From NCBI GenBank assembly GCA_965601515.1, contig CBFCWN010000007.1, forward strand, positions 4,992 to 68,991: 64,000 nt of DNA, read 5' to 3'. Source of the DNA: an uncultured Myxococcales bacterium. GTDB taxonomy: Bacteria; Myxococcota_A; Polyangia; Polyangiales; Houyiibacteriaceae. Positions 1-64,000 of the stretch are shown here, one piece after another; position 1 is the stretch's first letter, and each line of letters starts with the position of its first letter. The translations under genes and the position numbers were made by a program. The notes beneath the pieces were generated by a model that was not told where the DNA came from, made no database searches, and was given only the letters and a program-made list of their open reading frames with translations.

Positions 1-2016
1 CATCACTTCGACCTCGTCGCCGAGGTCCATGATGTCGGTGACCTTCTCGACGAAGCCCCAGTCCATGTCGGTGATGTGTAGGAGGCCGTCCTTGCCAGGC
101 GCGATCTCCAGGAACGCTCCGTAGTTCTCGACGCGGCGAACGATGCCCTTGTACTTCTGGCCGATTTCCGGTTCGAGCGTGAGGCTCTCGATGATCTCGA
201 TGGCCTTTTTGAGCGCTTCGCCGTCGGGCGATGCGATGCTGACGGTGCCGTCGTCGGAAATGTCGATCTTGGCGCCTGTCTGGTCGGTGATCGCCTTGAT
301 CATCTTGCCACCCGGGCCGATGACCACGCGGATCTGGTCGGGCTTGACCTTCAGCGTCTCGATGCGCGGCGCGTACTTGCTCAGCTCCGGGCGAGCGGTC
401 GACATGACCTCGTTCATCTTGCCGAGGATGTGCAGTCGGCCGTCGCGCGCCTGGTCCAGCGCTTCCTGCATGATCTCTTGCTTGAGACCCGCAATCTTGA
501 TGTCCATCTGGATGGCGGTGATGCCCTTGTCGGTGCCACACACCTTGAAGTCCATGTCACCGAGGTGGTCCTCGTCGCCGAGGATGTCGGTGAGGACAGC
601 GTACTTCTCGCCCTCCATGATGAGGCCCATCGCGACGCCGGCGACCGGAGCCTTGATAGGAACACCGGCGTCCATCATCGCGAGGCTTCCGCCGCAGACG
701 GTAGCCATCGATGACGATCCGTTCGACTCGGTGATCTCCGAGACGATGCGCATCGTGTACGGGAACTCCTCGTGGTCCGGGAGCACCTTGGTGAGCGCGC
801 GCTCGGCGAGGTTGCCGTGACCGACCTCGCGGCGACCAGGACCACGGAGGAACTTGGTCTCGCCAACGGAGTAGGGCGGGAAATTGTAGTGAAGAATGAA
901 CGGCTTGTAGTACTCCTCGGTGAGGCCGTCGATCTTCTGTTCGTCCTGACGCGTGCCGAGGGTGGTCGTGACGATGCCCTGCGTCTCACCGCGTGTGAAC
1001 AGCGACGAACCATGCACTCGCGGAAGGAGGCTCACCTCGATGGCGATGGGGCGCACTGTGGCGTAATCGCGACCGTCGACGCGGCGCTTCTCGTCGAGGA
1101 CCTGTCCGCGCATCGTGTTGTACCGAAGGTCTTCGTAGGCGGCCTTGATGTCGCCCTCCTGCTCGGGGAATTCCTCGGCGAGCTCGGCAACGACTTCCTT
1201 CTTGATCTCGGAGAAGCGGTCGTAGCGCGGGTGCTTGTCGGCGATGTTGCAGGCCTCGATGACCTTCTGGAGGCCGACCTCTTTGACGCGCGCGTCGATC
1301 TTTTCGTCGCGACCGGCGGGCTCGAACGGCCACTTTGCCTTGCCTACGGCCTCGCGAATCTTCTCGATGAGCTCGAGCACGCCCTGAACGGCCTGGTGAC
1401 CGAACTGGATTGCCTCGATCATGTCGGTCTCGCTCATCTCTTCGGCTTCGCCCTCCACCATCACGATGGCGTCTTTCGATGCGGCGATGAGGAGCTCGCA
1501 GTCGCTTTGCTCCATCTCCTGGAAGGTGGGGTTCGCGACGAACTTGCCGTCGACTCGGGCGACCCGAACGCCGGCGATCGGGCCGGCCCAGGGGATGGGG
1601 CTGATGTGGATGGCCGCGGACGCGCCAATCATGGCGAGCACGTCGGACGGGTTGATCGCGTCGGCGCTCATGACGGTCGCGATGACCTGCGTCTCCGCCA
1701 TGTACCCCTCGGGGAACAGCGGGCGGCAGGGGCGGTCGATGAGGCGCGAGGTCAGAACCTCGGCGTCGCGAAGCTTGCCCTCACGCTTGAAGAAGCCACC
1801 GGGGATCTTGCCGGCCGCGTAGGTCTTTTCGACATAGTCGACGGTCAGTGGGAAGAACGGCTGCCCAGGCCTGGCCTCCTTGTTTCCACAGACCGTGACG
1901 AGGACCATCGTCTCGCCACAGCTTACAAGTACGGAGCCGGCTGCCTGCTTGGCAATCCGGCCCGTCTCGATGGTGATCTCTTTGTCACCCACCTTAACGG
2001 ATTCTCGAATTATCAT
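1..2016 (-). CDS. pnp: Polynucleotide phosphorylase (PNPase); 3' end runs off the window
   Basis: My own reverse-strand translation starts at ATG 2016 (MIIRESVKVGDKEITIETGRIAKQAAGSVLV...). It stays open for 672 codons to position 1 (...LLHITDMDWGFVEKVTDIMDLGDEVEVM, S1 domain). It lies directly downstream of rpsO, as in the conserved rpsO-pnp unit. It is absent from the ORF track because no stop lies inside the window. Confidence 0.95.
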   Translation of the reverse strand, partial: MIIRESVKVGDKEITIETGRIAKQAAGSVLVSCGETMVLVTVCGNKEARPGQPFFPLTVDYVEKTYAAGKIPGGFFKREGKLRDAEVLTSRLIDRPCRPLFPEGYMAETQVIATVMSADAINPSDVLAMIGASAAIHISPIPWAGPIAGVRVARVDGKFVANPTFQEMEQSDCELLIAASKDAIVMVEGEAEEMSETDMIEAIQFGHQAVQGVLELIEKIREAVGKAKWPFEPAGRDEKIDARVKEVGLQKVIEACNIADKHPRYDRFSEIKKEVVAELAEEFPEQEGDIKAAYEDLRYNTMRGQVLDEKRRVDGRDYATVRPIAIEVSLLPRVHGSSLFTRGETQGIVTTTLGTRQDEQKIDGLTEEYYKPFILHYNFPPYSVGETKFLRGPGRREVGHGNLAERALTKVLPDHEEFPYTMRIVSEITESNGSSSMATVCGGSLAMMDAGVPIKAPVAGVAMGLIMEGEKYAVLTDILGDEDHLGDMDFKVCGTDKGITAIQMDIKIAGLKQEIMQEALDQARDGRLHILGKMNEVMSTARPELSKYAPRIETLKVKPDQIRVVIGPGGKMIKAITDQTGAKIDISDDGTVSIASPDGEALKKAIEIIESLTLEPEIGQKYKGIVRRVENYGAFLEIAPGKDGLLHITDMDWGFVEKVTDIMDLGDEVEVM

Positions 2017-2168
2017 TGCTCTCAGTGCTTTCCGCGCGGCAATACCGCGCATGCGGTTTGCATCACGTCGAGAGCGGTCTCGGTCCCCGATTCCAGGATT
2101 TGAGCCCCAACTCAAATCATCGAAGCGAAGAGCGAACGCCGACTCGACGTAAGTGGTGGAAGTTATAA

Positions 2169-2184
2169 CCGGGGTCTGCCCCGG
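2169..2184 (-). terminator. GC hairpin just after the rpsO stop; candidate rpsO terminator or attenuator ahead of the pnp leader
   Basis: On the minus strand the sequence reads CCGGGG-caga-CCCCGG and starts 8 nt after the rpsO stop. It is followed by TTATAACTT. The stem is 6 bp of pure GC with a 4-nt loop. The U-tail is weak. Confidence 0.45.
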
Positions 2185-2192
2185 CGCCCAGC

Positions 2193-2462
2193 TTACTTAC
2201 GAATGCCGAGCTCGGAAATGATCTTGCGGTAGCGCTCGACGTCCTTGGACCGGACGTAGTCGAGCAGCCGGCGGCGCTGGCTCACGAGCTTGAGGAGGCC
2301 ACGGCGCGAATGGTGGTCCTTTTTGTGGGTCTGAAAGTGCTCGGTCAGGTAGGTGATCCGCTCGCTCAGAATGGCGATCTGGACTTCGGGCGAACCCGTG
2401 TCCGTGTCGTGGGTGCGGAATTGACCGATCAGCTCGGACTTTCTATCGGCGGTCAGTGCCAT
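2193..2462 (-). CDS. rpsO: 30S ribosomal protein S15
   Basis: The 89-aa ORF reads [70 protein letters not shown]..., a canonical S15 sequence. Confidence 0.97.
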
Positions 2463-2645
2463 GCGTTACTCGCGCTAAATCTCTTGGGAAATGTATAGTT
2501 TTTCTGCCTGAAGGGGCCGGAATATGGGCTGCGGGTTTCGGGGCGTCAAGCCGGGAGATTCACCGCTTCGGATGCGCAGCCGCTTCCGGTCTCCGCACAC
2601 GGGTTCCGGCCTGGATCCGCTGCGATTCGTGCTTAATTTGTCGTT

Positions 2646-3080
2646 ATGAGCGAGTCCACCATCGTCGTTTGCCCAAGCTGTCAGTCGCCGAACCGTATCC
2701 CGACGAAGCGTCTAAAGGACGACCCTAAATGCGGGAAATGCAAGCAGTCTCTGTTCTCGGGGAGTCCGGTCGCCCTGAACGATCGCACCTTCGACGCCCA
2801 TCTTCAGCGGAATGACCTGCCGCTCGTCGTCGACTTCTGGGCGCCGTGGTGCGGCCCCTGCAGGATGATGGCGCCGTTCTTCGAGCAGGCCGCCGCCGAG
2901 CTCGAGCCCCGGGTGCGTTTCGCGAAGGTCGACACGGACGCCAACCCCATGCTGGCGCGACGCTACGGAATCAGCAGCATCCCCACCACCGCCGTCTTTC
3001 GTTCCGGCGAGGAGGTCGCGCGTCAGCCCGGGGCGATGAACCTGCCCCAGCTCAAGCAGTGGCTTTCGAGTCACGTCTAA
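2646..3080 (+). CDS. trxC: Thioredoxin 2-type thioredoxin with an N-terminal zinc-finger extension
   Basis: The N-terminus has CPSC...CGKC. The active site WCGPC sits in VVDFWAPWCGPCRMMAP. The length is 144 aa. Confidence 0.9.
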   Translation: MSESTIVVCPSCQSPNRIPTKRLKDDPKCGKCKQSLFSGSPVALNDRTFDAHLQRNDLPLVVDFWAPWCGPCRMMAPFFEQAAAELEPRVRFAKVDTDANPMLARRYGISSIPTTAVFRSGEEVARQPGAMNLPQLKQWLSSHV

Positions 3081-3138
3081 CGTTCGACGGGCCGCTCGGC
3101 CTGTTGTGGTTCTCTCGTCTACGGGCCATCTACAGCGC

Positions 3139-3483
3139 ATGCGTACCTGGTGGCCGCTCACAGCGAGCCTAGCCCTCGCGCTGGCCCTTGGCTGTGCGGA
3201 CGGTGCCGATGAGGGCGTCGCTCTCCAAACCGGGGGTGCGGCCGGCGACAGCGAGACCTGTCGCGTGATCTGCAATGGATGTGCGGACGGCGACGAGGCC
3301 GCCGCCTGCGATGCTGACTGTCAGGGGAGAATCGACGAGCTCAGCTTGGGTCTCGATCTCGATTCCTGCCCGGACGAGCTGGCGACCGTGGGAGAGTGCC
3401 TCGAGGCGACCGGCTGCATCGGACAGAGCTGCGACCCGGCGTTCCTCGCGTGGATCACATGCGCGGGCGGCCTTCCGTTCTGA
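3139..3483 (+). CDS. Small Cys-rich lipoprotein, function unknown
   Basis: It has a signal peptide and lipobox (MRTWWPLTASLALALALGC). The mature part is acidic and rich in Cys. GC3 is high. I chose the start at the ATG that gives a normal signal peptide; the track ORF starts at 3106. Confidence 0.6.
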   Translation: MRTWWPLTASLALALALGCADGADEGVALQTGGAAGDSETCRVICNGCADGDEAAACDADCQGRIDELSLGLDLDSCPDELATVGECLEATGCIGQSCDPAFLAWITCAGGLPF

Positions 3484-3496
3484 AGAGCGCGCGGGT

Positions 3497-4357
3497 TCAA
3501 AGGCCCGCGGCTTTCGCGACCCGGTCGATCGCGTGACGTGGATCCGCCTCTCGCATCAAGCCGTACATCGCGACCGCTCGGGTGACTCCGAGCGCCTCGT
3601 ACTCGGGTAGGGCGTCTGGGGATCTCTGGGCGCGCCAGTTGATGGTGATATCGAGCGAATCGAAGTCGCGTCCCGACGCGTCGCAGAGCTTGCGAAGCGC
3701 CGCCAGTTGACGTTTCAGGTCCTCGAGCGAATCGCTCGGCGCGTACCACCCGTCCGCCGCATGCACCACTCGCTCGAGCGACTTCTGCGTCGTGCCGCCG
3801 ATCAGGATGGGCGGATGGGGCCTCTGCTCGGGAATCGGGAAACTCTTGAAGCCGTGCCACGAAAGGAAATCGCTCTCGTGTTCGACGACGTCGCCGCTCC
3901 ACACCTTCTTCATCGCGGCGACGTAGTCGTCGAAACGGGCGCCACGGCGCTCGAAGGGGGTGCCCATCGCTGCGTACTCCTCGCGCAGCCAGCCGATCCC
4001 AAGGCCCAGTGTGAGTCGCCCGCCGCTGAGAACGTCGATCGATGCTGCCTGCTTTGCGAAGAGAAGCGGGTTGGTCTGGGGCAGGATGTTCACGCCGGTT
4101 CCAAGGCGCAGTGTCTTTGTCGCCGCGGCGACGTGCGCGAGCGAAATCAGAGGATCGACGAACCAACCCTCGGGCGCGATGCCCATCTTCCCCGTCCTGT
4201 TGTAGGGGTACTTCGAGTCGTAATCGAGCGGCACGACGACGTGCTCAAACGTCCATACGGACTCGATCCCCGCGGCCTCCGCGTGTTGGCACACCCCGAC
4301 CATCTGCTCCGCGGTCTGTGGGCCACCTACGTTTATCGAGACGATGCCGACCTTCAT
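3497..4357 (-). CDS. Luciferase-like monooxygenase (LLM) class flavin/F420-dependent oxidoreductase
   Basis: The sequence reads MKVGIVSINVGG...AEAAGIESVWTFEHVVVPLDYDSKYPYNRTGKM...GRLTLGLGIGWLREEY, typical of LLM-family TIM-barrel oxidoreductases. I moved the start to ATG 4357; the track ORF extends to 4504 through an unlikely Gln/Arg-rich leader. Confidence 0.85.
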   Translation of the reverse strand: MKVGIVSINVGGPQTAEQMVGVCQHAEAAGIESVWTFEHVVVPLDYDSKYPYNRTGKMGIAPEGWFVDPLISLAHVAAATKTLRLGTGVNILPQTNPLLFAKQAASIDVLSGGRLTLGLGIGWLREEYAAMGTPFERRGARFDDYVAAMKKVWSGDVVEHESDFLSWHGFKSFPIPEQRPHPPILIGGTTQKSLERVVHAADGWYAPSDSLEDLKRQLAALRKLCDASGRDFDSLDITINWRAQRSPDALPEYEALGVTRAVAMYGLMREADPRHAIDRVAKAAGL

Positions 4358-4367
4358 GGAGCCGACA

Positions 4368-5111
4368 CTACCGCAACTCGACCCACGTTGCTGCTGCTGC
4401 CGCGCAGACGTTTCCGTCGGCATCGTAGACAGCGGTTCCGCAGTAGCTCTTTCGGCCTTCGCGTCCGAGGGACCAGCCTTGGACGACATAGCGCTCGCCG
4501 GCAAAGACCGGTCGGTCGAGGCGGTAGCTCATGCGACCAAGAACGAAGGGTCTGTCGATCCCGTAGCGGTCGATCACCGCCCAGGCTCCGGGACAGTCGA
4601 GAGCGGCGACCACCAGCTCGGGGCAAATCGTCCCATCTCGGCCCACGAACTCCGCCTCGGGTACCCAGGAGCTCGCCACGATGCCCGTGTCGATCGGGCC
4701 CGTGAACAGGCACATGCCGTCACCGCAGCACCGGCCCGTCCCGCACACGAAGCATCCGGGGAAGGGGTGCTTCGCGTATCCGGCGAAGCTCGCTCGGGCT
4801 TCGGCAGCGCGGGTGAAGTCGACCGCGTCCGGTGTGTCGACATCGAGCTCGGTTCGCCGGGCGCACGCGATTTCGACGCCGGCGTCTTCGAGCGTGGCTT
4901 CGTGGCCGCTGGATACCACGTGGATGTCCCGGTCCATCGGGATCGGGCGCTTGAGCGTGACCTCGACCTCGGGGCCGATGTGCTTGCCCACGAGGGCCAC
5001 GGTCCAACCCCCGTTTCCGGACGTCGGGGGTCCGTTGAAGCGGTTCGGCACGCACACGGCGTGGCTCTGGGTTTCGGGTTCGAAGACGGTTGCGGCGTTG
5101 CTCTGGGACAT
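4368..5111 (-). CDS. Hotdog-fold (PaaI-like) thioesterase-family protein
   Basis: It carries HPFPGCFVCGTG, a motif typical of PaaI/hotdog thioesterases. ATG 5111 is preceded by a perfect AGGAGG 5 nt upstream. The track start at 5132 lacks such a site. Confidence 0.7.
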   Translation of the reverse strand: MSQSNAATVFEPETQSHAVCVPNRFNGPPTSGNGGWTVALVGKHIGPEVEVTLKRPIPMDRDIHVVSSGHEATLEDAGVEIACARRTELDVDTPDAVDFTRAAEARASFAGYAKHPFPGCFVCGTGRCCGDGMCLFTGPIDTGIVASSWVPEAEFVGRDGTICPELVVAALDCPGAWAVIDRYGIDRPFVLGRMSYRLDRPVFAGERYVVQGWSLGREGRKSYCGTAVYDADGNVCAAAAATWVELR

Positions 5112-5180
5112 GTTGGCCTCCTGGACGCTCAACCTACGGAGGAGGGGGGCGAAGGTCCTTGGGGTGCCCTTACCGAATCC

Positions 5181-6752
5181 TTAGCTCTGCGAAGTGACGG
5201 AAAACAGGTCGATTTCTCGGCCTTCGAGCTCCATGGACTCGCCGGTCTTTTCGAAGTCTAGGCCGCTTCCGATGGCGAGGTCCACGAGTACGCGCGAGGC
5301 CCACACGGAGCCTGCCGGCGCCCGTGCCGCAATGGACTCCGCGACGTCGAGCGCCGGGCCGGTGATGGTCTGACCGCGCCGTACGACCGCGCCTGTGTGG
5401 ACGCCGAAGGACGCGCCGGAAGCGTTCGCGAGCTCGAGCCCACACCGAATCGCGCGAAGCGGCCCGTCGAAGTGAGCGCTCGTCGTGTCGGAAAGGGACT
5501 GCCCGCGGAAGCGTTGCACCTGCTTCACCCATTCTTCGGGCGGCGTCGGCGTCGGCGTGCAGAGCACCGTGGTGAGAAAGCGGTCTTCCTCCGCGACGGG
5601 CGGCTCTTGCTGGAGGACCCACTGGATCGCGTCGATGATGTGTGGGCGGCTCCGGAAGTAGAACACGTGATCGCTACCGGGTACCTCGACGTAGCGAGCA
5701 TTTGGAATTCGCTCGGCAAGATATTGTCCGTTGCCAGGATGGATCATCTTGTCGTCGGCCGCCTGCAGCACGACGGTAGGGACCCGAATCGTTGGCAAGA
5801 GGGGGCGCAGATCGATCTGAGTGTTCATTTCGAGAAGGTCGAGTGCGCCGCCGGGGCTCGTGCCCTCCTGTTCGGCGAAGGCCGCCCAGTCGAGGAAGTC
5901 TTGGCTCTTCCGCAGGTCGGCCGGCGCGATCGGGCGAAGCGACGCGCCCTTGCCCCAACCGCTCCGGATGTAACTCTTGAGCCGCTCCATCTCCTCGGGG
6001 GCGTATCCACCATGAAAGTCGTGGTCGGTCGTCATGCGAGCGAACGCGCCACAGAGGACCAGCCCCCTGACGCGTTCGGGATAGGTCGCCGCGTACAGAA
6101 TAGCCAGCGCGCCTCCTTCCGAGACCCCGACCAGCACCGCTTTTTCGGAGGCGCATGCGTCGAGCACCACGCGAAGGTCGTCCATGCGCTGCCCGTGTGC
6201 CGGCAGGTCCTTCACCCGGTCAGAAAGCCCCGTTCCCCGCTTGTCGAAGGTGATTACCCGTCCGACCTCGGACAGCTCCTCGACCGCCCGCTGCGTATCC
6301 GGGTGCTGAAACATCGCGCGCATTGGGAGGATCCAGCCGTTGACCATCACGATGTCGTTCTCACCGTCGCCCTGCGTCATGAAGGCGATGTGAACGTCGC
6401 CGCTCTGCGCGTATCGGGGGCGAAGGCGCGCACGCTCTCGCTCTCCCTTGCCCGTGCGCACCTCTCCGACGAACCGATAGCCCTGCCGCGGAAACGTCTG
6501 GATGAGCGCTGAACCCCGCTCGCCGAGCGCGGTCCGCGCGAGGCTCACCGCCCGCTGAAGCGAACCCTCGGTCACGATGGTGTCGGGCCACAGCCCTTCG
6601 AGAAGCTCTCGCTTCGGCACGACCCGATCGCGATGTTCGACGAGGTAGAGCAACAAGTCGAATACCTGGGGCTGAAGCGACTGCGGAGTCCCGCCAACAC
6701 GCAATTCGCGCTGCGCAGGATCGAGCTCGAACTCTTCGAAAGCGAACGTCAT
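5181..6752 (-). CDS. Three-domain regulator: OmpR/PhoB-type winged-helix DNA-binding domain, alpha/beta hydrolase, and degenerate class III cyclase-homology domain
   Basis: The N-terminus (FEEFELDPAQRELRVGGTPQSLQPQVFDLLLYLVEHRDRVVPKRELLEGLWPD...QGYRFVG) is a trans_reg_C-type wHTH. The middle has a GVSEGG nucleophile elbow. The C-terminus (RFLTTVLCTPTPTPP...FGVHTGAVV...GPALDVAESIAARAPAGSVWASRVL) is cyclase-like, but the metal-binding FTDIVGST-type Asp positions are replaced. Confidence 0.85.
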   Translation of the reverse strand: MTFAFEEFELDPAQRELRVGGTPQSLQPQVFDLLLYLVEHRDRVVPKRELLEGLWPDTIVTEGSLQRAVSLARTALGERGSALIQTFPRQGYRFVGEVRTGKGERERARLRPRYAQSGDVHIAFMTQGDGENDIVMVNGWILPMRAMFQHPDTQRAVEELSEVGRVITFDKRGTGLSDRVKDLPAHGQRMDDLRVVLDACASEKAVLVGVSEGGALAILYAATYPERVRGLVLCGAFARMTTDHDFHGGYAPEEMERLKSYIRSGWGKGASLRPIAPADLRKSQDFLDWAAFAEQEGTSPGGALDLLEMNTQIDLRPLLPTIRVPTVVLQAADDKMIHPGNGQYLAERIPNARYVEVPGSDHVFYFRSRPHIIDAIQWVLQQEPPVAEEDRFLTTVLCTPTPTPPEEWVKQVQRFRGQSLSDTTSAHFDGPLRAIRCGLELANASGASFGVHTGAVVRRGQTITGPALDVAESIAARAPAGSVWASRVLVDLAIGSGLDFEKTGESMELEGREIDLFSVTSQS

Positions 6753-6766
6753 GGGGGCGCCTCGAG

Positions 6767-6813
6767 GGACCTTCCCTAAGCTAAGCGTTTGCTAAGGTCC
6801 TGCAAAGGACCTT
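6767..6813. promoter_or_regulatory. Three copies of a 7-mer (GGACCTT / AAGGTCC) upstream of the winged-helix regulator gene; candidate operator
   Basis: GGACCTT occurs at 6767-6773 and 6807-6813. Its complement AAGGTCC occurs at 6794-6800. The last two form a 7-bp inverted repeat with a 6-nt spacer. CTAAG is also present three times (6776, 6781, 6792). All sites lie within 62 nt of the regulator ATG at 6752. Confidence 0.4.
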
Positions 6814-6877
6814 CTACGCTGTCCTTCCTACGATGAATCCACAAGCGGCAACAAAGGCGCCGCAAAGGAGGTTCGTC

Positions 6878-7036
6878 ATGGATACAACGTTCGGTTTCAT
6901 TCGTCGCTTCGCTGATGAAGCAATCCAACTCGCTCAGCTCGTCAGCTTCAACCTCGAGGTTGAAGTCGAGCTCTCGGAGCAAGACATCGTCCGAGACCTC
7001 GAGGTCCGGGGCTACGGCGTGCGAGCGGGATCTTGA
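6878..7036 (+). CDS. Possible 52-aa acidic small protein (hypothetical)
   Basis: The ATG is preceded by AAAGGAGG with a 7-nt spacer. The peptide is MDTTFGFIRRFADEAIQLAQLVSFNLEVEVELSEQDIVRDLEVRGYGVRAGS. By my count GC3 is only about 65 percent, below that of neighbouring genes. Its 3' end overlaps the convergent META gene by 25 nt. Coding status is uncertain. Confidence 0.35.
   Translation: MDTTFGFIRRFADEAIQLAQLVSFNLEVEVELSEQDIVRDLEVRGYGVRAGS
6947..6966. repeat. Perfect 20-nt palindrome CTTCAACCTCGAGGTTGAAG
   Basis: I read it directly from the sequence. It lies 46 nt downstream of the META-lipoprotein stop (minus strand) and inside the putative small ORF. It could form an 8-bp stem with a 4-nt loop on either strand. 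No U-run follows. Confidence 0.6.
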
Positions 7037-7806
7037 GTCGCGTCGTCGGGCTGGTCGCGAGCCTCGAATCTCGCGACCAGCCCCGCGTCAGAATAGAGCA
7101 GCAGCTTCGACCCGTGCACTTCGTATCGGCGCACGGAGTCGAGCGCTCGGAAAAAGGCCTGTTCTTGATCCATGCCCTCGGGGCAGGCCATACGGGTCGC
7201 CCCCATCGTGCTGAACTGGAGGGTTCGGTCCGTGGTCTCGTACGAACCGAAGAAGCGATTGCAGCCGCCAAAGCCGTACGCGCTCGCCTTCTCCGGGTTC
7301 AGCTCGAGGTACGGGGCCTTGTCTTTGACGGTCACCGTGATCGTCTTGCCGTCGAGCTCTAAGAGCTCCCAGCGCGTGTTCTCCAAGTTCGCCTTCGTCA
7401 TGCTTCCGCACGTCTCCCTCGGCCAAGTCCGTATGAAGCGGTCGACGATCAGGTTGGTTTCTTTGCCCCGTCCGTCCATCTTCGGGCGCGACTCGAGCCG
7501 CCCCTGCACCGTGACGAGCAGCGGGGCGCCGGGCGCGATCTTCGCCTGACGGTACGCGCGCTCGAGCGCGATGTTGTCGCCCTCCATGGCGACCGGCCAC
7601 CGCTCGCGCGTCGCGCAGTCGAGGAAGCTGCTTGCGTCCGCCATGTACGAGTACATTCCCTGGAGGCTCATCGACCCCGATGGCGGTGGCGGATCCTGTA
7701 GCTCCTTCGGCGTCGTGGGTTCCTTGTTCTTCTTGCAGGCGCCTGCCAGGAGCAGAAGCGCGAACGCTCCCACACACCACGCCCTTGCGAAGGTCATCCC
7801 CGTCAT
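7012..7806 (-). CDS. Lipoprotein with an NlpE-N-like half and a META (HslJ-like) domain
   Basis: The lipobox is in FALLLLAGAC. The N-terminal half (GMYSYMADASSFLDCATRERWPVAMEGDN...LLVTVQGRLESRP) resembles the NlpE N-terminal domain. The C-terminal half (LENTRWELLELDGK...APYLELNPEKASAYGFGGCNRFFGSYE...LQFSTMGATRMAC) is a META domain. Confidence 0.8.
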   Translation of the reverse strand: MTGMTFARAWCVGAFALLLLAGACKKNKEPTTPKELQDPPPPSGSMSLQGMYSYMADASSFLDCATRERWPVAMEGDNIALERAYRQAKIAPGAPLLVTVQGRLESRPKMDGRGKETNLIVDRFIRTWPRETCGSMTKANLENTRWELLELDGKTITVTVKDKAPYLELNPEKASAYGFGGCNRFFGSYETTDRTLQFSTMGATRMACPEGMDQEQAFFRALDSVRRYEVHGSKLLLYSDAGLVARFEARDQPDDATQDPARTP

Positions 7807-7858
7807 GGTCGGGGATGTACCATCCGCGGGGCCGCGCGCTAAGCGGTTTTTTCGCGGC

Positions 7859-8581
7859 TCAGCCAGAAAACGGGATGCGCTCGCGAAGCTTCTTTGAGCG
7901 CTCGCGTGCGAGAGGAACCTTCACTTCGTCCGGGTGGTCGAGCAGAAGCTGAAACGTGCCGGCTCCGGTCGGCTCGATCGCCCGAATTCGATCGTAGCGA
8001 ACGATGAACCCGCGATGCGACCGGAAGAACGACTCCGGATCGAGCTCGGCTTCGAGGACGGCCAGGGTCTTGTCGATGGCGAACCGATCCGTCGCCGTGA
8101 CCGCCCACACCAGCTCGTCTTTGACCTCGAAATACACGACGTCGTCGAGCTCGAGTACGACGTACGCGTCCCTTCGCCGGACCGCGATGCGTTGGAGGCG
8201 GTCCTGGGACGTGGCGCTCGAGGAGCCACGCACGCGCTCGACCGCCTGTCGGAGGCGTTCGAGCCTCACGGGCTTCAAGAGGTAGTCGGCGACACGTGCG
8301 TCGAAGGCCCGGAGCGCCCCCTCGTCGTGCGCGGACACGATGACGACGCTCAGGTCGGGGTGGTTCGACATCAGGGTTTCAGCGAGCGCCACGCCGTCGG
8401 GCCCCGGCATCCTCAGGTCGAGAAACGCGACGTCCGGTTTGGCGGCGGCGCACAGGTGTTGGGCTTCGGGCGCGTTGCGCGCCTCGCCGACGACCTCGAC
8501 TTCGTCGCACTGACCGAGCATGAAGCGAAGCTCGTCCCGGGCGAGAGGTTCGTCGTCGACGACGATGGCTCGAAGGTTCAT
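7859..8581 (-). CDS. LytTR-family response regulator
   Basis: The receiver reads MNLRAIVVDDEPLARDEL...DVAFLDLRMPGPDG...LLKP. It is followed by a LytTR DNA-binding domain (...FFRSHRGFIVRYDRI). I set the start at ATG 8581, which overlaps the kinase stop (ATGA). The track ORF extends spuriously to 8986. Confidence 0.9.
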   Translation of the reverse strand: MNLRAIVVDDEPLARDELRFMLGQCDEVEVVGEARNAPEAQHLCAAAKPDVAFLDLRMPGPDGVALAETLMSNHPDLSVVIVSAHDEGALRAFDARVADYLLKPVRLERLRQAVERVRGSSSATSQDRLQRIAVRRRDAYVVLELDDVVYFEVKDELVWAVTATDRFAIDKTLAVLEAELDPESFFRSHRGFIVRYDRIRAIEPTGAGTFQLLLDHPDEVKVPLARERSKKLRERIPFSG

Positions 8582-9807
8582 GCCAGTTCTCCTGCGAGAG
8601 GCGCCTGCTTCGGCAGCTCGAGTGTCACGAGCGTACCGTGGTCCAAAGCAGAAAGCTCGAGGTGAGCTTCGCCGTTGTACTGCTGTGTCAGCCGTTTTCG
8701 AAGCGTCTGAAGCGCAACGCCGGATCCCTTCGTCGATGGCCCGTGCGAGGGTCCTTCGGCCTCGTCCTCCACCTCGATTCGAAGTCGCTGTCCGAGGTCC
8801 GACGCGCGAATCGTGATGCGCCCGAGGCCCTGCTTCGGGGTGATGCCGTGTTTCACCGCGTTCTCCACGATGGGCTGCAAGAGTAGGGCAGGCACGCGAG
8901 CGTCGCGCACGCTGTCGTCGACGGACGTCTGCACCGCAAGCCGTTCGTCGCCTAGCCGAGCGCGCTCGATCGCGAGGTAGGCGCACGCGTGTTCCACCTC
9001 GTTGATCACCGACGCGTCGTGGGGGTGATGGAGGAGATAGCGATAGAGGTCTGCGAGATCGGACACGAGGGCCCTCGCCTGCTCCGGGTCGCGCCGGATG
9101 GTGGCTCGGAGCGTATTGAGGGCATTGAACAGAAAGTGCGGCTCGAGCCGACTTCGGAGCGCGGCAAGCGACATCTCATTGGCCGCGGCCTGGGCTTCGA
9201 CCAGTGCGACGGCCTGCTCCTGACGGCTGATGACCACGAGAGCGACGTTGACGAAGAGCGCCACACCGATTGCGACTCCGGCGAGCTGTGCCGCGAGGGC
9301 CGGGAGCGCGGCAACGGGATTTCCGTCGTTCACCCACAGGCCGACGGCCGTGAGCGAAAGGCCGGCAAGCTGGGCAACGGCGGCCCCACTCAAGACCCGC
9401 CAGCCGACGAACATCTTCTCGCGCCGAACCGACATGCGACCCGCCAACCATCCGTCCAGCACGGACGCCGCGACGTCCCATGGAAACCCTTCCGGGTGGA
9501 ACCGAAGCACGTAAAAACCTCCGCCCAGAAGCCCGGTGACCGCGCCGGCGCGCGGCCCTCCGAGAATGCCGGCAATGATGATGCCGACCGCGCGCAGGTT
9601 GAGATGGTGCCCGAGCCAGTCGAATCCCATCGCCGAGCCCCACATCGAAAACAGGAGGCCGAAGATCACCACGACGGCGATGTCCCGTGGCCGCCCAACG
9701 CCGAGGAGTCGATTCCGCAGAGGCGGGACGAGGACGCCGATCAGGCCGCAGGTCGCAATGAGACTCAGCTTCTCGAAGAGCTCGGGGATCAGCAGCCGTA
9801 CGTCCAC
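8578..9807 (-). CDS. LytS-type sensor histidine kinase (5TM receptor domain plus His_kinase/HATPase)
   Basis: The N-terminus is multi-TM. The H-box is LEPHFLFNALNTL. The ATPase region is LLLQPIVENAVKHG...GSGVALQTLRKRL. Confidence 0.9.
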   Translation of the reverse strand: MDVRLLIPELFEKLSLIATCGLIGVLVPPLRNRLLGVGRPRDIAVVVIFGLLFSMWGSAMGFDWLGHHLNLRAVGIIIAGILGGPRAGAVTGLLGGGFYVLRFHPEGFPWDVAASVLDGWLAGRMSVRREKMFVGWRVLSGAAVAQLAGLSLTAVGLWVNDGNPVAALPALAAQLAGVAIGVALFVNVALVVISRQEQAVALVEAQAAANEMSLAALRSRLEPHFLFNALNTLRATIRRDPEQARALVSDLADLYRYLLHHPHDASVINEVEHACAYLAIERARLGDERLAVQTSVDDSVRDARVPALLLQPIVENAVKHGITPKQGLGRITIRASDLGQRLRIEVEDEAEGPSHGPSTKGSGVALQTLRKRLTQQYNGEAHLELSALDHGTLVTLELPKQAPLAGELA

Positions 9808-9876
9808 CGGCAGAGCCTAGCAGCGTTTGTGCGCGTCGGCGTGGTCTTCGCGGAACCGCTGAGCTATCGTCTGCCC

Positions 9877-10083
9877 ATGCTTCGTGCGCGCCGCATGCCG
9901 CTTTTCGCCTCCGTTTTCGTGGGGTCCGCCGTGGTTGCTGCCTGCGGTGCGAACATCACACCGAAGCAGATCGACGAGCCCTGCACGCGGACGTCGCAGT
10001 GCGACACTGGCCTGGTGTGTCTGACCGGTGTTTGTCAGGGGGACTCGGAGGCCGGGACGGGCGGCGCCGGCGGTAGCCCCTAA
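9877..10083 (+). CDS. Small Cys-rich lipoprotein (hypothetical)
   Basis: The 68-aa sequence is MLRARRMPLFASVFVGSAVVAACGANITPKQIDEPCTRTSQCDTGLVCLTGVCQGD..., with a lipobox (VAAC) and a CxxxxxC-type motif. It is the only plausible gene in this gap. It is the tail of a long track ORF (8989-10083). Confidence 0.5.
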   Translation: MLRARRMPLFASVFVGSAVVAACGANITPKQIDEPCTRTSQCDTGLVCLTGVCQGDSEAGTGGAGGSP

Positions 10084-10096
10084 CCTTTGGGCACGC

Positions 10097-10477
10097 TCAC
10101 TGCGTGCCGGACGCTTCGAGAAGGCTCCCGCCCTGATCGATGTACTCGAACCCGCCCTTCAGTACGAAGAACGCGCCGTTGTCCGCTCGGACCGTGACGT
10201 CCACTCGGCCGGGTTCGAAGCGACGGGGGGTCACCGCGAGCAGCGCCTGTTCGTTCTGAATCGAGACCTGCGCCGAGCGCTGTTTGCCGAAGTACACCGC
10301 GTAGCCGATGTCGAGTCGGACGTTCTCGCCGACGACGCGCACGGTCTTTCCACCCTGGAGTCCGCCGAAATCCGGATCGAGCCGTTGGAACGTCATCGCG
10401 GACGACTCCTGCTCGCACCCAGCGAGTAGGAGCGACACGGCGATCACCCAGAGAGCTCTATTGCGGCCTTCCCTCAT
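10097..10477 (-). CDS. IPT/TIG-domain lipoprotein
   Basis: The lipobox is LLLAGC. It is followed by GGLQGGKTVRVVGENV...LLAVTPRRFEPGRVDVTVRADNG, an Ig-like IPT fold signature. Confidence 0.7.
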   Translation of the reverse strand: MREGRNRALWVIAVSLLLAGCEQESSAMTFQRLDPDFGGLQGGKTVRVVGENVRLDIGYAVYFGKQRSAQVSIQNEQALLAVTPRRFEPGRVDVTVRADNGAFFVLKGGFEYIDQGGSLLEASGTQ

Positions 10478-10569
10478 CCCCCTACCAAGAAATTACCACG
10501 ATCTCGATTCGGAGGCATGCTTGACATGAGCGTGGGCCCATTCGCACACTCGCGCTTACCGAAGTTGCA

Positions 10570-13116
10570 GTGACCAAGCAGAACCTCCTCGTCGTCGATG
10601 CCGACCCCCGCAGCCTGCGCGTGCTCGAAGTCAGCCTACGCAACGCGGGCTATAACGTCGCCGGCTGCCCGAGCGTGGGAAAAGCTTTCGAGATCCTCCA
10701 CGCGAATAAGCCCGATCTCATCCTTTCGGATACCGCGTTCGCGGATATGGATGGCTTCCAATTCGTCGAACAGCTGCGTCAGAACAGCGATTGGGCGGAG
10801 ATCCCGTTCATGTTCCTGTCGAGCGACGGGTCGATCGAGAGCAAGATCCGCGGCCTCGAGCTGGGCGTCGAAGACTACCTCACGAAGCCTATCTACATCC
10901 GCGAGGTGGTCGCGCGGGTCGGAATCGAGCTCGCGCGGCAGACCCGGGCCGGGCTCGCTCTGAAAAGCACCGACGGACGCACGCGCTTCAGCGGCTCACT
11001 CACGGAGATGAGCGTCGTCGACCTTCTGCAGACGATCGACGTGAGCCGAAAGTCTGGAGTGCTGACGCTCATCGCCGCCGACGGGCAGGAAGGCATGATC
11101 TCGTTCGACTCCGGCGCCGTCATCAACGCGATGGTCGAAGACCTTCGGGGCGAGGATGCGATCTACCGTCAGCTCCTGTGGCGGGAAGGTACGTTTGACC
11201 TCGAGTTCCGACAGGTGAGCCTGAGCGAGCGGACCGTACACCGAACCACGCAGGCGCTTCTGATGGAGGGCATGCGACGGCTCGACGAGTGGAGCCGTCT
11301 GTCCGAGCTTCTGCCTCCCTTCACGAAGGTGCTCGAGCTCGACGCCGAGATGCTTCGAGAGCGACTGCGCGAAATGCCTGACGACCAGAACCAGATGGTA
11401 CGGCTGATCGACGGGGAACGGACGATCGGCGAGGTGATTCGTGCACACGGGGGCGACCACGTGGATGCGCTTCGCAAGTTCGTCGATCTCTACTTCGAGG
11501 GGATGGTCCGCGAGGTCGGCGAGATCAAAGACTCGATTCCCGTGTTGGCCGAGGCGTTCGTCGTTTCGTCGGCGCCGCCGCCACGCGAAGGCATCAATAC
11601 GATTCCCGGGCCCGGCGGCGTTTCGGGCGCCAACGTCTCGGTCCCTGGCGCTCCTGGGCTTCCCGAGGTGTCGAAAACTTCGATCACGGCTCCCGACATC
11701 CCCTCGGTCGCGGATTCGCTCGCGGCGACGGTCATTGCGCCAGCGTCGGAGTCTCCGGGCGCGCCGTTGTCCGTTCCGGCATCGGCTCCCGTGCCCGGCT
11801 CGACACACCCTTCCGATCAGGTGACGACGCCGGTGTCGCTGCCTTCCCCGAAGCTCGACGCCACCGACATCTCCGATGAGGAGATCACGACGCCCTCGGG
11901 CCGTTCGGCGCCGCCACCGCCCAACACGAAGAAGGGCTGGAAGCCGGCGCCGCCTCCCGCGGCTGGCGGCTCCAACCGCACGCGCCAGCAAACTCCGCGT
12001 GGATTTCAGCAGGCAAGTCCGGAACGCTCGTCGTTTTCGGGCGGCACCATTCTCAACTGGTCGGACCGTCTCACGAACCTCGACGAGGGAGCAGACGACG
12101 GCGGGCGTGAAACCGTCGAGATGGGGAAGTGGGACGACTCGCTCGAGGAGCTCCGAAGCGATCCTGACGTCGACGAGGCGATCGAAGCGATCGATTCGGA
12201 TCCGCCCCCTGGCCCGTTCGTTCGTTCGACTCCACCAGGTGCGCCGCCGGAGGAAGATGCGGTACAGGCGAAACGAGACACGCCTGCGCAGGAGGACTCG
12301 GCCGAACCGGAAACCGCAGACGAGCCGGATGACGTCGACCCGAACTATCACGAGCCGGACGACGTGGACCCTCCGCCGCTCACCTACGAGCAGGTGTTCG
12401 AGTCCGAGGAGGACGCAAGCATCCGCGCGCCACGCGCCGTCGAGCCGACCTCGATCGTCGTTGCCGGAAACGCGAAGCCGAGCGTGTTCCCATGGGTCCT
12501 GCTGCTGATGGCCGTGGTGTTGGGGGCGAGCGCGGTGGCCTTCGTCGTCACCCAGCGACGAGAGCCGGCAGCCGTGGCTACACCGAGTTCAGAGCCCGTC
12601 GTCCTGCCCGACCCCGCAACGGTCCTTGCTGCGGAGCCCGAAGTGGCCGCGGATACCGAGACGGTGACAGCGTCCGCCCGGCCGGAGCCCGAACCGGCAC
12701 CGGACCAGGTACTCGACCAGGTACCCGAACCACTGCCGGTCGAAGATCCCGATGCGATCTACCCAGAGACGGGCGCTCCGGACACGTATGCGGCTCAGCT
12801 CGAGCTCGCACGTCGGCTGAAGCGAGGGTCGCGCGCGACGGCGGCCTACCGGCGTGCGATCGCGTTGAATCCAGAGGGGTCCGAAGCGCTCGCCGAGCTC
12901 GGTCGATTGATGCTCGCTCGACAGCACACTCGGGAGGCGACCGAGCTTGCGGAGCGCGCGACCGCGATCGATCCGAGCAACTCGCTCGCGTGGGTGACGC
13001 TCGGGGCCGCGCGACAGATGCGCGGCGATCGGCAGGGCGCGCGCCAGGCCTACCAGAGCTGCTCGAAGCTCGGAAGAGGCCGATACGTGTCCGAGTGCCG
13101 CGCCATGCTGCGCTGA
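10570..13116 (+). CDS. Response-regulator receiver, DUF4388, Pro-rich linker, single TM segment and C-terminal TPR protein
   Basis: The start is GTG. The receiver reads LLVVDADP...DLILSDTAFADMDG...FLSS...LTKP. The DUF4388 signature is FSGSLTEMSVVDLLQTIDVSRKSGVLTL. About 300 aa of low-complexity P/S/A/E sequence follows. The TM segment is VFPWVLLLMAVVLGASAVAFVV. TPR repeats lie at the C-terminus (YRRAIALNPEGSEALAELGRL...). Confidence 0.85.
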   Translation: MTKQNLLVVDADPRSLRVLEVSLRNAGYNVAGCPSVGKAFEILHANKPDLILSDTAFADMDGFQFVEQLRQNSDWAEIPFMFLSSDGSIESKIRGLELGVEDYLTKPIYIREVVARVGIELARQTRAGLALKSTDGRTRFSGSLTEMSVVDLLQTIDVSRKSGVLTLIAADGQEGMISFDSGAVINAMVEDLRGEDAIYRQLLWREGTFDLEFRQVSLSERTVHRTTQALLMEGMRRLDEWSRLSELLPPFTKVLELDAEMLRERLREMPDDQNQMVRLIDGERTIGEVIRAHGGDHVDALRKFVDLYFEGMVREVGEIKDSIPVLAEAFVVSSAPPPREGINTIPGPGGVSGANVSVPGAPGLPEVSKTSITAPDIPSVADSLAATVIAPASESPGAPLSVPASAPVPGSTHPSDQVTTPVSLPSPKLDATDISDEEITTPSGRSAPPPPNTKKGWKPAPPPAAGGSNRTRQQTPRGFQQASPERSSFSGGTILNWSDRLTNLDEGADDGGRETVEMGKWDDSLEELRSDPDVDEAIEAIDSDPPPGPFVRSTPPGAPPEEDAVQAKRDTPAQEDSAEPETADEPDDVDPNYHEPDDVDPPPLTYEQVFESEEDASIRAPRAVEPTSIVVAGNAKPSVFPWVLLLMAVVLGASAVAFVVTQRREPAAVATPSSEPVVLPDPATVLAAEPEVAADTETVTASARPEPEPAPDQVLDQVPEPLPVEDPDAIYPETGAPDTYAAQLELARRLKRGSRATAAYRRAIALNPEGSEALAELGRLMLARQHTREATELAERATAIDPSNSLAWVTLGAARQMRGDRQGARQAYQSCSKLGRGRYVSECRAMLR

Positions 13117-13184
13117 GTCGGTCGCCAACTTTCTGGGTTCGCGTCGCTGCTGCTAGACTCCGGTGATGACTCTGGGGGGATGCG

Positions 13185-13763
13185 TTGGCCGTGGCTGAGC
13201 CGTTCGTTCACGAGACGGCTGTCGTCGACGAAGGCGCGGTGCTCGGGGAAGGCACTCGCGTGTGGCACTTCTCGCACGTGTCGTCGGGGGCTCGTCTCGG
13301 GGCGCGCTGCGTACTCGGGCAAAACGTGTTCGTCGGACCGAGCGTCGCGATCGGCGACGGTGTGAAAATCCAGAACAACGTGTCGGTTTATTCGGGAGTC
13401 ACCTTGGAAGACCACGTGTTCCTCGGACCGAGCTGCGTGTTCACCAACGTGCTCACACCGCGGGCCCACGTGGAGCGGAAAGACGAGTTTGCCGAGACGC
13501 GGGTGGGTCGCGGCGCCACCGTGGGCGCCAACGCGACCATCGTTTGTGGACACGACCTTGGAGAGTACTCTTTGATTGGGGCTGGCGCGGTCGTCACCCG
13601 CGAAGTACCCCCGCACGCCGTGGTCGTGGGGAACCCAGCGCGCCGATTCGGTTGGGCCTGCCGCTGCGGCGAGGTTTTGCCCGACACCCGTGTTTGTCCG
13701 AGGTGTGGCGACACATACCGGATCGAAGGCGAGCGATGCGTTCGAGTGGGCGGCGATGACTGA
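13185..13763 (+). CDS. Left-handed beta-helix sugar N-acetyltransferase (WbpD/WlbB-like) with a C-terminal Cys4 ribbon
   Basis: Hexapeptide repeats are present (VVDEGAVLGEGTRVWHFSHV...IGDGVKIQNNVSVY...). The tail is CRCGEVLPDTRVCPRCG. The start is TTG at 13185, or GTG at 13191. Confidence 0.8.
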   Translation: MAVAEPFVHETAVVDEGAVLGEGTRVWHFSHVSSGARLGARCVLGQNVFVGPSVAIGDGVKIQNNVSVYSGVTLEDHVFLGPSCVFTNVLTPRAHVERKDEFAETRVGRGATVGANATIVCGHDLGEYSLIGAGAVVTREVPPHAVVVGNPARRFGWACRCGEVLPDTRVCPRCGDTYRIEGERCVRVGGDD

Positions 13764-14886
13764 AGAAGCGATCCCCATGCTCGACGTCGTCGAGCAAAAT
13801 GGTCCGCTCCTCGATGCCCTCGTCGCGAAGGCCGCCGACGTCATTCGCTCGGGACAGTACGTCCTCGGACCCGAAGTCGAAGCCTTCGAAGAGGAAATCG
13901 CGGCGCACCTAGGGGTGAAGCACGCGATCGGTGTGTCGAGTGGGACCGACGCATTGCTGCTCGCGCTGATGGCCCACGGGATCGGCCCCGGCGACGAGGT
14001 GATCACGACCCCGTTCTCGTTCTTTGCCACGGCGGGCTGTATCGCTCGAGTTGGTGCGAAGCCCGTCTTCGTCGACATTCGTCCGGACACCTTCAATCTC
14101 GATGTCGATCGCGTCGAGGCGGCAATCGGCGAACGCACTCGCGCGATCGTTCCGGTGCACCTCTTCGGTCAGGCGGCCGACATGAAGTCGCTTTGGCAGG
14201 TCGCTTGCGAGCACGATCTGCCTATCATCGAAGATGCGGCACAGGCGGTGGGAGCCCAAAGCCCAGTCGGCCCCGTGGGAAAGCTCGGCACCTACGGTTG
14301 CTTCTCGTTTTTCCCTTCGAAGAACCTTGGCGGTTTCGGTGACGGGGGGCTTGTCACGACCGAGCTCCCCGAGCTGGCCGAGACCGCTCGCGTGATCCGC
14401 GCCCACGGCAGCAAGCCGAAGTATCATCACGCCCTGGTCGGTGGGAACTTCCGACTCGATGCGCTCCAGGCCGCGCTTCTTCGTGTGAAGCTTCCCGAGC
14501 TTCGCGGGTGGACCGAGGGTCGGGTGACGAATGCGGATCGCTATGACGCCGCGTTCGGTGATGCGGACCTCCCGGCGCCTCTCCTTCGGATCCCCAAGCG
14601 CGTTCACGACGGCCACGTCTACAACCAGTACGTGATTCGCACGACACACCGTGACGCCCTTCAGGCTCATCTGCGCTCTGCGGACATTGCCACCGCGATC
14701 TACTATCCGGTGCCCCTCCACCGGCAGAAGTGCTTTTTCGACCTCGGCTACGAGGAGGGTTCACTGCCAGAGGCGGAGAGAGCGAGCCGCGAAGTCCTGG
14801 CGCTTCCGATTTTCGCGGGGCTCGGCGAAACGCGCCAGCAGCGCGTCATCGACGAGGTCGTTGGCTTTCTCCGCACGTTGCGGTAG
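13756..14886 (+). CDS. DegT/DnrJ/EryC1/StrS-family PLP-dependent sugar aminotransferase
   Basis: The sequence reads MTEEAIPMLDVVEQNGPLLDAL...GVSSGTDALLLAL...FSFFPSKNLGGFGDGG. ATG 13756 overlaps the upstream stop by 8 nt. The track ORF starts further upstream in an overlapping region. Confidence 0.9.
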   Translation: MTEEAIPMLDVVEQNGPLLDALVAKAADVIRSGQYVLGPEVEAFEEEIAAHLGVKHAIGVSSGTDALLLALMAHGIGPGDEVITTPFSFFATAGCIARVGAKPVFVDIRPDTFNLDVDRVEAAIGERTRAIVPVHLFGQAADMKSLWQVACEHDLPIIEDAAQAVGAQSPVGPVGKLGTYGCFSFFPSKNLGGFGDGGLVTTELPELAETARVIRAHGSKPKYHHALVGGNFRLDALQAALLRVKLPELRGWTEGRVTNADRYDAAFGDADLPAPLLRIPKRVHDGHVYNQYVIRTTHRDALQAHLRSADIATAIYYPVPLHRQKCFFDLGYEEGSLPEAERASREVLALPIFAGLGETRQQRVIDEVVGFLRTLR

Positions 14887-14924
14887 CCAAGGCCCGTTCG
14901 GCACCTTACAGTGCCTCGAGCCCC

Positions 14925-16370
14925 ATGACAGGTCGTTATCATGCACCCTTCGCCGCGAAAGGGTCGCACAGCATCGATGCAGACGTTGCCAACCGGCTTC
15001 TTCGCATCGCCATGGATCAGGGTGGCGACTACGCCGACCTGTTCTTCGAGTATTCCGTGAGCGGAAGCTACGCTTACGACGAACAGATCCTGAAGTCGGC
15101 GCGGCGCGCGGTCTCCATGGGCCTCGGCGTGCGCGTCATGAAAGGAGACTCGACCGGCTACGCCTACTGCGAGGAGCTCTCCTTCGAAGCGATGAAGCGT
15201 GCGGCTGAAACCGCCGCGCAGATCGCAGCGGGGTCCTCCTCGGTTGCACCCGTCGACGTGGAGTTCCGCGACACGCCCGACCGGTATCCAGTCGGGGTCG
15301 AGTCCATCGACGTCGACGGCGAGCACAAAAAGGCGCTGCTCGATCGCGCGGACCGGGCGGCGCGCGCTGCCGATCCCCGGGTCATTCGCGTCGACGCTTC
15401 GCTAGCGGAGGGAGTCCGGGAGATTCTCGTCGCCAACAGCCTCGGTCACATGGCGAGCGACCGGCAGCCGATGATGCGCTTTGGCGTGAGGGTCATCGCC
15501 GACGACAATGGCAATCGTCAGTCCGGTTCGTCGGGCGGCGGAGGCCGCGTCGGGCTCGAGTATTTCGACGAGAAGACCCCGGAGTGGCACGCGAAGCAAG
15601 CGGTGCAACAGGCGCTCATCATGCTCGACGCGCGTGAGGCCCCCGCCGGCGAAATGGACGTGGTCCTCGCCCCGGGAGACAGCGGGATTCTGCTCCACGA
15701 AGCGGTTGGGCACGGCCTCGAAGCCGACTTCAACCGCAAGAAGACCAGCAACTACTCCGACCGAGTCGGAGAGTCCGTGGCCAGCGAGCTTTGCACCGTG
15801 GTCGACGACGCGACGCTCACCGGCTCCCGAGGGTCGATCAATGTCGACGACGAAGGACAGCTGCCATCCCGTTCGGTGCTGATCGAGGGCGGCGTGCTCC
15901 GCGGCTACATGCAGGACAGGCACAGTGCGGAGTTCTTCGGCACCGCCCCCGATGGACACGGACGCCGACAGAGCTTTCGCTCGCACCCGATGCCGCGCAT
16001 GACCAACACGTTGCTGCTCGGAGGTCAGGACTCGCCCGAGGACATCATCCGAAGCGTCAGCCGTGGCGTGTATGCGAAGAAGTTTGGCGGTGGCCAGGTC
16101 GACATCTCGAACGGCGACTTCGTCTTCTCGCTGACGGAGGGATACCTCATCGAGGACGGCAAGCTGACCGCGCCGCTCAAGGGAGTGAACCTCATCGGAA
16201 ACGGGCCGGAGGCCATGCGGAATGTCAACATGCTCGGGCACGACTTCGAGATTTCCGATGGTATCTGGACGTGCGGCAAAGACGGCCAGTCCGTACCAGT
16301 GGGCGTCGGGTGCCCGACCATCAAGATCGCTGCGATGACCGTGGGCGGGACCCAGGTGGCCGGGGGATGA
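14925..16370 (+). CDS. tldD: Metalloprotease TldD
   Basis: It carries DYADLFFEYSVSGSYAYDEQILKSA...GLGVRVMKGDSTGYAY...HEAVGHGLEADF... The start is ATG 14925. Confidence 0.93.
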   Translation: MTGRYHAPFAAKGSHSIDADVANRLLRIAMDQGGDYADLFFEYSVSGSYAYDEQILKSARRAVSMGLGVRVMKGDSTGYAYCEELSFEAMKRAAETAAQIAAGSSSVAPVDVEFRDTPDRYPVGVESIDVDGEHKKALLDRADRAARAADPRVIRVDASLAEGVREILVANSLGHMASDRQPMMRFGVRVIADDNGNRQSGSSGGGGRVGLEYFDEKTPEWHAKQAVQQALIMLDAREAPAGEMDVVLAPGDSGILLHEAVGHGLEADFNRKKTSNYSDRVGESVASELCTVVDDATLTGSRGSINVDDEGQLPSRSVLIEGGVLRGYMQDRHSAEFFGTAPDGHGRRQSFRSHPMPRMTNTLLLGGQDSPEDIIRSVSRGVYAKKFGGGQVDISNGDFVFSLTEGYLIEDGKLTAPLKGVNLIGNGPEAMRNVNMLGHDFEISDGIWTCGKDGQSVPVGVGCPTIKIAAMTVGGTQVAGG

Positions 16371-17743
16371 GCCAAACCAGACAAGACGCCGCCGAGCTGA
16401 TCGAGCTTGGGGACTCGATTGTCCGCAGGGCGCGCTCTGCCGGCGCCGACGTTGCCGAGGCGAGCGTCCACAGCGGCTCACACCTTTCGGCAAAGGTCCG
16501 AATGCACGAACCGGAGCTCGTCGAGGAGGCGGGCTCCCGTGCGCTCGGGCTTCGCGTCATGCTCGGTCAGCGCGTCGCCGCGACGTACACGAGTGACCTC
16601 AGCGACGCCGGTCAACGGCTACTGATCGAAGACGCTCTCGAGCTCGCGAAGCTCAGTGAGCCCGACGAATTCGCAGGCCCTCCCGAAGCCGCGCTGCTTT
16701 CGAGCCCGTCCGAATGGGCCGATCTCGACACGTTCGACGACAGTGTGAGTGACATCCTCGCAGACGAAGCGCTCGAGCGTGCGCTCACGGGGGAGCGTGC
16801 TGCGTTCGAGCTCGATTCCCGCATCACGAATAGTGAGGGCGCCTCGTTCACGCGAGCGCGCGGCCTGAGCGCGTTGGTGACTTCTGGCGGCTTCGCAGGA
16901 AGTGATGTCGGAACATACGCGTCGATCGTCGTCACTCCGGTCGCAGACGACGCCGACGGTAAGAAGCGCCGGGGTTACCATTGGTCGGCCGCTCGCCACT
17001 ATCCCGACCTCGAGTCGAGCGTCGACGTCGGCGAGGAAGCCGCGCGCCGAACGCTCGCGCAGCTTGGAGCGATCAAGCTCTCCACTCAGGAGCTTCCGGT
17101 CGTGTTCGACAGAGATGCGGCCCGCTCGATTTTGGGATTGTTCGCAGGATGCATTCTCGGCGGGGCGATTTGGCGCAAGAGCTCCTATCTCGTCGATCGT
17201 GTGGGCAGCGAGGTCGCGAGCGACTTAGTCACCATCGTCGACGACCCGCTCTTACCCCGAGGGCCAGGGTCTCGGGCCTTCGATGGCGAGGGGCTGCTCT
17301 CGCGACGAAATGTCGTCGTCGAAGGCGGTTCGCTTCAGACGTATCTTCTCGATTCGTACTCGGGCCGAAAGCTTGGTCTCGACAGCACCGCCAGCGCATC
17401 GCGTTCCTCGTCCGGCGGAGTGTCGGCTTCGACCAGCAATCTGACGCTGCAGCCGGGGTCGATCAGTCGCGACGCCCTCGTGGCCGACACCAAGCACGGT
17501 CTCTACGTCACCGGGATGATGGGCTTCGGGTTCAACTCGGTGACCGGTGACTTCAGCCGTGGAGCGTCTGGCTTTCTCATCCGGGACGGCGAGCTTGCCG
17601 AACCCGTCTCCGAAGTCACGATCTCGCTCAATCTCAATGAGCTCTTGCACCGCATCGACGCGATTGCCGACGACATCGACTACCGTACGTCCATCGCGTC
17701 ACCGACCTTTCGAGTGTCCTCGATGACCCTCGCCGGCAGCTAG
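16367..17743 (+). CDS. pmbA: Metalloprotease PmbA/TldE
   Basis: The sequence is MSQTRQDAAELIELGDSIVRRARSAGADVAEASVHSGSHLSAKVRMHEPELVEEAGSRALGLRV... An ATGA overlap links it to the tldD stop. Confidence 0.92.
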   Translation: MSQTRQDAAELIELGDSIVRRARSAGADVAEASVHSGSHLSAKVRMHEPELVEEAGSRALGLRVMLGQRVAATYTSDLSDAGQRLLIEDALELAKLSEPDEFAGPPEAALLSSPSEWADLDTFDDSVSDILADEALERALTGERAAFELDSRITNSEGASFTRARGLSALVTSGGFAGSDVGTYASIVVTPVADDADGKKRRGYHWSAARHYPDLESSVDVGEEAARRTLAQLGAIKLSTQELPVVFDRDAARSILGLFAGCILGGAIWRKSSYLVDRVGSEVASDLVTIVDDPLLPRGPGSRAFDGEGLLSRRNVVVEGGSLQTYLLDSYSGRKLGLDSTASASRSSSGGVSASTSNLTLQPGSISRDALVADTKHGLYVTGMMGFGFNSVTGDFSRGASGFLIRDGELAEPVSEVTISLNLNELLHRIDAIADDIDYRTSIASPTFRVSSMTLAGS

Positions 17744-17752
17744 GCCGCCCGC

Positions 17753-18808
17753 CTACTCGCGGGCGCGCGCGACCATGACGTCCACGTAGCTGGCCAGGTC
17801 CGGGCAGCTGAGCCCCGTTCCTGCGAGGAGCTCGCGGGCTTTCCGATCGTCGTAGATGACGTCCGTCTTCAAGTGATCGAGAAACGCGCGGGTCGTGTGA
17901 GTGAACCGCTGCATTCCGGGCGCGCGCATGAGGGCCGTCGCGAGATTGAGCGGGTCGTGTTCACGTGGTGCCGGTCGGCCGGTAGCCTCCGCGATCAGCT
18001 TGAGCGCCGCGTTCACGCTCACTGGCTTCGGGTCGACGATGTGGAACGTTCCGCCGATCGCGCGGTCGTCATCGCTGATGGCAATCGCGGCTTTGACGGC
18101 GTAGTCGACCGGCAGGGCGCTGATTCGAACGCCCGCATGGCTCGGCTCCGGGATTCTATAGTCTTCGGGAGCGCTGAGTAGAAAGCGAATCAGAAGGTAG
18201 AGCCCCGTCAGGTCCTCGGTCTCTCCTGTCCGCGAGTCCCCCACGAGAAGAGCCGGTCGCAGCACGACGACGGGAAGCTCGTCGGCTGTCTCCCGCAGCA
18301 TGAGCTCGCACTTGTAGAGAGACTCTTCGACCACGTTCCGAAAACCCATGGAGTCCGAGAGCTCGTCCTCGAGCACGAACCCTTCTCGGTTTCCGGAGAC
18401 CGTCGCACTCGACCAGAACACCAGCCGTTTCAGCCGCGGCACGGACTCCGCGAACTCGAGAAGCTCGATGGCGGCTTTGACGTTCCCGTCGGCCTCTTCG
18501 CGGGTCGCGGCGGGGTCGGTGATCGAAGCACAGTGGTGGATGACTTCGACGCGAGCGTTTAGCTGCGCAAGCTCGTCGCGGCTCAGTCCGAAGTCGATGG
18601 AGCGCGGGTCGCCGACCCAGATGGAAACCCGCTCGCGGGCGTCCTCTGGCAGCGTCCCAAGCAGCTCCTCTGCGCGATCGGTTCGAGCCTCGGGGACGAC
18701 GCAGCAGACGGAACGTTCTCCTCGGAGCGCGAGCTCTCGGACCAAGTGCACGGCAGGCTGTCGCCCCGGGAACCCGGTTACCAAGACCGAGCGAGCTAGC
18801 GATCCCAT
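17753..18808 (-). CDS. Stand-alone thioester-reductase-like (NAD_binding_4 type) extended SDR with divergent cofactor and catalytic motifs
   Basis: The layout matches terminal reductase domains (VLVTGFPGRQ...VWVGDPRSIDFGLS...VIHHCASI...NVKAAIELLEFA...LVFWSSATVSG...VVVLRPALLVGDSRTGE). The glycine motif is TGFPGRQ and the Tyr region is LYKCE rather than YxxSK. Confidence 0.65.
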   Translation of the reverse strand: MGSLARSVLVTGFPGRQPAVHLVRELALRGERSVCCVVPEARTDRAEELLGTLPEDARERVSIWVGDPRSIDFGLSRDELAQLNARVEVIHHCASITDPAATREEADGNVKAAIELLEFAESVPRLKRLVFWSSATVSGNREGFVLEDELSDSMGFRNVVEESLYKCELMLRETADELPVVVLRPALLVGDSRTGETEDLTGLYLLIRFLLSAPEDYRIPEPSHAGVRISALPVDYAVKAAIAISDDDRAIGGTFHIVDPKPVSVNAALKLIAEATGRPAPREHDPLNLATALMRAPGMQRFTHTTRAFLDHLKTDVIYDDRKARELLAGTGLSCPDLASYVDVMVARARE

Positions 18809-19428
18809 CAGCCCTCTTCTCCTTGCGAAAAGCGGGCCACCAGCTGTTGGTGAATCTCGCCGACCTGGCGACGCGTACCCTCGAGGTCACCGTTGTTCGT
18901 CACCACGAAATCCGCAGCGGCCACTTTCCTCGAAAGAGGGAACTGCGACTCGATACGCGCGTTGGCTTCCTGAACCGTGTATCCGTCGCGTGCGATCAGG
19001 CGAAGGCGTTGGACCGCCTCGTCCGCGCTGACGACGACCAGCGCGGGGAAAGCGCTGTGCGCACCGGTTTCCACCAGCAGGGCGGCCTCGTACACCACGT
19101 AGGGCGCCTCGTGGTCGTCGTAGGAGGCGATGTGCTCGGCTCCGGCTGCGCCGATTCGTGGATGCAAAATCTCGTTGAGCTTCACGCGTGCTGCCTCGTC
19201 CTCGAACACGAGATCCCCGACTTTCTTCCGATCCAGGCGTCCCTCGTCGTCGAGCACCTCGGGACCAAATGCTTCGACGATGGCTTCGAGGCCCGGTGTG
19301 CCCGGCTCGACGACTTCTCTCGCGAGATCGTCAGCATCGACGACCGGGATGCCGAGCTCGGCGAACATCTTCGCCACGGTCGTCTTGCCGCTTGCGATAC
19401 CACCGGTGAGCCCAACGACGGGTTTCAT
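18808..19428 (-). CDS. coaE: Dephospho-CoA kinase
   Basis: The sequence is MKPVVGLTGGIASGKTTVAKMFAELGIPVVDADDLAREVVEPGTPGLEAIVEAFG... The start is ATG 19428. The stop shares 1 nt with the start of the downstream SDR gene. Confidence 0.93.
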   Translation of the reverse strand: MKPVVGLTGGIASGKTTVAKMFAELGIPVVDADDLAREVVEPGTPGLEAIVEAFGPEVLDDEGRLDRKKVGDLVFEDEAARVKLNEILHPRIGAAGAEHIASYDDHEAPYVVYEAALLVETGAHSAFPALVVVSADEAVQRLRLIARDGYTVQEANARIESQFPLSRKVAAADFVVTNNGDLEGTRRQVGEIHQQLVARFSQGEEG

Positions 19429-19495
19429 CGGCGCGCAGTATTGAGCATCACTCCAGTCGGGCAAGACGATTCGCGGCGTGCTACGCCGACGCCCA

Positions 19496-19944
19496 TGAGA
19501 GCAGTCGTTCAACGGGTTCACGAGGCTGACGTCGAGGTCGACGGAGAGCGCGTGGGCGCGATCAAACGCGGGCTGCTCGTCTTCCTCGGTGCGGCTCGCG
19601 AGGACGAGACGAGCGACGTGCAGTACGTGGCCGACAAGATCGCAGGGCTGAGAATCTTCCCGAACGACGAAGGCAAGATGTCGCTCTCGGTCACCGACGT
19701 CGGCGGCGGCGTCTTGGTGGTGTCTCAGTTCACGCTCTTCGGCGACGTCCGCAGGGGTCGGCGGCCATCGTTCGACGGCGCCGCGGACCCTGTCGACGCC
19801 GAACGCCTCTATCAGGAAGTTGTCGATGCGCTGCGCGCGAAGGAGCTGACGGTCGAGACCGGCAGGTTTCGCGCGATGATGGACGTTCGGTCGAACGTGG
19901 ATGGTCCCGTAACCATCCAGATCGACAGTCGGAAGCTTTATTAG
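19496..19944 (+). CDS. dtd: D-aminoacyl-tRNA deacylase
   Basis: The sequence is MRAVVQRVHEADVEVDGERVGAIKRGLLVFLGAARED...VLVVSQFTLFGDVRRGRRPSF... It is the tail of a long track ORF (18823-19944). Confidence 0.93.
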
Positions 19945-19979
19945 GCTTCGGCAAGCGGACACGGCATAATCCGAGCCCG

Positions 19980-22418
19980 ATGCTCCGGGTCGCAAGGGAA
20001 CGGCGCGCGTGGGTGCTGGCAGCGCTCGTCGTGCTCATCGTCGGGGCGGTGCTTTGGTTTTTCGGTGCTCCGTACGCAAAAGCGAGAGCCGAGCGTGCCA
20101 TCGGTGCGCGTCTTGGCATGGTTGCGACCATTGGTGAGCTAGACCTCTCGATGTCCCGAGCCGAGCTTCGAGGCGTTGAACTGCGCGGACTCGAAGGCGG
20201 TCTGACGGTGCGCATCGAAAAGCTCACGGCTGACGTCAACGCGCTCGCTGCGCTCTTCAAGGGGGCGGGCGCGGTTGGTGCCGTTCGCGCTCGCGCGGTG
20301 GACGTCGACCTCGACCTCGCAGATGCAGGTGCCGCGGGCTCTCTTTCGTCGATCCGCAATCGTCTTGCGCGCCGTTCATCGGTCAAGTCAGACGGTGGCG
20401 GAACGTCGCCTTCTCGGGGCGGACGCGCGTACGACGTCAGCGCGATCGAAGTGGACGTCGCAGACGCGTCGGGTCCGATGCTCTCGGTACGTGACGCTGC
20501 GCTTGTCAAAGAGGGCGATCGGGTGACGTACTTCGCCGAAGAGACGCTGCTCGGCGAGCTCGACCACGATCATGTCCGAGCGGGTCCGCTCGAGGTGACG
20601 CTCGAGCGCAGCGATGGAGTCTGGGTACTCGATTCCTTCGAGCTTGCCGGTGGCCGAGTTCGCTCGATGCGCGACGCGGACACGGAGCAAGAGGCGTTGG
20701 CGCTGCGGGTGCGCGCCGCAATTCGGACCGTGCGTGGATCGCCGGAGCCTACAGACGCGACCGACGAGCCCTCAACCGAACCCGTAGCGGCGACCGACGA
20801 GCCATCGACCGAACCGGTATTCGTGCCGGCCGAGCCTACAGCCGCGCCCGCTTCCTCTCGTCGGCTGTTCTCGAGGTTGGCGCCAGACGCCGAGGTCAAG
20901 GTTCGGGGCGTCGACCTCGAAAGCAGGACCACAGAGGACGGTCGAATCGAACGCATCCGCGGGCTCGATGTTTCTCTGAACGGGCGCGGCGACGGGTGGT
21001 TCCGCATCGAAGCGAATGGGGAAACCACCCGAGGTGGCGTTCTGACGGTGGACATGAGCGTGCATCCCGACGACGCCCGTGCCGAGGGAAGCATTGGACT
21101 GCGTCGGTTATCGTTGGCGCTGATCGCGCCGTTTGTCCCCGAGGTGCCGTTTTACGAGCCTGAGGTCGGCTCGTTTAGCGCCGAGCTCGAACTCGTGGCC
21201 GAGTCCACGGACCGTATCGCGATCGAAGGCGGGTTTCGCATCGAGGAGCTCGGCCTCTTCGACGAGCGCATAGCCGCCGATCCGATCGAGCACGTTGGAG
21301 TCGCCGCGCGAGGCAAGGGGGCGTGGCACCCGAACGAGCGACGCCTCGAGATCGAGCTCGCGACGGTGCGGATGAATGACGCGCAAATGATGCTCGAAGG
21401 CGAGGTGGAGCGTACGCCAGAGCACTATCGAGTCGACCTCACGGCGAAGCTTCCACCTACCGATTGCAACGACGTCGTGAGCGCAATCCCGCGCGATGTC
21501 CTGCGTTCGCTCTCGCGTTTTCGGTGGGTCGGGAACTGGAGCGCTCTGACGCACCTCTCGCTCGACTCGCGTGACCTTCAGGCGACCGAGCTCTCGATTC
21601 GCGTTCGAAACCTGTGCGAGTTCACCGCTGCGCCGAAATGGGTCGCCGTCGAGCGCTTCCAAGAGCCCTTTCGTCATCGCGTCGTCGAGCCGGACGAAAC
21701 GGTCTTCCGAATGCGTACTGGGCCCACGACGGACAACTGGGTGGCCTTCGAGGAGATCAGTCCGTTCGTCGTTCCTGCTGTCATCAGTCATGAAGACGGA
21801 GGCTTCTTCGACCATGGCGGCTTCGCACCGTGGGCGATTCGCGATGCGCTCGTTCGCAACCTCGAGGAGGGTCGGTACGTCGTTGGGGCAAGCACCATCT
21901 CCATGCAGCTTGCGAAGAATCTCTACCTCAAGCGCGAAAAGACGATCGCACGCAAGGCGCAAGAAGTGCTCCTTACCTGGTGGCTCGAGAGTCAGCTGAC
22001 CAAGGAGCAGATCCTCGAGCTGTACCTGAACGTCATCGAGTATGCGCCCGGCGTCTACGGCTTACGCAACGCAGCCGCGTACTACTTCGGTCGAGAGCCC
22101 ATCGAGCTCAGCCCGGCGGAGTCCGCGTTCCTCGCCTGCGTTCTCCCTTCGCCCAAGAACTACTACGTTTCGTTCGAGAGAGGAAAGCTGACGCGGCCGA
22201 TGAAGAATCGCTCGAAGCGGCTGCTCGAACACATGGCGAAGCGGGAGCGGATCGGCCCCGACGCCTTGGCCTACGGACTCGCCGAGCTCGAAGACTTTCA
22301 ATTTCGCAAGGAGGGTGACCCGCCGCCGTCGCCTCGGATTCTGCCGCCGCTCGGGGCCCCCGAAGAACCGCTCCCCGAAGATCTCGATCCGTATGAGGCG
22401 CTCTTCCTCGCCCCCTGA
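19980..22418 (+). CDS. Large membrane-anchored protein with a C-terminal GT51 peptidoglycan glycosyltransferase domain and no transpeptidase domain
   Basis: The N-terminal TM segment is WVLAALVVLIVGAVLWFFG. About 580 aa of unassigned sequence follows. The GT51 motifs are ISHEDGGFFDHGGF...RYVVGASTISMQLAKNLYL...RKAQEVLLTWWLE...KEQILELYLNVIEY. Confidence 0.85.
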   Translation: MLRVARERRAWVLAALVVLIVGAVLWFFGAPYAKARAERAIGARLGMVATIGELDLSMSRAELRGVELRGLEGGLTVRIEKLTADVNALAALFKGAGAVGAVRARAVDVDLDLADAGAAGSLSSIRNRLARRSSVKSDGGGTSPSRGGRAYDVSAIEVDVADASGPMLSVRDAALVKEGDRVTYFAEETLLGELDHDHVRAGPLEVTLERSDGVWVLDSFELAGGRVRSMRDADTEQEALALRVRAAIRTVRGSPEPTDATDEPSTEPVAATDEPSTEPVFVPAEPTAAPASSRRLFSRLAPDAEVKVRGVDLESRTTEDGRIERIRGLDVSLNGRGDGWFRIEANGETTRGGVLTVDMSVHPDDARAEGSIGLRRLSLALIAPFVPEVPFYEPEVGSFSAELELVAESTDRIAIEGGFRIEELGLFDERIAADPIEHVGVAARGKGAWHPNERRLEIELATVRMNDAQMMLEGEVERTPEHYRVDLTAKLPPTDCNDVVSAIPRDVLRSLSRFRWVGNWSALTHLSLDSRDLQATELSIRVRNLCEFTAAPKWVAVERFQEPFRHRVVEPDETVFRMRTGPTTDNWVAFEEISPFVVPAVISHEDGGFFDHGGFAPWAIRDALVRNLEEGRYVVGASTISMQLAKNLYLKREKTIARKAQEVLLTWWLESQLTKEQILELYLNVIEYAPGVYGLRNAAAYYFGREPIELSPAESAFLACVLPSPKNYYVSFERGKLTRPMKNRSKRLLEHMAKRERIGPDALAYGLAELEDFQFRKEGDPPPSPRILPPLGAPEEPLPEDLDPYEALFLAP
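20756..20818 (+). repeat. Tandem 33-nt-period coding repeat (ATDEPSTEPV x2) inside the GT51 gene
   Basis: Two 30-nt copies (20756-20785 and 20789-20818) differ only at three third-codon positions (ccc/cca, tca/tcg, ccc/ccg). Confidence 0.9.
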
Positions 22419-22518
22419 GCCTGCCATTTATTGGGACCACCCATTCGGGTAGGGGTAAACACGAGCCAGGGGGAGGCCCGCCGATGAATCGGTGGTGCCG
22501 AGTTTCGTCCGAGGAAAG

Positions 22519-24405
22519 ATGCGAGGGTTGCTTGGCGTGGTCGTGAGGTCGAGGTTTGCATACATCTCGTTGATCTTCGGGGTTCTGATTCAGTCGACCA
22601 TCGTGGCTGCAGCGGAGCCGGATCCCGCGGTCGTCGTCATTACTCCCGGGGACGACGCAACGCAGGGGGCTGCGATTCGCATCGACGGAGAGCCGTCGGG
22701 CAATGTGCCGCTTCGCAAGACGCTCACGCCGGGTCGACACCTGATTCAGGTCGGTAAGCGAGGCTTCGTGACGTTCTCCAAGTGGGTCACCCTCAGCTCG
22801 GCCGAGGTTCTCAACCTGCCCGTCGTGCTTCAGCCACAGGCCCCCACCACCGGATCGCTCTTGATTTCCGCCGACGTAACCGGGCTGCCTGTGCGAATCG
22901 ACGGTGAGCTTCGTGGGAACACGCCTCTTGTCGTCGATGGCCTTGCGGAAGGCGAGCACGCAGTCGTCATCGAGAGTCCCGGGGAGGGCTACAAGCCGTT
23001 TTCGACGATCGTCACGGTTCGAGCCAACGAACGTGCCACCGTCGAAGCGAATATTCGCATTGCTCCGGACCTCGGAAGTCTCCGCGTCATTGCCAGCGTC
23101 CCGGGCGCCATCATCAGCCTCGACGGGGAAGACATCGGTGTCGCTCCGGCCGCGCGCGGGAGCCTCACGCCAGGCGAGCACATCGTCACCGCTCGCGCGA
23201 CGGGCTATGAGCCCGTCGCGCAGACCGTCACCGTCATCGCAGGTCGCGAGCGCGTCGTGTCGTTGCGCTTCACGACGCCCAGCAACGATGTCAGCCGAAT
23301 CCTCGTACGGGCGAGTGTTCCTGACGCGGTCGTGACCGTGGACGGCATCGACTACGGGAATCCTCCCGTCAACATCGAACCCGCCGAGCCTGGGACGCAT
23401 TCGATCGTCGTTCAGGCGCCCGGGTATCGTGAGGTTCGGCGCTCGTGCAGCGTTGGCCCAGGCCGAAACTGCGATGTGTATGCGGACCTCAACGCGCTCG
23501 GCGTTCCCGTTCGAGTCGAAGCGAACGTCGCAGGTGCCCAGCTCTTCATCGACGGCGAGCCTCGAGGTCCCGTTCCCTGGGAGGGCGACCTTCCGGAGGG
23601 TTCCCACGCAATCGAGGTGCGGGCGGAAGGCTACGAGAGCCACACCGAGAGCATCGTCCTCGAAAAGTCGTCTCGCGTCCGCCTCATTCAGGTGATTCTC
23701 GGGGCCACGGTGGCCACCCCCGACACCACCCAACGAAACAAGGCCGCCGAGCGAGAAGACCCGCTTCGAAACACGGTGACGCACGCCGGCGGGCCCATCG
23801 CTCCGGGTATCGCGACGCTCGACCTGTCGACGGGATGGCCATGGCTTGCCTCACTCGGACTCCGTGCGGGCCTCACCGACTTCCTCGACGTCGGGCTCTA
23901 CGTCGCGACGTTCGGGCGTCTCACGGATTTCTGGCTGAGCACGAAGGCGGGCTGGAAAGTCTCTCGTTACTTCTCGCTTGGAGGTGATCTCCAAGTCGGT
24001 GGCGGCATCGGTCCGTCACAGCGCGACGAGAACGGGGTGCGGCACCCGACCAACAACTTCTTCATTAGCCTCGACGCGATCTTCAGCCTGCACTACCCGC
24101 CGCGCGGCGCTTTCTCGCTGTGGATCGCGATGGACTTCAACAGCGACCGATGGGATTTCGACGGTCGCAACAATCGCGTGTCTGTGACAGGCTCCCGTCA
24201 GAACGTCGTCCGAGCCAGGCTCGGCGGTTCGTTGGAGTTCGTCGTGACTCGGAAGTGGAACGTGTGGGTCGAGGTGGAAGGCATCGTGGCGGGCGATCGG
24301 CGGCGCATCCTGGGTGACGTGTTCGGCGGCGGCCGCGCCGATTCCATGGTCTACGGACAGCTTGGCGCGACCTTCAAATTCGGCAGCCCCAAGGGATCGG
24401 AATGA
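22519..24405 (+). CDS. Secreted protein with five PEGA domains and a C-terminal beta-barrel-like region
   Basis: The signal peptide is MRGLLGVVVRSRFAYISLIFGVLIQSTIVAAA. There are five repeats of the IxIDGxxxGxxPL...LxPGxHxIxV type. The C-terminal roughly 200 aa has alternating hydrophobic strands and ends ...YGQLGATFKFGSPKGSE. ATG 22519 has GAGGA upstream; the track start is 22492. Confidence 0.8.
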   Translation: MRGLLGVVVRSRFAYISLIFGVLIQSTIVAAAEPDPAVVVITPGDDATQGAAIRIDGEPSGNVPLRKTLTPGRHLIQVGKRGFVTFSKWVTLSSAEVLNLPVVLQPQAPTTGSLLISADVTGLPVRIDGELRGNTPLVVDGLAEGEHAVVIESPGEGYKPFSTIVTVRANERATVEANIRIAPDLGSLRVIASVPGAIISLDGEDIGVAPAARGSLTPGEHIVTARATGYEPVAQTVTVIAGRERVVSLRFTTPSNDVSRILVRASVPDAVVTVDGIDYGNPPVNIEPAEPGTHSIVVQAPGYREVRRSCSVGPGRNCDVYADLNALGVPVRVEANVAGAQLFIDGEPRGPVPWEGDLPEGSHAIEVRAEGYESHTESIVLEKSSRVRLIQVILGATVATPDTTQRNKAAEREDPLRNTVTHAGGPIAPGIATLDLSTGWPWLASLGLRAGLTDFLDVGLYVATFGRLTDFWLSTKAGWKVSRYFSLGGDLQVGGGIGPSQRDENGVRHPTNNFFISLDAIFSLHYPPRGAFSLWIAMDFNSDRWDFDGRNNRVSVTGSRQNVVRARLGGSLEFVVTRKWNVWVEVEGIVAGDRRRILGDVFGGGRADSMVYGQLGATFKFGSPKGSE

Positions 24406-25055
24406 TCGAGGGCCACTTCATCGTCCTCGAAGGCATCGACGGATCGGGGACCACGACTCAATGCTCGATCCTCTCGGATCGCTTCGCGGACCGCGGACTA
24501 CCTACGCACGTGACCCGCGAGCCGAGCGACGGTCCGGTCGGCGTCCTGATTCGGCAGATCCTCACCGGGCGCGTGGTGACACCCGGTCAGCACGGCTCGC
24601 GGCCGCCGAGCTGGGCCACCATGGCCGCTCTCTTTGCCGCCGACCGGCTCGACCACCTCGAAGCGGAGGTCAACCCGAACCTTCTCGACGGCGTCACCGT
24701 CATCTCCGATCGATACGATCACTCTTCGGTGGCCTACCAGACCGTGAGCAGCGAAGGGCAGGCCGACGTCACCGCGTGGGTGCTCGATCTCAACCGACAC
24801 GCGCGACGACCCGACCTCACGCTGGTACTCGACGTCGACCCGAAGGTGGCTGCAACCCGGCGCGATTCGCGATCGGGAAACCCCGAGCTCTACGAGGTCA
24901 GCGAGATGCAGGCGGAGTTGGCTCGCTTCTACGCGAAAATCGACGAACTTTTCCCAAATGATAACATTGTGCATATCGACGCGAATCGAGGCGTCGACGA
25001 AGTGACCGAGGCGGTTTGGTCCGAGGTGTTGAAGCTTCGAAGGGAGTCGACATGA
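24402..25055 (+). CDS. tmk: Thymidylate (dTMP) kinase
   Basis: The sequence is FIVLEGIDGSGTTTQCSILSDRFADRGLPTHVTREPSDGPVG... There are ATGA overlaps with both flanking genes. Confidence 0.92.
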   Translation: MIEGHFIVLEGIDGSGTTTQCSILSDRFADRGLPTHVTREPSDGPVGVLIRQILTGRVVTPGQHGSRPPSWATMAALFAADRLDHLEAEVNPNLLDGVTVISDRYDHSSVAYQTVSSEGQADVTAWVLDLNRHARRPDLTLVLDVDPKVAATRRDSRSGNPELYEVSEMQAELARFYAKIDELFPNDNIVHIDANRGVDEVTEAVWSEVLKLRREST

Positions 25056-25618
25056 GCCGCGATCTGATTGTGTGGAGTGCCGCGTTTCTGGTGACCGTCG
25101 TCATCGGCTGCGAGAACAGCAAGCTGCAGCGTGAGATGATGGGCGATTCGACGTGGGAAACCTCGAGCGGCTACGAGGACATCGAGGTGCACGAGAAGAA
25201 GAATCGGACCGACGAAAGGTGGGAGAAGGAAAACGCTCCGATGCAGGGCGAGGAGCCGCAGAGCAGTCTCGGCTACCCGCGCGTCCGGTCGGGCTACATC
25301 GACCGCTCGGATCTCGTCCCCGTCCTCGACGCGGGGCTCGGCCGCTACCTACAAAACGTCGAGACTCAGCCCGAGTTCCACCAGGGCGTCTTCGTCGGAT
25401 TTCGCATCGTCAGCCTGTTCCCGGGTGAGCTCACCTACGCCTCACTCGACCTGCGACCCGGCGACATCGTCACTCGGGTGAACGGGCGCTCCATCGAGCG
25501 TCCCGAGCAGGCGGTTGCGGTTTGGGAAGCGCTCCGCACCGCATCGAATCTCGTCGTCCACTACCAGCGTGGCGAAGACGAGCATGCGCTCCACTTTCGG
25601 ATCGTTGACGAGAGTTAG
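25052..25618 (+). CDS. Lipoprotein with a PDZ-like (GspC-C-terminal-like) domain
   Basis: The lipobox is VVIGC. The C-terminal half is GVFVGFRIVSLFPGELTYASLDLRPGDIVTRVNGRSIERPEQAVAVWEAL. Confidence 0.6.
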   Translation: MSRDLIVWSAAFLVTVVIGCENSKLQREMMGDSTWETSSGYEDIEVHEKKNRTDERWEKENAPMQGEEPQSSLGYPRVRSGYIDRSDLVPVLDAGLGRYLQNVETQPEFHQGVFVGFRIVSLFPGELTYASLDLRPGDIVTRVNGRSIERPEQAVAVWEALRTASNLVVHYQRGEDEHALHFRIVDES

Positions 25619-25639
25619 GTCCGACTCCACGGTTCGGCG

Positions 25640-26575
25640 GTGAAGTCCACGAACCGCTTCGCCATCGCGGCGACCACGCTTCTCGGTTACACCGTAGCCG
25701 TCGTGCTCTGGGGCGCGTTCGTGCGGGCGTCGCTGTCAGGGGATGGCTGCGGCGACCATTGGCCGCTCTGTAACGGTGTCGCGCTCCCCGTCGAGCCGAC
25801 CACGAAGACCATCATCGAGCTCACGCATCGGGTCACATCGGGCCTGTGCTGGATCGGCACGTTGGTCCTGTTCGTGTGGGCTCGTCGCGGATTCCCGCGG
25901 GGACACGCGACTCGAAGCGCTGCCGGATGGAGCCTTTTCTTCATGACCACCGAAGCGCTGGTCGGCGCCGGTCTCGTGCTGTTCCGCATGGTCGCGTCGA
26001 ACCCGTCAACGGCGCGGGCAGCATGGATGAGCGCGCATCTCATCAACACGTTCCTATTGCTGGCCGCCCTTACGTGGATGGCGGCCAGCGCTTGGAAGCC
26101 CGAGGGCGTCCGCTTCGCCGGCAGCACGTGGTCACGCCGAGCCTTTGGGGTCGCCGCGATCGCGGTGCTCTTCGTCGGCGTGAGCGGCGCGGTCGCTGCG
26201 CTTGGCGACACGCTCTTTCCCGCATCCAGCCTGGCCGAGGGGATACGTGAGGATTTCTCGCCGACCTCTCACGTCTTTCTACGCCTGCGCATTTGGCATC
26301 CGGTGATCGCCGTTCTGGGCTCCGGATACTTGCTTTGGTTGGCCAGCGCGCTGATGGCACAGCATGACGGTGTGCGACTGCGACGCCTCGGATTAACCCT
26401 TGGCTCGCTCGTGCTTCTTCAAATCGGCGTTGGTTTACTCAATGTTTGGTTGCTCGCGCCCGTGTGGATGCAGCTCTTCCACCTTCTGATGGCGGACGCG
26501 ACCTGGATCGTTCTGGTACTGCTCGCACTTTCCTCACCGCCTCGCAGCTCCGATGTTACCCTAGCGGCGTCGTGA
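25640..26575 (+). CDS. ctaA: Haem A synthase (COX15/CtaA family)
   Basis: The start is GTG. It is a polytopic protein with ...FVRASLSGDGCGDHWPLCNG... and paired His-containing helices (ELTHRVTSG, SAHLINTF, RIWHPVIAV). Confidence 0.88.
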   Translation: MKSTNRFAIAATTLLGYTVAVVLWGAFVRASLSGDGCGDHWPLCNGVALPVEPTTKTIIELTHRVTSGLCWIGTLVLFVWARRGFPRGHATRSAAGWSLFFMTTEALVGAGLVLFRMVASNPSTARAAWMSAHLINTFLLLAALTWMAASAWKPEGVRFAGSTWSRRAFGVAAIAVLFVGVSGAVAALGDTLFPASSLAEGIREDFSPTSHVFLRLRIWHPVIAVLGSGYLLWLASALMAQHDGVRLRRLGLTLGSLVLLQIGVGLLNVWLLAPVWMQLFHLLMADATWIVLVLLALSSPPRSSDVTLAAS

Positions 26576-27636
26576 GCGACCCGTACCTCGGCAAAGAAGT
26601 AGCCGGCCAATTCCGAATCGTCGAGAAGATCGGCAAGGGCGGGATGGGCGCCGTTTACAAGGCCGAGCAGCCCGACATGAATCGCTACGTCGCGATCAAG
26701 ATCCTCCACTCCCGTTATCTCTCGCGCAGCGATTTGGTGTCTCGGTTTCGGCGTGAGGCCCGAGCGATGAGTCAGCTCTCGCATCCCAACACGGCGCGGG
26801 TCTTTCTCTACGGTCAGCTGGAGGACGGCGCTTGCTACTTCGTCATGGAGCACCTGGTCGGGCAGAACCTCTCGCAAATCGTCCGCGCCAAAGGCCGCAT
26901 GGATCCGACACGTGCGATTCGGATCATGATTCAGGTCTGCGGCGCGCTCGAGGAAGCGCACCAAGCGGGTATCGTGCATCGTGACCTCAAGCCCGAGAAC
27001 ATCTTCATCACGACGCAGGGCGGCATCCGAGACTTCCCGAAGGTGCTCGACTTCGGGCTCGCCAAGGTGACCGAGCGTCAGATGCGGCCCGGCTCCATGG
27101 TGCTGACTCAGCAGGGGATGGTGTTCGGTACGCCCGAGTTCATGAGTCCCGAGCAGGCGCACGGAAAAACGCTAGACGCGCGCTCCGACATCTACTCCCT
27201 CGGTGTGATTCTCTACGAGCTGCTGACCGGGAAGCTTCCTTTCGATGCCAAGCAGCCGATCGAATACATCCAGCTGCACGTCAACGCACCTCCGATCCCA
27301 CTCTCCGAACGGTGCCCGGAGGCCGATTTTCCAGACGGTCTCGAGGAAGTCGTGATGGCTGCCCTCGCGAAAAAGCCAGAAGAGCGCTACACGAGCGCCG
27401 CCGCGTTTGCGGCCGCTCTCGAATCCGTGCTTCAGGTCGATGCGGGGGAGGGCGGGTCGATCACGCTCCCGACGCCTGTCCCCGCGGCCCCGGCGCCTCA
27501 GCCGGCGCCACCCATCCAGCAGGCTGTACAGGTGCCGGCCGCCTCCAAGGCACCCTGGATCGTTCTTGGCATCAGCGTCGTGCTTGCTGTGGCCGGCGTT
27601 CTGGCGCTTTTGGCGGCCTACAGCGCGGGCTCTTGA
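26572..27636 (+). CDS. Hanks-type Ser/Thr protein kinase with a C-terminal transmembrane tail anchor
   Basis: A GTG start overlaps the ctaA stop (GTGA). Kinase motifs present are GKGGMGAVYKA, VAIK, HRDLKPEN, DFGLA and SPEQ. The tail is a Pro/Ala linker followed by APWIVLGISVVLAVAGVLALLAAYSAGS. Confidence 0.9.
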   Translation: MSDPYLGKEVAGQFRIVEKIGKGGMGAVYKAEQPDMNRYVAIKILHSRYLSRSDLVSRFRREARAMSQLSHPNTARVFLYGQLEDGACYFVMEHLVGQNLSQIVRAKGRMDPTRAIRIMIQVCGALEEAHQAGIVHRDLKPENIFITTQGGIRDFPKVLDFGLAKVTERQMRPGSMVLTQQGMVFGTPEFMSPEQAHGKTLDARSDIYSLGVILYELLTGKLPFDAKQPIEYIQLHVNAPPIPLSERCPEADFPDGLEEVVMAALAKKPEERYTSAAAFAAALESVLQVDAGEGGSITLPTPVPAAPAPQPAPPIQQAVQVPAASKAPWIVLGISVVLAVAGVLALLAAYSAGS

Positions 27637-27727
27637 CCCCTGCGGGCGGTGCTCCTACGCCTTCCGTTCCGGGACCTTGACCGTGTTTGGTGAGGGCGTC
27701 ACAGTGGCGCCGCTTCCGGCGGAACCG

Positions 27728-28609
27728 ATGACCACAGCTACTCGACCAGCGACCATGATGCTGACCGTCCGCGACCTCGTCGCGCTGACGAAGCCCCGCA
27801 TCACGATGATGGTCCTCGTCACGGCTGCCGGCGGGATGTGGCTTGCGCCAGGGTCGCTCGACCTCGGCTCGGTCCTGGTCATGCTCCTGACGACGGGCAT
27901 GGTGGTAGGCGCGGCGAACACGCTCAACTGCTACCTCGAGCGGGATAGCGACCGGCTGATGCCTCGCACCGCGAAGCGCCCGTTGCCAGACCGTCGACTT
28001 GCGCCGTCTTGGGCACTGACCCTTGGAATCGCGATGGGGCTCTTTGCGGTACCGACCTTGACGCTCGCGGTGAACCCCACGACCGGGCTGCTTGGCGCGA
28101 TCGCGCTCGTGAGCTACGTGGCGATCTACACGCCCATGAAGCAGTACACCCCGGCGGCGCTGTTCGTCGGCGCGCTCCCCGGGGCCCTTCCGCCACTGAT
28201 GGGCTGGACCGCCGTGACCGGTAGCGTCGCAGCTCCCGGCCTGGTGCTCTTCGGCATTCTCTTCTTTTGGCAGATCCCCCATTTCATCGCGATCTCCGTC
28301 TTCCGGCAGGAAGAGTACGAGCGCGCCGGCCTGAAGGTGCTGCCGTCGGTGCGCGGCATCCGGACCGCGAAGGTGCAGGCCACGATTTACGCTGGCGCGC
28401 TCTGGGCCGTTTCTCTTCTGCTCGTCCCATACGGTCTGGCAGGCATGATCTACCTCGGGGCCGCTGTGCTGCTCGGGGGGTACTTCTTCTGGGCCGCCGT
28501 TCGCGGCTTCTGGGTCGAGGACTCCGACGCGTGGGCCATGAAGCTCTTCGTCGCGTCCCTGATCTATCTGACCGCGCTCTTCGCGGCACTGATCATCGAT
28601 GCGCTCTAA
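27728..28609 (+). CDS. ctaB: Protohaem IX farnesyltransferase (haem O synthase)
   Basis: The sequence carries LTKPRITMMVLVTAAGG...NCYLERDSDRLMPRTAKRPLP...WQIPHFIAIS. The start is ATG 27728; upstream in-frame GTG alternatives exist. Confidence 0.92.
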   Translation: MTTATRPATMMLTVRDLVALTKPRITMMVLVTAAGGMWLAPGSLDLGSVLVMLLTTGMVVGAANTLNCYLERDSDRLMPRTAKRPLPDRRLAPSWALTLGIAMGLFAVPTLTLAVNPTTGLLGAIALVSYVAIYTPMKQYTPAALFVGALPGALPPLMGWTAVTGSVAAPGLVLFGILFFWQIPHFIAISVFRQEEYERAGLKVLPSVRGIRTAKVQATIYAGALWAVSLLLVPYGLAGMIYLGAAVLLGGYFFWAAVRGFWVEDSDAWAMKLFVASLIYLTALFAALIIDAL

Positions 28610-29189
28610 GTCGCTCCTTCTCGCAGTCCTCGTCGCTTTGTCCCTCTCGGCATGCACCAAGAGGAAGGCCGAGGACGTTCCCGTGCTGACCACGCTCCCC
28701 GAGTTCGCCCTCGTGGACCAAGACGAGCAGGCGTTCACGCTCGACACCATGAAGGGTGACATCTGGGTCTCGGCCTTCGTGTTCACGCACTGCAACTCCA
28801 CGTGCCCCCGACTTACGGCCCACATGAAAGGCCTCCAAACACGTCTTTCCGACGTGCCGAGCGCCAACTTCGTGTCCGTGAGCGTCGACCCGCGCAACGA
28901 CACCCCCGAGGTGATCAAGGCGTACATGTCGAAGAACGAGATCGATGAGAGCAACTGGCGTTTCGTCACCGGTGAGGAAGACTCGATTCGTCGCGTCGTC
29001 GTCGACGGTTTCAAGGTCGGCATGGGGGACGAAGAGAGCGTGGCCCAGGGGGGTGATGACATCATGCACAGCAACGCGTTCGTGCTGGTCGACACCGACG
29101 CCCGTGTCCGGGGGTACTACCGCGCCAACAACGATGGGATCGCCGATCTAGAGCGGGATCTCAGAGCGATCGCCGCCGGTCCCGAGTAG
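28599..29189 (+). CDS. SCO1/SenC copper chaperone (lipoprotein)
   Basis: The lipobox is LSLSAC. The thioredoxin-fold motif is FVFTHCNSTCP. It also carries ...SVDPRNDTPEVIKAY...HSNAFVLVD. It overlaps ctaB by 11 nt. Confidence 0.9.
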   Translation: MRSKSLLLAVLVALSLSACTKRKAEDVPVLTTLPEFALVDQDEQAFTLDTMKGDIWVSAFVFTHCNSTCPRLTAHMKGLQTRLSDVPSANFVSVSVDPRNDTPEVIKAYMSKNEIDESNWRFVTGEEDSIRRVVVDGFKVGMGDEESVAQGGDDIMHSNAFVLVDTDARVRGYYRANNDGIADLERDLRAIAAGPE

Positions 29190-29226
29190 CGTTGATGCGC
29201 TCGGGCTTCGGTGTTAAGCGCACCGC

Positions 29227-30435
29227 ATGAGTGAGAGCATCCCAGTTGCCGAGCGGCTCAGCGTCGTCAAACCCTCTGCCACCGTTGCCGTCGCCCAGCG
29301 TGCGCGCGAGCTCAAGGCCGAGGGCATCGATGTGCTTTCCTTCAGCGTTGGGGAGCCGGACTTCGACACGCCCGAGCACATTCGCGAAGCGGCGAAGCAG
29401 GCGATCGACTCGGGACAGACCCGATACACAGCCGCGCGCGGCGTCGTGCCCCTGCGCGAGGCGATTTGCGAGGCGTCTGCCAAGCGACGTCCCGGTGTCA
29501 CCTACACGCCGGCCGAGTGCATGGTGTCGGTAGGCGCGAAGCACACGCTCTTCAATCTCGCGCTTGCGCTCTACAATCCCGGCGACGAAGTGATCATCCC
29601 CGCACCGTACTGGGTGAGCTACCCGGAGCAGGTTCGCCTCGCCGGCGCCAACCCGATCATCGTTCAGACCACCGAGGACGACGGCTTTCGCATGACCCCG
29701 GAAGTGCTCCGCGAGACGATCACGCCGAAGACCAAAGCATTGCTCCTGTGCTCGCCCTCGAATCCGACCGGTGCGGCGTACAGCGGCGAGCAGCTTTGCG
29801 AACTTGCGGACGTGGCCGGTGAGCACGATCTCTGGATCATCGTCGACGAGATCTACGGTCAGCTCGTGTACGGCGGCTTCGAACAGAAATCGATCGTAGA
29901 CGTAGCGCCAGAGCTTCGCGACAAGATCATCATCGTCGACGGTGTCAGCAAGACGTTTGCCATGACCGGATGGCGTATCGGTTGGATGCTCGGTCCGGAG
30001 TACGTCACCAAGGCCTGCGAGAAGATTCAGGGCCAGGCGACCACCAATCCAAGCTCCGTAGCGCAGCAGGCAGCGATTGCGGCTCTCACGGGCCCCTGGG
30101 CGCCGATGGAAACGATGCGGTTGGCGTTCGAAGAGCGCCGCAGCATCATCGTCGACGGCTTGAACGCCATCGACGGCATCAGCTGTCGCCTGCCCGAGGG
30201 CGCATTCTACGCGTACCCGAACGTCCAGGGGCTTCTTGGCAAGGAGGGCGGCGGCAAGGTGCTCGAGACCGACCTCGATTTGGCCGGCTACCTCCTCGAG
30301 GAGGCGCGTTGCGCGGTCGTTCCGGGGACGGCATTCGGTTCCCCCGGCTTCGTCCGCATGTCGTACGCCGCCGCGAACGACATGATTCGCGAAGGCCTCA
30401 ACCGGATCGGCGAGGCGGTTTCGAAGCTCAGCTAG
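29227..30435 (+). CDS. Class I PLP aminotransferase (aspartate aminotransferase type)
   Basis: The sequence carries GEPDFDTPEHIREAA...YTAARGVVPLREAI...CSPSNPTGAAY...VSKTFAMTGWRIGW, which includes the PLP lysine. Confidence 0.9.
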   Translation: MSESIPVAERLSVVKPSATVAVAQRARELKAEGIDVLSFSVGEPDFDTPEHIREAAKQAIDSGQTRYTAARGVVPLREAICEASAKRRPGVTYTPAECMVSVGAKHTLFNLALALYNPGDEVIIPAPYWVSYPEQVRLAGANPIIVQTTEDDGFRMTPEVLRETITPKTKALLLCSPSNPTGAAYSGEQLCELADVAGEHDLWIIVDEIYGQLVYGGFEQKSIVDVAPELRDKIIIVDGVSKTFAMTGWRIGWMLGPEYVTKACEKIQGQATTNPSSVAQQAAIAALTGPWAPMETMRLAFEERRSIIVDGLNAIDGISCRLPEGAFYAYPNVQGLLGKEGGGKVLETDLDLAGYLLEEARCAVVPGTAFGSPGFVRMSYAAANDMIREGLNRIGEAVSKLS

Positions 30436-31480
30436 GCGCGCGAGCGCTTCGCTCCCGTGCCGCCACGATGCTGGTGCGCGCCAGCAGTGCGACGGCAAGC
30501 ACGGTGAGGATCAGCGCGCTTGGCGTCCTCGGTCCGTATCCGGCGCTCAGGAGGAGCATGAGGGCGGCGCCAAGCTGACGCCGGGAAGAGTCTTTCGACA
30601 GAATCGCCGCAACGGTCACCGCCCAGCCGATGCCGAGCGGGATCGCGTAGAGAATCGCGACGCGCTCGGGCAGAAGGTCGAGCTTCAATGCCCCGTAGAG
30701 CAGAGTCGACAACTCGGGGCCGACGGTTTTGCTCAGCAGCGCGAACTCGACGGTGACGATCGCGGCCGTAACTGCGGAAAGGGCGAGCGCGACTTTGCCC
30801 CGAAGCGTGCCCCAAGGAATCCGAAGAAAGAACGCGGCCACGATCGGTACCGCCAGATACGCGAGCTCACCCGACCAATGAAACGCGTTGGCGAGCCGTG
30901 CAGTCTGTGGCCAGAAAAATCGCTCACCGATCAGCGTGGTGCTCATCGCAGCGAGCCCGCTCAGGGATGCCACCAGCGTGAGAATCATGGTGGCGATCAG
31001 TGCCGGGGCGGAGCGCCAGTGAAGACCTGCCAAGACGAGAAGCACGATGACGGCGTGGGAGAGCGCAGCCACGACCAGCACGAGCTCTTTGCGAGTCAGG
31101 GCCATGGGAAGGATCGTCATCAGCGTGACGATCGGGATCAGTACCCAGCCGAAGCCAGCCAGGCTTGCTCGCGCAGACATCGGAAGGCCGCTCTGCCGCG
31201 ATGCGAGTGACCCGAGGGCGAAACCGAGCGCGACGAGACCCGCGACGACGCTGAGGTTGAGCGCGAACCGACCGGTGTCGGACATGTGTCGAAGGGTGTC
31301 GACGGACCAGCTCGAGTGGCCGAGCTTGATCAGGAAACCGTTGAGCGTCAGGTCGGCCACCGCGGCCACCGCGGCCATCCAGGCGAGCGGAGGAACGGCG
31401 GTCAACCGATTCATCGGGGCTGCTGGGGCGTGCGCGACCGAGGTCATGGATGGAAGCGCTGAATCAATACCGTCGGTCAA
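30428..31480 (-). CDS. Polytopic integral membrane protein, function unknown
   Basis: The 350-aa ORF has about 9-10 hydrophobic segments and high GC3. I recognised no family motif. The start is uncertain. Its 3' end overlaps the convergent aminotransferase gene by 8 nt. Confidence 0.6.
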   Translation of the reverse strand: MTDGIDSALPSMTSVAHAPAAPMNRLTAVPPLAWMAAVAAVADLTLNGFLIKLGHSSWSVDTLRHMSDTGRFALNLSVVAGLVALGFALGSLASRQSGLPMSARASLAGFGWVLIPIVTLMTILPMALTRKELVLVVAALSHAVIVLLVLAGLHWRSAPALIATMILTLVASLSGLAAMSTTLIGERFFWPQTARLANAFHWSGELAYLAVPIVAAFFLRIPWGTLRGKVALALSAVTAAIVTVEFALLSKTVGPELSTLLYGALKLDLLPERVAILYAIPLGIGWAVTVAAILSKDSSRRQLGAALMLLLSAGYGPRTPSALILTVLAVALLARTSIVAARERSARAPS

Positions 31481-31540
31481 GGTGCCCGGACCCTACGCGC
31501 CGATTCTAGCGCTTTCAAGGCACTCTGCTAAACCACAGGC

Positions 31541-32527
31541 GTGACCGTCGCTCGCCAGGATTGGACCCTCCACGAAGCACGCGCGCTTCACGACCTTCCC
31601 TTGACCGACCTGCTGTTCCGGGCGCAGGAGGTGCATCGCGCCACGCAGCCGCGAGACTCCGTCCAGCTCTGCTCGCTGCTCTCGATCAAGACGGGCGCAT
31701 GCCAGGAAGACTGCGCGTACTGCCCGCAGTCTTCGAAGTACGACACCGGAGTCGACGCCGAGCGCCTGATGGACGTCGAAGACGTCCTTCGGAAAGCGCG
31801 CGAGGCCAGAGACGCTGGAGCGAGCCGATTTTGCATGGGCGCGGCATGGCGAAGCCCGAAAAAGGGGAGCCGACAGTTCGAGCAGGTTCTCGAGATGGTC
31901 CGTGGGGTACGCGAGCTCGGCATGGAAGCCTGCGCAACCCTCGGGATGCTCGACGACGAGCAGACCCAGGACCTCAAGGACGCGGGTCTCACGGCGTACA
32001 ATCACAACCTCGACACGTCGGAGTCCTTCTACGGCGAGATCATCACCACGCGGACGTACACCGATCGGCTCGAAACCATCGCACGTGTTGCCGCCGCCGG
32101 AATTTCGGTCTGTGCTGGCGGAATCATCGGCATGGGTGAGAGCATCGACGATCGCGTGGCGATGCTCGTCACGCTCGCGAATCTGGATCCGCAGCCCGAG
32201 AGCGTTCCGGTCAACGCGCTCGTCGCCGTCGAAGGCACGCCGCTCGCCGATCAGAAGCCGGTCGATTCGCTCGAGCTCGTTCGCATGTGCGCGACGGCGC
32301 GCATCATGATGCCGGGGGCGCGCGTGCGTCTGTCCGCGGGACGCGCCTCGATGAACCGTGAGTCGCAGCTGCTGTGCTTCATGGCGGGCGCCAACAGCAT
32401 CTTCTTCGGAGACAAGCTCCTCACCACCGGGAACCCCGACCACGATGCCGACATGGCGTTGCTTCGCGAGGCGGGGCTGCGACCGCTGGATCCTGAAAAC
32501 GCCGCCCCACCCAGCGCAGCGGAGTAG
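31541..32527 (+). CDS. bioB: Biotin synthase
   Basis: The start is GTG. The radical-SAM motif [11 protein letters not shown] is present. Other matches are ...FCMGAAWR...YNHNLDTS...[11 protein letters not shown]. Confidence 0.95.
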
Positions 32528-32565
32528 GCTTGAGCCCGGAATTGCAGGGCTTTTCTGCTGCCTGT

Positions 32566-32604
32566 TGTTATTGAATTTGATTTGCAACTTCGAGCTGCTA
32601 TGTA
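32566..32604 (+). promoter_or_regulatory. AT-rich Fur-box-like element overlapping a candidate bfd promoter
   Basis: TGTTATTGAATTTGATTTGCAA (32566-32587) stands out against a GC-rich background. By my hand alignment it matches about 11 of 19 positions of GATAATGATAATCATTATC. A possible -35 is TTGATT (32577-32582) and a possible -10 is TATGTA (32599-32604) with a 16-nt spacer. That places the predicted transcription start at or next to the bfd ATG (32611). Confidence 0.4.
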
Positions 32605-32610
32605 GTGGAC

Positions 32611-32811
32611 ATGCTCATTTGCCACTGCCACGCCGTGAACGACCGGACGATTCGCCAGTGCGTCGATGCGGGCGCGCGAAGCGGGAACGAGATTCGCGAA
32701 GCATGCGGAGCAGGTGGGACCTGCGGCGGTTGTCGGCAGCAGATCGATCGTCTGATCGAGCTTCATCACGGTGCTCGCGACGCGATGGAAGCGCGCGCTT
32801 CGCAAGGGTAA
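32611..32811 (+). CDS. bfd: Bacterioferritin-associated ferredoxin, (2Fe-2S) BFD-like
   Basis: The sequence [18 protein letters not shown]...[14 protein letters not shown] carries the four-Cys BFD pattern. The track start (GTG 32605) adds 2 residues. Confidence 0.88.
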
Positions 32812-32902
32812 AGCGCACCATCTGATAACGCCTTTCAACTTCAAACTTAGTTCGTTGCGATGCGTTGGTCGCATCCTTATGCTCGCTCGGTAAGGAACCG
32901 AC

Positions 32903-33376
32903 ATGAAGGGCAACGACGAAGTCATCAACCTGCTCAACGAGGTGCTCACCTCGGAGCTCACCGCGATCAACCAGTACTTCATCCACTCGAAGATGTGCCA
33001 GGACTGGGGGTTCGCGCGTCTCGCCGCAAAGAAGCGCGAGGAATCCATCGAAGAGATGAAGCACGCAGACGCGGTGATCGAACGTATTCTGTATCTCGAA
33101 GGCGTTCCCAACATGCAGCGCTACTTCCCGGTCAAGGTCGGCGAAGACGCCATCGAGCAGCACCGACTGGACCTCGAAGTCGAGTACGACGCGGTGAAGC
33201 GTCTCAACGACGGCATCGCGCTTTGCCGTGACAAGGGCGACAACGGCAGCCGCGAGCTGCTCGAGGGGATCCTGCTTCAGGAGGAAGAGGGAATCGACTG
33301 GCTGGAGGCGCAGCTTCACCTCGTCGAGGTTCTCGGCGCCGAGCGGTATCTCTCCGAGCAGATCGGCGGCAACTAG
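32903..33376 (+). CDS. bfr: Bacterioferritin
   Basis: The sequence is [37 protein letters not shown]...[22 protein letters not shown]... Confidence 0.96.
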
Positions 33377-33378
33377 CG

Positions 33379-33397
33379 CCCCCGTAGTTGGGGGTTT
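33379..33397 (+). terminator. Candidate intrinsic terminator after bfr
   Basis: CCCCC-gtagtt-GGGGG followed by TTT starts 3 nt after the bfr stop. The stem is short (5 bp) and the U-tract is short. Confidence 0.4.
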
Positions 33398-33433
33398 CGC
33401 CACTCTCCCGGATCGCTGCTACACCACGCTTCG

Positions 33434-35083
33434 ATGGAAGCGCATCCGCTTGCTGGGCACCCCGCGCCTCCCGAAGTGCTCGTCGATGTCGACGCGCTTC
33501 TGGGGGCATACTTCGATGACACTCCAGATCCGGACGAAGCGTCACAGCGGGTCAGCTTTGGGACCTCGGGCCACCGCGGGTCGTCCCTTCGTCGGAGTTT
33601 CAACGAGGCACACATCCTCGCGACGACTCAGGCGATCTGCGACTACCGAAAGGCCGAGGGAATCACGGGTCCTTTGTTCCTCGGAATCGACACCCACGCA
33701 TTGTCGGCTCCGGCGGCGAAGACGGCCCTCGAGGTCTTGGCCGCGAACGACGTCGTGACCTGCATCGCGTCGGATGGGCACTACACGCCGACGCCCGCGG
33801 TGTCGTTCGCGATCCTCGAGCACAATCGCTCGAGCGAGCATGACGCGGACGGCATCGTCGTGACGCCGTCACACAACCCGCCCGAAGACGGTGGCTTCAA
33901 GTACAACCCACCGAACGGCGGTCCGGCGGATACCGAAGTCACGTCTTGGATCCAAGACCGCGCGAACCGACTTCTCGCGTCCGGCTTGAGAGAGGTCAAG
34001 CGAGTGTCGTACGAAGCCGCGCGGAAGGCCGACACCACTCACGTTCACGACTTCGTCACGCCCTACGTCGATGCGCTCGAAACCATCGTCGACGTGAAGC
34101 GAATCGCCGAGGAGGGGCTTCGCATTGGCGTCGACCCGATGGGCGGATCGGGGATCGCCTACTGGCCTCGTATCGCGTCGAAGTACGGCCTGAAGCTCGA
34201 AATCGTCAACGACTCCATCGATCCCAGGTTCGCGTTCATGACGCTGGATCGCGACGGCAAGATCCGCATGGACTGTTCGTCTCCGTACGCCATGGCTCGG
34301 CTGGTCGACCTTCGCAATCACTACGATATCGCATTCGGCAACGACACTGACTTCGATCGGCATGGCATCGTCACTCCGAGCTGGGGCCTTCTGAACCCGA
34401 ATCACTATTTGAGCGTTGCGATCAACTACCTGTTCACCAACCGAGGCTGGGACGAACGCGCCGCAGTGGGAAAGACCCTCGTCAGCAGCGCGATGATCGA
34501 CCGAGTTGCAAAAGACATGCACCGTCGCCTTGCCGAAGTCCCCGTCGGTTTCAAGTGGTTCGTCCGCGGACTCCTCGACGGGTCGTACGGGTTCGGCGGA
34601 GAGGAAAGTGCCGGCGCCTCGTTCCTCCGCAAGAACGGCACCGTCTGGACGACGGACAAAGACGGTATCGTGATGAACCTCCTTGCCGCCGAGATCACCG
34701 CCGCGACCGGCAAGGATCCGGGCGAGAATTACCAGCTGCTGACGCAGCGGTTCGGTGCGCCGGTGTATGAGCGGATCGACGCTCCCGCGACGCCGGCTCA
34801 AAAGGCCGCCCTGAAGTCCATGAGCGAATCCGACCTCGATGCGTCCGACCTTGCCGGCGAGCCCATTCAGCAAGTGCTGACGCGAGCGCCCGAAAACGAC
34901 GCCCCCATCGGCGGGCTCAAGGTCACCACGGAGAACGGCTGGTTCGCTGCACGCCCGTCGGGCACGGAAGACGTCTACAAAATCTACGCGGAGAGCTTCA
35001 CCGGTCGAGAGCATCTCGCTGCGATTCAGAAAGAGGCTCAAGAGCTGATCGGCCGCGTGTTCGACAAGGGTCCCGAATGCTAG
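33434..35083 (+). CDS. pgm: Phosphoglucomutase (alpha-D-glucose-phosphate specific)
   Basis: The active-site Ser region is [14 protein letters not shown]. Other matches are ...[19 protein letters not shown]..., ...GVDPMGGSG... and ...[10 protein letters not shown]. Confidence 0.94.
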
Positions 35084-36057
35084 CTCTCGTCACCGGGGGC
35101 GGTGGACGACTTGGAAACGTCTTGGTTCGGACCCTGCTCGACAAAGGCGGGCGAGTTCGCGTTCTCGAGCCCGGAGCCCCGCACGAATCGCTTCACGGTC
35201 TCGACGTCGACTTCAGGTCGGGTTCGGTTCTCGAACCCGGCGACGTGTCAGCCGCCGCGGACGGCGTCGACGTCGTGTACCACCTCGCGGCCAAGATCGA
35301 TCTCAACCCGAAGAAAGATCCGATGCTGTTCCCGATCAACGTCGAGGGAACGCGGATGGTGGTCGACACCTGTTTGACCCGGGGCCTTCGTTTGGTCCAC
35401 ACGAGCTCACACCATGCCATCGAGCGGGAACCGCTCGATCAGCCGCTCACCGAAGAGCGGCCACTCGCGCTGAACGAGAAGTGCGATTACCACCGGTCCA
35501 AAGCGATCGGCGAGACGATCGTTCTCGATGCCTGCAGACGCGGGCTCGACGCGTGCATCGTGAGTCCCGGTTCGATGATCGGGCCGTACGACTACGAGCC
35601 ATCGCTCATCGGGAAGGCCCTGATCGACATGTATTTCGGGCGCGTGCCGGTGCTGCTCGATCTGCTGAGCGACTACGTCGACGTGCGAGACGTCTCCGAA
35701 GGAATGGTCGCCGCGGCGGAAAAGGGAAGGGTAGGGGAGCGCTACCTTCTCACGGGTGACGTCGTTCCCATCCTCGACATGGTCTCACTCTACGGTGAGC
35801 TCACCGGTGCGAAGGTTCCAACACGCGCGCTTCCGCTTCGGTTTGGCTGGGCGCTGCTGCCGTTTGCACTCGCGGGAAGTGTGGTGACCAAGCAGGACCC
35901 GTTCATTACCGCCGACATGCTTCGCGCAAGCGTCTCCAACGCGGTCGTTTCCCGTGACAAAGCGGAGCGCGAGCTCGGCTACACCATCCGCCCGCTTCGA
36001 GACTCGCTGTCGGACGCAGTCGAGTGGTACCGCGAGCGCGGCTGGCTGAACGCCTGA
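35077..36057 (+). CDS. Extended SDR, NAD-dependent epimerase/dehydratase/reductase family
   Basis: The sequence reads [21 protein letters not shown]..., with the catalytic YHRSK. It is 326 aa. The start overlaps the pgm stop by 7 nt. Confidence 0.85.
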
Positions 36058-36107
36058 GCTGGGCGTGTCGCGATTGACGGCATCGCCGTGCTACACATAG
36101 AGCAACC

Positions 36108-37001
36108 ATGGATGGGCGTGGACCACAGCGGCATCAAGATCTCGAAGACGTGATTAGCGTGATCGCCGAGTCGTACGACGGCGACGACGAAATCAACAAT
36201 CTCGAGAGCGCCGACCTGCCCAACAAGCGTGCGGTGATCGCGGCCTTCAATCACATCATGCCGGTGCTCTACATGGGCTTCTACAGCACTCGTGCGCTCA
36301 ACCGAACCAACCTTCGATACGCCCTCAGCGAGCACCTTTACCCGGCCCAAGACATTCTCGTCGAGCAGATCTGTCGAGCCGTTCGCTATCAGGAGCGCAT
36401 GGGGCGAGTCGACGAGGTGACGCCGGAAGGTTGGAGCGAAGAGGTCGTTCTTAGGCTCTTCAAGAAGATTCCCGAGCTGCGTCGAATCCTCAACACCGAC
36501 GTTCGCGCGGCGTACGAGGGCGATCCTGCCGCCTCGAGCATCGAAGAGGTTGTCTTCAGCTATCCAAGCATCCAGGCGATCTCAGCCTATCGCGTCGCGC
36601 ACGAGCTCTACATGGACAACGTGCCCATGATCCCGCGCATCATCACCGAATACGCGCACAGTCGATCCGGCATCGACATCAACCCCGGCGCTCAGATTGG
36701 CGAGAGCTTCTTCATCGATCATGGAACGGGCGTCGTGATCGGGGCGACGGCAGTCATCGGTCGCAACGTGAAGCTCTACCAGGGCGTGACGCTCGGGGCG
36801 CTCAGCGTTTCGCGTGGCGAAGTCACCGGGCGGCGCGGCGAGAAACGTCACCCGACCATCGAGGACGACGTGACCATCTATGCGGGTGCGTCGATTCACG
36901 GGGGCGAAACTGTGATCGGTGCGGGCTCCGTGATCGGAGGCAACGTCTGGCTCACGAAGTCGGTGCCGCCCGGATCGAAAGTGTTCGGCCGCGCGAAGTA
37001 G
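36108..37001 (+). CDS. cysE: Serine O-acetyltransferase, long N-terminal-extension type
   Basis: The sequence carries ...[30 protein letters not shown]...[36 protein letters not shown]...[17 protein letters not shown], which is the hexapeptide and SAT signature. Confidence 0.88.
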
Positions 37002-37009
37002 CCGTAGGC

Positions 37010-37249
37010 TCAGCCCTTCTCGGCGAGCTTTTCCTGGACCTTGTCGTGTACGGCCTGAAGGTTCGTCAGCTCGGCCAGCTCTTCTTCCGCGATGGTGATC
37101 TCGTAGTTCTTTTCAACGTCCGCGACGATCTCGATCGCCATCATGCTGTCGATGCCAAGGTCAGCAAACGGGGTATCCTCGGGGATTTCCTCTACTTCGG
37201 TCACTTCGGTGATGATCTCCCGAAGCTCGTCTTTCAGGTTATCCGACAT
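37010..37249 (-). CDS. Stand-alone acyl carrier protein (not the fab-cluster type context)
   Basis: The 79-aa sequence is acidic. The phosphopantetheine site is FADLGIDSMMAIEIV. Confidence 0.85.
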   Translation of the reverse strand: MSDNLKDELREIITEVTEVEEIPEDTPFADLGIDSMMAIEIVADVEKNYEITIAEEELAELTNLQAVHDKVQEKLAEKG

Positions 37250-37298
37250 GCGGCCCGTATATGCTTGGGTTCACGTTTTCCGTCAAGCTTCGAAAACT

Positions 37299-37310
37299 GG
37301 CCGATCGGCC
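37299..37310. promoter_or_regulatory. 12-nt perfect palindrome GGCCGATCGGCC in the acp / spt divergent promoter region
   Basis: I read it directly. It lies in the 116-nt, relatively AT-rich intergenic region. It is 49 nt from the acp ATG and 55 nt from the spt-like ATG. Confidence 0.3.
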
Positions 37311-37365
37311 TGTTTGGAAAGTGGTAAATCGGGCAAATTCCATTACGTTGGGCCGGTCGTTCCCG

Positions 37366-38571
37366 ATGAGTTGGATATCCGAAAAGGCGCAGTCCGAGCT
37401 TCAGCGCGTACGCGACGCCCAGGCGAAAGAGATCTACCCGTACTTCCGGCCGTTCGAGTCCGGAGGCCTGCACACGACCATTGCGGGTAAGCCCATCGTC
37501 AACTTCAGCTCGAACGACTACCTCGGCCTCACGACCCACCCGAAGGTTAAAGAGGAGGCCAAAAAGGCGGTCGACCAGTTTGCATGCGGCCTCAGCTCCT
37601 CGCGGGTGCAGGCCACGGCCACCGCCCATGTCGAGCTCGAAGAACGCCTGGCCGCTTGGTACGGATTCGAAAGCGCGTTGATCTTCACCACGGGCTACCA
37701 GGCGATGGTGGGCACCATCATGTCGCTCGCCGACAAAGACACCACCATCGTGCTCGACAACCTGAGCCACGCCTGCATCCTCGACGGCACGTTCCTCGCG
37801 GCGGGCACGCCCATGCGCGCTCCCGAGGTTCGGTTCTTCAATCACAACAGCGCAAAGGCGCTCGACCGCGTGCTCCGCAAACGAGAACGCGAGAACGCCC
37901 TGGTACTCATCGAGGGCATCTACTCACTCGACGGCGACGAGGCGAACATCCAAGAGTTCCTCGAGGTCTGCGCGAATCACGAGAACGTATCGATCGTCTG
38001 CGACGACGCGCACGGCACGGGCACGCTCGGGAAGGGCGGCCGAGGCATCATCGAGAAGTACGGCCTCCAGGGGCAAATCCCGGTCGTCATCAGCACATTC
38101 TCGAAAACGTTTGGCGGCATTGGTGGCATCCTCCTCGGCGACGCCGACGTGGTCGACTTCATCAAGCACAACGCCCGGTCGTTTCTCTTCAGTGCCTCGC
38201 TGCCCGTTCCGATCGTCGCGGCAGCCAGCGCCATCCTCGACATGCTGGAGGCGGATGGAGAAGCCATGGTCTCCGAGCTTCACGAGAAGTCCGCGTACAT
38301 GCGGAAGGGGCTCACCGAAATCGGGTTCGACCTCGGCGATAGCAACACCCACATCATGCCGATCATGATTCGGGACGAAACCAAGGCGATGTTCACGCAC
38401 GTGGCGCTTCTCGAAAACGGCACCCTGATGGTCCCGATCATGTATCCGGCCGTCAAAGAGGGCGAGGAGCGTCTTCGCCTGAACGTCACGCGCGGCCACA
38501 CCTACGAGGACATCGACAAGGCCCTCGAGCTTCTAAAGATGTTCGCCACCAACTTCTCGCTCGTGGCGTAG
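37366..38571 (+). CDS. spt: Alpha-oxoamine synthase family PLP enzyme, most likely serine palmitoyltransferase (alternative: BioF/KBL-like)
   Basis: The sequence carries ...VNFSSNDYLGLTTHP...FTTGYQAMVG...DDAHGTGTLG...VISTFSKTFGGIGG. The T-F-S-K lysine motif matches, as I recall it, bacterial SPT rather than BioF. It is divergently paired with a dedicated ACP. The start is ATG 37366; the track ORF starts at 37261. Confidence 0.7.
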   Translation: MSWISEKAQSELQRVRDAQAKEIYPYFRPFESGGLHTTIAGKPIVNFSSNDYLGLTTHPKVKEEAKKAVDQFACGLSSSRVQATATAHVELEERLAAWYGFESALIFTTGYQAMVGTIMSLADKDTTIVLDNLSHACILDGTFLAAGTPMRAPEVRFFNHNSAKALDRVLRKRERENALVLIEGIYSLDGDEANIQEFLEVCANHENVSIVCDDAHGTGTLGKGGRGIIEKYGLQGQIPVVISTFSKTFGGIGGILLGDADVVDFIKHNARSFLFSASLPVPIVAAASAILDMLEADGEAMVSELHEKSAYMRKGLTEIGFDLGDSNTHIMPIMIRDETKAMFTHVALLENGTLMVPIMYPAVKEGEERLRLNVTRGHTYEDIDKALELLKMFATNFSLVA

Positions 38572-38632
38572 CCGCTCACTCTGGCAGAGGCAGGAGGCCG
38601 AGTGCACCAGGGGTGAGCGTCGATCCTCGGCC

Positions 38633-40345
38633 CTATTCTCCGGCCGGGCCCTTGTCGACGATGTGGAACTCCACTCGTCGGTTGAGTGCTGCTTCCGCCC
38701 TGCTCTTCGGATTCGGGTAGAGCGGTTTCTTCGGTCCGTAGCCGCGCGCTTCGAGTCGAGCGCGATTCACCTGACCGCGACCGACGAGGTAGCGGACCAC
38801 GGTGTTCGCGCGCTTCTTCGAGAGGATCATGTTGTACTTGAGGCTGCCGCTCTTGTCGCTGTGACCCTCGACCCGCACCTTCGTGATTTCGGGGTGCGCG
38901 ATCAGGACTGCCGCCACGTTGTCGAGTAGGGCCCACGAGCGTTTTTGAAGCTTCGCGCTTCCCTTCTTGAAGTAGACCTTCTCGAGAATCTCGAGCTGCC
39001 CGTCACCGATCACGACGAGCTGGGCGACCTTGCAGCCTTGGTTCTCGGTGCTTCCGGGTTCGTCGGGGCAGTTGTCGATTCGGTCCGGAACGCCGTCGCC
39101 ATCTCGGTCGGGGTCCGGACAGCCATCGTTCTCCGGCGGGCCGGGCTCGTTCGGGCAGCGGTCGTCCACGTCGAGGATGCCGTCCTCGTCGTTGTCTGGG
39201 TCAGGACACCCGTCCTCATCCTCGAAGCCGTCGAAGTCCTCGGGCTCGTTCGGGCACTTATCGTCGACGTCGGGAATACCGTCCCCATCGTTGTCGAGAT
39301 CGGGACATCCGTCTTCATCCTCGAAGCCGTCGAAGTCCTCGGGCTCGTTCGGGCACTGGTCCACCGCGTCCGGAATACCGTCGCCATCGGCGTCAGGCTC
39401 CTTCGGCTCGCCCGGCATCGTGTAGCCGACCATGCCGATCACTCGCCAGTCGGGTGTTCCGTAGCCGTCGGTCACGCCCGCACTTCCCGCGGCACCCAGA
39501 TTGAACCCGAATTTCGGGTTCCACTTGAAGCCACCGAGCACTTCGACAGGGGTGGTGAAGAGTGTCGAAGTGACGCTCGCAGCCGCGCGGCCAAACGCCT
39601 CCGCGGAGATCTGGAACTGGTCGTGCTGGCCCATCACGACCAGTACGCCGCCGCCGTAGGTCCATTCGTTTCCGACCCAAGAGTCGGGGAAGACCTGCGC
39701 CGCACGGGTGTTGAGCTTGTAGCCGGCCTGGATCGGGATACGAACGTGATCGCCGGCGTTGAAGTTGAGCAAGAGCTCGAACCAGCCGCCGAGGTACGGA
39801 CTGCGATCGACACCGCCCGCGAAGTCCTGCTGGCTCTTTGAGAGCGAAGCCGTGTTCACCGTCATGGTGGTGTTGACACCGAGCTGAAAGACGTCGTCCC
39901 GCGTACCGAAGAGCCGCCAACGCGCGCCAAAGTAGAGGTCGCCGAGCGCGTTCCTGTTCAGATCGGGGAGACCGTCCGCCTCGCGAATGAACATGTGATA
40001 CGGGGTGTCGATGAAGATGACGATCCGATCGATCAAGCCCAAGCTGAGGACGAGGTGCCCGGTCAGCTGCTGGTTCACGAACTGCAGACCGTTCACCTTG
40101 AGCGGGTCGTCCGCATAGTCGAGCCACAGCTGAAAGCCGAACCTCAGGTGTCCCTGGTCGTCGGGCGTGCTGGTCGCGAAACCATCGGTCGCAAGCTCCG
40201 CCGGTCGGAACTGGTTGAGGTCGATTTGGGTGTTGCCCTGCGCGGACGCCACGGCCCCGAAGGCAGACACGGCGAGCATGGCCAGGGCGCATGCCCAACC
40301 CCGCTTGAAACTTTCTAGCCTCACTTCGTTCACGCTCTCCTCCAT
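38633..40345 (-). CDS. OmpA-family outer-membrane protein with an N-terminal beta-barrel-like region and thrombospondin type-3 repeats
   Basis: Calcium-binding TSP3 repeats are present (DADGDGIPDAVDQCPNEPEDFDGFEDEDGCPD...). The C-terminal OmpA-like domain reads VYFKKGSAKL...VEGHSDKSGSLKYNMILSKKRANTVVRYL. The start is uncertain (ATG 40345, GTG 40333 or GTG 40324). Confidence 0.88.
   Translation of the reverse strand: MEESVNEVRLESFKRGWACALAMLAVSAFGAVASAQGNTQIDLNQFRPAELATDGFATSTPDDQGHLRFGFQLWLDYADDPLKVNGLQFVNQQLTGHLVLSLGLIDRIVIFIDTPYHMFIREADGLPDLNRNALGDLYFGARWRLFGTRDDVFQLGVNTTMTVNTASLSKSQQDFAGGVDRSPYLGGWFELLLNFNAGDHVRIPIQAGYKLNTRAAQVFPDSWVGNEWTYGGGVLVVMGQHDQFQISAEAFGRAAASVTSTLFTTPVEVLGGFKWNPKFGFNLGAAGSAGVTDGYGTPDWRVIGMVGYTMPGEPKEPDADGDGIPDAVDQCPNEPEDFDGFEDEDGCPDLDNDGDGIPDVDDKCPNEPEDFDGFEDEDGCPDPDNDEDGILDVDDRCPNEPGPPENDGCPDPDRDGDGVPDRIDNCPDEPGSTENQGCKVAQLVVIGDGQLEILEKVYFKKGSAKLQKRSWALLDNVAAVLIAHPEITKVRVEGHSDKSGSLKYNMILSKKRANTVVRYLVGRGQVNRARLEARGYGPKKPLYPNPKSRAEAALNRRVEFHIVDKGPAGE
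39030..39425 (-). repeat. Intragenic TSP3 coding repeats, including an exact 43-nt duplication
   Basis: TCATCCTCGAAGCCGTCGAAGTCCTCGGGCTCGTTCGGGCACT occurs at 39216-39258 and again at 39315-39357 (99-nt period). It encodes CPNEPEDFDGFEDEDG twice. Confidence 0.9.
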
Positions 40346-40470
40346 TCCCCGTCTGGCCGCGCCCGTGGGCGCACGCGTGACTTCCAAAAACTACCACTCG
40401 GCAACTGCACAGGGACAGTTAGCGGCCACGCGAACGCGTGTTCAGGGTTCCGCCCAGGCGAACCGTAGGG

Positions 40471-40486
40471 CCTCGGCAAGCCGAGG
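40471..40486 (-). terminator. GC hairpin just after the MaoC-like gene stop
   Basis: On the minus strand it reads CCTCGG-cttg-CCGAGG, starting 14 nt after the stop at 40500. No U-tract follows. Confidence 0.3.
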
Positions 40487-40499
40487 GGTGTTCTGACGC

Positions 40500-40967
40500 T
40501 CAGGTCTTGTGCGGGAAGTAGAGGCTCACCGTTTCTGCGATGCAGCCCGGGCGGTCCTCGCCTTCAATCTCGACCGTGACGCGCACGACGGAGAGAATGC
40601 CGCCCTTCGACTCCTCGACGGACACCACCTCCGCGCCGCCTCGAATACGCGCACCGACCTTCACCGCGTTCGGGAATCGCACCTTGTTCGTGCCGTAGTT
40701 CACGGCGAACTCGAACCCGCGTACCTCGAAGATCTGAGGCATGAACGAGCTCACCAAGGAAAGCGTCAGATAACCGTGCGCGATCGTCACGCCAAAGGGC
40801 CCTGTCTTTGCGCGTTCGACATCGACGTGAATCCACTGATGGTCGTTCGTCGCATCCGCGAATTTGTCGACACGCTCCTGCTCCATCGTCATCCACGGGC
40901 TGTAGCCCAGGTGCTTTCCAACTGCGGCCTTGAGCTCGTGGGGGGACTCGAAAATCGTCTCGGGCAT
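40500..40967 (-). CDS. MaoC-like (R)-specific enoyl-CoA hydratase / dehydratase, hotdog fold
   Basis: The sequence carries ...RVDKFADATNDHQWIHVDVERAKTGPFGVTIAHGYLTLSL... and is 155 aa. Confidence 0.85.
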   Translation of the reverse strand: MPETIFESPHELKAAVGKHLGYSPWMTMEQERVDKFADATNDHQWIHVDVERAKTGPFGVTIAHGYLTLSLVSSFMPQIFEVRGFEFAVNYGTNKVRFPNAVKVGARIRGGAEVVSVEESKGGILSVVRVTVEIEGEDRPGCIAETVSLYFPHKT

Positions 40968-41052
40968 CGTGCGCCGGAGAATAGACGGACCGAACGCGCA
41001 GCGCCAGGGGCGGGCGCACGTGTGTAGACTACCTGCTGACCCTTTCGCGGCG

Positions 41053-41385
41053 CTAGCGACTCAGGGTCCACGTGATGGCGCATACCTGGTCGAGCCGCCG
41101 CTCCAGATGCGCCACTCTCTCTCGCGAGACGTACCCCCAAGCGCCTGCGATGGTCGGCGCCGCCCGCTTCATCTGGTCCGCAAGACCCCGGTCCCTTTTC
41201 CTCACAGCCTCAATCACCGGAAGCATCTCGACAAGGACCTCCTGCGCCCGAATCTCAACATTCTTCTGTCGCATCACGAGCGACTCGATCCAACCGCCAA
41301 GAGCCCATGTCGGCCGGAGTCCGAGCGCCCGCCCCCGCGACTGCGCCCGCGTCAGTGCCAGTGCCAGCGCCCGCGTCCCCGTCAC
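41053..41385 (-). CDS. Hypothetical protein; only a weak resemblance to four-helix-bundle (23S rRNA IVS-type) proteins
   Basis: It is 110 aa, and its start overlaps the DUF502 stop (ATGA). The segment LADQMKRAAPTIAGAWG loosely recalls the QxxRAAxSIxxNIAEG motif, but the rest does not match. Confidence 0.4.
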   Translation of the reverse strand: MTGTRALALALTRAQSRGRALGLRPTWALGGWIESLVMRQKNVEIRAQEVLVEMLPVIEAVRKRDRGLADQMKRAAPTIAGAWGYVSRERVAHLERRLDQVCAITWTLSR

Positions 41386-41951
41386 ATCGGATCGATCGCC
41401 GTCTTCCCCGCATTCATCGCGGTAACCCCTCCCGACACGATAAAGGCCATGAACTCGGCCCCCTCGGCGTCGAGCGGATGCACGCGCTCCTTCGGGACGA
41501 CGATGAGGTTGCCCGCAAAGTTGTAGGACTCGGGTAGGTAAACGGAGACGTGTCCGGCGAGTTGGGGGTCGTCGAACTGCTCTGCCGTGAGGAAGCCAAG
41601 CACCTTGAGGCCATGGCTGTTGATGTCGACCGCGACCGGCTTGTCGAACTTACGCTTGCTGCCGACGAACGCGCCGAAGAGGTCTCGGAGGGCGTTGTAG
41701 AGGATTCGAATCAGAGGGACGCGCTGCATTCCCGCCTCGAGCCACTCGAGTAGCTTCGTTCCGACGACGTTGCCGGTCAGGTAGCCAATGAGGGTAATCC
41801 CCGCCGCCGCGATGACGATTCCAAGGCCTGGGATCGCGGTGTCCAGCCATCGGTCTAGCGTGGTGACCGTCACAACGACGATCCAGAGCGTGATTGCCAC
41901 GGGTGCCAGGACCAAGAGTCCCTGCGCGAAGCTTCTCGTCAGCGTTCTCAT
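41382..41951 (-). CDS. DUF502-family membrane protein
   Basis: Two N-terminal TM helices are present. Other matches are ...IPLIRILYNALRDLFGAF...VLGFLT...VYLPESYNFAGNLIVVPKERV. Confidence 0.75.
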   Translation of the reverse strand: MRTLTRSFAQGLLVLAPVAITLWIVVVTVTTLDRWLDTAIPGLGIVIAAAGITLIGYLTGNVVGTKLLEWLEAGMQRVPLIRILYNALRDLFGAFVGSKRKFDKPVAVDINSHGLKVLGFLTAEQFDDPQLAGHVSVYLPESYNFAGNLIVVPKERVHPLDAEGAEFMAFIVSGGVTAMNAGKTAIDPM

Positions 41952-42006
41952 GGGCTTTTTCTATCACCAGGTTGCGTGTCCCGCATTTGCGACCATTACG
42001 CGCTCG

Positions 42007-42891
42007 GTGTCCACGAGCGCATCACCCTGGCAGAAAGTGTCGCCCGGGATTCGTCACATGCTCCTCGGCACCTTGTTCTTCAGCGCGATGAGCGTCTTCG
42101 CGAAGCTGGCAGGTGCGCGCCTGCCGACGATGGAGCTCGTGATCGCTCGCGTGCTGATCACGATGGTGATGTGCATCTGGGCACTTCGCAGCCTCGGGAT
42201 CTCGCCTTGGGGGAACAACAAGAAGCTTCTCTTGCTGCGGGGATTCGCCGGGTTCATGGGGCTGAGCTGCTACTTCTACGCAATCAATCATCTGCCGCTC
42301 GCGGACGCGACCGTGATTCAGTTCTGCAACCCGATGGTGGCGGCGCTGATTGCGACCTTCGCCCTCAGGGAGCCGCTTCGAGGCGCAGAGGTCGTCGCGA
42401 CCGTGCTGAGCATGCTCGGCGTGATTCTGGTCGCGCAGCCGACGTTTTTCTTCGCCGAGGGCGCTGCGCTCGATCCCCTCGCAGTCACGATCGGGCTGGT
42501 CGGCGCGTTCTTCTCGGCGGTCGCCTACGTCGTGATGCGCCGCCTCGGAGCTACCGACCACCACATGGTCGTGGTGTTCTACTTTCCGCTCGTGACCGGG
42601 CCGCTTTCGCTTCCTCTCCTCGCCATCGAGGGGGTGGTCATGCCTCAGGGCGTCGAGTGGCTCTACCTTCTGGGAATCGGGATCTCCGCGCAGCTCGGAC
42701 AGATCCAGATCACACAGGGCTTTGCGCTCGAGACTGCGAGCAGGGCGTCCTCCGTGACCTACGTCCAGATCGTTCTTGCGTACACCTGGGGGATCCTGTT
42801 GTTCGGCGAGTTCCCCAACATCCTCAGCATCGTGGGGGCGGTGCTCGTCGTTCTCGGCGTCTTCAGCGTGACTCGGCGGCCTCAGCCCTGA
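42007..42891 (+). CDS. EamA/DMT-superfamily transporter
   Basis: It has ten predicted TM segments and duplicated EamA halves (...LLGTLFFSAMSVFAKL..., ...ATVIQFCNPMVAALIA...). The start is ambiguous (GTG 42007 or ATG 42058). Confidence 0.8.
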   Translation: MSTSASPWQKVSPGIRHMLLGTLFFSAMSVFAKLAGARLPTMELVIARVLITMVMCIWALRSLGISPWGNNKKLLLLRGFAGFMGLSCYFYAINHLPLADATVIQFCNPMVAALIATFALREPLRGAEVVATVLSMLGVILVAQPTFFFAEGAALDPLAVTIGLVGAFFSAVAYVVMRRLGATDHHMVVVFYFPLVTGPLSLPLLAIEGVVMPQGVEWLYLLGIGISAQLGQIQITQGFALETASRASSVTYVQIVLAYTWGILLFGEFPNILSIVGAVLVVLGVFSVTRRPQP

Positions 42892-43634
42892 TCGAGCGGT
42901 GCGAAGAGGTCCGGAGCAACGCCGATCGACTCGAGCGTCTCACCTCCGGCGACGTCCGTGATGAAGGTCATGAGCTGTCCCGCTCCCTCGTGCTGAGTCG
43001 CGATCTTGGCGCCCGTGCTGAGATCGACCCAGCCCTGCCACGTCGTTTCGACGCCGCCGATGGGAATGACCTGAACCCACATGCGCCACGCTTTGGGCAG
43101 TCCGTCTTCGCCGGGTATCCACAGGAATGCGTCGCCCGGGGTGACGCCGCCCGAGGTGTAGCTGACCAGCAGGCCCTTGCCGCCTTCCTCGAGGTCGACG
43201 AGCGCGCGCTCGACGCCTGGGTCGAAGAGCTTCACGACGGGGTTGAGCCAAAACGAGTCGTTGATCCAAAACGTATACGCAACGCGGATTGCTTCTGCGG
43301 TATCGGCTTCGTTCTGCTCGACGCCATTCTTCCAAACCCGTCCCGTTTGGTCGGCGGTCCTGAACAGGGCACGCGAATCGCCCCACTTGAGCTCGACGAG
43401 GTCGTTCTTCCGATCCCACACGTAGTGGTGACGTTCGAAGAACGACCACCGGACGGCACCGGTTCGATCCCACGCCTCCTTGTTGACCGCCGCCTCCATC
43501 GAGCGCGCGAGGGCATCCGCCTCGGGGCCCGGCTGTCCGACGGGACGATCCTCGCTCATCGAGTACATGACCAAAGCGACTCCCAGCACACTGAGGAGCA
43601 GAATCGCGGCGAGGATTTGAAACGCCCGCATCAT
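42882..43634 (-). CDS. Membrane-anchored hypothetical protein
   Basis: The sequence MMRAFQILAAILLLSVLGVALVMYS is followed by a roughly 220-aa soluble domain. I recognised no motif. GC3 is high. The track ORF extends upstream to 43763. Confidence 0.6.
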   Translation of the reverse strand: MMRAFQILAAILLLSVLGVALVMYSMSEDRPVGQPGPEADALARSMEAAVNKEAWDRTGAVRWSFFERHHYVWDRKNDLVELKWGDSRALFRTADQTGRVWKNGVEQNEADTAEAIRVAYTFWINDSFWLNPVVKLFDPGVERALVDLEEGGKGLLVSYTSGGVTPGDAFLWIPGEDGLPKAWRMWVQVIPIGGVETTWQGWVDLSTGAKIATQHEGAGQLMTFITDVAGGETLESIGVAPDLFAPLDQG

Positions 43635-43690
43635 TGGAGGTCGGAAGCGTACACTGTGCAGAGTGGGGGCAAAAGCGCTATGAGACGAGC

Positions 43691-44461
43691 ATGGCGCATT
43701 CGCACGGACATCAGGGCGGCTCGGACGGTTCTCCGAAGATCGACACTTTCGAGCACGGTGCACCGAAAGACGGCGAGCCCCAAAGCCTGAACAAGCGACT
43801 CTTCATGCAGCTGTTGGTCTTCCAGGTCCCTACGGGCGAGTCGGTCAACGCCCATCAGGAAGCGCTCCTCGGTGCGTTGAAGGAGGCCGACCTCTCCTCA
43901 GTCGTCTACGCCGACGCCAACGATCCGCGTGGGGTAGGGTTGCTCACGTTCGGAGAAGACCCTGCGATCTTCGTCGATCGCGTTCGGCCGATCTTCGAGT
44001 CCGAGCCGATGAAGGGCTGGACCCTTCGTCCCGATCTCACGATGATCGGCCGCACCTACAGCAGCGGCTACGAGAAGGACCTCGCGTACTGGCTTCTCGA
44101 CCGTCCGCGTGAAACCGTACTGAACGAATCATGGAACTGGGCCGTTTGGTACCCGCTTCGCCGGACCGGCGCGTTCGAGCAGCTCGAGCCGCGCGAGAAG
44201 GGCGGCATCCTTCGTGAGCACGCGACGATTGGGCGCGCGTACGGCGAGCAGGACTTGGCACACGACGTCCGCCTCGCGAGCCACGGCCTCGACGCCAACG
44301 ACAACGAGTTCCTCATCGGTTTGATCGGGGCCGAGCTTCATCCGCTCTCGCACGTGGTTCAGTCGATGCGAGGCACGGTGCAGACTTCGCAGTACATTCA
44401 GCAGATGGGGCCGTTCTTCGTCGGGCGTGCCATTGGTCGACACGCCGGCTCGAAGCGGTGA
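43691..44461 (+). CDS. Chlorite dismutase (Cld/HemQ/ChdC) family haem-binding protein
   Basis: The sequence carries ...FMQLLVFQV...VGLLTFGEDP...WYPLRRTGAFEQLEPREKGGILREHATIGRAYG... (proximal His region). The N-terminus is His-rich (MAHSHGHQGG). Confidence 0.7.
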   Translation: MAHSHGHQGGSDGSPKIDTFEHGAPKDGEPQSLNKRLFMQLLVFQVPTGESVNAHQEALLGALKEADLSSVVYADANDPRGVGLLTFGEDPAIFVDRVRPIFESEPMKGWTLRPDLTMIGRTYSSGYEKDLAYWLLDRPRETVLNESWNWAVWYPLRRTGAFEQLEPREKGGILREHATIGRAYGEQDLAHDVRLASHGLDANDNEFLIGLIGAELHPLSHVVQSMRGTVQTSQYIQQMGPFFVGRAIGRHAGSKR

Positions 44462-44467
44462 ACCTCC

Positions 44468-45568
44468 ATGGCAGGTAACACTTTCGGTCGGGCCTTCCGC
44501 GTGACGACGGCGGGCGAGAGTCACGGCCCGGCAAACGTTGTCATCATCGACGGCTGTCCGCCTGGGCTTCCTCTGTCGGAAGAAGACCTGATTCCGGATC
44601 TCGAGCGTCGACGACCGGGCCAAAGCAAGATCGTCACCCAGAGGAAGGAGCCGGACGCCCCGGAGATTCTGTCGGGTGTCTTCGAGGGAGTGACCACCGG
44701 CACTCCGATCGCAATCGCCGTTCGCAACAAGGACCAACGCACGCGCGACTACTCGAACATCAAGGACCTCTACCGCCCGGGTCACGCCGACTTCACGTTC
44801 GACGCGAAGTTTGGGCGCCGCGACTATCGAGGCGGCGGGCGAAGTAGTGCGCGCGAAACGGTTGCCCGCGTTGCGGCCGGCGCAGTCGCCAAGAAACTGA
44901 TCGCGCACGCCTTTGATGGCGAGGTCGTCGGATATGTGACTCAGGTCGGCGATGTCGAAGCAAAGGTTTCCGAACACGTCACGCTCGAGCAGGTCGAAAC
45001 CTTGCCGGGTGGCGAGCCCAACATCGTTCGATGCCCCGACCCCATCGCGGCCGAAAAGATGGTCAAACTCATCGAAAGGATGCGGAAGGACCAGGATTCG
45101 GTCGGCGGAATTGCGGAGCTCGTCGCCCGGAACGTTCCGGCAGGCCTCGGTGAACCGGTGTTCGACAAGCTCAAGGCAGACCTCGGGAAAGCGCTGTTCA
45201 GTCTGCCCGCGGTGCTTGGCGTCGAGTACGGGGCCGGCTTTGCTGTCGCGCGCGCACGCGGAAGTGAAAACAACGACGCGTTCGAGACCGATGCGAGCGG
45301 CAACGTCACCACCCGATCCAATCGACACGGCGGAATGCTCGGCGGGATCTCGAGCGGCATGCCGATCGTGCTTCGAGCAGCCATCAAGCCGACGAGCAGC
45401 CTCCCGCGTACGCAAGACACCGTCACATCAGACGGCGAGTCCGCGACGATACGCACCACGGGCCGACACGACCCGTGCCTTCTTCCTCGCTTCGTTCCGA
45501 TGGGCGAAGCGATGGTCGCGATCGTTCTGGCTGACCATTGGCTGCGCTGGCGAGCGATCCGCGACTAG
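44468..45568 (+). CDS. aroC: Chorismate synthase
   Basis: The sequence carries MAGNTFGRAFRVTTAGESHGPANVVIIDGCPPGL...RPGHADFT...GGGRSSARET... Confidence 0.96.
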   Translation: MAGNTFGRAFRVTTAGESHGPANVVIIDGCPPGLPLSEEDLIPDLERRRPGQSKIVTQRKEPDAPEILSGVFEGVTTGTPIAIAVRNKDQRTRDYSNIKDLYRPGHADFTFDAKFGRRDYRGGGRSSARETVARVAAGAVAKKLIAHAFDGEVVGYVTQVGDVEAKVSEHVTLEQVETLPGGEPNIVRCPDPIAAEKMVKLIERMRKDQDSVGGIAELVARNVPAGLGEPVFDKLKADLGKALFSLPAVLGVEYGAGFAVARARGSENNDAFETDASGNVTTRSNRHGGMLGGISSGMPIVLRAAIKPTSSLPRTQDTVTSDGESATIRTTGRHDPCLLPRFVPMGEAMVAIVLADHWLRWRAIRD

Positions 45569-45804
45569 CGCGCGAAGTTCCAGGCGACGATTGCGATCGC
45601 CGCGGTGACGAACACCGCGGTCCAGAGGAGACTGCCGCCCCCCTTCTCGTTCGAGTCTCCCGTACCGACGGCACGGCGGAAACCACCGACCATGTTGCCC
45701 ATGACACCGTGCGTTTGCGCGCTGCCCACCGTGTTGCGAGAGGGGCCGCCCTTCTTCTGACGCTTCTTCTTGGTGGAGCTCTTCTTCTGATACCGCTTCG
45801 CCAT
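45565..45804 (-). CDS. Small Lys-rich, C-terminally anchored membrane protein (hypothetical)
   Basis: The 79-aa sequence is MAKRYQKKSSTKKKRQKKGG...SLLWTAVFVTAAIAIVAWNFAR. GC3 is high. It starts 11 nt downstream of the cytochrome gene stop. Its stop overlaps the aroC stop (CTAG). Confidence 0.6.
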   Translation of the reverse strand: MAKRYQKKSSTKKKRQKKGGPSRNTVGSAQTHGVMGNMVGGFRRAVGTGDSNEKGGGSLLWTAVFVTAAIAIVAWNFAR

Positions 45805-45815
45805 CGCAGCTCATC

Positions 45816-47975
45816 CTATCTGGGATCGAGCCTCGCATGGAAGCGTTTTGTGGGAGGTGTGAGGATGTAGTGCGGTATCGGTTGCCGGTCCCTACGGCAC
45901 ACTTCGTGCGTTTGCTCACATGCCGCGAGCCGGGCGGACTGAACATCGGGCGCTCGGACGGCAAGCCACCTACGCTCTGCCGCGTCCGCCTGAGAGTCGC
46001 CAAGCGCTCGAAGCGAGAGCGCCCTCGTACGCAGCAGGTGCTCGTCGTGCGGCGAGAGTGCAAGGCCGCGCTCGGCCGCGTGCAACGCTTCGATGTCCTT
46101 CCCGAGGCTTCCGTAGGTCCGGGCTAAGCTACGCCACGCCGCCGGATCGTTCGGCGATGTGTCCACGACACGCTCGTACCACCTTGCGGCGTCTTGCCAA
46201 CGCCAGACGCGTGCCAACGCATCTCCGCGAAGTCGGTCGAGGACCGGATGAGGTCCGACTAGCGATTCGGCTCGGTCAGAGAGCTCCATGCTCTTCTCCG
46301 GTCGACCCTGCGCGGCGGCCAGGCGGGCGCTGAGCGCAAACGCCCTCGCGCGCGCAGAAGTGTCGTCCGCATCCCTCGCCAAACGAAGCGCGCGTTCGAT
46401 GCTGGCTCTCGCGAGCCCCACGCGTTCTTGTCGTCCATGAAGCAGCGCGAGCCCCTGCGTGAGAAGCCGCTCGTAGTCGGGCCTTGCGGCGCCACCGGTT
46501 CGCGTTTTCTCACGAGCGCCTCGTCCAAGCCATACGGTGGCTTCTCCGACACTCGTGACGGGCTCCGCAAGACACGGGTCGATCGGAATCTTGCCGCGCT
46601 GCGCCGCCCCGAGCGCGAAGGCCAGTCCTCGCTCCGTTCGACTGGCCTCGCATGCGACCTTCTGAAAGTCGGGTGCGTGTTTGCGGTGCAAGAGGCGGAC
46701 GTCGACGCGCAGGGGAAGGACAAGATGCGGAGGTAGCTTCATCGAGTAGCGCACTGCACGCGCGTCGTGGGGTCCGAGGGTGCGATCGAACGCCGGCGTC
46801 GAGAACCGGTGAACGCGATGGAGTCGCTCGGGACGCGCGTCGGCGTCGAGAACGGTCGCGCGTAGCGAAAACACTTCGTCGTCGGAGAATTCGCCTCGAC
46901 GTGAGGCGGCAAGCTCGCGACCATTCGCATCGCGAACGATGACCTCGACCCAGCTGTCCTGAAGGTCCCGAATGCCACCCGGGAACCGGTGTCCGACCTT
47001 CGAGTTTTCCAAGAGGACGTCGAACACGAGCCGTTCCGACGGCCGCGGCGTGGCCTCGCGTGGGAACAAGACTCGCCGGGTGCCGTTCCGCACTGCGCCG
47101 ACGTCGACGATCACCGCACCGACGAGCGCGTCTCGTACCTGTGAGATCAGTGCGTCGTCTCCAAGCTGCGCAGCCAACGCCGTGTGGGAGGCGCCCCAGC
47201 GGTGGCTTCGAATGACGCCGTCTCTCGCGCCAGCCATTTCATGCGGCGAAGCGGCTTCGCTCGGCATGTGACACGCCTGGCAACTTTGTGGATCAGCGGA
47301 TGCGAGGTGCCACGTCGCAGCACCGGCATACGCGGAGGAGGCCCAGTCGCCGATGTCGTCGATCCCGGTGAGGTGATGCTCGTTCCCAATGTCCGTACCC
47401 GAGAACGACCGATGGCAGCTCCCGCACAGCTCCGCGCTTCGAAGCGGCGACATCGTGAGCTGCTCTCGGTGCCTTCGGATTTCGTCCTCTCGTGCGGGGT
47501 CCGGAATCAACACCGCGTCGCCTGAGAGCGCGTAGCTCCCGTTTCCGTCAGGTCGGGTCGATTCGCTCCCATGGCAGACGAGGCAGGTGATGCCGGCGTA
47601 TGCAAGGGCCGAGTCTGGCCGAACGTCTCGATCGATCTCGCCTGAAAGCAGCAGGAGGGGGTCGTGGCATCCTGCACAAAAACGGCTCTCGCGAAGGCCC
47701 CGTTCCTCTCGGAATGCATCGACGCTGGCTCGGTACCACGGATTGTCGAACGATGCGTAGCTATGAACGCTCGACTCCCAGTGCGAGGCGACGTCGGCGT
47801 GGCAGCTCGTACAGTCGTCGGTTTTCGCGAGTCGATCGAGAGCGATCCGCGGGGCCACGACCTCCGGCGAGGGCGCGGGCGAGGTGCAGCCCGACACGGC
47901 CACTAGGATGACCGGGACCGCGAGAAACGACGATGCTCGCCAGCGTGCCATGCTCCTAGGGACGTGCGAGCGCAT
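45816..47975 (-). CDS. Lipoprotein with a five-CxxCH multihaem cytochrome c domain fused to C-terminal TPR repeats
   Basis: The lipobox is VAVSGC. The CxxCH motifs are CTSCH, CAGCH, CLVCH, CGSCH and CQACH. The C-terminal third has TPR-like repeats (...AWRSLARTYGSLGKDIEALHAAERGLALSPHDE...). Confidence 0.85.
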   Translation of the reverse strand: MRSHVPRSMARWRASSFLAVPVILVAVSGCTSPAPSPEVVAPRIALDRLAKTDDCTSCHADVASHWESSVHSYASFDNPWYRASVDAFREERGLRESRFCAGCHDPLLLLSGEIDRDVRPDSALAYAGITCLVCHGSESTRPDGNGSYALSGDAVLIPDPAREDEIRRHREQLTMSPLRSAELCGSCHRSFSGTDIGNEHHLTGIDDIGDWASSAYAGAATWHLASADPQSCQACHMPSEAASPHEMAGARDGVIRSHRWGASHTALAAQLGDDALISQVRDALVGAVIVDVGAVRNGTRRVLFPREATPRPSERLVFDVLLENSKVGHRFPGGIRDLQDSWVEVIVRDANGRELAASRRGEFSDDEVFSLRATVLDADARPERLHRVHRFSTPAFDRTLGPHDARAVRYSMKLPPHLVLPLRVDVRLLHRKHAPDFQKVACEASRTERGLAFALGAAQRGKIPIDPCLAEPVTSVGEATVWLGRGAREKTRTGGAARPDYERLLTQGLALLHGRQERVGLARASIERALRLARDADDTSARARAFALSARLAAAQGRPEKSMELSDRAESLVGPHPVLDRLRGDALARVWRWQDAARWYERVVDTSPNDPAAWRSLARTYGSLGKDIEALHAAERGLALSPHDEHLLRTRALSLRALGDSQADAAERRWLAVRAPDVQSARLAACEQTHEVCRRDRQPIPHYILTPPTKRFHARLDPR

Positions 47976-47993
47976 GATTTGGATCTATCGCGC

Positions 47994-48815
47994 CTACAGG
48001 GTGCCGATGCTCACGAAAATCTGCGTCAAAAGAGCGTCCGCCATCAGGATGCTGATCGAGACGACCACGACTGCACGGGTCGTCGAGCGTCCGACGCCCT
48101 CGGTTCCGCCGCGGGTCTGCAAGCCGAAGTAGCAGCCTAGCGTGCCGATGAGAAACCCGAAAAAGGGCGTCTTCGCAACCCCGCTCGCGAAGTCGTTCAG
48201 GCGGAGCGAATCGAGCGCGGTCGAGAAGAAGAACTCCGTCGGGATACCGTACGAGAGGGCGGCGACCATCATCGAGCTCAGCATGCCGAGGATGAACGCG
48301 ATGAAGGTGATCAGCGGCATGATGGTGATGCACGCCATCAGTCGAGGTACGACTAGACGCCGGATCGGATCGGCCCCTAGCGCGCGAATCGCGTCGACCT
48401 GCTCCGTCACGGTCATCGAACCAAGCTCGGCAGCGATGCCCGCGGCGATTCGACTGCCCACGACGAGCGCGGTGAGCGACGGCGCGAGCTCGCGCGCTTC
48501 AGAGACCGCGATGACTCGACCCAGCGTGTCTTTCGCGCCGAAGGCTTCCATCGACACGGCGAACTGAATCGTCATGACGATACCGACGAAGATCGCCGTG
48601 GCGGCGGCGATGGCCAAACTTCGGACCCCGAGCGCCTCGACCTGGTACACGAACTCGCCCGCGTCGAACCGGGAAGTGAACAGTGTCCGAAACGTTCGAC
48701 CCGCGAGCAGCGTCGCGCCGCCAACTTCCTCGACGAACCGACGAAGTCTTTGAAGCTGCTGGTCGCCCCACGAGGTGAAGCTTCCCGGCCTCGTCGATGG
48801 GGCGGCCGCCGTCAC
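47994..48815 (-). CDS. mlaE: MlaE-like ABC transporter permease
   Basis: The sequence carries ...GVRSLAIAAATAIFVGIVMTIQFA...ARELAPSLTALVVGSRIAAGIAAELGSMTVTEQVDAIRALGADPIRRLVVPRL... No ATG is available, so I set a GTG start at 48815, which overlaps the upstream stop (GTGA). Confidence 0.85.
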   Translation of the reverse strand: MTAAAPSTRPGSFTSWGDQQLQRLRRFVEEVGGATLLAGRTFRTLFTSRFDAGEFVYQVEALGVRSLAIAAATAIFVGIVMTIQFAVSMEAFGAKDTLGRVIAVSEARELAPSLTALVVGSRIAAGIAAELGSMTVTEQVDAIRALGADPIRRLVVPRLMACITIMPLITFIAFILGMLSSMMVAALSYGIPTEFFFSTALDSLRLNDFASGVAKTPFFGFLIGTLGCYFGLQTRGGTEGVGRSTTRAVVVVSISILMADALLTQIFVSIGTL

Positions 48816-49378
48816 GACGAGCCTACGTCCGTCGTGAAGCCGGAGACCATTTGATCGAAATCGGGGAGGGCAGACTCGAAGGCTTCGCCAGGCGGCGTGA
48901 TCAGCCCGAAGTCGTAAACGCAGTCGTTCTTTTTCAGAATCTGGAGAACGATCTCTCGCGGCACTCCGTCGAGCTTCGCGATCAGGTGGGTCCGCAGGGC
49001 CTCCCGTCCGTCCATCGGGACGACCTCTTCGTCGATCACGTCTCGGTCGGTGAAGCCGATCAGCAGGTGGCCGCGAAGCGCCTTCAGAGGGATGTCGAGC
49101 GCGGGGTCGCAGTTGGTGTCGACGTGCATGACCGCCTCCTTGGCATCGCTGTGCCACGCGAGATCGTTGTGATCGTCGACCGTGACGGGGGTCCACTCGG
49201 ACGATACGTCTCCGATGCGATAGGTGGTCTGCGCCCCTCGGTACACGTCGTTTTGCAGTGCACCGGTCGTCGCACAACCCATCGCAGTGAGGCCCGCGAA
49301 GAGCCAGGTTCCCAGCCACCGACTCACGAGGGCAGACTGTAGCAGGCCCCGGTTCCTTGTCGATTTACACAATTCCAC
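48812..49378 (-). CDS. Lipoprotein, function unknown
   Basis: The lipobox is GLTAMGC. The soluble domain is about 150 aa with no motif I recognise. It is translationally coupled to the mlaE-like gene. Confidence 0.65.
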   Translation of the reverse strand: MELCKSTRNRGLLQSALVSRWLGTWLFAGLTAMGCATTGALQNDVYRGAQTTYRIGDVSSEWTPVTVDDHNDLAWHSDAKEAVMHVDTNCDPALDIPLKALRGHLLIGFTDRDVIDEEVVPMDGREALRTHLIAKLDGVPREIVLQILKKNDCVYDFGLITPPGEAFESALPDFDQMVSGFTTDVGSS

Positions 49379-49424
49379 TCGAAAGCGGGCCGTCCCCCTT
49401 ATCCTTCGCTACACTGAAAGGACC

Positions 49425-51497
49425 GTGAGTCGGGGGGCTTCCAAAGAACGGTCCGCAGAGGTGCGTGGAATTGCGATCTTGGATCGCCTCGTCGCCGAAG
49501 GCCGAATTGCGCCGAGTCTCTACGATGAGGTGGTCATTCACGCGCAGCGGACGCAGTCGACCGCCGAGGAGTCGATTCTGCAGCTCGGGCTCGTGACCGA
49601 GCCTGAGCTCCTCAAGTACATTGCGGGCCTTTTCAGGACGCGATTCGTGGGCTCCGAGAAGCTTTCGAAGGCGGCAGTCGACCCGTGGCTCCTCGGCAAA
49701 GTCCCGAAGAAGCTCGCCAAGCGCCTTACGGCTTTCCCGATTCTCTACGATGCACGAAGTCGAGCGCTGTCCGTCGTCGCGGCGGATGTGAGCGACGACG
49801 ACGTGCGTCAGCAGATGCAGTTCGCGACCGGAGCCCGAGAGGTAAAGGTATACGTCGCTCGCGAAGCGGCGATCCGCGCGGCCATCGCGAAGCACTACGA
49901 CCAGAACAATGGGCCTTTCGAAATGCTCCTGAGCGGGGCGTCCTCTCGAAAGGTGCACTCCGTCCAGGAGCCCGAGGTTCCGCCGGGCTGGGGCCAGATG
50001 TTCGACGAAGACAGCGGCGAGCTCATCCAGAACAAAGCCGCCGTCCACGTCGACACCGAAAGCGTGGCCAACGACCGTCAGCCGGAACCCCTGCCCGAGC
50101 CCGAGCCGGACTCCGAGGGGCCGCCACCCCAGACGCATGCGCGCGCAGCGGTGGGTCGGGTCTCGCAAGACGCGGAGCCCGAGCCGACGCCGGGCGCGCA
50201 GCTCTCGGTCGATCCCGAGATGTACATTCAGACGCTCAGCGTCTTGGTCACTCTGATCGAGCGGCTCAATCAGGATCGCGGCGGCCATTCGATGCGGGTC
50301 GCACGCCTCTGCAAACAGCTCGGTGAGCGAATTCGCCTCACGGAAGCGCAGATTCAGGGGATTCTCGTCGCCGCGTACCTTCACGATCTCGGCGTCGCCG
50401 CTAGCTCACACGTCACGGGCTTCGACGTGCTTCAGGATCGCACGAGACGCGACCTCGCGCGGCGGGTGTACACCGCTCCGAGTCGGCTTCTCGAGTCCGT
50501 GGCGCTTCCGGCGCCCGCGGTAGAGGCTCTGCGGCACCGCTTCGAGCAGTTCGACGGAAAGGGCTTTCCAGAGCGTTTGGCGGGCAAGAACATTCCACTC
50601 GGCGCCCGTGTGCTCGCCGTTGCCGAGAGCTACGTCGACCTCACTCAAAACAAGGCCAACATCCTCGGCCGTCGCTTGGCCCCAGACGACGCGTGTGACG
50701 AGCTCGATCGGCACAAGGGCACCGGCTTTGATCCCGCGCTCGTGGACTGGTTGCGGCAGATCGTTGTCGGCGACGAGGTCGGTAGCGGGCTTCTTTCCGT
50801 GCGGCACCGCGCTCTCATCGTCGATCCGGACCCGGAGGAGACCGCCGTTCTCGAGGTTCAGTTCACGTCGCAGGGCTACGAGGTCGTCATCGAACGAACG
50901 ATGGACGGTGGACTTCGGGCCCTCGACGCGGAGTCGTTCGATGTGGTCGTGAGCGAGGTGCGCCTGACGGACGGTAGCGGATTCGATTTTCTCGAGCGGC
51001 TCCGTCGTTCCGGAAGCACGGTTCCTCTGATGTTCGTCACCGCGGAACGCGACCAGGCGTCCGTCAATCGCGGGCTCGAACTCGGCGCTTCGGACTACGT
51101 GGTGAAGCCGGCGTCGGCGCCTGTGGTGGTTGCCAAGGCGGGTCGAATCCTTGGTGACGTCCCTGTGAAGAGGCAGGTGACCAGGGGTATTTCGGGTTCC
51201 CTTCAAGAGATGGGACTGCCCGACGTGATTCAAATCCTCGCGAACGGTCGCAAGAGCGGAAAGCTCCTCGTGACGAGCGGCAGGCTGCACGGCGAGATGC
51301 TCTTCCAAGACGGCTCGATTCACGACGCCACATTTGGCGACCTCGCGGGCGCCGAAGCGGTGTATGGAATCCTACGATTGACCGAGGGCGATTTCGCGCT
51401 CGAGCCCGACAACAGGCCCGTCGACGACGCCATCGGCATTCCGACGCATCACCTCCTGCTCGAGGCAATGCGCCGCCTCGACGAAGAGCAGCGCTAG
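49425..51497 (+). CDS. Four-module signalling protein: T2SS-E N-terminal (MshEN-like) domain, divergent HD-GYP, atypical receiver and DUF4388
   Basis: The MshEN-like part reads ILDRLVAEGRIAPSLYDEVVIHAQ...LQLGLVTEPELLKYIA...FPILYD. The HD part has HSMRVARL...AAYLHDLG...FDGKGFPERLAGKNIPLGARVLAVAESYVDL. The receiver reads ALIVDPDPEE...FDVVVSEVRLTDGSG...FVTA...VVKP. The DUF4388 part reads ISGSLQEMGLPDVIQILANGRKSGKLLV. I set the start at GTG 49425; the track ORF begins at 49224. Confidence 0.85.
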   Translation: MSRGASKERSAEVRGIAILDRLVAEGRIAPSLYDEVVIHAQRTQSTAEESILQLGLVTEPELLKYIAGLFRTRFVGSEKLSKAAVDPWLLGKVPKKLAKRLTAFPILYDARSRALSVVAADVSDDDVRQQMQFATGAREVKVYVAREAAIRAAIAKHYDQNNGPFEMLLSGASSRKVHSVQEPEVPPGWGQMFDEDSGELIQNKAAVHVDTESVANDRQPEPLPEPEPDSEGPPPQTHARAAVGRVSQDAEPEPTPGAQLSVDPEMYIQTLSVLVTLIERLNQDRGGHSMRVARLCKQLGERIRLTEAQIQGILVAAYLHDLGVAASSHVTGFDVLQDRTRRDLARRVYTAPSRLLESVALPAPAVEALRHRFEQFDGKGFPERLAGKNIPLGARVLAVAESYVDLTQNKANILGRRLAPDDACDELDRHKGTGFDPALVDWLRQIVVGDEVGSGLLSVRHRALIVDPDPEETAVLEVQFTSQGYEVVIERTMDGGLRALDAESFDVVVSEVRLTDGSGFDFLERLRRSGSTVPLMFVTAERDQASVNRGLELGASDYVVKPASAPVVVAKAGRILGDVPVKRQVTRGISGSLQEMGLPDVIQILANGRKSGKLLVTSGRLHGEMLFQDGSIHDATFGDLAGAEAVYGILRLTEGDFALEPDNRPVDDAIGIPTHHLLLEAMRRLDEEQR

Positions 51498-51543
51498 CAC
51501 CCACCAGGTGTTCAGCGGCCAACGAGTTTGAGCGCAGCAAGCG

Positions 51544-54500
51544 GTGGGATATGCTGCTGAGGTGCGCTTGTGCCATCAGTGTGGGGCGTCGGTTGGAGAC
51601 TCTGCGCGCTTCTGTTCTGCATGTGGGGCTTCGTTCGACGAGGGTGATCGAGATGGTTCCGCCGATCCGCTCGTCGGGCGCGTCGTTGGCGGAAGCTACC
51701 TCCTTCAGGAGGTCGTCGGCGTCGGCGGCATGGGGCGTGTCTACAAGGCCGAGCAGTCCACGCTCGGTCGCACCGTTGCCGTAAAGGTGATCCACCCTCA
51801 TTTGCTCGGCGACGAGCAGACGGTTGCGAGGTTCTACCAAGAGGCCCGCGCCTCGAGCCGCCTCAACCACCCGCACAGCGTCAGCATCATCGACTTCGGC
51901 CGGACCGACGACGGGATCCTCTACCTGGCGATGGAGTTTCTCAGTGGGAAAGACCTCGCTCTCGTCATGCACGAAGAAGGGCCGCTCGCGCTCGACCGGA
52001 TCTGCAACATTCTGATCAACACGCTCGACGCTCTTGGCGAAGCGCATGAGCTAGGCATCGTTCACCGCGACCTAAAGCCTGAGAACATCATCTTGAGACC
52101 GCTTCGGTCCGGCGAGGACCTCGTCAAAGTCGTGGACTTCGGGTTGGCCACCATTCTCGGCAAGGAAAGCTCCATCACCAAGCCAGGCCTCGTCTGCGGG
52201 ACGCCCGACTACATGTCGCCCGAGCAAGGACGAGGGGACAACGTGGACGGTCGTGGCGATCTCTACGCGCTAGGTGTGGTGCTCTTCGAGCTGATCGTCG
52301 GGCATCTGCCGTACATCGATGATACCCCGACGCGCGTGGTGCTTCGCCACCTGAACGACCCGGTTCCGGATCCAAGACGAGTCAACCCGCGTCGCAACGT
52401 ACCCGACAGGCTCGCCGAGCTCACGATGAAGGCGTTGGCGAAGCGCGCGAGTGAACGCTTTCAAGTGGCGCGCGACATGCAGGAGGCGCTGCGCGGCGCG
52501 CTCGAGGAGATGCGCGTTCAGCCTTCATCGGTGACGCCTTGCCCGAGCTGTGGCGCGCCGGTCGCCGGCGCGCAGAATTTCTGCGGTGAGTGCGGATCAA
52601 GGCTGACCGAAGCCGAGCCCGCGCTTGGGAGCAATCGGTCGATTCGGCCGTCGTTCTATCCGCCCCTCGGCTCCCAACGCGACTTCGTCGGAAGAGGCGA
52701 GCAGCTGCAGCAGATTCGAGAGAGTCGTCATACGGCTACGCAGGGCGCGCATTGGGTTCACGTCTACGGCGAGCCCGGCGTTGGGAAGACCCGCTTCCTC
52801 ACCGAGATTGCCGAAGTGGCCGCGGCGGAAGGCGACCTCGTCGTTGGGGCGGGAGCGCATCCGACTGGGGCGCCCGTGCCGTACGCGGCGATTCGGACCG
52901 TGCTCACGGAGCTCCTCGAGGTCGATGATTCCGAGCTGGCTCGCATGGCGAAACGAAGTGACGAGATCGGGTCGACGCTGGCGGCTGCGGGCATCGACGA
53001 GGTCATGAACCCGCAGGGAGTCTCGAGCGGAGACGGGCGCTCGCGTACCGGGGCAGTTGCAGAGGCACTCGCAAGCGCGGTTCGGCGATCGCGCGGCCGC
53101 GCATCGAGTGGGCGTGTCATGCTGATCATCGACGACCTCAACCACTGCGACGGCCTCACGCAGCGCAGCGTGATCGAGCTTGCCCGGGTTCTCGGCAGCG
53201 AGCCCGTGTTGCTGGTTACCGCTGCCGACCACGATCGCGGTGTACTGGCAAACGAGAATCTTCACCTCGAGGGGTTCACCTCCGAGGAAGCCGAACGTTT
53301 TCTTGCTGGCTCCTATCACCTCCGACTGGTCTCGGGCCTCACCGAGCTGGCGGCTTCCATGGGTGGGAATATCTTGCCCCTGCACCTCGAGCAGCTCGAG
53401 GCGCTTGGTATCTCGCCGGACGACGGGCCCCCGCCGCGACTCGCGGATGCGATCGCGCAGCGCATCGAGCGCCTCGACGTCGAAGGTCAAAGGCTTCTTC
53501 AGTCGGCTGCGGTGCTCGGCCGCACCTGTGACCTCGACACGCTACGGGAGGTTGCAGGCGACGACGACCTGCGCGGCCTCGACGAGCTCGTTGGCAACTC
53601 GCTCGTCCAGCTCGATGGCACCAAGGCAAGCATCACCCACCCGTTCATCGCGGAGCTCGTCGCTGCCACCATTCCCGCGGAGGCCCGCCGCGAGGTCCAC
53701 CGTCGCGCGTTCGAGGTGCTGAGCGAGCTCCGGGCACCCGAGGAGGTGCGCTCGGCCCACGCCTATCGTGGCGTCGACGCGGTGACGAGCCTCGTCGTGC
53801 TGGAGAAGGCAGGCGACGCGGCGAGCGCCCGAGGCGACCACCTCGGCGCCGTGCTCGAGTACCGCCGCGCTCTCGAGATCGCACGTCGGGAGACCCTCGA
53901 AAGCGGTGACACGGTGTACGACACGGCGATCGCCACGTTCAGCCGAAAGCTCGGTGAGGCGCTGGCTCGCGCAGGCGATCCGTCTGGCGCCGACGGCGTC
54001 CTCCGGGAGGCCATGGACCTGACGGCGCCGACGAGTCCAGACCGCGCCAAGATGCTTCTGTCGCTCGGTCGCATTGCCTCGCGTCGCGACCGACCGCGAG
54101 ACGCCATGCGACACTTTGGACAGGCGCTCGAGCTCGTTGCCGGGGTCGAGCCCGATGTCGAGTCACACCTTCAGGTGGCAATCGGCCGTGTCCGCCGCAT
54201 CGACGGAGACCCGCACCATGCCGCAAACGCCTATCGGCGCGCGCTCGAATTGTTTGGCGAGCTTGGCGCCAGCGGCGACGTGCTCCTTCGCACGAGGCTG
54301 GAGCTCGCCGATGCGCTCACCGCGGCTGGCGATCATGAAGCGGCCGCCGCCGAGCTTCGAACGGTGGAACGCGACGGGAAGATCGACGGTCTCACCGGAC
54401 TCGTTGCGCGCGCCGTAGGAATGCTTGGCTCGGTCGACGAGCTCGCAGGGAGGGCCCGGGACGCTCAGGTCCGATACGAAGAGGCCGCGTCTCTTGCCGC

Positions 54501-54570
54501 CGAGGCTGGCGACGCGCCCGGCTATCGGCGCTGGCTCTCCGCGAGCAAAACACTCCGCGCGAGCCTCTAG
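51544..54570 (+). CDS. Ser/Thr protein kinase with two zinc ribbons, an AAA/STAND-type P-loop ATPase region and TPR repeats
   Basis: The N-terminal ribbon is CHQCG...CSACG. Kinase motifs present are GVGGMGRVYKA, VAVK, HRDLKPEN, DFGLA and SPEQ. The second ribbon is CPSCG...CGECG. The Walker A is GEPGVGKT. The C-terminal TPR-like helices include YRRALEIAR and YRRALELFG. Confidence 0.9.
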   Translation: MGYAAEVRLCHQCGASVGDSARFCSACGASFDEGDRDGSADPLVGRVVGGSYLLQEVVGVGGMGRVYKAEQSTLGRTVAVKVIHPHLLGDEQTVARFYQEARASSRLNHPHSVSIIDFGRTDDGILYLAMEFLSGKDLALVMHEEGPLALDRICNILINTLDALGEAHELGIVHRDLKPENIILRPLRSGEDLVKVVDFGLATILGKESSITKPGLVCGTPDYMSPEQGRGDNVDGRGDLYALGVVLFELIVGHLPYIDDTPTRVVLRHLNDPVPDPRRVNPRRNVPDRLAELTMKALAKRASERFQVARDMQEALRGALEEMRVQPSSVTPCPSCGAPVAGAQNFCGECGSRLTEAEPALGSNRSIRPSFYPPLGSQRDFVGRGEQLQQIRESRHTATQGAHWVHVYGEPGVGKTRFLTEIAEVAAAEGDLVVGAGAHPTGAPVPYAAIRTVLTELLEVDDSELARMAKRSDEIGSTLAAAGIDEVMNPQGVSSGDGRSRTGAVAEALASAVRRSRGRASSGRVMLIIDDLNHCDGLTQRSVIELARVLGSEPVLLVTAADHDRGVLANENLHLEGFTSEEAERFLAGSYHLRLVSGLTELAASMGGNILPLHLEQLEALGISPDDGPPPRLADAIAQRIERLDVEGQRLLQSAAVLGRTCDLDTLREVAGDDDLRGLDELVGNSLVQLDGTKASITHPFIAELVAATIPAEARREVHRRAFEVLSELRAPEEVRSAHAYRGVDAVTSLVVLEKAGDAASARGDHLGAVLEYRRALEIARRETLESGDTVYDTAIATFSRKLGEALARAGDPSGADGVLREAMDLTAPTSPDRAKMLLSLGRIASRRDRPRDAMRHFGQALELVAGVEPDVESHLQVAIGRVRRIDGDPHHAANAYRRALELFGELGASGDVLLRTRLELADALTAAGDHEAAAAELRTVERDGKIDGLTGLVARAVGMLGSVDELAGRARDAQVRYEEAASLAAEAGDAPGYRRWLSASKTLRASL

Positions 54571-54617
54571 TTTCGAGTAAGACCTCGGCCTCGTGAGCCT
54601 TCCTCGACCACTCTGCT

Positions 54618-55190
54618 ATGCTCGCGCGCATGCGGCGTGGCTGGTGGATAGGCGCCCTCATCGCCACCTTGGGTTGTGACACGCTCGGAGAGTTCCAGAC
54701 CGGCGACGGCGAGGTCTACCGGGGAAGCATCATCGGCGTGAACGATCCCGACAACTGCCCCGATGGCATCGACTGCTCCTTCATTCGCCGGGGCTTCCCA
54801 TCCGATGTGACGCTCGATCTCACGTTCGACCCCAACCAGCAATACGCCGACCCAGGAACGGTTTCCACCTCCGGGGAAGACTGCGGACCCACGTTCACCG
54901 ATACCCCGCTTCTCCCGATTCCCCCTCTCGCTCACGATCAGCTCGGCCTCTACGAGTTCCCGGGCGGTGGGAGGATTCGAAACTACATGTTCGTGCTGAG
55001 GCCGGAGGACGGCCCGCTTGCGGGACGCGACGCAATGGCGTTCCTATCGCTGATTCGGGGTGGCGACGTCGAAGTACGCATCGTCGCGGGCCCGGGCCTC
55101 GAGATTTGCGATCCGGCGGACTGTGCGGCCATCGATGCCGGGGAATGTGACTACTTCGGGGTCTGGCGTCTCGGAAAGCAGGGACTCTGA
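54618..55190 (+). CDS. Cys-rich lipoprotein, function unknown
   Basis: The lipobox is IATLGC. The mature part has eight further Cys. The stop overlaps the tsaD start by 1 nt. Confidence 0.6.
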   Translation: MLARMRRGWWIGALIATLGCDTLGEFQTGDGEVYRGSIIGVNDPDNCPDGIDCSFIRRGFPSDVTLDLTFDPNQQYADPGTVSTSGEDCGPTFTDTPLLPIPPLAHDQLGLYEFPGGGRIRNYMFVLRPEDGPLAGRDAMAFLSLIRGGDVEVRIVAGPGLEICDPADCAAIDAGECDYFGVWRLGKQGL

Positions 55191-56269
55191 TGCGGGTGCT
55201 GGGGATCGAAAGCTCCTGCGACGAAACCGCGGCGGCTCTCGTCACGGAAAGTGGCGAAGTCCTGGCCGACGTCGTCGCGAGCCAGATCAAAACGCACAGC
55301 CCCTACGGCGGCATCGTTCCCGAGCTCGCTTCCCGTGCGCACATGCAGGCGATCATCCCGGTCGTCCGACAGGCTCTCGCAGAGCTTCCCGACGGGCTCG
55401 ACGGTGTCGACGCGGTCGCGGTGACGCAGGGCCCAGGGCTCGTCGGCTCGCTCTTGGTGGGCGTGCAGGTTGCCAAGGCGCTCGCGTGGAGCCTCGACAA
55501 GCCGCTCGTCGGCGTGAACCACCTCGATGGTCACCTCTTCGCGGTATACCTCCAGCGTCCAGCGAAGGGCATCGAAGAGGTCCCGACGATGCCGTACATC
55601 GGTCTGCTGGTGAGCGGAGGTCATTCCGCGCTCTACCGAGTCGACGGATTCGACGACATCTCGCTTCTGGCTCAGACGCGGGACGACGCGGCCGGGGAGG
55701 CGTTCGACAAGGTCGCCAAGCTCCTTGGGCTCGGTTATCCGGGCGGGCCGGTCATCGACAAACTCGCGGCCAAGGGCGATCCGAAGGCCGTGGCGTTTCC
55801 GATGCCGATGGCATCTCGAAAGACGCTCGAATTCAGTTTCTCCGGCCTGAAGACGGCGCTGGCGCGGTACGTGCAAACCCAAGGCGTCCCTGACGACGAG
55901 CAGGCGCTCGCCGACCTGTGCGCGTCGTTCCAGGGCGTCATCGTCGAGAGCCTGGTGCGCAAGTCGCTCTTGGCCTGCGAACAGGAAAAGCTCCAGCAGC
56001 TCGTCATCACGGGCGGCGTCGCCGCCAATCGCGGGCTTCGTGCGCGGGCTCGCGAAGCCTGTGAGGAGAAGGGGATCCGACTCTTCGTCCCGCCGCCCAT
56101 TTCGTGTACCGACAACGCTGCGATGATCGCGATGGCCGCAGCGCGACGTCTAGCGGCCGGCGAGCGTGACGACCTTTCGTTCGCGGTCTATTCCCGCGAC
56201 CCCGAGCGGCGTCGCGGGAAGTTCCGTCCGGACGGGACCCTCGTCGAGCGCACCTCTGATGCAGACTGA
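55190..56269 (+). CDS. tsaD: tRNA N6-adenosine threonylcarbamoyltransferase
   Basis: The sequence carries MRVLGIESSCDETAAALV...GGIVPELASRAH...GPGLVGSLLVG...VSGGHS... Confidence 0.95.
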   Translation: MRVLGIESSCDETAAALVTESGEVLADVVASQIKTHSPYGGIVPELASRAHMQAIIPVVRQALAELPDGLDGVDAVAVTQGPGLVGSLLVGVQVAKALAWSLDKPLVGVNHLDGHLFAVYLQRPAKGIEEVPTMPYIGLLVSGGHSALYRVDGFDDISLLAQTRDDAAGEAFDKVAKLLGLGYPGGPVIDKLAAKGDPKAVAFPMPMASRKTLEFSFSGLKTALARYVQTQGVPDDEQALADLCASFQGVIVESLVRKSLLACEQEKLQQLVITGGVAANRGLRARAREACEEKGIRLFVPPPISCTDNAAMIAMAAARRLAAGERDDLSFAVYSRDPERRRGKFRPDGTLVERTSDAD

Positions 56270-58544
56270 CCGCGTCGAGCCGATCGGCACCTCGTACGTC
56301 GAGGTGGCTCTGCCGGTGCCGCTTCGGCGCGTGTTCACGTACGCCGTACCCGATGCGCTGAAGGGCAAGCTCCGCTGCGGCAATCGAGTCGCGGTTTCGT
56401 TCAACCGTCGCAAGCTCGCGGGCGTCGTCGTGTCTGGACGGGACGACCTGCCCGATGGGGTGAAGCGCGCGCTTTCGGTCGCCGGGACTCTCGAGCCGGA
56501 GCCCGTCTTCACGCCCGAGCTCCTCAGGTTCCTCGAGCAGGCTGCGAAGTACTACATGCATCCGCTCGGTGAGGTGCTGCGTGCGGCGGCGCCGGCGCTT
56601 CCGACGGGCGCGATGAAACGGCTTCGCAGCGACGGCTTTCTCGACGCTGAAGAGAGTCTCCCGGGCGAGCGCGTCGCGCACCACACGACCTGGTCGATCA
56701 CCGCGGCGGACGGCAGCGAAGAAGGACACCGACTCGGTGCGCGGCAAAAGCGCGCGCTCGATTTCGTGCGGTCCGAAGGTTCGGTGCTGCTCGACCAGCT
56801 GCGTACCGAGGTGAAAGACCCCCGCTCGGTGGTTCGTTCGCTCGCAAACAAGGGGCTCCTCACCTACGAGGAGATCCAAGTGCACGCCGATCCGTTCTTT
56901 CGAACGCCGGTCGATCGCGACACGCCGCCCGATCCGACCGCAGCCCAACAGCACGCGATCGATCGTATTTGCGAGGCGCTACGCGGCGGTGAGGCCGAGT
57001 CTTTTCTTCTTCACGGCGTCACGGGTTCTGGCAAGACCGAGGTGTATCTACGAGCGATCGATCAGGTGCGCGAATCAGGCGGCGGCGCCATCCTCCTCGT
57101 CCCGGAAATCGCGCTGACGCCGCAGCTGGTGGGCCGCTTTCGTGCGCGTTTCGGCGATGACATCGCAGTCCTCCACAGTGGTCTCACGGCGCGTCAGCGC
57201 GAGGACGCGTGGCAGTCGCTTCGGCGCGGCCGGGTGCAGGTCGCGATCGGTGCCCGTTCGGCGCTCTTTGCACCCGTTGCGAACCTTCGTCTCATCGTCG
57301 TCGACGAAGAGCACGACCCGTCGTTCAAACAGGACGAAGGATTTCGCTACCACGCTCGCGACATGGCGCTCCTTCGCGCCCAGTACGCAGGCGCGGTGTC
57401 GGTGCTCGGGAGTGCGACACCTTCGGTCGAAAGCTATCACCGGGCGATCGAGGGGAAGCTGCAGCTGCTGTCGCTTCCGAGCCGCGCGACGGGCGCGACA
57501 CTTCCGAAGGTCGAGCTGGTGGACCTTCGCCGCCACCGCCACGGTCCGTCCGGCCACCCCTGGCTCTCGGGGCCACTCCATTCGGCGCTCGACAGATGCC
57601 TGCGGGGGGGCCATCAGGCGATCCTGTTTCTCAACCGCCGCGGCTTCTCGCCGAGCGTTCGGTGCGTCGAGTGCGGAACCATTGCCGAGTGCCCGGCCTG
57701 CAGCGTCGCGCTGACCGAGCATCGTTCCCAGCGTGCGCTGCGCTGTCACTACTGCGACTTCCATCGACCGATGAACGGCCCCTGCGCCTCGTGCTCCGGC
57801 CGAGAGTACCGCGAGCTCGGGGTCGGAACGGAGCAGTTGCAGCAGGCGGTCGAGGCGTGCTTTCCGGACGCTCGCGTGGCACGGCTCGACCGGGACACCG
57901 CCTCGAAGGACGGCGTCGAAGAGGTGCTCGATCAGCTTCGGCGCCGCGACGTCGACGTGCTGGTCGGTACCCAAATGGTCACGAAAGGCCACGACATTCC
58001 CGGGGTCACCCTGGTTGGAGTCGTGCTCGCCGACCAGAGTCTCGCATTCCCCGACTTCCGGGCCGCCGAGCGCACCTTCCAGCTGCTCGCTCAGGTAGCC
58101 GGGCGGGCCGGTCGCGCAGAAGCGTCCGGAGAAGTGGTTCTCCAGACCTTCCAGCCCGAGCATGCGGCGGTTCGGCTCGCGGCGGAGCACGACTACGAAC
58201 GCTTCTATGCCGCCGAGGTCGAGCAGCGACGCGAGGTGGGTTATCCGCCCTTCGCGCGCCTCGTCACGGTTCGCGTACATGCGGGCGCGGAGCTCGAAGC
58301 GAAGCGGGCTACTCAGCAGCTCGCCGACGTCGCTCGCACCCATCCCGCAGTTCGAGAAGGCGCCGTCCAGGTGTTGGGACCCGCGCCCGCGCCGTTGGCG
58401 AGACTGCGAGGGCGCTACCACTACCGGCTCCTCCTCAAGTCTGCCGACCGAAAGCTGCTCCGCCAGGTTGCGGCGCTGCTCGCCGCCCGGATCGACGAGG
58501 GCCTCTCGCCCGCTCACGCGACGCTAGACATCGACCCGCTCTAG
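56259..58544 (+). CDS. priA: Primosomal replication-restart helicase PriA
   Basis: The N-terminus is YVEVALPVPLRRVFTYAVP. The Walker A is GVTGSGKTEVY. The DEEH box is VVDEEHD. The Cys-rich region is CVECG...CPAC...CHYC...CASC. The start is ATG 56259, overlapping tsaD by 11 nt. Confidence 0.94.
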   Translation: MQTDRVEPIGTSYVEVALPVPLRRVFTYAVPDALKGKLRCGNRVAVSFNRRKLAGVVVSGRDDLPDGVKRALSVAGTLEPEPVFTPELLRFLEQAAKYYMHPLGEVLRAAAPALPTGAMKRLRSDGFLDAEESLPGERVAHHTTWSITAADGSEEGHRLGARQKRALDFVRSEGSVLLDQLRTEVKDPRSVVRSLANKGLLTYEEIQVHADPFFRTPVDRDTPPDPTAAQQHAIDRICEALRGGEAESFLLHGVTGSGKTEVYLRAIDQVRESGGGAILLVPEIALTPQLVGRFRARFGDDIAVLHSGLTARQREDAWQSLRRGRVQVAIGARSALFAPVANLRLIVVDEEHDPSFKQDEGFRYHARDMALLRAQYAGAVSVLGSATPSVESYHRAIEGKLQLLSLPSRATGATLPKVELVDLRRHRHGPSGHPWLSGPLHSALDRCLRGGHQAILFLNRRGFSPSVRCVECGTIAECPACSVALTEHRSQRALRCHYCDFHRPMNGPCASCSGREYRELGVGTEQLQQAVEACFPDARVARLDRDTASKDGVEEVLDQLRRRDVDVLVGTQMVTKGHDIPGVTLVGVVLADQSLAFPDFRAAERTFQLLAQVAGRAGRAEASGEVVLQTFQPEHAAVRLAAEHDYERFYAAEVEQRREVGYPPFARLVTVRVHAGAELEAKRATQQLADVARTHPAVREGAVQVLGPAPAPLARLRGRYHYRLLLKSADRKLLRQVAALLAARIDEGLSPAHATLDIDPL

Positions 58545-58952
58545 GATGACGAGCGGAATGTGCCGGTTCACGTTCTTCTTGTAGTCGCGCCAGTGTGGAT
58601 TGTACGTCTCTGCGTCTGGCCATATGCGCGCGTACTCTTCTTCGGTCACCTCGCGCGCCCTCACCGACGCCGTCTTTCGTCCGATTTGAATTTTCGCGAG
58701 CGGGTCGGCTTGCAGATTCAGCCACCAGGCGGGAGGCGTTTCCTTGCCGCCGTTCGATGCGTAGATCACCCGCGCGTCGCCCACGGGCATGTATACGAGC
58801 GGAGTCGTGCGTTCGAGCCCTGACTTCCGTCCGGTCGTAGTGAGCAACAGCACCTGTCGACCAAGGCCGAGATTGCTGACGAAGCGGCCCCCGAGAGCCT
58901 TGTAGAGTTTGGTGTGGATACGGCCGAAGGTCCGCCAGTCGCGTCCGCTCAT
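58524..58952 (-). CDS. Ddn/FDOR-A-like deazaflavin (F420H2)-dependent nitroreductase-family oxidoreductase
   Basis: The sequence carries ...VLLLTTTGRKSGLERTTPLVYMPVGDARVIYASNGGKETPPAWWLNLQADP... It is 142 aa. The start overlaps the kstD-like stop (ATGA). The 3' end overlaps convergent priA by 21 nt. Confidence 0.8.
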   Translation of the reverse strand: MSGRDWRTFGRIHTKLYKALGGRFVSNLGLGRQVLLLTTTGRKSGLERTTPLVYMPVGDARVIYASNGGKETPPAWWLNLQADPLAKIQIGRKTASVRAREVTEEEYARIWPDAETYNPHWRDYKKNVNRHIPLVILERVDV

Positions 58953-60679
58953 TCGGCGGCTTCCTTTTCGCTAGCGGCAGGCTCTCGTTGCGCCGCGTCC
59001 TCGGCGGCGAGAAAACCGAACGTGAGCGCGGGGCCGATGGTTCCGCCTGCGCCTGGATACGTGCGCCCCATGACGGATGCGGTGGAGTTGCCGGCCGCGT
59101 AGAGACCTTCGATGACGTCGCCGTTTTCTTTGAGCACGCGTGCACGCGCGTCGGTGATGAGCCCCCCCTTGGTGCCGAGGTCGCCCGGGTAGATCTGGAC
59201 TGCATAGAAGGGGCCCGTCTCGATGGGCCCGAGCGCACAGTTTGGCTTCACAGCAGGGTCGCCGTAGTAGCGGTCCTGGGCGCTCCACCCACGGTTGAAA
59301 TCAGGGTCTTCACCTTTCACCGCATACTCGTTGAAGCGCTGAATCGACGCCTTTGCGGCCTCTGCGGGGATGTCGAGCTGCTCGCAGAGCTCGTCGAGCG
59401 TCTTGGCCTTGTAGAGGTAGCTGCCGTCGCGGTAGCGGCGCGGGAGCTGCTTGTCCGGCATCACCTTACCGGGCGCCACCGGCCCGGCGATGGAAGAGTG
59501 CCGGTACGTCGCGTCGAAGATGTGGAACCAGCGTGGGTTCTCAGCTCCGGTCTTGGCGACGTCGTCGTACATCCCGTTCACGACGTCGATGTACGGCGCT
59601 GCCTCGTTCGTGAACCGCTTGCCGTCCTGATTGAGAAAGAGCCCGTGAGGCAGACTCTTTTCGACGACGAGTACCCAGGCGAAAGGTGACCGTGGAACGA
59701 GCGAGACGGGCGTCCACCAGGCCTCATCCATCAGCCCGAGCTTTCCACCCGCATCGCGCCCCATTCGGATGGCGTCTCCCGTGTTCGACGGGGTGCCGGC
59801 GGTCCAGTCCGTGGTGATTGGGCGTCGCTGATATTGCTGCCGCATCTCGAGGTTTCGCGAGAAGCCTCCAGCCGCCAACATCACGCCGCGGCTGGTTTTC
59901 ACACGCAGGAGGGTGCCTTCCTTGTTGATGACGGCGCCGATGACACGACCGTTCTCGAAGACGAGTTCCTCGACTCCGGTGTTGAGCCAGGCGGGAATGC
60001 TCCGCTCCTTCATCGACATGAGCATGCGGCCCATCAGCGAGTTGCCTGCGCAGAGTTTGGTATCGCGCCCCCAGCGCTTCCGTTTGAAGTGCCGGAGCAC
60101 GTAGAGGAACATCTGCCAAGCCATGAACATCATGGTCTTGAAGCCAACACCGATGGCGGCCTGAGCTTCGCGCGCGGTGATGCCGAACTTGCCGAGGATC
60201 TGCGACTGCGGGTGGGGGCGCCGAAGGCGAATCAGGTCGTCTCGTAGCTGCGCTCCGTCAAAGGGCACCGGGTCCATCGAGCGACCACCCGGTCGGCCGC
60301 CAGGCGCCTCTGGGTAGTAGTCGGTGTACTTCGCAAGGGGCACGTACGCGACGTGCGTCTTCTCGCTGAGGTAGGCGAGTACCCGCTTGCTCTCGCGGAT
60401 GTACAGCCAAAGCCTGTCGTCGGCCACTTCCCCTTTGGTGATGTGTTTGAGGTAGTTGAAGCCGTCTTCGTCGGAATCGGCAATGCCTTCCTTCGCCATC
60501 CCCGGGTTGTTGGCGACCCAGCAGACGCCTCCGGACATCGCTGTGTTGCCCCCGTAGAGATCGCTCTTTTCGACCAGCAGCACGTCGAGCCCGAGGTCGT
60601 GCGCGCGAATCGCGGTGCTCATGCCCGCGGCGCCGCTTCCCATCACGAGTAAATCGACTGTCCGGTCCCACTCCGCCAT
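58949..60679 (-). CDS. kstD: FAD-dependent 3-ketosteroid Delta1-dehydrogenase (KstD)-family oxidoreductase
   Basis: The N-terminal FAD fold is VDLLVMGSGAAGMSTAIRAHDLGLDVLLVEKSDLYGGNTAMSGG. The C-terminus is GPFYAVQIYPGDLGTKGGLITD...GLYAAGNSTASVMGRTYPGAGGTIG. ATG 60679 is preceded by AAGGAG. The track start (60724) lies inside the operator palindrome. Confidence 0.75.
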   Translation of the reverse strand: MAEWDRTVDLLVMGSGAAGMSTAIRAHDLGLDVLLVEKSDLYGGNTAMSGGVCWVANNPGMAKEGIADSDEDGFNYLKHITKGEVADDRLWLYIRESKRVLAYLSEKTHVAYVPLAKYTDYYPEAPGGRPGGRSMDPVPFDGAQLRDDLIRLRRPHPQSQILGKFGITAREAQAAIGVGFKTMMFMAWQMFLYVLRHFKRKRWGRDTKLCAGNSLMGRMLMSMKERSIPAWLNTGVEELVFENGRVIGAVINKEGTLLRVKTSRGVMLAAGGFSRNLEMRQQYQRRPITTDWTAGTPSNTGDAIRMGRDAGGKLGLMDEAWWTPVSLVPRSPFAWVLVVEKSLPHGLFLNQDGKRFTNEAAPYIDVVNGMYDDVAKTGAENPRWFHIFDATYRHSSIAGPVAPGKVMPDKQLPRRYRDGSYLYKAKTLDELCEQLDIPAEAAKASIQRFNEYAVKGEDPDFNRGWSAQDRYYGDPAVKPNCALGPIETGPFYAVQIYPGDLGTKGGLITDARARVLKENGDVIEGLYAAGNSTASVMGRTYPGAGGTIGPALTFGFLAAEDAAQREPAASEKEAAE

Positions 60680-60704
60680 CTGCGGCGCTCCTTTGCTGGC
60701 TACG

Positions 60705-60730
60705 GTTCTAGGAAAATAGAACATGTTCTA
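60705..60730. promoter_or_regulatory. KstR-type (TetR-family) operator candidate: perfect palindrome TAGAACATGTTCTA plus an extra half-site
   Basis: TAGAACATGTTCTA at 60717-60730 fits TnnAACnnGTTnnA. A third half-site TAGAAC (minus-strand reading of 60705-60710) lies 6 nt away. The palindrome is 37 nt upstream of the kstD-like ATG. Confidence 0.55.
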
Positions 60731-60748
60731 GCGACGGTGCGATGTCAA
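60720..60748 (-). promoter_or_regulatory. Candidate sigma70-type promoter of the kstD-like operon
   Basis: On the minus strand there is a perfect -35 TTGACA (60748-60743). A 17-nt spacer follows, then CATGTT (60725-60720) as a weak -10. The -10 and part of the spacer are covered by the palindrome. Confidence 0.4.
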
Positions 60749-60796
60749 TCCCCGCCGGATCTTGCGGGCCATGGTCCCAAGGCTTAAGTAGTCGAG

Positions 60797-61312
60797 GTGA
60801 TTCGGCCCATCCTCACGTACCCCGACAAACGGCTCCGAGAGCCGGGCAAAGACGTGGACGTCTTCGACGACGAGCTGCGCACGCTGATCGACGACATGGC
60901 CGAAACCATGTACGCCGCGCCCGGCGTCGGCCTCGCTGCCACCCAGATCGGGGTGGCAAAGCGCCTCTTCATCGTCGACACCGCCACCAGCGACGACGAG
61001 CCGAGCGACCTCCGGGTCTTCATCAATCCCGAGATCGTGGCGATCGAAGGCGAGACCACCTTCAACGAAGGCTGCCTCTCGTTCCCCGGTGCGACCGAAG
61101 AAGTCGAGCGGGCCGCTAAGGTCACCGTGCGTGCGCTCGACCAGGACGGTACTCCCTTCGAGCTCGAGGCCGAAGGGCTTCTCGCGATTGCGATTCAGCA
61201 CGAGAACGACCACCTCGACGGCAAGCTCATGATCGACCACCTGAGCATTCTACGCCGGCGGCTTCTCCACCGTGCCATGACCAAGCGAGCGGCGGCCGAC
61301 GCCGCGCAGTAG
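60797..61312 (+). CDS. def: Peptide deformylase
   Basis: The start is GTG. The three motifs are GVGLAATQIG, EGCLSFPG and HENDHLDG. Confidence 0.95.
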   Translation: MIRPILTYPDKRLREPGKDVDVFDDELRTLIDDMAETMYAAPGVGLAATQIGVAKRLFIVDTATSDDEPSDLRVFINPEIVAIEGETTFNEGCLSFPGATEEVERAAKVTVRALDQDGTPFELEAEGLLAIAIQHENDHLDGKLMIDHLSILRRRLLHRAMTKRAAADAAQ

Positions 61313-61316
61313 TTCG

Positions 61317-62261
61317 GTGCGCTCCATCTTCTTCGGGAGCCCGGAGTTCGCGGTGCCGTGTCTCGACGCGCTCCACGCCGTAAGCGACGTGGCGGCGGTG
61401 ATCTCGCAGCCCGACAAACCCGCAGGGCGAGGCCTTTCGATGCGGCCTCCGGCCGTCAAGGTGCGGGCGCTCGAGCTGGGTCTGGACGTTTGGCAACCGA
61501 AGAAGGTCCGCACGCCAGAGTTTGCGGAGAAACTCCGTGCGCTCGACGCCGACGTGGGCGTCGTCGTGGCGTATGGTCGCATTCTTCCTCGCGCCGTGCT
61601 CGACGCTCCGCGCCTCGGGTGCGTCAACGTTCATGCCTCGCTCCTGCCGAAGTGGAGGGGAGCCGCACCCATTCAATGGTCCATCGTTCACGGGGACGCC
61701 GAAACAGGCGTGACCCTGATGCAGATGGACGAGGGCATGGACACGGGGCCGATGCTCGCAAAGGCCGCCATCCCGATCGAGCGCACGGACGACGCGGCGT
61801 CTCTCAGTGCGCGCCTGTCCGAGCTCGGCGCCGAGCTTCTTCGCCGCGAGCTACCTCGCTACGTGGCTGGCGCGCTCACGCCAGAGCCGCAGGACGACTC
61901 GGTTACGACGATGGCGCCGCTGCTCGAAAAGAAGCATGGGCGTATCGATTGGACGCGGTCGGCGTCCGCGGTGCATGACCAGATTCGCGGGATGAATCCT
62001 TGGCCAGGCGCGTTCACGTCGCTTGGCGACCGCCGAATCAAGGTTCATCGAGCGATGCCGTCGACGCTCGATCCCGAGGGCGCAGCGCCCGGAGAGGTGA
62101 CGGCACTCGATCCGGAAGGCATTCTGGTCGCATGCGGCAGCGGCACGCTCGAAATTCAGGAGCTTCAGGAAAGCGGTCGCAAACGAGTTGACGCACGTGC
62201 TTTCATTACAGGGCGCGGGGTTGCGGTAGGCGACCGATTCTCTAGTGAAGGGACCTCATGA
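61317..62261 (+). CDS. fmt: Methionyl-tRNA formyltransferase
   Basis: The start is GTG. The sequence carries IFFGSPEFAVPCLDAL...QPDKPAGRG...NVHASLLPKWRGAAPIQW... Confidence 0.95.
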   Translation: MRSIFFGSPEFAVPCLDALHAVSDVAAVISQPDKPAGRGLSMRPPAVKVRALELGLDVWQPKKVRTPEFAEKLRALDADVGVVVAYGRILPRAVLDAPRLGCVNVHASLLPKWRGAAPIQWSIVHGDAETGVTLMQMDEGMDTGPMLAKAAIPIERTDDAASLSARLSELGAELLRRELPRYVAGALTPEPQDDSVTTMAPLLEKKHGRIDWTRSASAVHDQIRGMNPWPGAFTSLGDRRIKVHRAMPSTLDPEGAAPGEVTALDPEGILVACGSGTLEIQELQESGRKRVDARAFITGRGVAVGDRFSSEGTS

Positions 62262-62803
62262 AGATCTACACGAAGACGGGTGACGACGGCGAGACCGGCT
62301 TGTTTGGCGGCGCCCGCGTGTCGAAGGCGTCGCTTCGCGTCGAGGCGTACGGCGAAATCGACGAGCTCAACAGCGCGATCGGGTGGGCGCGCCTCGCTGT
62401 GGAAGACGCGGAGCTCGACGAGCTCCTTCACCGTATCCAGCACGACCTCTTCGAAGTTGGCGCGGAGCTCGGGTCGACCGCGGAGCGCAAGCAAAAGAGC
62501 ATGATCCCTCTCATCGAAGAGGGGCAGGTCGAACGCTTGGAAAAAGCGATCGACCGCTACGAGGAAGGCCCTCCGCCCCTGACGAACTTCGTGCTCCCAG
62601 GCGGCAGCGAAGGCGCGTCACGGTTTCATCTTTCGCGCACGATCTGTCGGCGTGCGGAGCGTTCGATCGTCGCCCTCGGCTCCCAGGAGCCTGTTCGAGG
62701 CGAGCTCCTTCGCTACGTCAACCGACTCTCCGACCTCCTGTTCACGCTGGCCCGGCACGCGAACTACGTCGCGAGTGTCGAAGACATCCCCTGGAACGCC
62801 TGA
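62258..62803 (+). CDS. PduO-type ATP:cob(I)alamin adenosyltransferase
   Basis: The sequence carries [42 protein letters not shown]... An ATGA overlap links it to fmt. Confidence 0.9.
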   Translation: [181 protein letters not shown]

Positions 62804-62854
62804 GAGCGTTCACCGCTCGCGTATCGCGAGCAACCGCGCTACACCCCCGGCGTG

Positions 62855-64000
62855 ATGAAGGGCGCGGCGCCGGTCGTCTACATCTGGCTCGCGCTCGGCG
62901 CGCTGGCCTCTGGTTGTAGCAAGAAGACCGAAGACAGCGCCCGAGGGGCGACCGAGGCGGTCGCCCCGGCACTGCCCGCACGCGCGGAGTACGTGGGAAC
63001 GGCGGTCTGTGCAGGCTGTCACGAGGCACAGCACGACTCTTGGCTAGGGTCGCACCACGACCTCGCGATGCAGCGGGCCACCGATGAGACGGTGCTTGGC
63101 GATTTCTCCGATGCGACGGCTCGCTACTACGGGGAGACCGCGCGCTTCTTCCGCGAGGGCGAGCGCTTCGTCATCGAGGCGCCGGGTGCGGAGGGTGAGA
63201 CCGAGACGTTCCCCGTGATCTACACGTTCGGCGTCGAGCCGCTCCAGCAATACCTCGTCGAGGTCGAACCCGGCCGGCTCCAGTCGTTTCCGTTCGCGTG
63301 GGACACGCGGCCGAAAGGCGAGGGCGGGCAGCGATGGTTTCACCTCCAGCCGGACGAGTACATCGAGCCGGGCGACCCGCTTCATTGGACAGGGCCGAGC
63401 TACAACTGGAACTACGCCTGCGCCGACTGCCATTCGACCGCCGTAAAGAAGAACTACGACCGCGCATCGAGGAGTTACTCCACGGAGTACTTCGAGATCA
63501 ACGTGGGCTGTGAGGCGTGTCACGGGAAGGGCTCGAAGCACGTCGCGATGGTCGAAGCCGATTCAGACTCGTTGCCGAACGGCACCGGCTTTGATCGTCG
63601 TTTCCCGGCCCCCGAAGAACGGGTCTGGTCGTTTGAGGAGGGGCGGGATATCGCGGCACTCGCGTCCGGCAAGAGCCACGAACCCGAGTACTGCGCGCCC
63701 TGTCATTCGCGTCGCGCCGACCTCGGGGGCGACTACGACCGCTTTCACGATCGGTATCGGCTGGCTGCGCTCGACGATGTCCTCTACTTCGACGACGGCC
63801 AGATCGAAGACGAGGTGTACGTCTACGGCTCGTTTTTGCAGAGCAAGATGCACGCGGCGGGTGTGGTCTGCAGCGACTGTCACGACGGTCATACCTCTGA
63901 AGTCCGAGCCGAGGGCAACGCTCTCTGCACGCGGTGTCACAAGGCCGAGGTGTACGACGTGCAGGCGCACCATTTTCACGAGGTCGGCGGGGAGGGCAGC
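62855..64000 (+). CDS. Multihaem c-type cytochrome lipoprotein (at least six CxxCH), 3' end outside the window
   Basis: My own translation from ATG 62855 is open for 382 codons to the window end. The lipobox is ALASGC. The CxxCH motifs are CAGCH, CADCH, CEACH, CAPCH, CSDCH and CTRCH. It is not in the ORF track because no stop is reached. Confidence 0.85.
   Translation, partial: MKGAAPVVYIWLALGALASGCSKKTEDSARGATEAVAPALPARAEYVGTAVCAGCHEAQHDSWLGSHHDLAMQRATDETVLGDFSDATARYYGETARFFREGERFVIEAPGAEGETETFPVIYTFGVEPLQQYLVEVEPGRLQSFPFAWDTRPKGEGGQRWFHLQPDEYIEPGDPLHWTGPSYNWNYACADCHSTAVKKNYDRASRSYSTEYFEINVGCEACHGKGSKHVAMVEADSDSLPNGTGFDRRFPAPEERVWSFEEGRDIAALASGKSHEPEYCAPCHSRRADLGGDYDRFHDRYRLAALDDVLYFDDGQIEDEVYVYGSFLQSKMHAAGVVCSDCHDGHTSEVRAEGNALCTRCHKAEVYDVQAHHFHEVGGEGS

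Follow-up and report, generated by a model that had tools for sequence, protein, structure and literature searches.

The stretch of DNA analysed here (the window) comprises 64,000 nucleotides from an uncultured Myxococcales bacterium (GCA_965601515.1, CBFCWN010000007.1:4992-68991). On its plus strand ctaA, a gene for a Hanks-type Ser/Thr kinase (STK), ctaB and sco1 follow one another (Table 1). The coordinates were re-derived by Pfam and NCBIfam profile matching and by re-reading the junctions, and gene order and positions agree throughout with those of an earlier, sequence-only reading of the locus. As stated there, ctaA stop and kinase start overlap in the tetranucleotide GTGA (26572-26575), the kinase GTG occupying 26572-26574 and the ctaA TGA 26573-26575. 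The 91-nt spacer between the kinase stop (TGA, 27634-27636) and the ctaB start (ATG, 27728) and the 11-nt overlap of sco1 (ATG, 28599) with the end of ctaB (stop 28607-28609) were likewise recovered; some gene callers place the ctaB start at ATG 27755, giving 284 aa. The GTG start of the kinase is independently supported, since an in-frame stop lies three codons 5' of the homologous GTG in five relatives (L001, L003, L004, L005 and L029) and the orthologues in databases are mostly called at 353 aa.

Table 1. Genes and putative regulatory elements at and upstream of the kinase locus, in window coordinates.
Feature	Position	Strand	Size, evidence or remarks
DUF748 + transglycosylase protein	19980-22418	+	Pfam, NCBIfam; heads the co-directional array
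PEGA protein	22492-24405	+	Pfam, NCBIfam; same co-directional array as ctaA
tmk	24402-25055	+	Pfam, NCBIfam; same co-directional array as ctaA
GspC-like PDZ lipoprotein	25016-25618	+	Pfam, NCBIfam; ctaA begins 21 nt later
ctaA (haem A synthase, COX15/CtaA family)	25640-26575	+	311 aa; Pfam PF02628
Extended -10-like box TGnTAnnnT, here TGTTACCCT	26554-26562	+	9 nt 5' of the kinase GTG, inside ctaA
Tail-anchored Hanks-type Ser/Thr kinase	26572-27636	+	354 aa; Pfam Pkinase, Hanks motifs, orthologue alignment
TTGACC overlapping the kinase stop, possible second -35-like box	27633-27638	+	Alignment; weak
ctaB promoter-like element	27677-27705	+	TTGACC 27677-27682, 17-nt spacer, CACAGT 27700-27705; 51 nt upstream of the ctaB ATG
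ctaB (haem O synthase / protohaem IX farnesyltransferase)	27728-28609	+	293 aa; NCBIfam TIGR01473, Pfam UbiA
sco1/senC copper chaperone lipoprotein	28599-29189	+	196 aa; Pfam PF02630

The three cta-type genes are ordinary members of their families. CtaA matches COX15-CtaA over profile positions 5-322 of 322 (E 2.8e-32; 112.5 bits, cut-off 29.9) and shows seven hydropathy peaks; it contains eight His residues and a Cys37/Cys44 pair in the first outer loop, and the NCBIfam search gave no equivalog match for it. CtaB matches UbiA (E 1.4e-57) and the cyoE_ctaB equivalog (279.8 bits, cut-off 210.3), its homologues carry the name haem O synthase, and its cytoplasmic N-terminus, MTTATRPAT, is rich in Thr. 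Sco1 matches SCO1-SenC (E 2e-26; 93 bits, cut-off 22.8) and shows the lipobox LSAC, a CNSTC motif at residue 65 and the His in DIMHSNAF expected of the Sco1/SenC family. ctaB and sco1 form a tight pair, never separated in any locus that has them.

The kinase was described in the sequence-only reading as complete and tail-anchored, and both descriptions hold. It matches Pkinase over residues 15-278 (E 1.7e-49; 169 bits, cut-off 31.7). By sequence it is a Hanks-type (eukaryotic-like) Ser/Thr kinase with all conserved subdomain motifs: the Gly-loop GKGGMG (21-26), VAIK with K43, RFRRE with E62, HRDLKPEN (136-143), DFG (160-162), SPE (192-194), DIYSLG (206-211) with the subdomain IX D206, and R272 of subdomain XI. 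The Lys in the DLKPEN catalytic loop, a mark of Ser/Thr specificity (PMC2887360), predicts the same for this enzyme. The catalytic domain (26614-27405) is followed by a Pro/Ala linker (~27442-27546; 49% Pro+Ala over residues 291-325), a single transmembrane (TM) helix (~27553-27618) and a tail of five residues. The Kyte-Doolittle plot has one hydrophobic peak only (2.87, residues ~328-349 of 354), with neither a peak nor a signal-like segment at the N-terminus. These are the features of a tail-anchored membrane protein, whose insertion and topology are thereby predicted. The best solved relatives of the catalytic domain are PknB, PknA and StkP (E about 1e-52 to 1e-56), and among NCBIfam models the PASTA-kinase equivalog NF033483 scores highest (315.7 bits, model positions 2-271 of 563). 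Membership in that PASTA-domain family (PknB/Stk1) was rejected because the score lies below the cut-off of 450 bits, only five residues follow the TM helix, and neither PASTA repeats nor any other extracytoplasmic or sensor domain were found by Pfam and hydropathy analysis.

Identity of the kinase to other proteins is bimodal, being 56-91% to its orthologues and at most 51% to other kinases. Each scanned genome gave one orthologue match, the orthologues are monophyletic on a long stem, and in the alignment catalytic domain, linker, TM helix and a tail of 2-6 residues are common to all members, Sorangium included. By these comparisons the kinase belongs to an orthologue family conserved in Polyangiales, which it represents in the window. 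A decaying or inactive remnant, inserted by chance between ctaA and ctaB and functionless, might be imagined where kinase genes are as dense as in these genomes. This is very improbable: the catalytic motifs are all intact, many metagenomic lineages retain 67-91% identity at a length fixed at ~353 aa, and the conservation of the TM anchor and of an upstream cis-motif (see below) already contradicts it.

The gene neighbourhood is far less uniform than the protein. The full order ctaA-STK-ctaB-sco1 was found only in the window and in L001-L005, L029 and L085, so that all close relatives keep the kinase at this locus. STK-ctaB-sco1 with different upstream genes is present in L006-L010, L084 and L086; in L083 ctaB-sco1 is inverted, still paired, and convergent with the kinase; and L081/82, L087/88, L011 and L012 have no cta genes at the kinase locus. 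A Polyangiaceae-type subclade of 21 loci (L013-L028, L047, L077) also lacks cta neighbours. Co-directional STK-ctaB-sco1 is thus limited to one subclade of 18 lineages: 15 show it, one carries the pair inverted and two are without cta genes. Within that subclade it persists to Sandaracinaceae-level relatives (MAGs) in which Sco1 is only 30-43% identical, and other flanking genes turn over across the span where STK-ctaB stays. In the window's family, L008, L083, L084 and L086, ctaA is found directly or closely 5' of the kinase, and all of these have cta genes on both sides of it; ctaA overlaps the kinase only in the window's own family. The position of ctaA varies among relatives, and the statement of the sequence-only reading that ctaA, ctaB and sco1 are normally contiguous was too strong. 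In B. subtilis ctaA is divergent from ctaB-ctaCDEF, and adjacency of ctaA and ctaB is, to our knowledge, not universal.

Inside the linked clade the kinase-cta association has been broken at least three times, the L083 inversion among them, and loss of the cta neighbours left the TM helix motif as it was. Judged from these loci, the association with cta genes is younger and less widespread than the kinase itself. A partnership by adjacency wherever the orthologue occurs, of the pkn4-pfk type, was considered and fails at the Polyangiaceae-type loci and at L011, L012, L081/82 and L087/88, which are without cta genes.

In Polyangiaceae and Sorangium the kinase lies between pgeF (TIGR00726) and a class A PBP1A gene (TIGR02074, 539 bits); in Sorangium So ce56 PBP1A runs in the direction of the kinase, whereas pgeF, on its other side, is divergent from it, and pgeF, PBP1A or both flank the kinase in most Polyangiaceae loci. 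With PknB, PknA and StkP as best solved relatives and the PASTA-kinase equivalog as best model (catalytic part only), this could indicate a PknA/PknB-like growth and envelope kinase with peptidoglycan or division proteins as substrates, for which the cta genes would be incidental neighbours. A protein with a transglycosylase domain heads the co-directional array of the window, and the tail-anchored PkaB is close to M. tuberculosis PknA, implicated in division and shape (PMC3087755). However, PknB is the best match of nearly every bacterial Hanks kinase, which makes the likeness uninformative; the peptidoglycan neighbourhood is confined to certain lineages just as the cta neighbourhood is; the transglycosylase of the window, 4 kb away, shares the TG domain alone with the Polyangiaceae PBP1A; and PASTA repeats, a sensor domain and a pstP/FHA/rodA/pbpA cluster are missing. 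We regard such a dedicated envelope role as rather unlikely.

A short motif upstream of the kinase recurs across its different neighbourhoods. Of 33 orthologue loci from both subclades, 27 have the extended -10-like box TGnTAnnnT 6-15 nt 5' of the kinase start (chance expectation ~0.04 per locus); the other six have a hexamer that resembles it and begins with TA but lacks the exact TGnTA, five of them at comparable distance, and the flanking bases vary between loci. No SD-like sequence was seen in the listed stretches upstream of the orthologues. The box of the window, TGTTACCCT, is thus a candidate kinase-specific promoter, and its closeness to the start together with the lack of an evident SD suggests a leaderless or near-leaderless mRNA. 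The spacer between kinase and ctaB contains TTGAC in 12/12 loci first examined (11 aligned plus L009; chance 0.02-0.12 per spacer). TTGAC is also found in L084/L085 and 5' of the inverted ctaB in L083; the exact motif is missing upstream of ctaB in L086, and a strict sigma-70 scan did not report the TTGACC/CACAGT element of the window. This box may serve as the ctaB promoter. The aligned close relatives L001-L005 and L029 retain the TTGACC at the kinase stop as TTCTTGACC, and a second TTGAC match is present in L001, L003, L005 and L085; the element is possibly a second -35-like box or, equally, reflects coding and stop-codon conservation. The promoter and leaderless-mRNA readings derive from motif conservation only.

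One strand and short gaps or overlaps would suit a single operon, yet one conserved promoter-like box directly precedes the kinase and another precedes ctaB, and the four genes therefore probably form three transcription units. A terminator scan found no terminator-like site between them, so read-through may add to expression. Co-translation, which had been deduced from the GTGA overlap, is put in doubt: the overlap is derived in one family, and the kinase keeps its own -10-like box with no evident SD.

Tight packing in the window does not imply shared function, because the co-directional array holds tmk, PEGA, transglycosylase and aminotransferase genes at spacing similar to that of ctaA, the kinase, ctaB and sco1. 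In most subclade-B loci tmk is found no more than 6 kb 5' of the kinase, and the adjoining PDZ-type gene is present in fewer. The window has a second kinase gene (51544-54570). In Sorangium 317 kinases, about every thirtieth gene, have been counted (PMC2887360), and at such a density one kinase beside some operon is expected by chance. The authors of that kinome study explicitly caution against over-reading gene proximity, and report generally poor synteny of myxobacterial kinomes (PMC2887360). Against this poor synteny a conserved kinase neighbourhood stands out, and the kinase-cta adjacency, conserved across one subclade, goes beyond chance.

From the layout the sequence-only reading had proposed phospho-regulation of haem O/haem A synthesis or oxidase assembly. 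In such a model the kinase would phosphorylate CtaB and/or CtaA, or another oxidase-assembly factor, and so tune haem O/A supply or aa3 assembly. An example target would be the Thr-rich CtaB N-terminus, and the scope the subclade with the arrangement. That the layout is kept in all close relatives speaks for the proposal, as do the 15 of 18 lineages reaching the Sandaracinaceae MAGs, the immediately or closely upstream ctaA in the window's family and several other lineages, the missing terminators, the membrane shared by the kinase with CtaA and CtaB, and two precedents, pkn4-pfk (PMC2887360) and Stk1/Stp1 acting on GtrR (PMC12607789). The layout is nevertheless weak evidence for haem A control, because the kinase is old, has its own promoter-like signal and is cta-adjacent in one branch. 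Orthologues of 56-71% identity and the same architecture occur in unrelated contexts, the linkage was repeatedly lost or inverted with the TM helix motif unchanged, and ctaB has its own box. Furthermore, no phosphatase or FHA gene was seen at the kinase locus, Pfam/profile annotation found no oxidase structural genes within the 64-kb window, and the literature found on ctaA/ctaB or haem O synthase with 'threonine kinase' does not describe such regulation. We thus consider the proposed model possible but doubtful, and phospho-control of haem A synthesis by this kinase unlikely though possible. The same low probability applies to recruitment of an ancient tail-anchored kinase, in one Polyangiales subclade (the window's family and Sandaracinaceae-like lineages), to regulate haem O/A synthesis or copper/haem insertion into the aa3 oxidase by phosphorylating cytoplasmic segments of CtaB/CtaA. 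If true, such recruitment would be the first bacterial example of haem A biogenesis controlled by Ser/Thr phosphorylation.

The explanation that we favour, with a probability of roughly 0.55 for the whole of it, is a conserved Polyangiales kinase that inherited its cta neighbourhood and is not dedicated to the regulation of haem A. In architecture this RD-type Hanks Ser/Thr kinase is of the PknA/PkaB kind, tail-anchored and without a sensor. Most of it would be translated from a leaderless mRNA that lacks an SD and starts at an extended -10 promoter of its own. The protein would insert through the C-terminal helix, keep its catalytic domain on the cytoplasmic side, be activated by trans-autophosphorylation of activation-loop threonines (LTQQG...GTPEF) and phosphorylate proteins at the inner membrane face. 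The cta adjacency would be an inherited neighbourhood of one subclade and not a defining property of the kinase, and ctaB-sco1 would form a unit apart, preceded by a promoter-like box of its own. FliN-like and FliK-like genes lie upstream of the kinase in relatives, and the overlap of ctaA stop and kinase start would have arisen in the window's family upon their loss. With the adjacency inherited, ctaB-sco1 separate and the overlap derived, the layout would not mark CtaA, CtaB or Sco1 as substrates, and a general or pleiotropic membrane-surface role is the more probable one. Counting against this explanation, STK-ctaB in 15 of 18 lineages exceeds typical neutral synteny and fits selection for co-location; the cta genes on both sides of the kinase in several lineages, and the pkn4-pfk precedent, point the same way.

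Compared with canonical cta/cox clusters (B. subtilis ctaA / ctaB-ctaCDEFG), the present locus differs by the kinase between ctaA and ctaB and by the oxidase-free window. The M. xanthus pair pkn4 (pktD1)-pfk, in which a kinase shares an operon with the enzyme that it phosphorylates (PMC2887360), is similar in placing a myxobacterial Ser/Thr kinase gene beside a metabolic-enzyme gene. There, phosphorylation was shown and synteny extends across seven myxobacteria; the synteny of the window's kinase with cta genes is confined to one subclade, repeatedly broken and accompanied by separate promoter-like boxes. S. aureus Stk1/Stp1, which act on GtrR (HemA) and so on the first committed step in making haem, are a precedent for Ser/Thr phosphorylation controlling bacterial haem synthesis (PMC12607789; genomic linkage is not mentioned there), but Stk1 is a PASTA kinase and the step is not that of haem O/A.

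With PknB, StkP and Stk1 the kinase shares the RD type, the Thr-containing activation loop and the catalytic match of 315.7 bits; the sub-cut-off score and the lack of PASTA repeats and of an extracytoplasmic domain set it apart from NF033483. Tail-anchored Ser/Thr kinases are an established class, represented by PkaB (SCO2973) and SCO3860 (PMC3087755). In contrast to these and to PknA, the kinase of the window lacks a neighbouring phosphatase or FHA gene, is part of an orthologue group specific to Polyangiales and is cta-adjacent in one subclade; it also lies outside a division cluster of the M. tuberculosis pknA-pknB-pbpA-rodA-pstP type. In architecture it resembles all three, with an N-terminal catalytic domain, no signal peptide, one C-terminal TM helix and little or no ectodomain (PMC3087755), and the PknA kinase domain matches its own at E ~1e-53.

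Pfam matches and the sequence itself bear out the positions that the sequence-only reading had given to ctaA (haem A synthase), the Ser/Thr kinase (STK), ctaB (haem O synthase) and sco1 (copper chaperone), and CtaB exceeds the cut-off of the NCBIfam haem O synthase equivalog (279.8 against 210.3 bits). The junctions that it described were recovered as well: a GTGA shared by ctaA and the kinase (26572-26575), 91 nt between the kinase and the ctaB ATG, and an 11-nt ctaB/sco1 overlap. Five relatives confirm the GTG start of the kinase, each having an in-frame stop three codons before its homologous GTG; the length called for most orthologues in the databases is 353 aa. The matches listed in a CtaB homologue search were close relatives only (78-100% identity). 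In two related loci (L002, L004), both from MAGs, ctaA is seemingly truncated or frameshifted within an otherwise full ctaA-STK-ctaB-sco1 arrangement, and L004 has a further frameshift in the kinase C-terminus; these lesions may stem from faulty assembly and need not mark pseudogenes.

Positions of features in the window (W) and in kinase-bearing loci of other genomes or metagenome contigs (L numbers)
Feature	Locus	Position	Strand	Remark
ctaA	W	25640-26575	+	Pfam COX15-CtaA
kinase	W	26572-27636	+	Pfam Pkinase
ctaB	W	ATG 27728, ORF end 28609	+	Pfam UbiA
sco1	W	28599-29189	+	Pfam SCO1-SenC
kinase box TGnTAnnnT	W	26554-26562	+	TGTTACCCT, inside ctaA 3' end
ctaB promoter-like box	W	TTGACC 27677-27682, CACAGT 27700-27705	+	
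DUF4388 response regulators	W	10570-13116, 49224-51497	+	
D-Tyr-tRNA deacylase-domain ORF	W	18823-19944	+	373 aa
GspC-like PDZ lipoprotein	W	25016-25618	+	200 aa, predicted
multi-segment hydrophobic protein	W	30428-31480	-	350 aa
biotin synthase	W	31541-32527		
Bfd-like ORF	W	32605-32811	+	
ferritin-family gene	W	32903-33376	+	
chlorite-dismutase-family protein	W	43634-44461	+	Pfam PF06778, E 3e-13
multihaem cytochrome-like protein	W	45816-47975	-	TPR repeats at C-terminus
multihaem cytochrome-like protein	W	62852-64000	+	
second Ser/Thr kinase	W	51544-54570	+	1008 aa
FliN-like/FliK-like genes	L011	3871-5859		also in L083, L084, L087
FliN-like/FliK-like genes	L086	3287-4396, 5343-5927		
FliN-like/FliK-like genes	L010	4800-5909		
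ctaA, lesioned	L002	5070-5825		
ctaA, lesioned	L004	5176-5325		
tmk and longer kinase	L030	5539-7671		
tmk and longer kinase	L046	5033-7632		stop/start overlap
tmk and longer kinase	L055	4928-7629		stop/start overlap

The four genes belong to an array of nine co-directional genes whose junctions are all equally tight. The remaining five encode a transglycosylase-domain protein, a PEGA protein and Tmk (these last two genes overlap by 4 nt), the GspC-like PDZ lipoprotein, and an aminotransferase. Genes for oxidase structural subunits, a phosphatase or an FHA protein did not turn up in the 64-kb window. A second Ser/Thr kinase with zinc-ribbon, Pkinase, AAA_16 and TPR domains makes two kinases among about 58 ORFs from a GC3-based caller, a high density. 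Published work cautions against over-reading proximity and puts kinases at about one gene in thirty in Sorangium; it reports poor synteny for myxobacterial kinomes in general and notes the pkn4-pfk operon as a true kinase-substrate pair (PMC2887360). Both the close relatives and several further loci of subclade B keep the gene of the PDZ lipoprotein (NF041515 at E 1e-12, under the cut-off; no match in Pfam) directly 3' of tmk.

Other genes of the window were recorded alongside. The chlorite-dismutase-family protein matches HemQ/coproporphyrin-type haem synthase models weakly and below threshold; its gene, which lies 15 kb away from the cta genes, is possibly a further one of the haem pathway. 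Biotin synthase is followed by a small ORF that looks Bfd-like by sequence ([2Fe-2S]-type) and a ferritin-family gene, probably bacterioferritin, a block syntenic in the window's family (L001, L029, L085). The hydrophobic protein, with about nine hydrophobic segments, falls in no Pfam or NCBIfam family; five close relatives have a counterpart (L001, L004, L005, L029 and, by position, L085). Of the two DUF4388 response regulators, both large, one carries TPR repeats, the other MshEN and an HD-GYP-like HD_5 domain. The two cytochrome-like proteins are c-type, by Cytochrome_C7/C554/c3 matches. The D-Tyr-tRNA deacylase domain covers residues 226-368 only of its ORF, reflecting either an over-called start or an unannotated N-terminal extension.

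A protein search returned a tight family of kinases of about 353 aa, 67-91% identical, from Polyangiales/Myxococcota MAGs. When one genome per species was scanned, 31 loci fell at 56-90% identity, followed by a gap, the remaining kinases reaching at most 51%; in neighbour-joining trees the 56-90% set forms a single clade with a long stem. Every orthologue, including those of Sorangium cellulosum So ce56 and Byssovorax, has a catalytic domain, a variable linker rich in Pro, Ala and Ser, a single TM helix at the C-terminus and a tail of 2-6 residues. Given this one tight clade of uniform build, the kinase is an old conserved orthologue of the order and not a recent insertion. The conservation data also rule out an inactive kinase remnant.

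The neighbours of the window kinase were mapped to all loci by tblastn and clustering of called ORFs, with six further lineages added from metagenome contigs. Same-strand STK->ctaB(-sco1) was found in 15 of the 18 lineages (W, L001-L010, L029, L084-L086) of the clade sister to L011/L012. The three exceptions, namely L083 (ctaB-sco1 inverted, convergent with the kinase) and L081/82 and L087/88 (no cta genes; a NosD-like or M1 peptidase gene downstream), are nested within this clade in the neighbour-joining tree; the STK-ctaB link has a single origin, with at least three later breaks. A directly upstream ctaA with the GTGA overlap is limited to the window's own family (W, L001, L003, L005, L029, L085). 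In L084 and L086 ctaA and the kinase are separated by an opposite-strand FliK-like gene, a position taken in L083 by a small gene, likewise on the opposite strand, that lacks annotation; ctaA is inverted, 3 kb from the kinase, in L006, and absent from the upstream flank examined in L007 (~1.2 kb) and L010 (6 kb). The window's family has neither the FliN-like nor the FliK-like gene, which is why ctaA abuts the kinase there. In many relatives these genes (FliN/YscQ-like, FliMN_C; FliK/YscP-like, Flg_hook) are divergent and upstream of the kinase, with ctaA between them in L084 and L086 and, counting the small gene as FliK-like counterpart, L083.

Adjacency of kinase and cta genes is better conserved than that of other flanking genes, and several lineages carry cta genes on both sides of the kinase. 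These points favour the proposal of the sequence-only reading that the kinase phospho-regulates haem O/haem A synthesis or oxidase assembly, which we nevertheless consider improbable. A tmk gene within 6 kb upstream is about as frequent as ctaB downstream, in some loci with a PDZ-type gene beside it, and the kinase region is syntenic as a whole. A literature search on ctaA/ctaB or haem O synthase with Ser/Thr kinases found no relevant paper; were the kinase to act on CtaA or CtaB, this would be post-translational control of haem A supply, of which the search found no description in bacteria.

An ancestral tmk-STK arrangement was rejected: the tmk-adjacent kinases of L030, L046 and L055 are 42-47% identical and not sister to the orthologue clade in neighbour-joining trees. 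In these loci, which come from other Myxococcota, tmk is directly followed by a longer kinase of 640-710 aa with its TM helix in mid-protein and an ectodomain resembling PEGA, reminiscent of the PEGA-tmk pairing of the window.

Polyangiaceae, Sorangium and Byssovorax loci (L013-L028, L047, L077) have no cta genes at the kinase, nor have L011 and L012; L011 carries FliN-like and FliK-like genes upstream and a glutamine amidotransferase downstream. Where neighbours are readable in the Polyangiaceae type, the kinase usually adjoins a pgeF gene (TIGR00726) in divergent orientation, a class A PBP1A gene (TIGR02074, 539 bits) in the same direction, or both. This context would suit a PknA/PknB-like envelope role, but it is equally lineage-restricted, and we hold such a role to be doubtful. 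A transglycosylase/PBP neighbour common to the window and Polyangiaceae was dismissed, just the TG domain being shared.

Of 33 orthologue loci, 27, drawn from both subclades, have a TGnTAnnnT box 6-15 nt 5' of the start codon of the kinase (chance expectation ~0.04 per locus). The other six have a similar TA-starting hexamer without exact TGnTA, for instance GGTAAGCT or GGTATTCT, five of them at comparable distance. Close relatives retain the box as adjacent bases vary, and no Shine-Dalgarno-like sequence was seen in the upstream stretches listed. Most of the linked subclade has a spacing to the start of 6-7 nt, the window one of 9 nt; transcription therefore likely starts at or just upstream of the GTG, and motif conservation suggests an mRNA that is leaderless or nearly so. 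Such an extended -10-like box, shared across the family, is consistent with leaderless expression.

Apart from one motif, the STK-ctaB spacer is poorly conserved (mean column identity 45%): TTGAC(C/G) occurred in all 12 loci first examined, with an A/T-containing hexamer 16-18 nt on (chance expectation 0.02-0.12 per spacer). Since the inverted ctaB of L083 also has a TTGAC box upstream, the box belongs to ctaB and not to the kinase. Both conserved boxes surfaced by comparative alignment only; a generic scan found no promoter or terminator-like site between the four genes, and with no terminator-like site read-through is possible. The sole match of an Rfam scan of 24000-30500 was at chance level (E 0.54), so that the spacers contain no RNA element of a known family. 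The most economical reading would be three units: ...ctaA; kinase; and ctaB-sco1(-aminotransferase).

The reading we prefer, at a probability of roughly 0.55, is a conserved RD kinase, tail-anchored, without a sensor and expressed autonomously, that acts at the membrane's inner face, its cta neighbourhood being inherited synteny of one subclade, compacted to overlap in the window's family. The arrangement is real and mainly a synteny curiosity. It defines a well-conserved, sensor-less, tail-anchored orthologue group of Polyangiales, and illustrates why the proximity of a kinase gene to others in myxobacterial genomes should be taken for regulation only when comparative and RNA data back it.

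As had been claimed, the catalytic motifs are complete (GKGGMG, K43, E62, HRDLKPEN, DFG, SPE, D206, R272), the linker is rich in Pro and Ala (49% together), and one hydrophobic helix (about residues 328-349) is followed by five residues. On HMM and motif evidence we regard the kinase fold as settled. The TM helices of cta-linked orthologues and of those that lost their cta neighbours have the identical motif, so this comparison is uninformative. Architecturally the kinase belongs to a known kind, and the genes are ordinary members of their families. Tail-anchored Ser/Thr kinases form an established class, with PkaB (SCO2973), SCO3860 and PknA-like kinases (PMC3087755). The nearest solved relatives are PknB, PknA and StkP; the window kinase matches the catalytic half only of the PASTA-kinase model, scoring under its cut-off.

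Follow-up and report, generated by a model that had tools for sequence, protein, structure and literature searches.

A KstR-type operator in the promoter of a kstD-like/Ddn-type reductase operon from an uncultured Polyangiales lineage

The window analysed here, a 64-kb stretch of DNA from an uncultured myxobacterium, contains a two-gene operon encoding a 576-aa FAD enzyme that resembles 3-ketosteroid delta1-dehydrogenases (KstD) and a 142-aa Ddn-type reductase, with a perfect 14-bp palindrome in its promoter (Table 1). The host lineage has been labelled Polyangiales, Myxococcales or Sandaracinaceae by many independent submitters, and the operon neighbours in the close clade are def, fmt, priA and tsaD. 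Steroid-pathway families were absent from the best 25 of the 67 families listed for the window ORFs, those listed being housekeeping, which agrees with an earlier note on this DNA that saw no other steroid-catabolic genes in the window; likewise, no steroid-catabolic neighbour of the kstD-like gene was found in the window or the close clade.

Evolutionarily, the fmt-def/kstD/priA gene order is common to about 45 genomes, the base composition of the operon equals that of its surroundings, and the nearest relatives of the kstD-like gene in a gene tree are non-actinobacterial AcmB-type kstD genes. On these grounds the horizontal acquisition that the earlier note had envisaged is rejected as a recent event; the module is an old one, passed down vertically in the same place between def-fmt and priA.

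Table 1. Features of the kstD-like/reductase operon and its promoter (positions in the window)
Feature	Positions	Strand	Basis
KstR-type operator, 14-bp perfect palindrome TAGAACATGTTCTA	60717..60730	.	sequence reading and comparison
-35 hexamer TTGACA of the kstD-like promoter	60743..60748	-	perfect consensus
Inferred -10 position CATGTT, 17-nt spacing, inside the operator	60720..60725	-	spacing only
Extra TAGAAC half-site, 6 nt 3' of the operator	60705..60710	-	sequence reading
Shine-Dalgarno AAGGAG, 8 nt before ATG 60679	60688..60693	-	sequence reading
AcmB-type 3-ketosteroid delta1-dehydrogenase homologue, 576 aa, FAD_binding_2	58949..60679	-	PF00890 E 6.5e-77
Ddn-type FDOR-A, predicted F420H2-dependent reductase, 142 aa	58524..58952	-	PF04075 118.7 bits

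By sequence, the 576-aa FAD enzyme falls into the AcmB-type subfamily of 3-ketosteroid delta1-dehydrogenases. Its top NCBIfam matches are KstD models, at scores below their equivalog cut-offs (579 bits vs. 789 for NF009478, 564 vs. 788 for NF005882), thresholds that are narrow, and the related models that it matches include 4-oxocyclohexanecarboxylate dehydrogenases. The best PDB match is AcmB (7P18, 481.6 bits, full length, 43% identity), and Y121, Y363, Y541 and G545 of the enzyme align with Y118, Y363, Y536 and G540 of AcmB, so that all four catalytic residues are kept, the last of which we take to be the catalytic backbone glycine, also on the basis of the KstD1 alignment. An N-terminal dinucleotide-binding motif (GSGAAG) occupies residues 14-19, and residues from about 156 to 208 align to an insertion of AcmB that KstD1 lacks. 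The gene nests in the tree among kstD genes of ksh/hsa clusters, which provides the phylogenetic placement called for in the earlier note and, with the AcmB match and the intact catalytic residues, bears out its KstD-like reading. AcmB itself is the cholest-4-en-3-one delta1-dehydrogenase of Sterolibacterium denitrificans (PDB 7P18), in which Y363 acts as the base together with Y118 and Y536 and in which the extra segment, described as a membrane-associated domain, defines the AcmB subgroup (PMC9736390). The window enzyme, a predicted delta1-dehydrogenase, resembles AcmB in full-length alignment, subgroup segment and catalytic residues, although the two differ at more than half of their aligned positions; its gene has a KstR-type operator before it and an FDOR gene after it. 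A second kstD-like ORF in one related locus (L008) was rejected as a 139-aa shadow ORF.

The second gene encodes a reductase that scores well above the family cut-offs of FDOR-A (118.7 bits vs. 22 for PF04075, 97.4 vs. 46.35 for TIGR00026) and whose best PDB matches are the deazaflavin-dependent nitroreductases 3R5P, 3R5L and 3R5R (89 bits), as expected from its earlier description as Ddn/FDOR-type. The stop of the kstD-like gene overlaps its start in an ATGA at 58949-58952, again as first described, and through this overlap the two genes are translationally coupled. Of the related loci, 26 have a whole reductase gene that overlaps by the same four nucleotides, two have a remnant and in 21 it is absent: it is an accessory that many clade members have lost. 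An apparent KstD-FDOR fusion of 716 aa (P0101) proved to be a frameshift artefact, out of frame after GLYAAG and with YPGAG lost. With Ddn (Rv3547) and the actinobacterial FDOR-A1 enzymes the window reductase shares the families PF04075/TIGR00026, Ddn-type closest structures, a similar size and an N-terminal extension, whereas it differs in its occurrence in Myxococcota and in its coupling to a kstD homologue, and its use of F420H2 is a prediction. A 2021 review of F420 lists FDORs for Actinobacteria and Chloroflexi, and considers FDOR-A1 enzymes to be menaquinone reductases whose enone activity is merely promiscuous (PMC8498797). The role of candidate enone reductase given to this protein by the earlier note is therefore speculative, the more so as many relatives have lost the gene. 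The window also encodes a predicted F420-dependent LLM oxidoreductase (3500-4504; TIGR03619, 244 bits vs. a cut-off of 167); no F420 biosynthesis gene was seen in it, and a BATS-domain gene considered as the F420 synthase CofG/H is bioB.

The palindrome TAGAACATGTTCTA lies 37 nt 5' of the ATG of the kstD-like gene, and every coordinate that the earlier note gave for it and for the features around it proved correct. It satisfies the motif TnnAACnnGTTnnA bound by KstR (Rv3574/MSMEG_6042), the TetR-family repressor of Mycobacterium and Rhodococcus (Kendall et al., 2007, PMC1995591), so that the fit to the published pattern holds. The perfect -35 hexamer is present as first read, and in 47 of 50 close-clade loci a TTGACA precedes the palindrome by exactly 12 nt, the 12-nt spacer itself being unconserved. 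That the palindrome would cover the -10 position at 17-nt spacing is correct as geometry, but does not extend to a recognised -10, since CATGTT matches the consensus at only three of six positions (A2 and T6 present) and a simple sigma-70 consensus scan called no canonical promoter here. Similarly, the third half-site is present in the window but is not conserved across the 50 related promoters, which mostly have CGAAC or a degenerate sequence at this position, and it is probably not functional. The conserved 'AAAGGAGCGCC' of related loci supports 60679 as the true start, rather than an ATG (60724) that falls in the middle of the operator.

Taken alone, the loose pattern TnnAACnnGTTnnA is weak evidence, since 22 of 100 shuffled versions of the window contain at least one match, and the palindrome is a single copy in the window even with three mismatches allowed. 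These two observations, together with the negative promoter scan, are what can be said for a chance or structural sequence devoid of regulatory function, or for the site of an unrelated factor such as LexA. The comparative data contradict such a reading and settle the question. When 50 non-identical promoters of the close clade were aligned, the arms of the palindrome (TAGAAC-NN-GTTCTA) were invariant while the adjoining spacer varies and is unconserved, and the arms are found down to about 55% protein identity. Across 79 related loci (1.28 Mb), TAGAACNNGTTCTA occurs 70 times, nearly always just 5' of the orthologous kstD-like gene, which is far above chance. More distant loci have doubled operators, and operators ahead of KstR genes. 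An Rfam search of the operator and leader region gave no family at E <= 1, so that a structured RNA in the leader was rejected as well. Gram-positive LexA (Cheo) boxes have the form GAAC-N4-GTTC, and a LexA site was rejected because the arms here are two nucleotides apart and not four. The palindrome is a real and strongly conserved cis-element between the -35 hexamer and the start codon, and the probability that it is accidental or belongs to an unrelated factor is, in our view, close to negligible.

True KstR homologues (TetR_N plus TetR_C_20) exist in uncultured non-actinobacterial lineages. In three loci (L061, L065 and L069) TetR proteins are encoded beside kstD-like genes; the best PDB match of these proteins, over the full length, is KstR of M. 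tuberculosis (E 1e-15 to 2.5e-20), and the one from L061 has the KstR-type C-terminal domain PF17925, as do all family matches listed. In these other uncultured lineages the motif lies 17-60 nt 5' of the gene's own start in 12 of 13 KstR-like genes, and more copies precede the catabolic operons that neighbour them. The content of such neighbourhoods is steroid-catabolic: OB_ChsH2, Ltp-type thiolases, FadD, paired FadE, SCP2 and P450 adjoin KstR in L080, L084 and L091, and kstD-like genes with double operators in sister lineages adjoin a Rieske/KshA_C gene (137 bits), an HsaA homologue (421 bits vs. a cut-off of 450), an HsaD-type hydrolase and an HsaC/BphC-type dioxygenase. The window and the KstR-containing steroid clusters share exactly the same operator arms. 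Association and autoregulatory placement thus support the motif as the likely binding site of KstR homologues. The core of the interpretation is supported because the kstD clusters of relatives carry both motif copies and a KstR homologue, with self-promoter sites in 12 of 13 cases, and the earlier proposal of a KstR-type steroid cis-element in a non-actinobacterial genome is upheld.

The same clusters bear on a different idea, in which the operon would serve endogenous sterol tailoring, its dehydrogenase and F420H2 reductase remodelling ring A of the cell's own 3-ketosterol and its repressor sensing a sterol-derived metabolite. Some myxobacteria make sterols, as is generally known, and the host is of a myxobacterial lineage; the operon also stands apart from catabolic genes and has been stably inherited among housekeeping genes. 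We nonetheless regard this idea as quite improbable, given that sister lineages hold the enzyme in degradative clusters (KshA-, HsaA-, HsaC- and HsaD-type), that the reductase is often lost and that the window showed no gene for sterol biosynthesis.

When the ORFs from all six frames of the window were searched with a TetR HMM, no TetR was found, as the earlier note had stated, and the 10 kb around the operon in about 50 close-clade members contain no KstR-like gene. A TetR encoded 4 kb upstream in L042 and L055 was rejected as a local repressor, its KstR match spanning the HTH only and TetR_C_20 being absent. KstR-like matches were traced to JACKEZ01, CP070734, CAYTZH01, JAYKCV01, JAMYFZ01, JARPNH01, CAMYLJ01 and JAZHBT01, none of which is a MAG of the close clade. 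One further KstR-like protein (P0299, MDH3212465) was rejected as the clade repressor and placed in a different MAG because its accession lies about 12,700 numbers from the nearest KstD-like protein of the clade (MDH3199766) and the GC content of its contigs is 0.695, against a clade median of 0.64. As neither the window nor the 10-kb flanks yielded a KstR gene, the repressor of this operon is inferred, both in its identity and in its presence in this genome. The inducer, the substrate and the reductase's role are proposals as well.

A repressor that is missing nearby would also suit a module co-opted away from steroid catabolism, governed by a different regulator or by a KstR paralogue with another ligand, with a flavoprotein whose substrate is a different cyclic ketone (for example a terpenoid, a cyclohexanone carboxylate or a quinone-related lipid) and a Ddn-type enzyme serving as menaquinone or quinone reductase. 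The position of the operon alone among housekeeping genes, the KstD scores below equivalog cut-offs beside matches to 4-oxocyclohexanecarboxylate dehydrogenase models, and the view of FDOR-A1 enzymes as menaquinone reductases (PMC8498797) point the same way. Such co-option is nevertheless unlikely, if worth keeping in mind, when set against the four retained KstD catalytic residues and the AcmB-type insertion, the nesting of the gene among kstD genes adjoining kshA/hsaACD, and operator arms that are the same as in KstR-containing steroid clusters.

Taken as a whole, the locus is best explained by the operator of a KstR-family TetR repressor encoded elsewhere, controlling a steroid-catabolic kstD-reductase operon, and we consider this explanation probable. 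A dimer of the repressor would bind the palindrome, between the -35 hexamer and the transcription start, and by covering the -10 position would block RNA polymerase. If it behaves like KstR of mycobacteria, it would be released by a CoA-thioester formed as an intermediate when sterols or steroids are broken down, and a short-leader bicistronic mRNA would then be made. The first product of this mRNA would be a probably membrane-associated, FAD-dependent enzyme that forms a double bond between C1 and C2 of 3-keto steroids, and the second the coupled accessory reductase, which might act on a quinone or on an activated C=C in ring A of the steroid. In this uncultured Polyangiales lineage the operon would thus be an outlying part of a scattered steroid-catabolic KstR regulon.

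In mycobacteria, kstD is a member of the KstR regulon, and a kstD-family gene is the target here too. Further likenesses are the 14-bp palindrome with the same core, TAGAACATGTTCTA being close to mycobacterial sites such as TAGAACGTGTTC; the overlap of the operator with the promoter core, which here is a predicted one, the -10 being placed from spacing; and the motif in the regulator's own promoter, seen here in the related lineages, much as KstR represses itself (PMC1995591). In contrast to that regulon, the host is a Polyangiales-type myxobacterium, no regulator was found near the target, and the operon is isolated between def-fmt and priA, outside any catabolic cluster. Reviews treat KstR as actinobacterial, its homologues being absent from bile-acid-degrading Proteobacteria (PMC8399759), and a literature search on steroid catabolism in Myxococcota found nothing relevant. 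About fifty genomes of uncultured myxobacteria have the operator, unchanged, ahead of a steroid-dehydrogenase gene, and the control system is therefore not confined to Actinobacteria, although in these particular genomes the stretches searched yielded no repressor gene.

A bolder version, which we rate as a long shot, is a two-step ring-A module under steroid control, in which the AcmB-type enzyme would form the 1,4-dien-3-one and the Ddn-type enzyme with F420H2 would reduce C4=C5 to give a 1-en-3-one that feeds the oxygen-independent 2,3-seco route, a route known from denitrifying steroid degraders. If true, steroid metabolism would gain its first F420-dependent step, and FDOR-A its first physiological function outside Actinobacteria, in sediment and soil myxobacteria that are abundant and within a KstR regulon widespread beyond Actinobacteria. 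More generally, the tight coupling of KstD with a Ddn-type reductase suggests that F420H2-dependent reductases may have a class of substrates that is new for them, and sediment and soil myxobacteria are indicated as unrecognised steroid transformers. The operator, together with the repressor, its autoregulatory site and the steroid clusters of related lineages, appears common in uncultured Myxococcota and other non-actinobacterial MAGs. The combination of T[AG][AG]AAC-NN-GTT[CT][CT]A with TetR_C_20 offers a sequence handle for predicting steroid-responsive genes in environmental genomes, and 3,236 clusters of KstR-like proteins were found at E <= 1e-20.

One genome per species was scanned, which yielded 79 loci encoding relatives of the enzyme (1.28 Mb fetched), and in nearly all of them, down to ~55% protein identity, TAGAAC-NN-GTTCTA lies directly upstream of the kstD-like gene. 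The motif occurs 70 times in this 1.28 Mb, almost always 5' of a kstD-like gene, with two copies in several distant loci. Within the close clade (myxobacterial relatives with the orthologous kstD-like gene), 50 promoters, all differing in sequence, share invariant arms with variation confined to the central dinucleotide; TTGACA stands exactly 12 nt upstream of the palindrome in 47 of them, across an unconserved spacer, and the operator-to-ATG distance ranges from 27 to 47 nt. This corresponds to the classic phylogenetic footprint of a predicted protein-binding site. The degenerate pattern TnnAACnnGTTnnA on its own is weak evidence (at least one match in 22 of 100 shuffles of the window), and the exact operator occurs just once in the window, also when up to 3 mismatches are tolerated. 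At the level of sequence, the comparative data are decisive evidence against a chance origin of the palindrome, and we regard a non-functional palindrome as extremely improbable.

Re-reading of the window sequence showed all coordinates of the earlier note to be right. The third half-site that it described is present, but this position is mostly CGAAC or degenerate in the 50 close-clade promoters. Its claim that the operator covers the -10 agrees with the geometry (17-nt spacing) but not with a recognised -10 element: the hexamer at this spacing, CATGTT, matches at only 3 of 6 positions, and for this reason a simple sigma-70 scan calls no promoter at the operator region, so that the overlap would follow from geometry. 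A search of the region against Rfam gave no matching family. The longest kstD-like ORF (591 aa) opens at an ATG in the palindrome centre (60724; 60722–60724), and the true start is predicted at 60679 instead, because the Shine-Dalgarno sequence is conserved and most homologues are 576 aa long. Some JGI gene calls (homologues P0336 and P0339) are 591 aa long and start at the operator-centre ATG, and the operator is thus hidden in miscalled coding region in those annotations. An apparent fusion of KstD with the downstream reductase FDOR (P0101, 716 aa, ENA contig) was rejected as a frameshift artefact, in which the frame breaks after GLYAAG, with loss of the catalytic YPGAG motif, and runs on into the FDOR frame.

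Coordinates of the operon, its promoter region and related features in fetched loci (L numbers)
Feature	Position	Strand	Details
-35 TTGACA	60748-60743	-	sequence reading; then 12-nt spacer to palindrome
Palindrome TAGAACATGTTCTA	60730-60717	-	sequence reading
TTTTCC	between palindrome and TAGAAC	-	sequence reading
Third half-site TAGAAC	60710-60705	-	sequence reading
Shine-Dalgarno AAGGAG	60693-60688	-	sequence reading
Start codon ATG	60679	-	sequence reading
kstD-like CDS	58949-60679	-	576 aa; TGA overlaps FDOR ATG in ATGA
FDOR CDS	58524-58952	-	142 aa; ATG within ATGA overlap of kstD-like stop
Divergent def-fmt promoter	60762-60799	+	TTGCGG 60762-60767, 17 nt, TAAGTA 60785-60790
Paired operators	L057:9934/9963; L058:9942/9969; L060:2277/2304; L076:9928/9966; L065:6804/6840		
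FDOR remnants or partial matches 3' of kstD-like gene	L025:11783-11869; L031:11742-11810; L044:1513-1755		29 aa; 23 aa; 81 aa

Profile searches identify the 576-aa protein as a FAD_binding_2 flavoprotein whose best NCBIfam matches are two KstD models, both scoring under strict equivalog cut-offs. Its best solved relative is 7P18 (481.6 bits, full length, 43% identity), i.e., AcmB, the delta1-dehydrogenase of Sterolibacterium denitrificans, the representative of those KstD enzymes that carry a membrane-associated domain (PMC9736390). Residues about 156–208 of the query align with AcmB, a segment missing from Rhodococcus KstD1. Y121, Y363, Y541 and G545 correspond in the alignment to AcmB catalytic Y118, Y363, Y536 and G540, the last of which we take to be catalytic, also from the KstD1 alignment. 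In a neighbour-joining tree with KstD1 as outgroup, the window's clade is nested inside kstD genes borne on steroid clusters, with AcmB deeper, so that the KstD-like character first read from the enzyme's terminal signatures is borne out by profiles, catalytic residues and phylogeny. One MAG (HKST-UBA22, L047) carries two different kstD-like proteins (MCA9531969.1 and MCA9532452.1) with accession numbers 483 apart, and thus either has two kstD-like genes or mixes two Sandaracinaceae-like genomes.

As the earlier note had stated, the window contains no TetR gene (six-frame ORF search). The 10 kb on either side of the operon are likewise free of KstR-like genes in every close-clade locus. A TetR search of all six-frame ORFs of the loci identified KstR-like genes adjoining kstD-like genes in L061, L065 and L069. 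All three have M. tuberculosis KstR as best PDB match over their full length, the recognition helix is nearly identical (VALGTLYRRF vs. VAVGTLYRYF in KstR), and the L061 protein carries PF17925, a C-domain of KstR type (131 bits for Mtb KstR itself). Metagenomes contain a very large number of KstR-like proteins (1,524 clusters at E <= 1e-10 in one search, 3,236 at E <= 1e-20 in another), some of which JGI annotates as cholesterol catabolism regulator, and contigs with KstR-like genes bear side-chain modules (OB_ChsH2, Ltp-type thiolases, FadD, paired FadE, SCP2, P450) as well as modules for ring cleavage. Where enough upstream sequence was available, T(AG/GA)AAC-NN-GTT(CT/TC)A precedes the start of 12 of 13 KstR-like genes by 17–60 nt, in agreement with the self-repression described for KstR (Kendall et al., 2007; PMC1995591); further copies precede neighbouring operons, and the association spans lineages of 0.51–0.73 GC. 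Genes surrounding the kstD-like gene in the distant double-operator loci encode a Rieske/KshA_C protein (137 bits), an HsaA homologue (421 bits vs. a cut-off of 450), an HsaD-type hydrolase, an HsaC/BphC-type dioxygenase and an acetylating aldehyde dehydrogenase; next to such neighbours, a module tailoring endogenous sterols seems quite unlikely to us. In distant lineages, some kstD-like and kstR-like genes are preceded by paired operators 24–38 nt apart, in which two half-site flavours (TAGAAC and TGAAAC) occur, sometimes mixed inside one site.

In the window's own genome, the strict conservation of the operator suggests that a cognate repressor is present. All 11 KstR-like proteins traced to contigs belong to lineages other than the close clade, including named Myxococcales and Myxococcota MAGs. 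One candidate, P0299, originates from the San Francisco Bay MAG batch that also includes three clade members, and was rejected: ~12,700 accession numbers separate it from the closest protein of the clade, and its contigs have 0.695 GC vs. a clade median of 0.64, which points to a different MAG. In one subclade, an insertion of a TetR gene and a 382-aa gene lies some kb upstream of the operon, past fmt in the def-fmt direction (L042:5972-7738, L055:2795-4600); this TetR, 4 kb upstream, was discarded as local repressor, being generic and not KstR-like.

The operon lies between priA (convergent, 3' ends overlapping) and the divergent def-fmt pair, beyond which follows a cobalamin adenosyltransferase gene, and the window genes listed are housekeeping (pnp, rpsO, bioB, aroC, ctaB, coaE and others). 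For a module in this setting, co-option to a non-steroid substrate is conceivable if unlikely, the enzyme itself grouping with steroid-cluster kstD genes. About 45 MAGs, whose labels are Polyangiales, Myxococcales, Sandaracinaceae or Deltaproteobacteria, share the order fmt-def / kstD-like (FDOR) / priA-tsaD, and GC content is flat along the window; the module is thus old and vertically inherited in the clade, and the horizontal acquisition that the earlier note had considered does not hold for a recent event. Between the def-fmt TAAGTA and the def GTG at 60797 there are 6 nt, a spacing that implies a leaderless def transcript, and the same geometry is seen in L007, L012 and L016 (TAGAAA or TAGGAA, GTG 6 nt later). 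Since the def-fmt -35 is 32 nt from the operator, def is probably outside operator control.

The second gene, previously described as Ddn/FDOR-type with a start overlapping the kstD-like stop, is confirmed on both counts: its product is an FDOR-A member (above the PF04075 cut-off; TIGR00026 97 bits vs. a cut-off of 46) with Ddn-type nitroreductases as best solved relatives. Of 49 informative loci, 26 have the gene intact, each time with the 4-nt overlap, 2 retain a remnant, and 21 lack it, among them all six outgroup loci. This distribution indicates that FDOR was gained when the clade arose and was lost several times afterwards, which makes it accessory. The literature views FDOR-A1 enzymes as menaquinone reductases whose activity on enones is promiscuous, and reports FDORs only from Actinobacteria and Chloroflexi (PMC8498797). 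That the host uses F420 is plausible, given a second predicted F420 enzyme in the window (ORF 3500-4504, minus strand; TIGR03619 F420-dependent LLM-class oxidoreductase, 244 bits vs. a curated cut-off of 167); genes for F420 biosynthesis were not seen there.

The reading that we consider most likely is as follows: a KstR-family dimer, encoded elsewhere in the genome, would bind 60717-60730 and occlude the promoter, a steroid-derived CoA thioester would, by analogy with KstR, relieve repression, and a bicistronic mRNA would then yield an AcmB-type 3-ketosteroid delta1-dehydrogenase and, where present, a predicted Ddn-type F420H2-dependent reductase. That the operon forms an F420-dependent ring-A module under KstR control, supplying a pathway that needs no oxygen, is quite unlikely. 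In its cis-element, in the predicted placement of this element and in the target gene family, the system agrees with the KstR regulon of Actinobacteria; it differs in host phylum, isolated target operon, unseen regulator and FDOR partner. In published reviews, KstR is considered an actinobacterial regulator, with homologues said to be absent from bile-acid-degrading Proteobacteria (PMC6678751; PMC8399759), and a literature search turned up nothing on steroid catabolism or KstR in Myxococcota. In a further locus (L082:5668-10582, JACKEZ010000030.1), with no KstR motif across its 19 kb, a KstR-like gene stands beside an MMPL/sterol-sensing-domain RND transporter gene and DUF1302 and DUF1329 genes, a set that looks like hydrophobic-substrate uptake.
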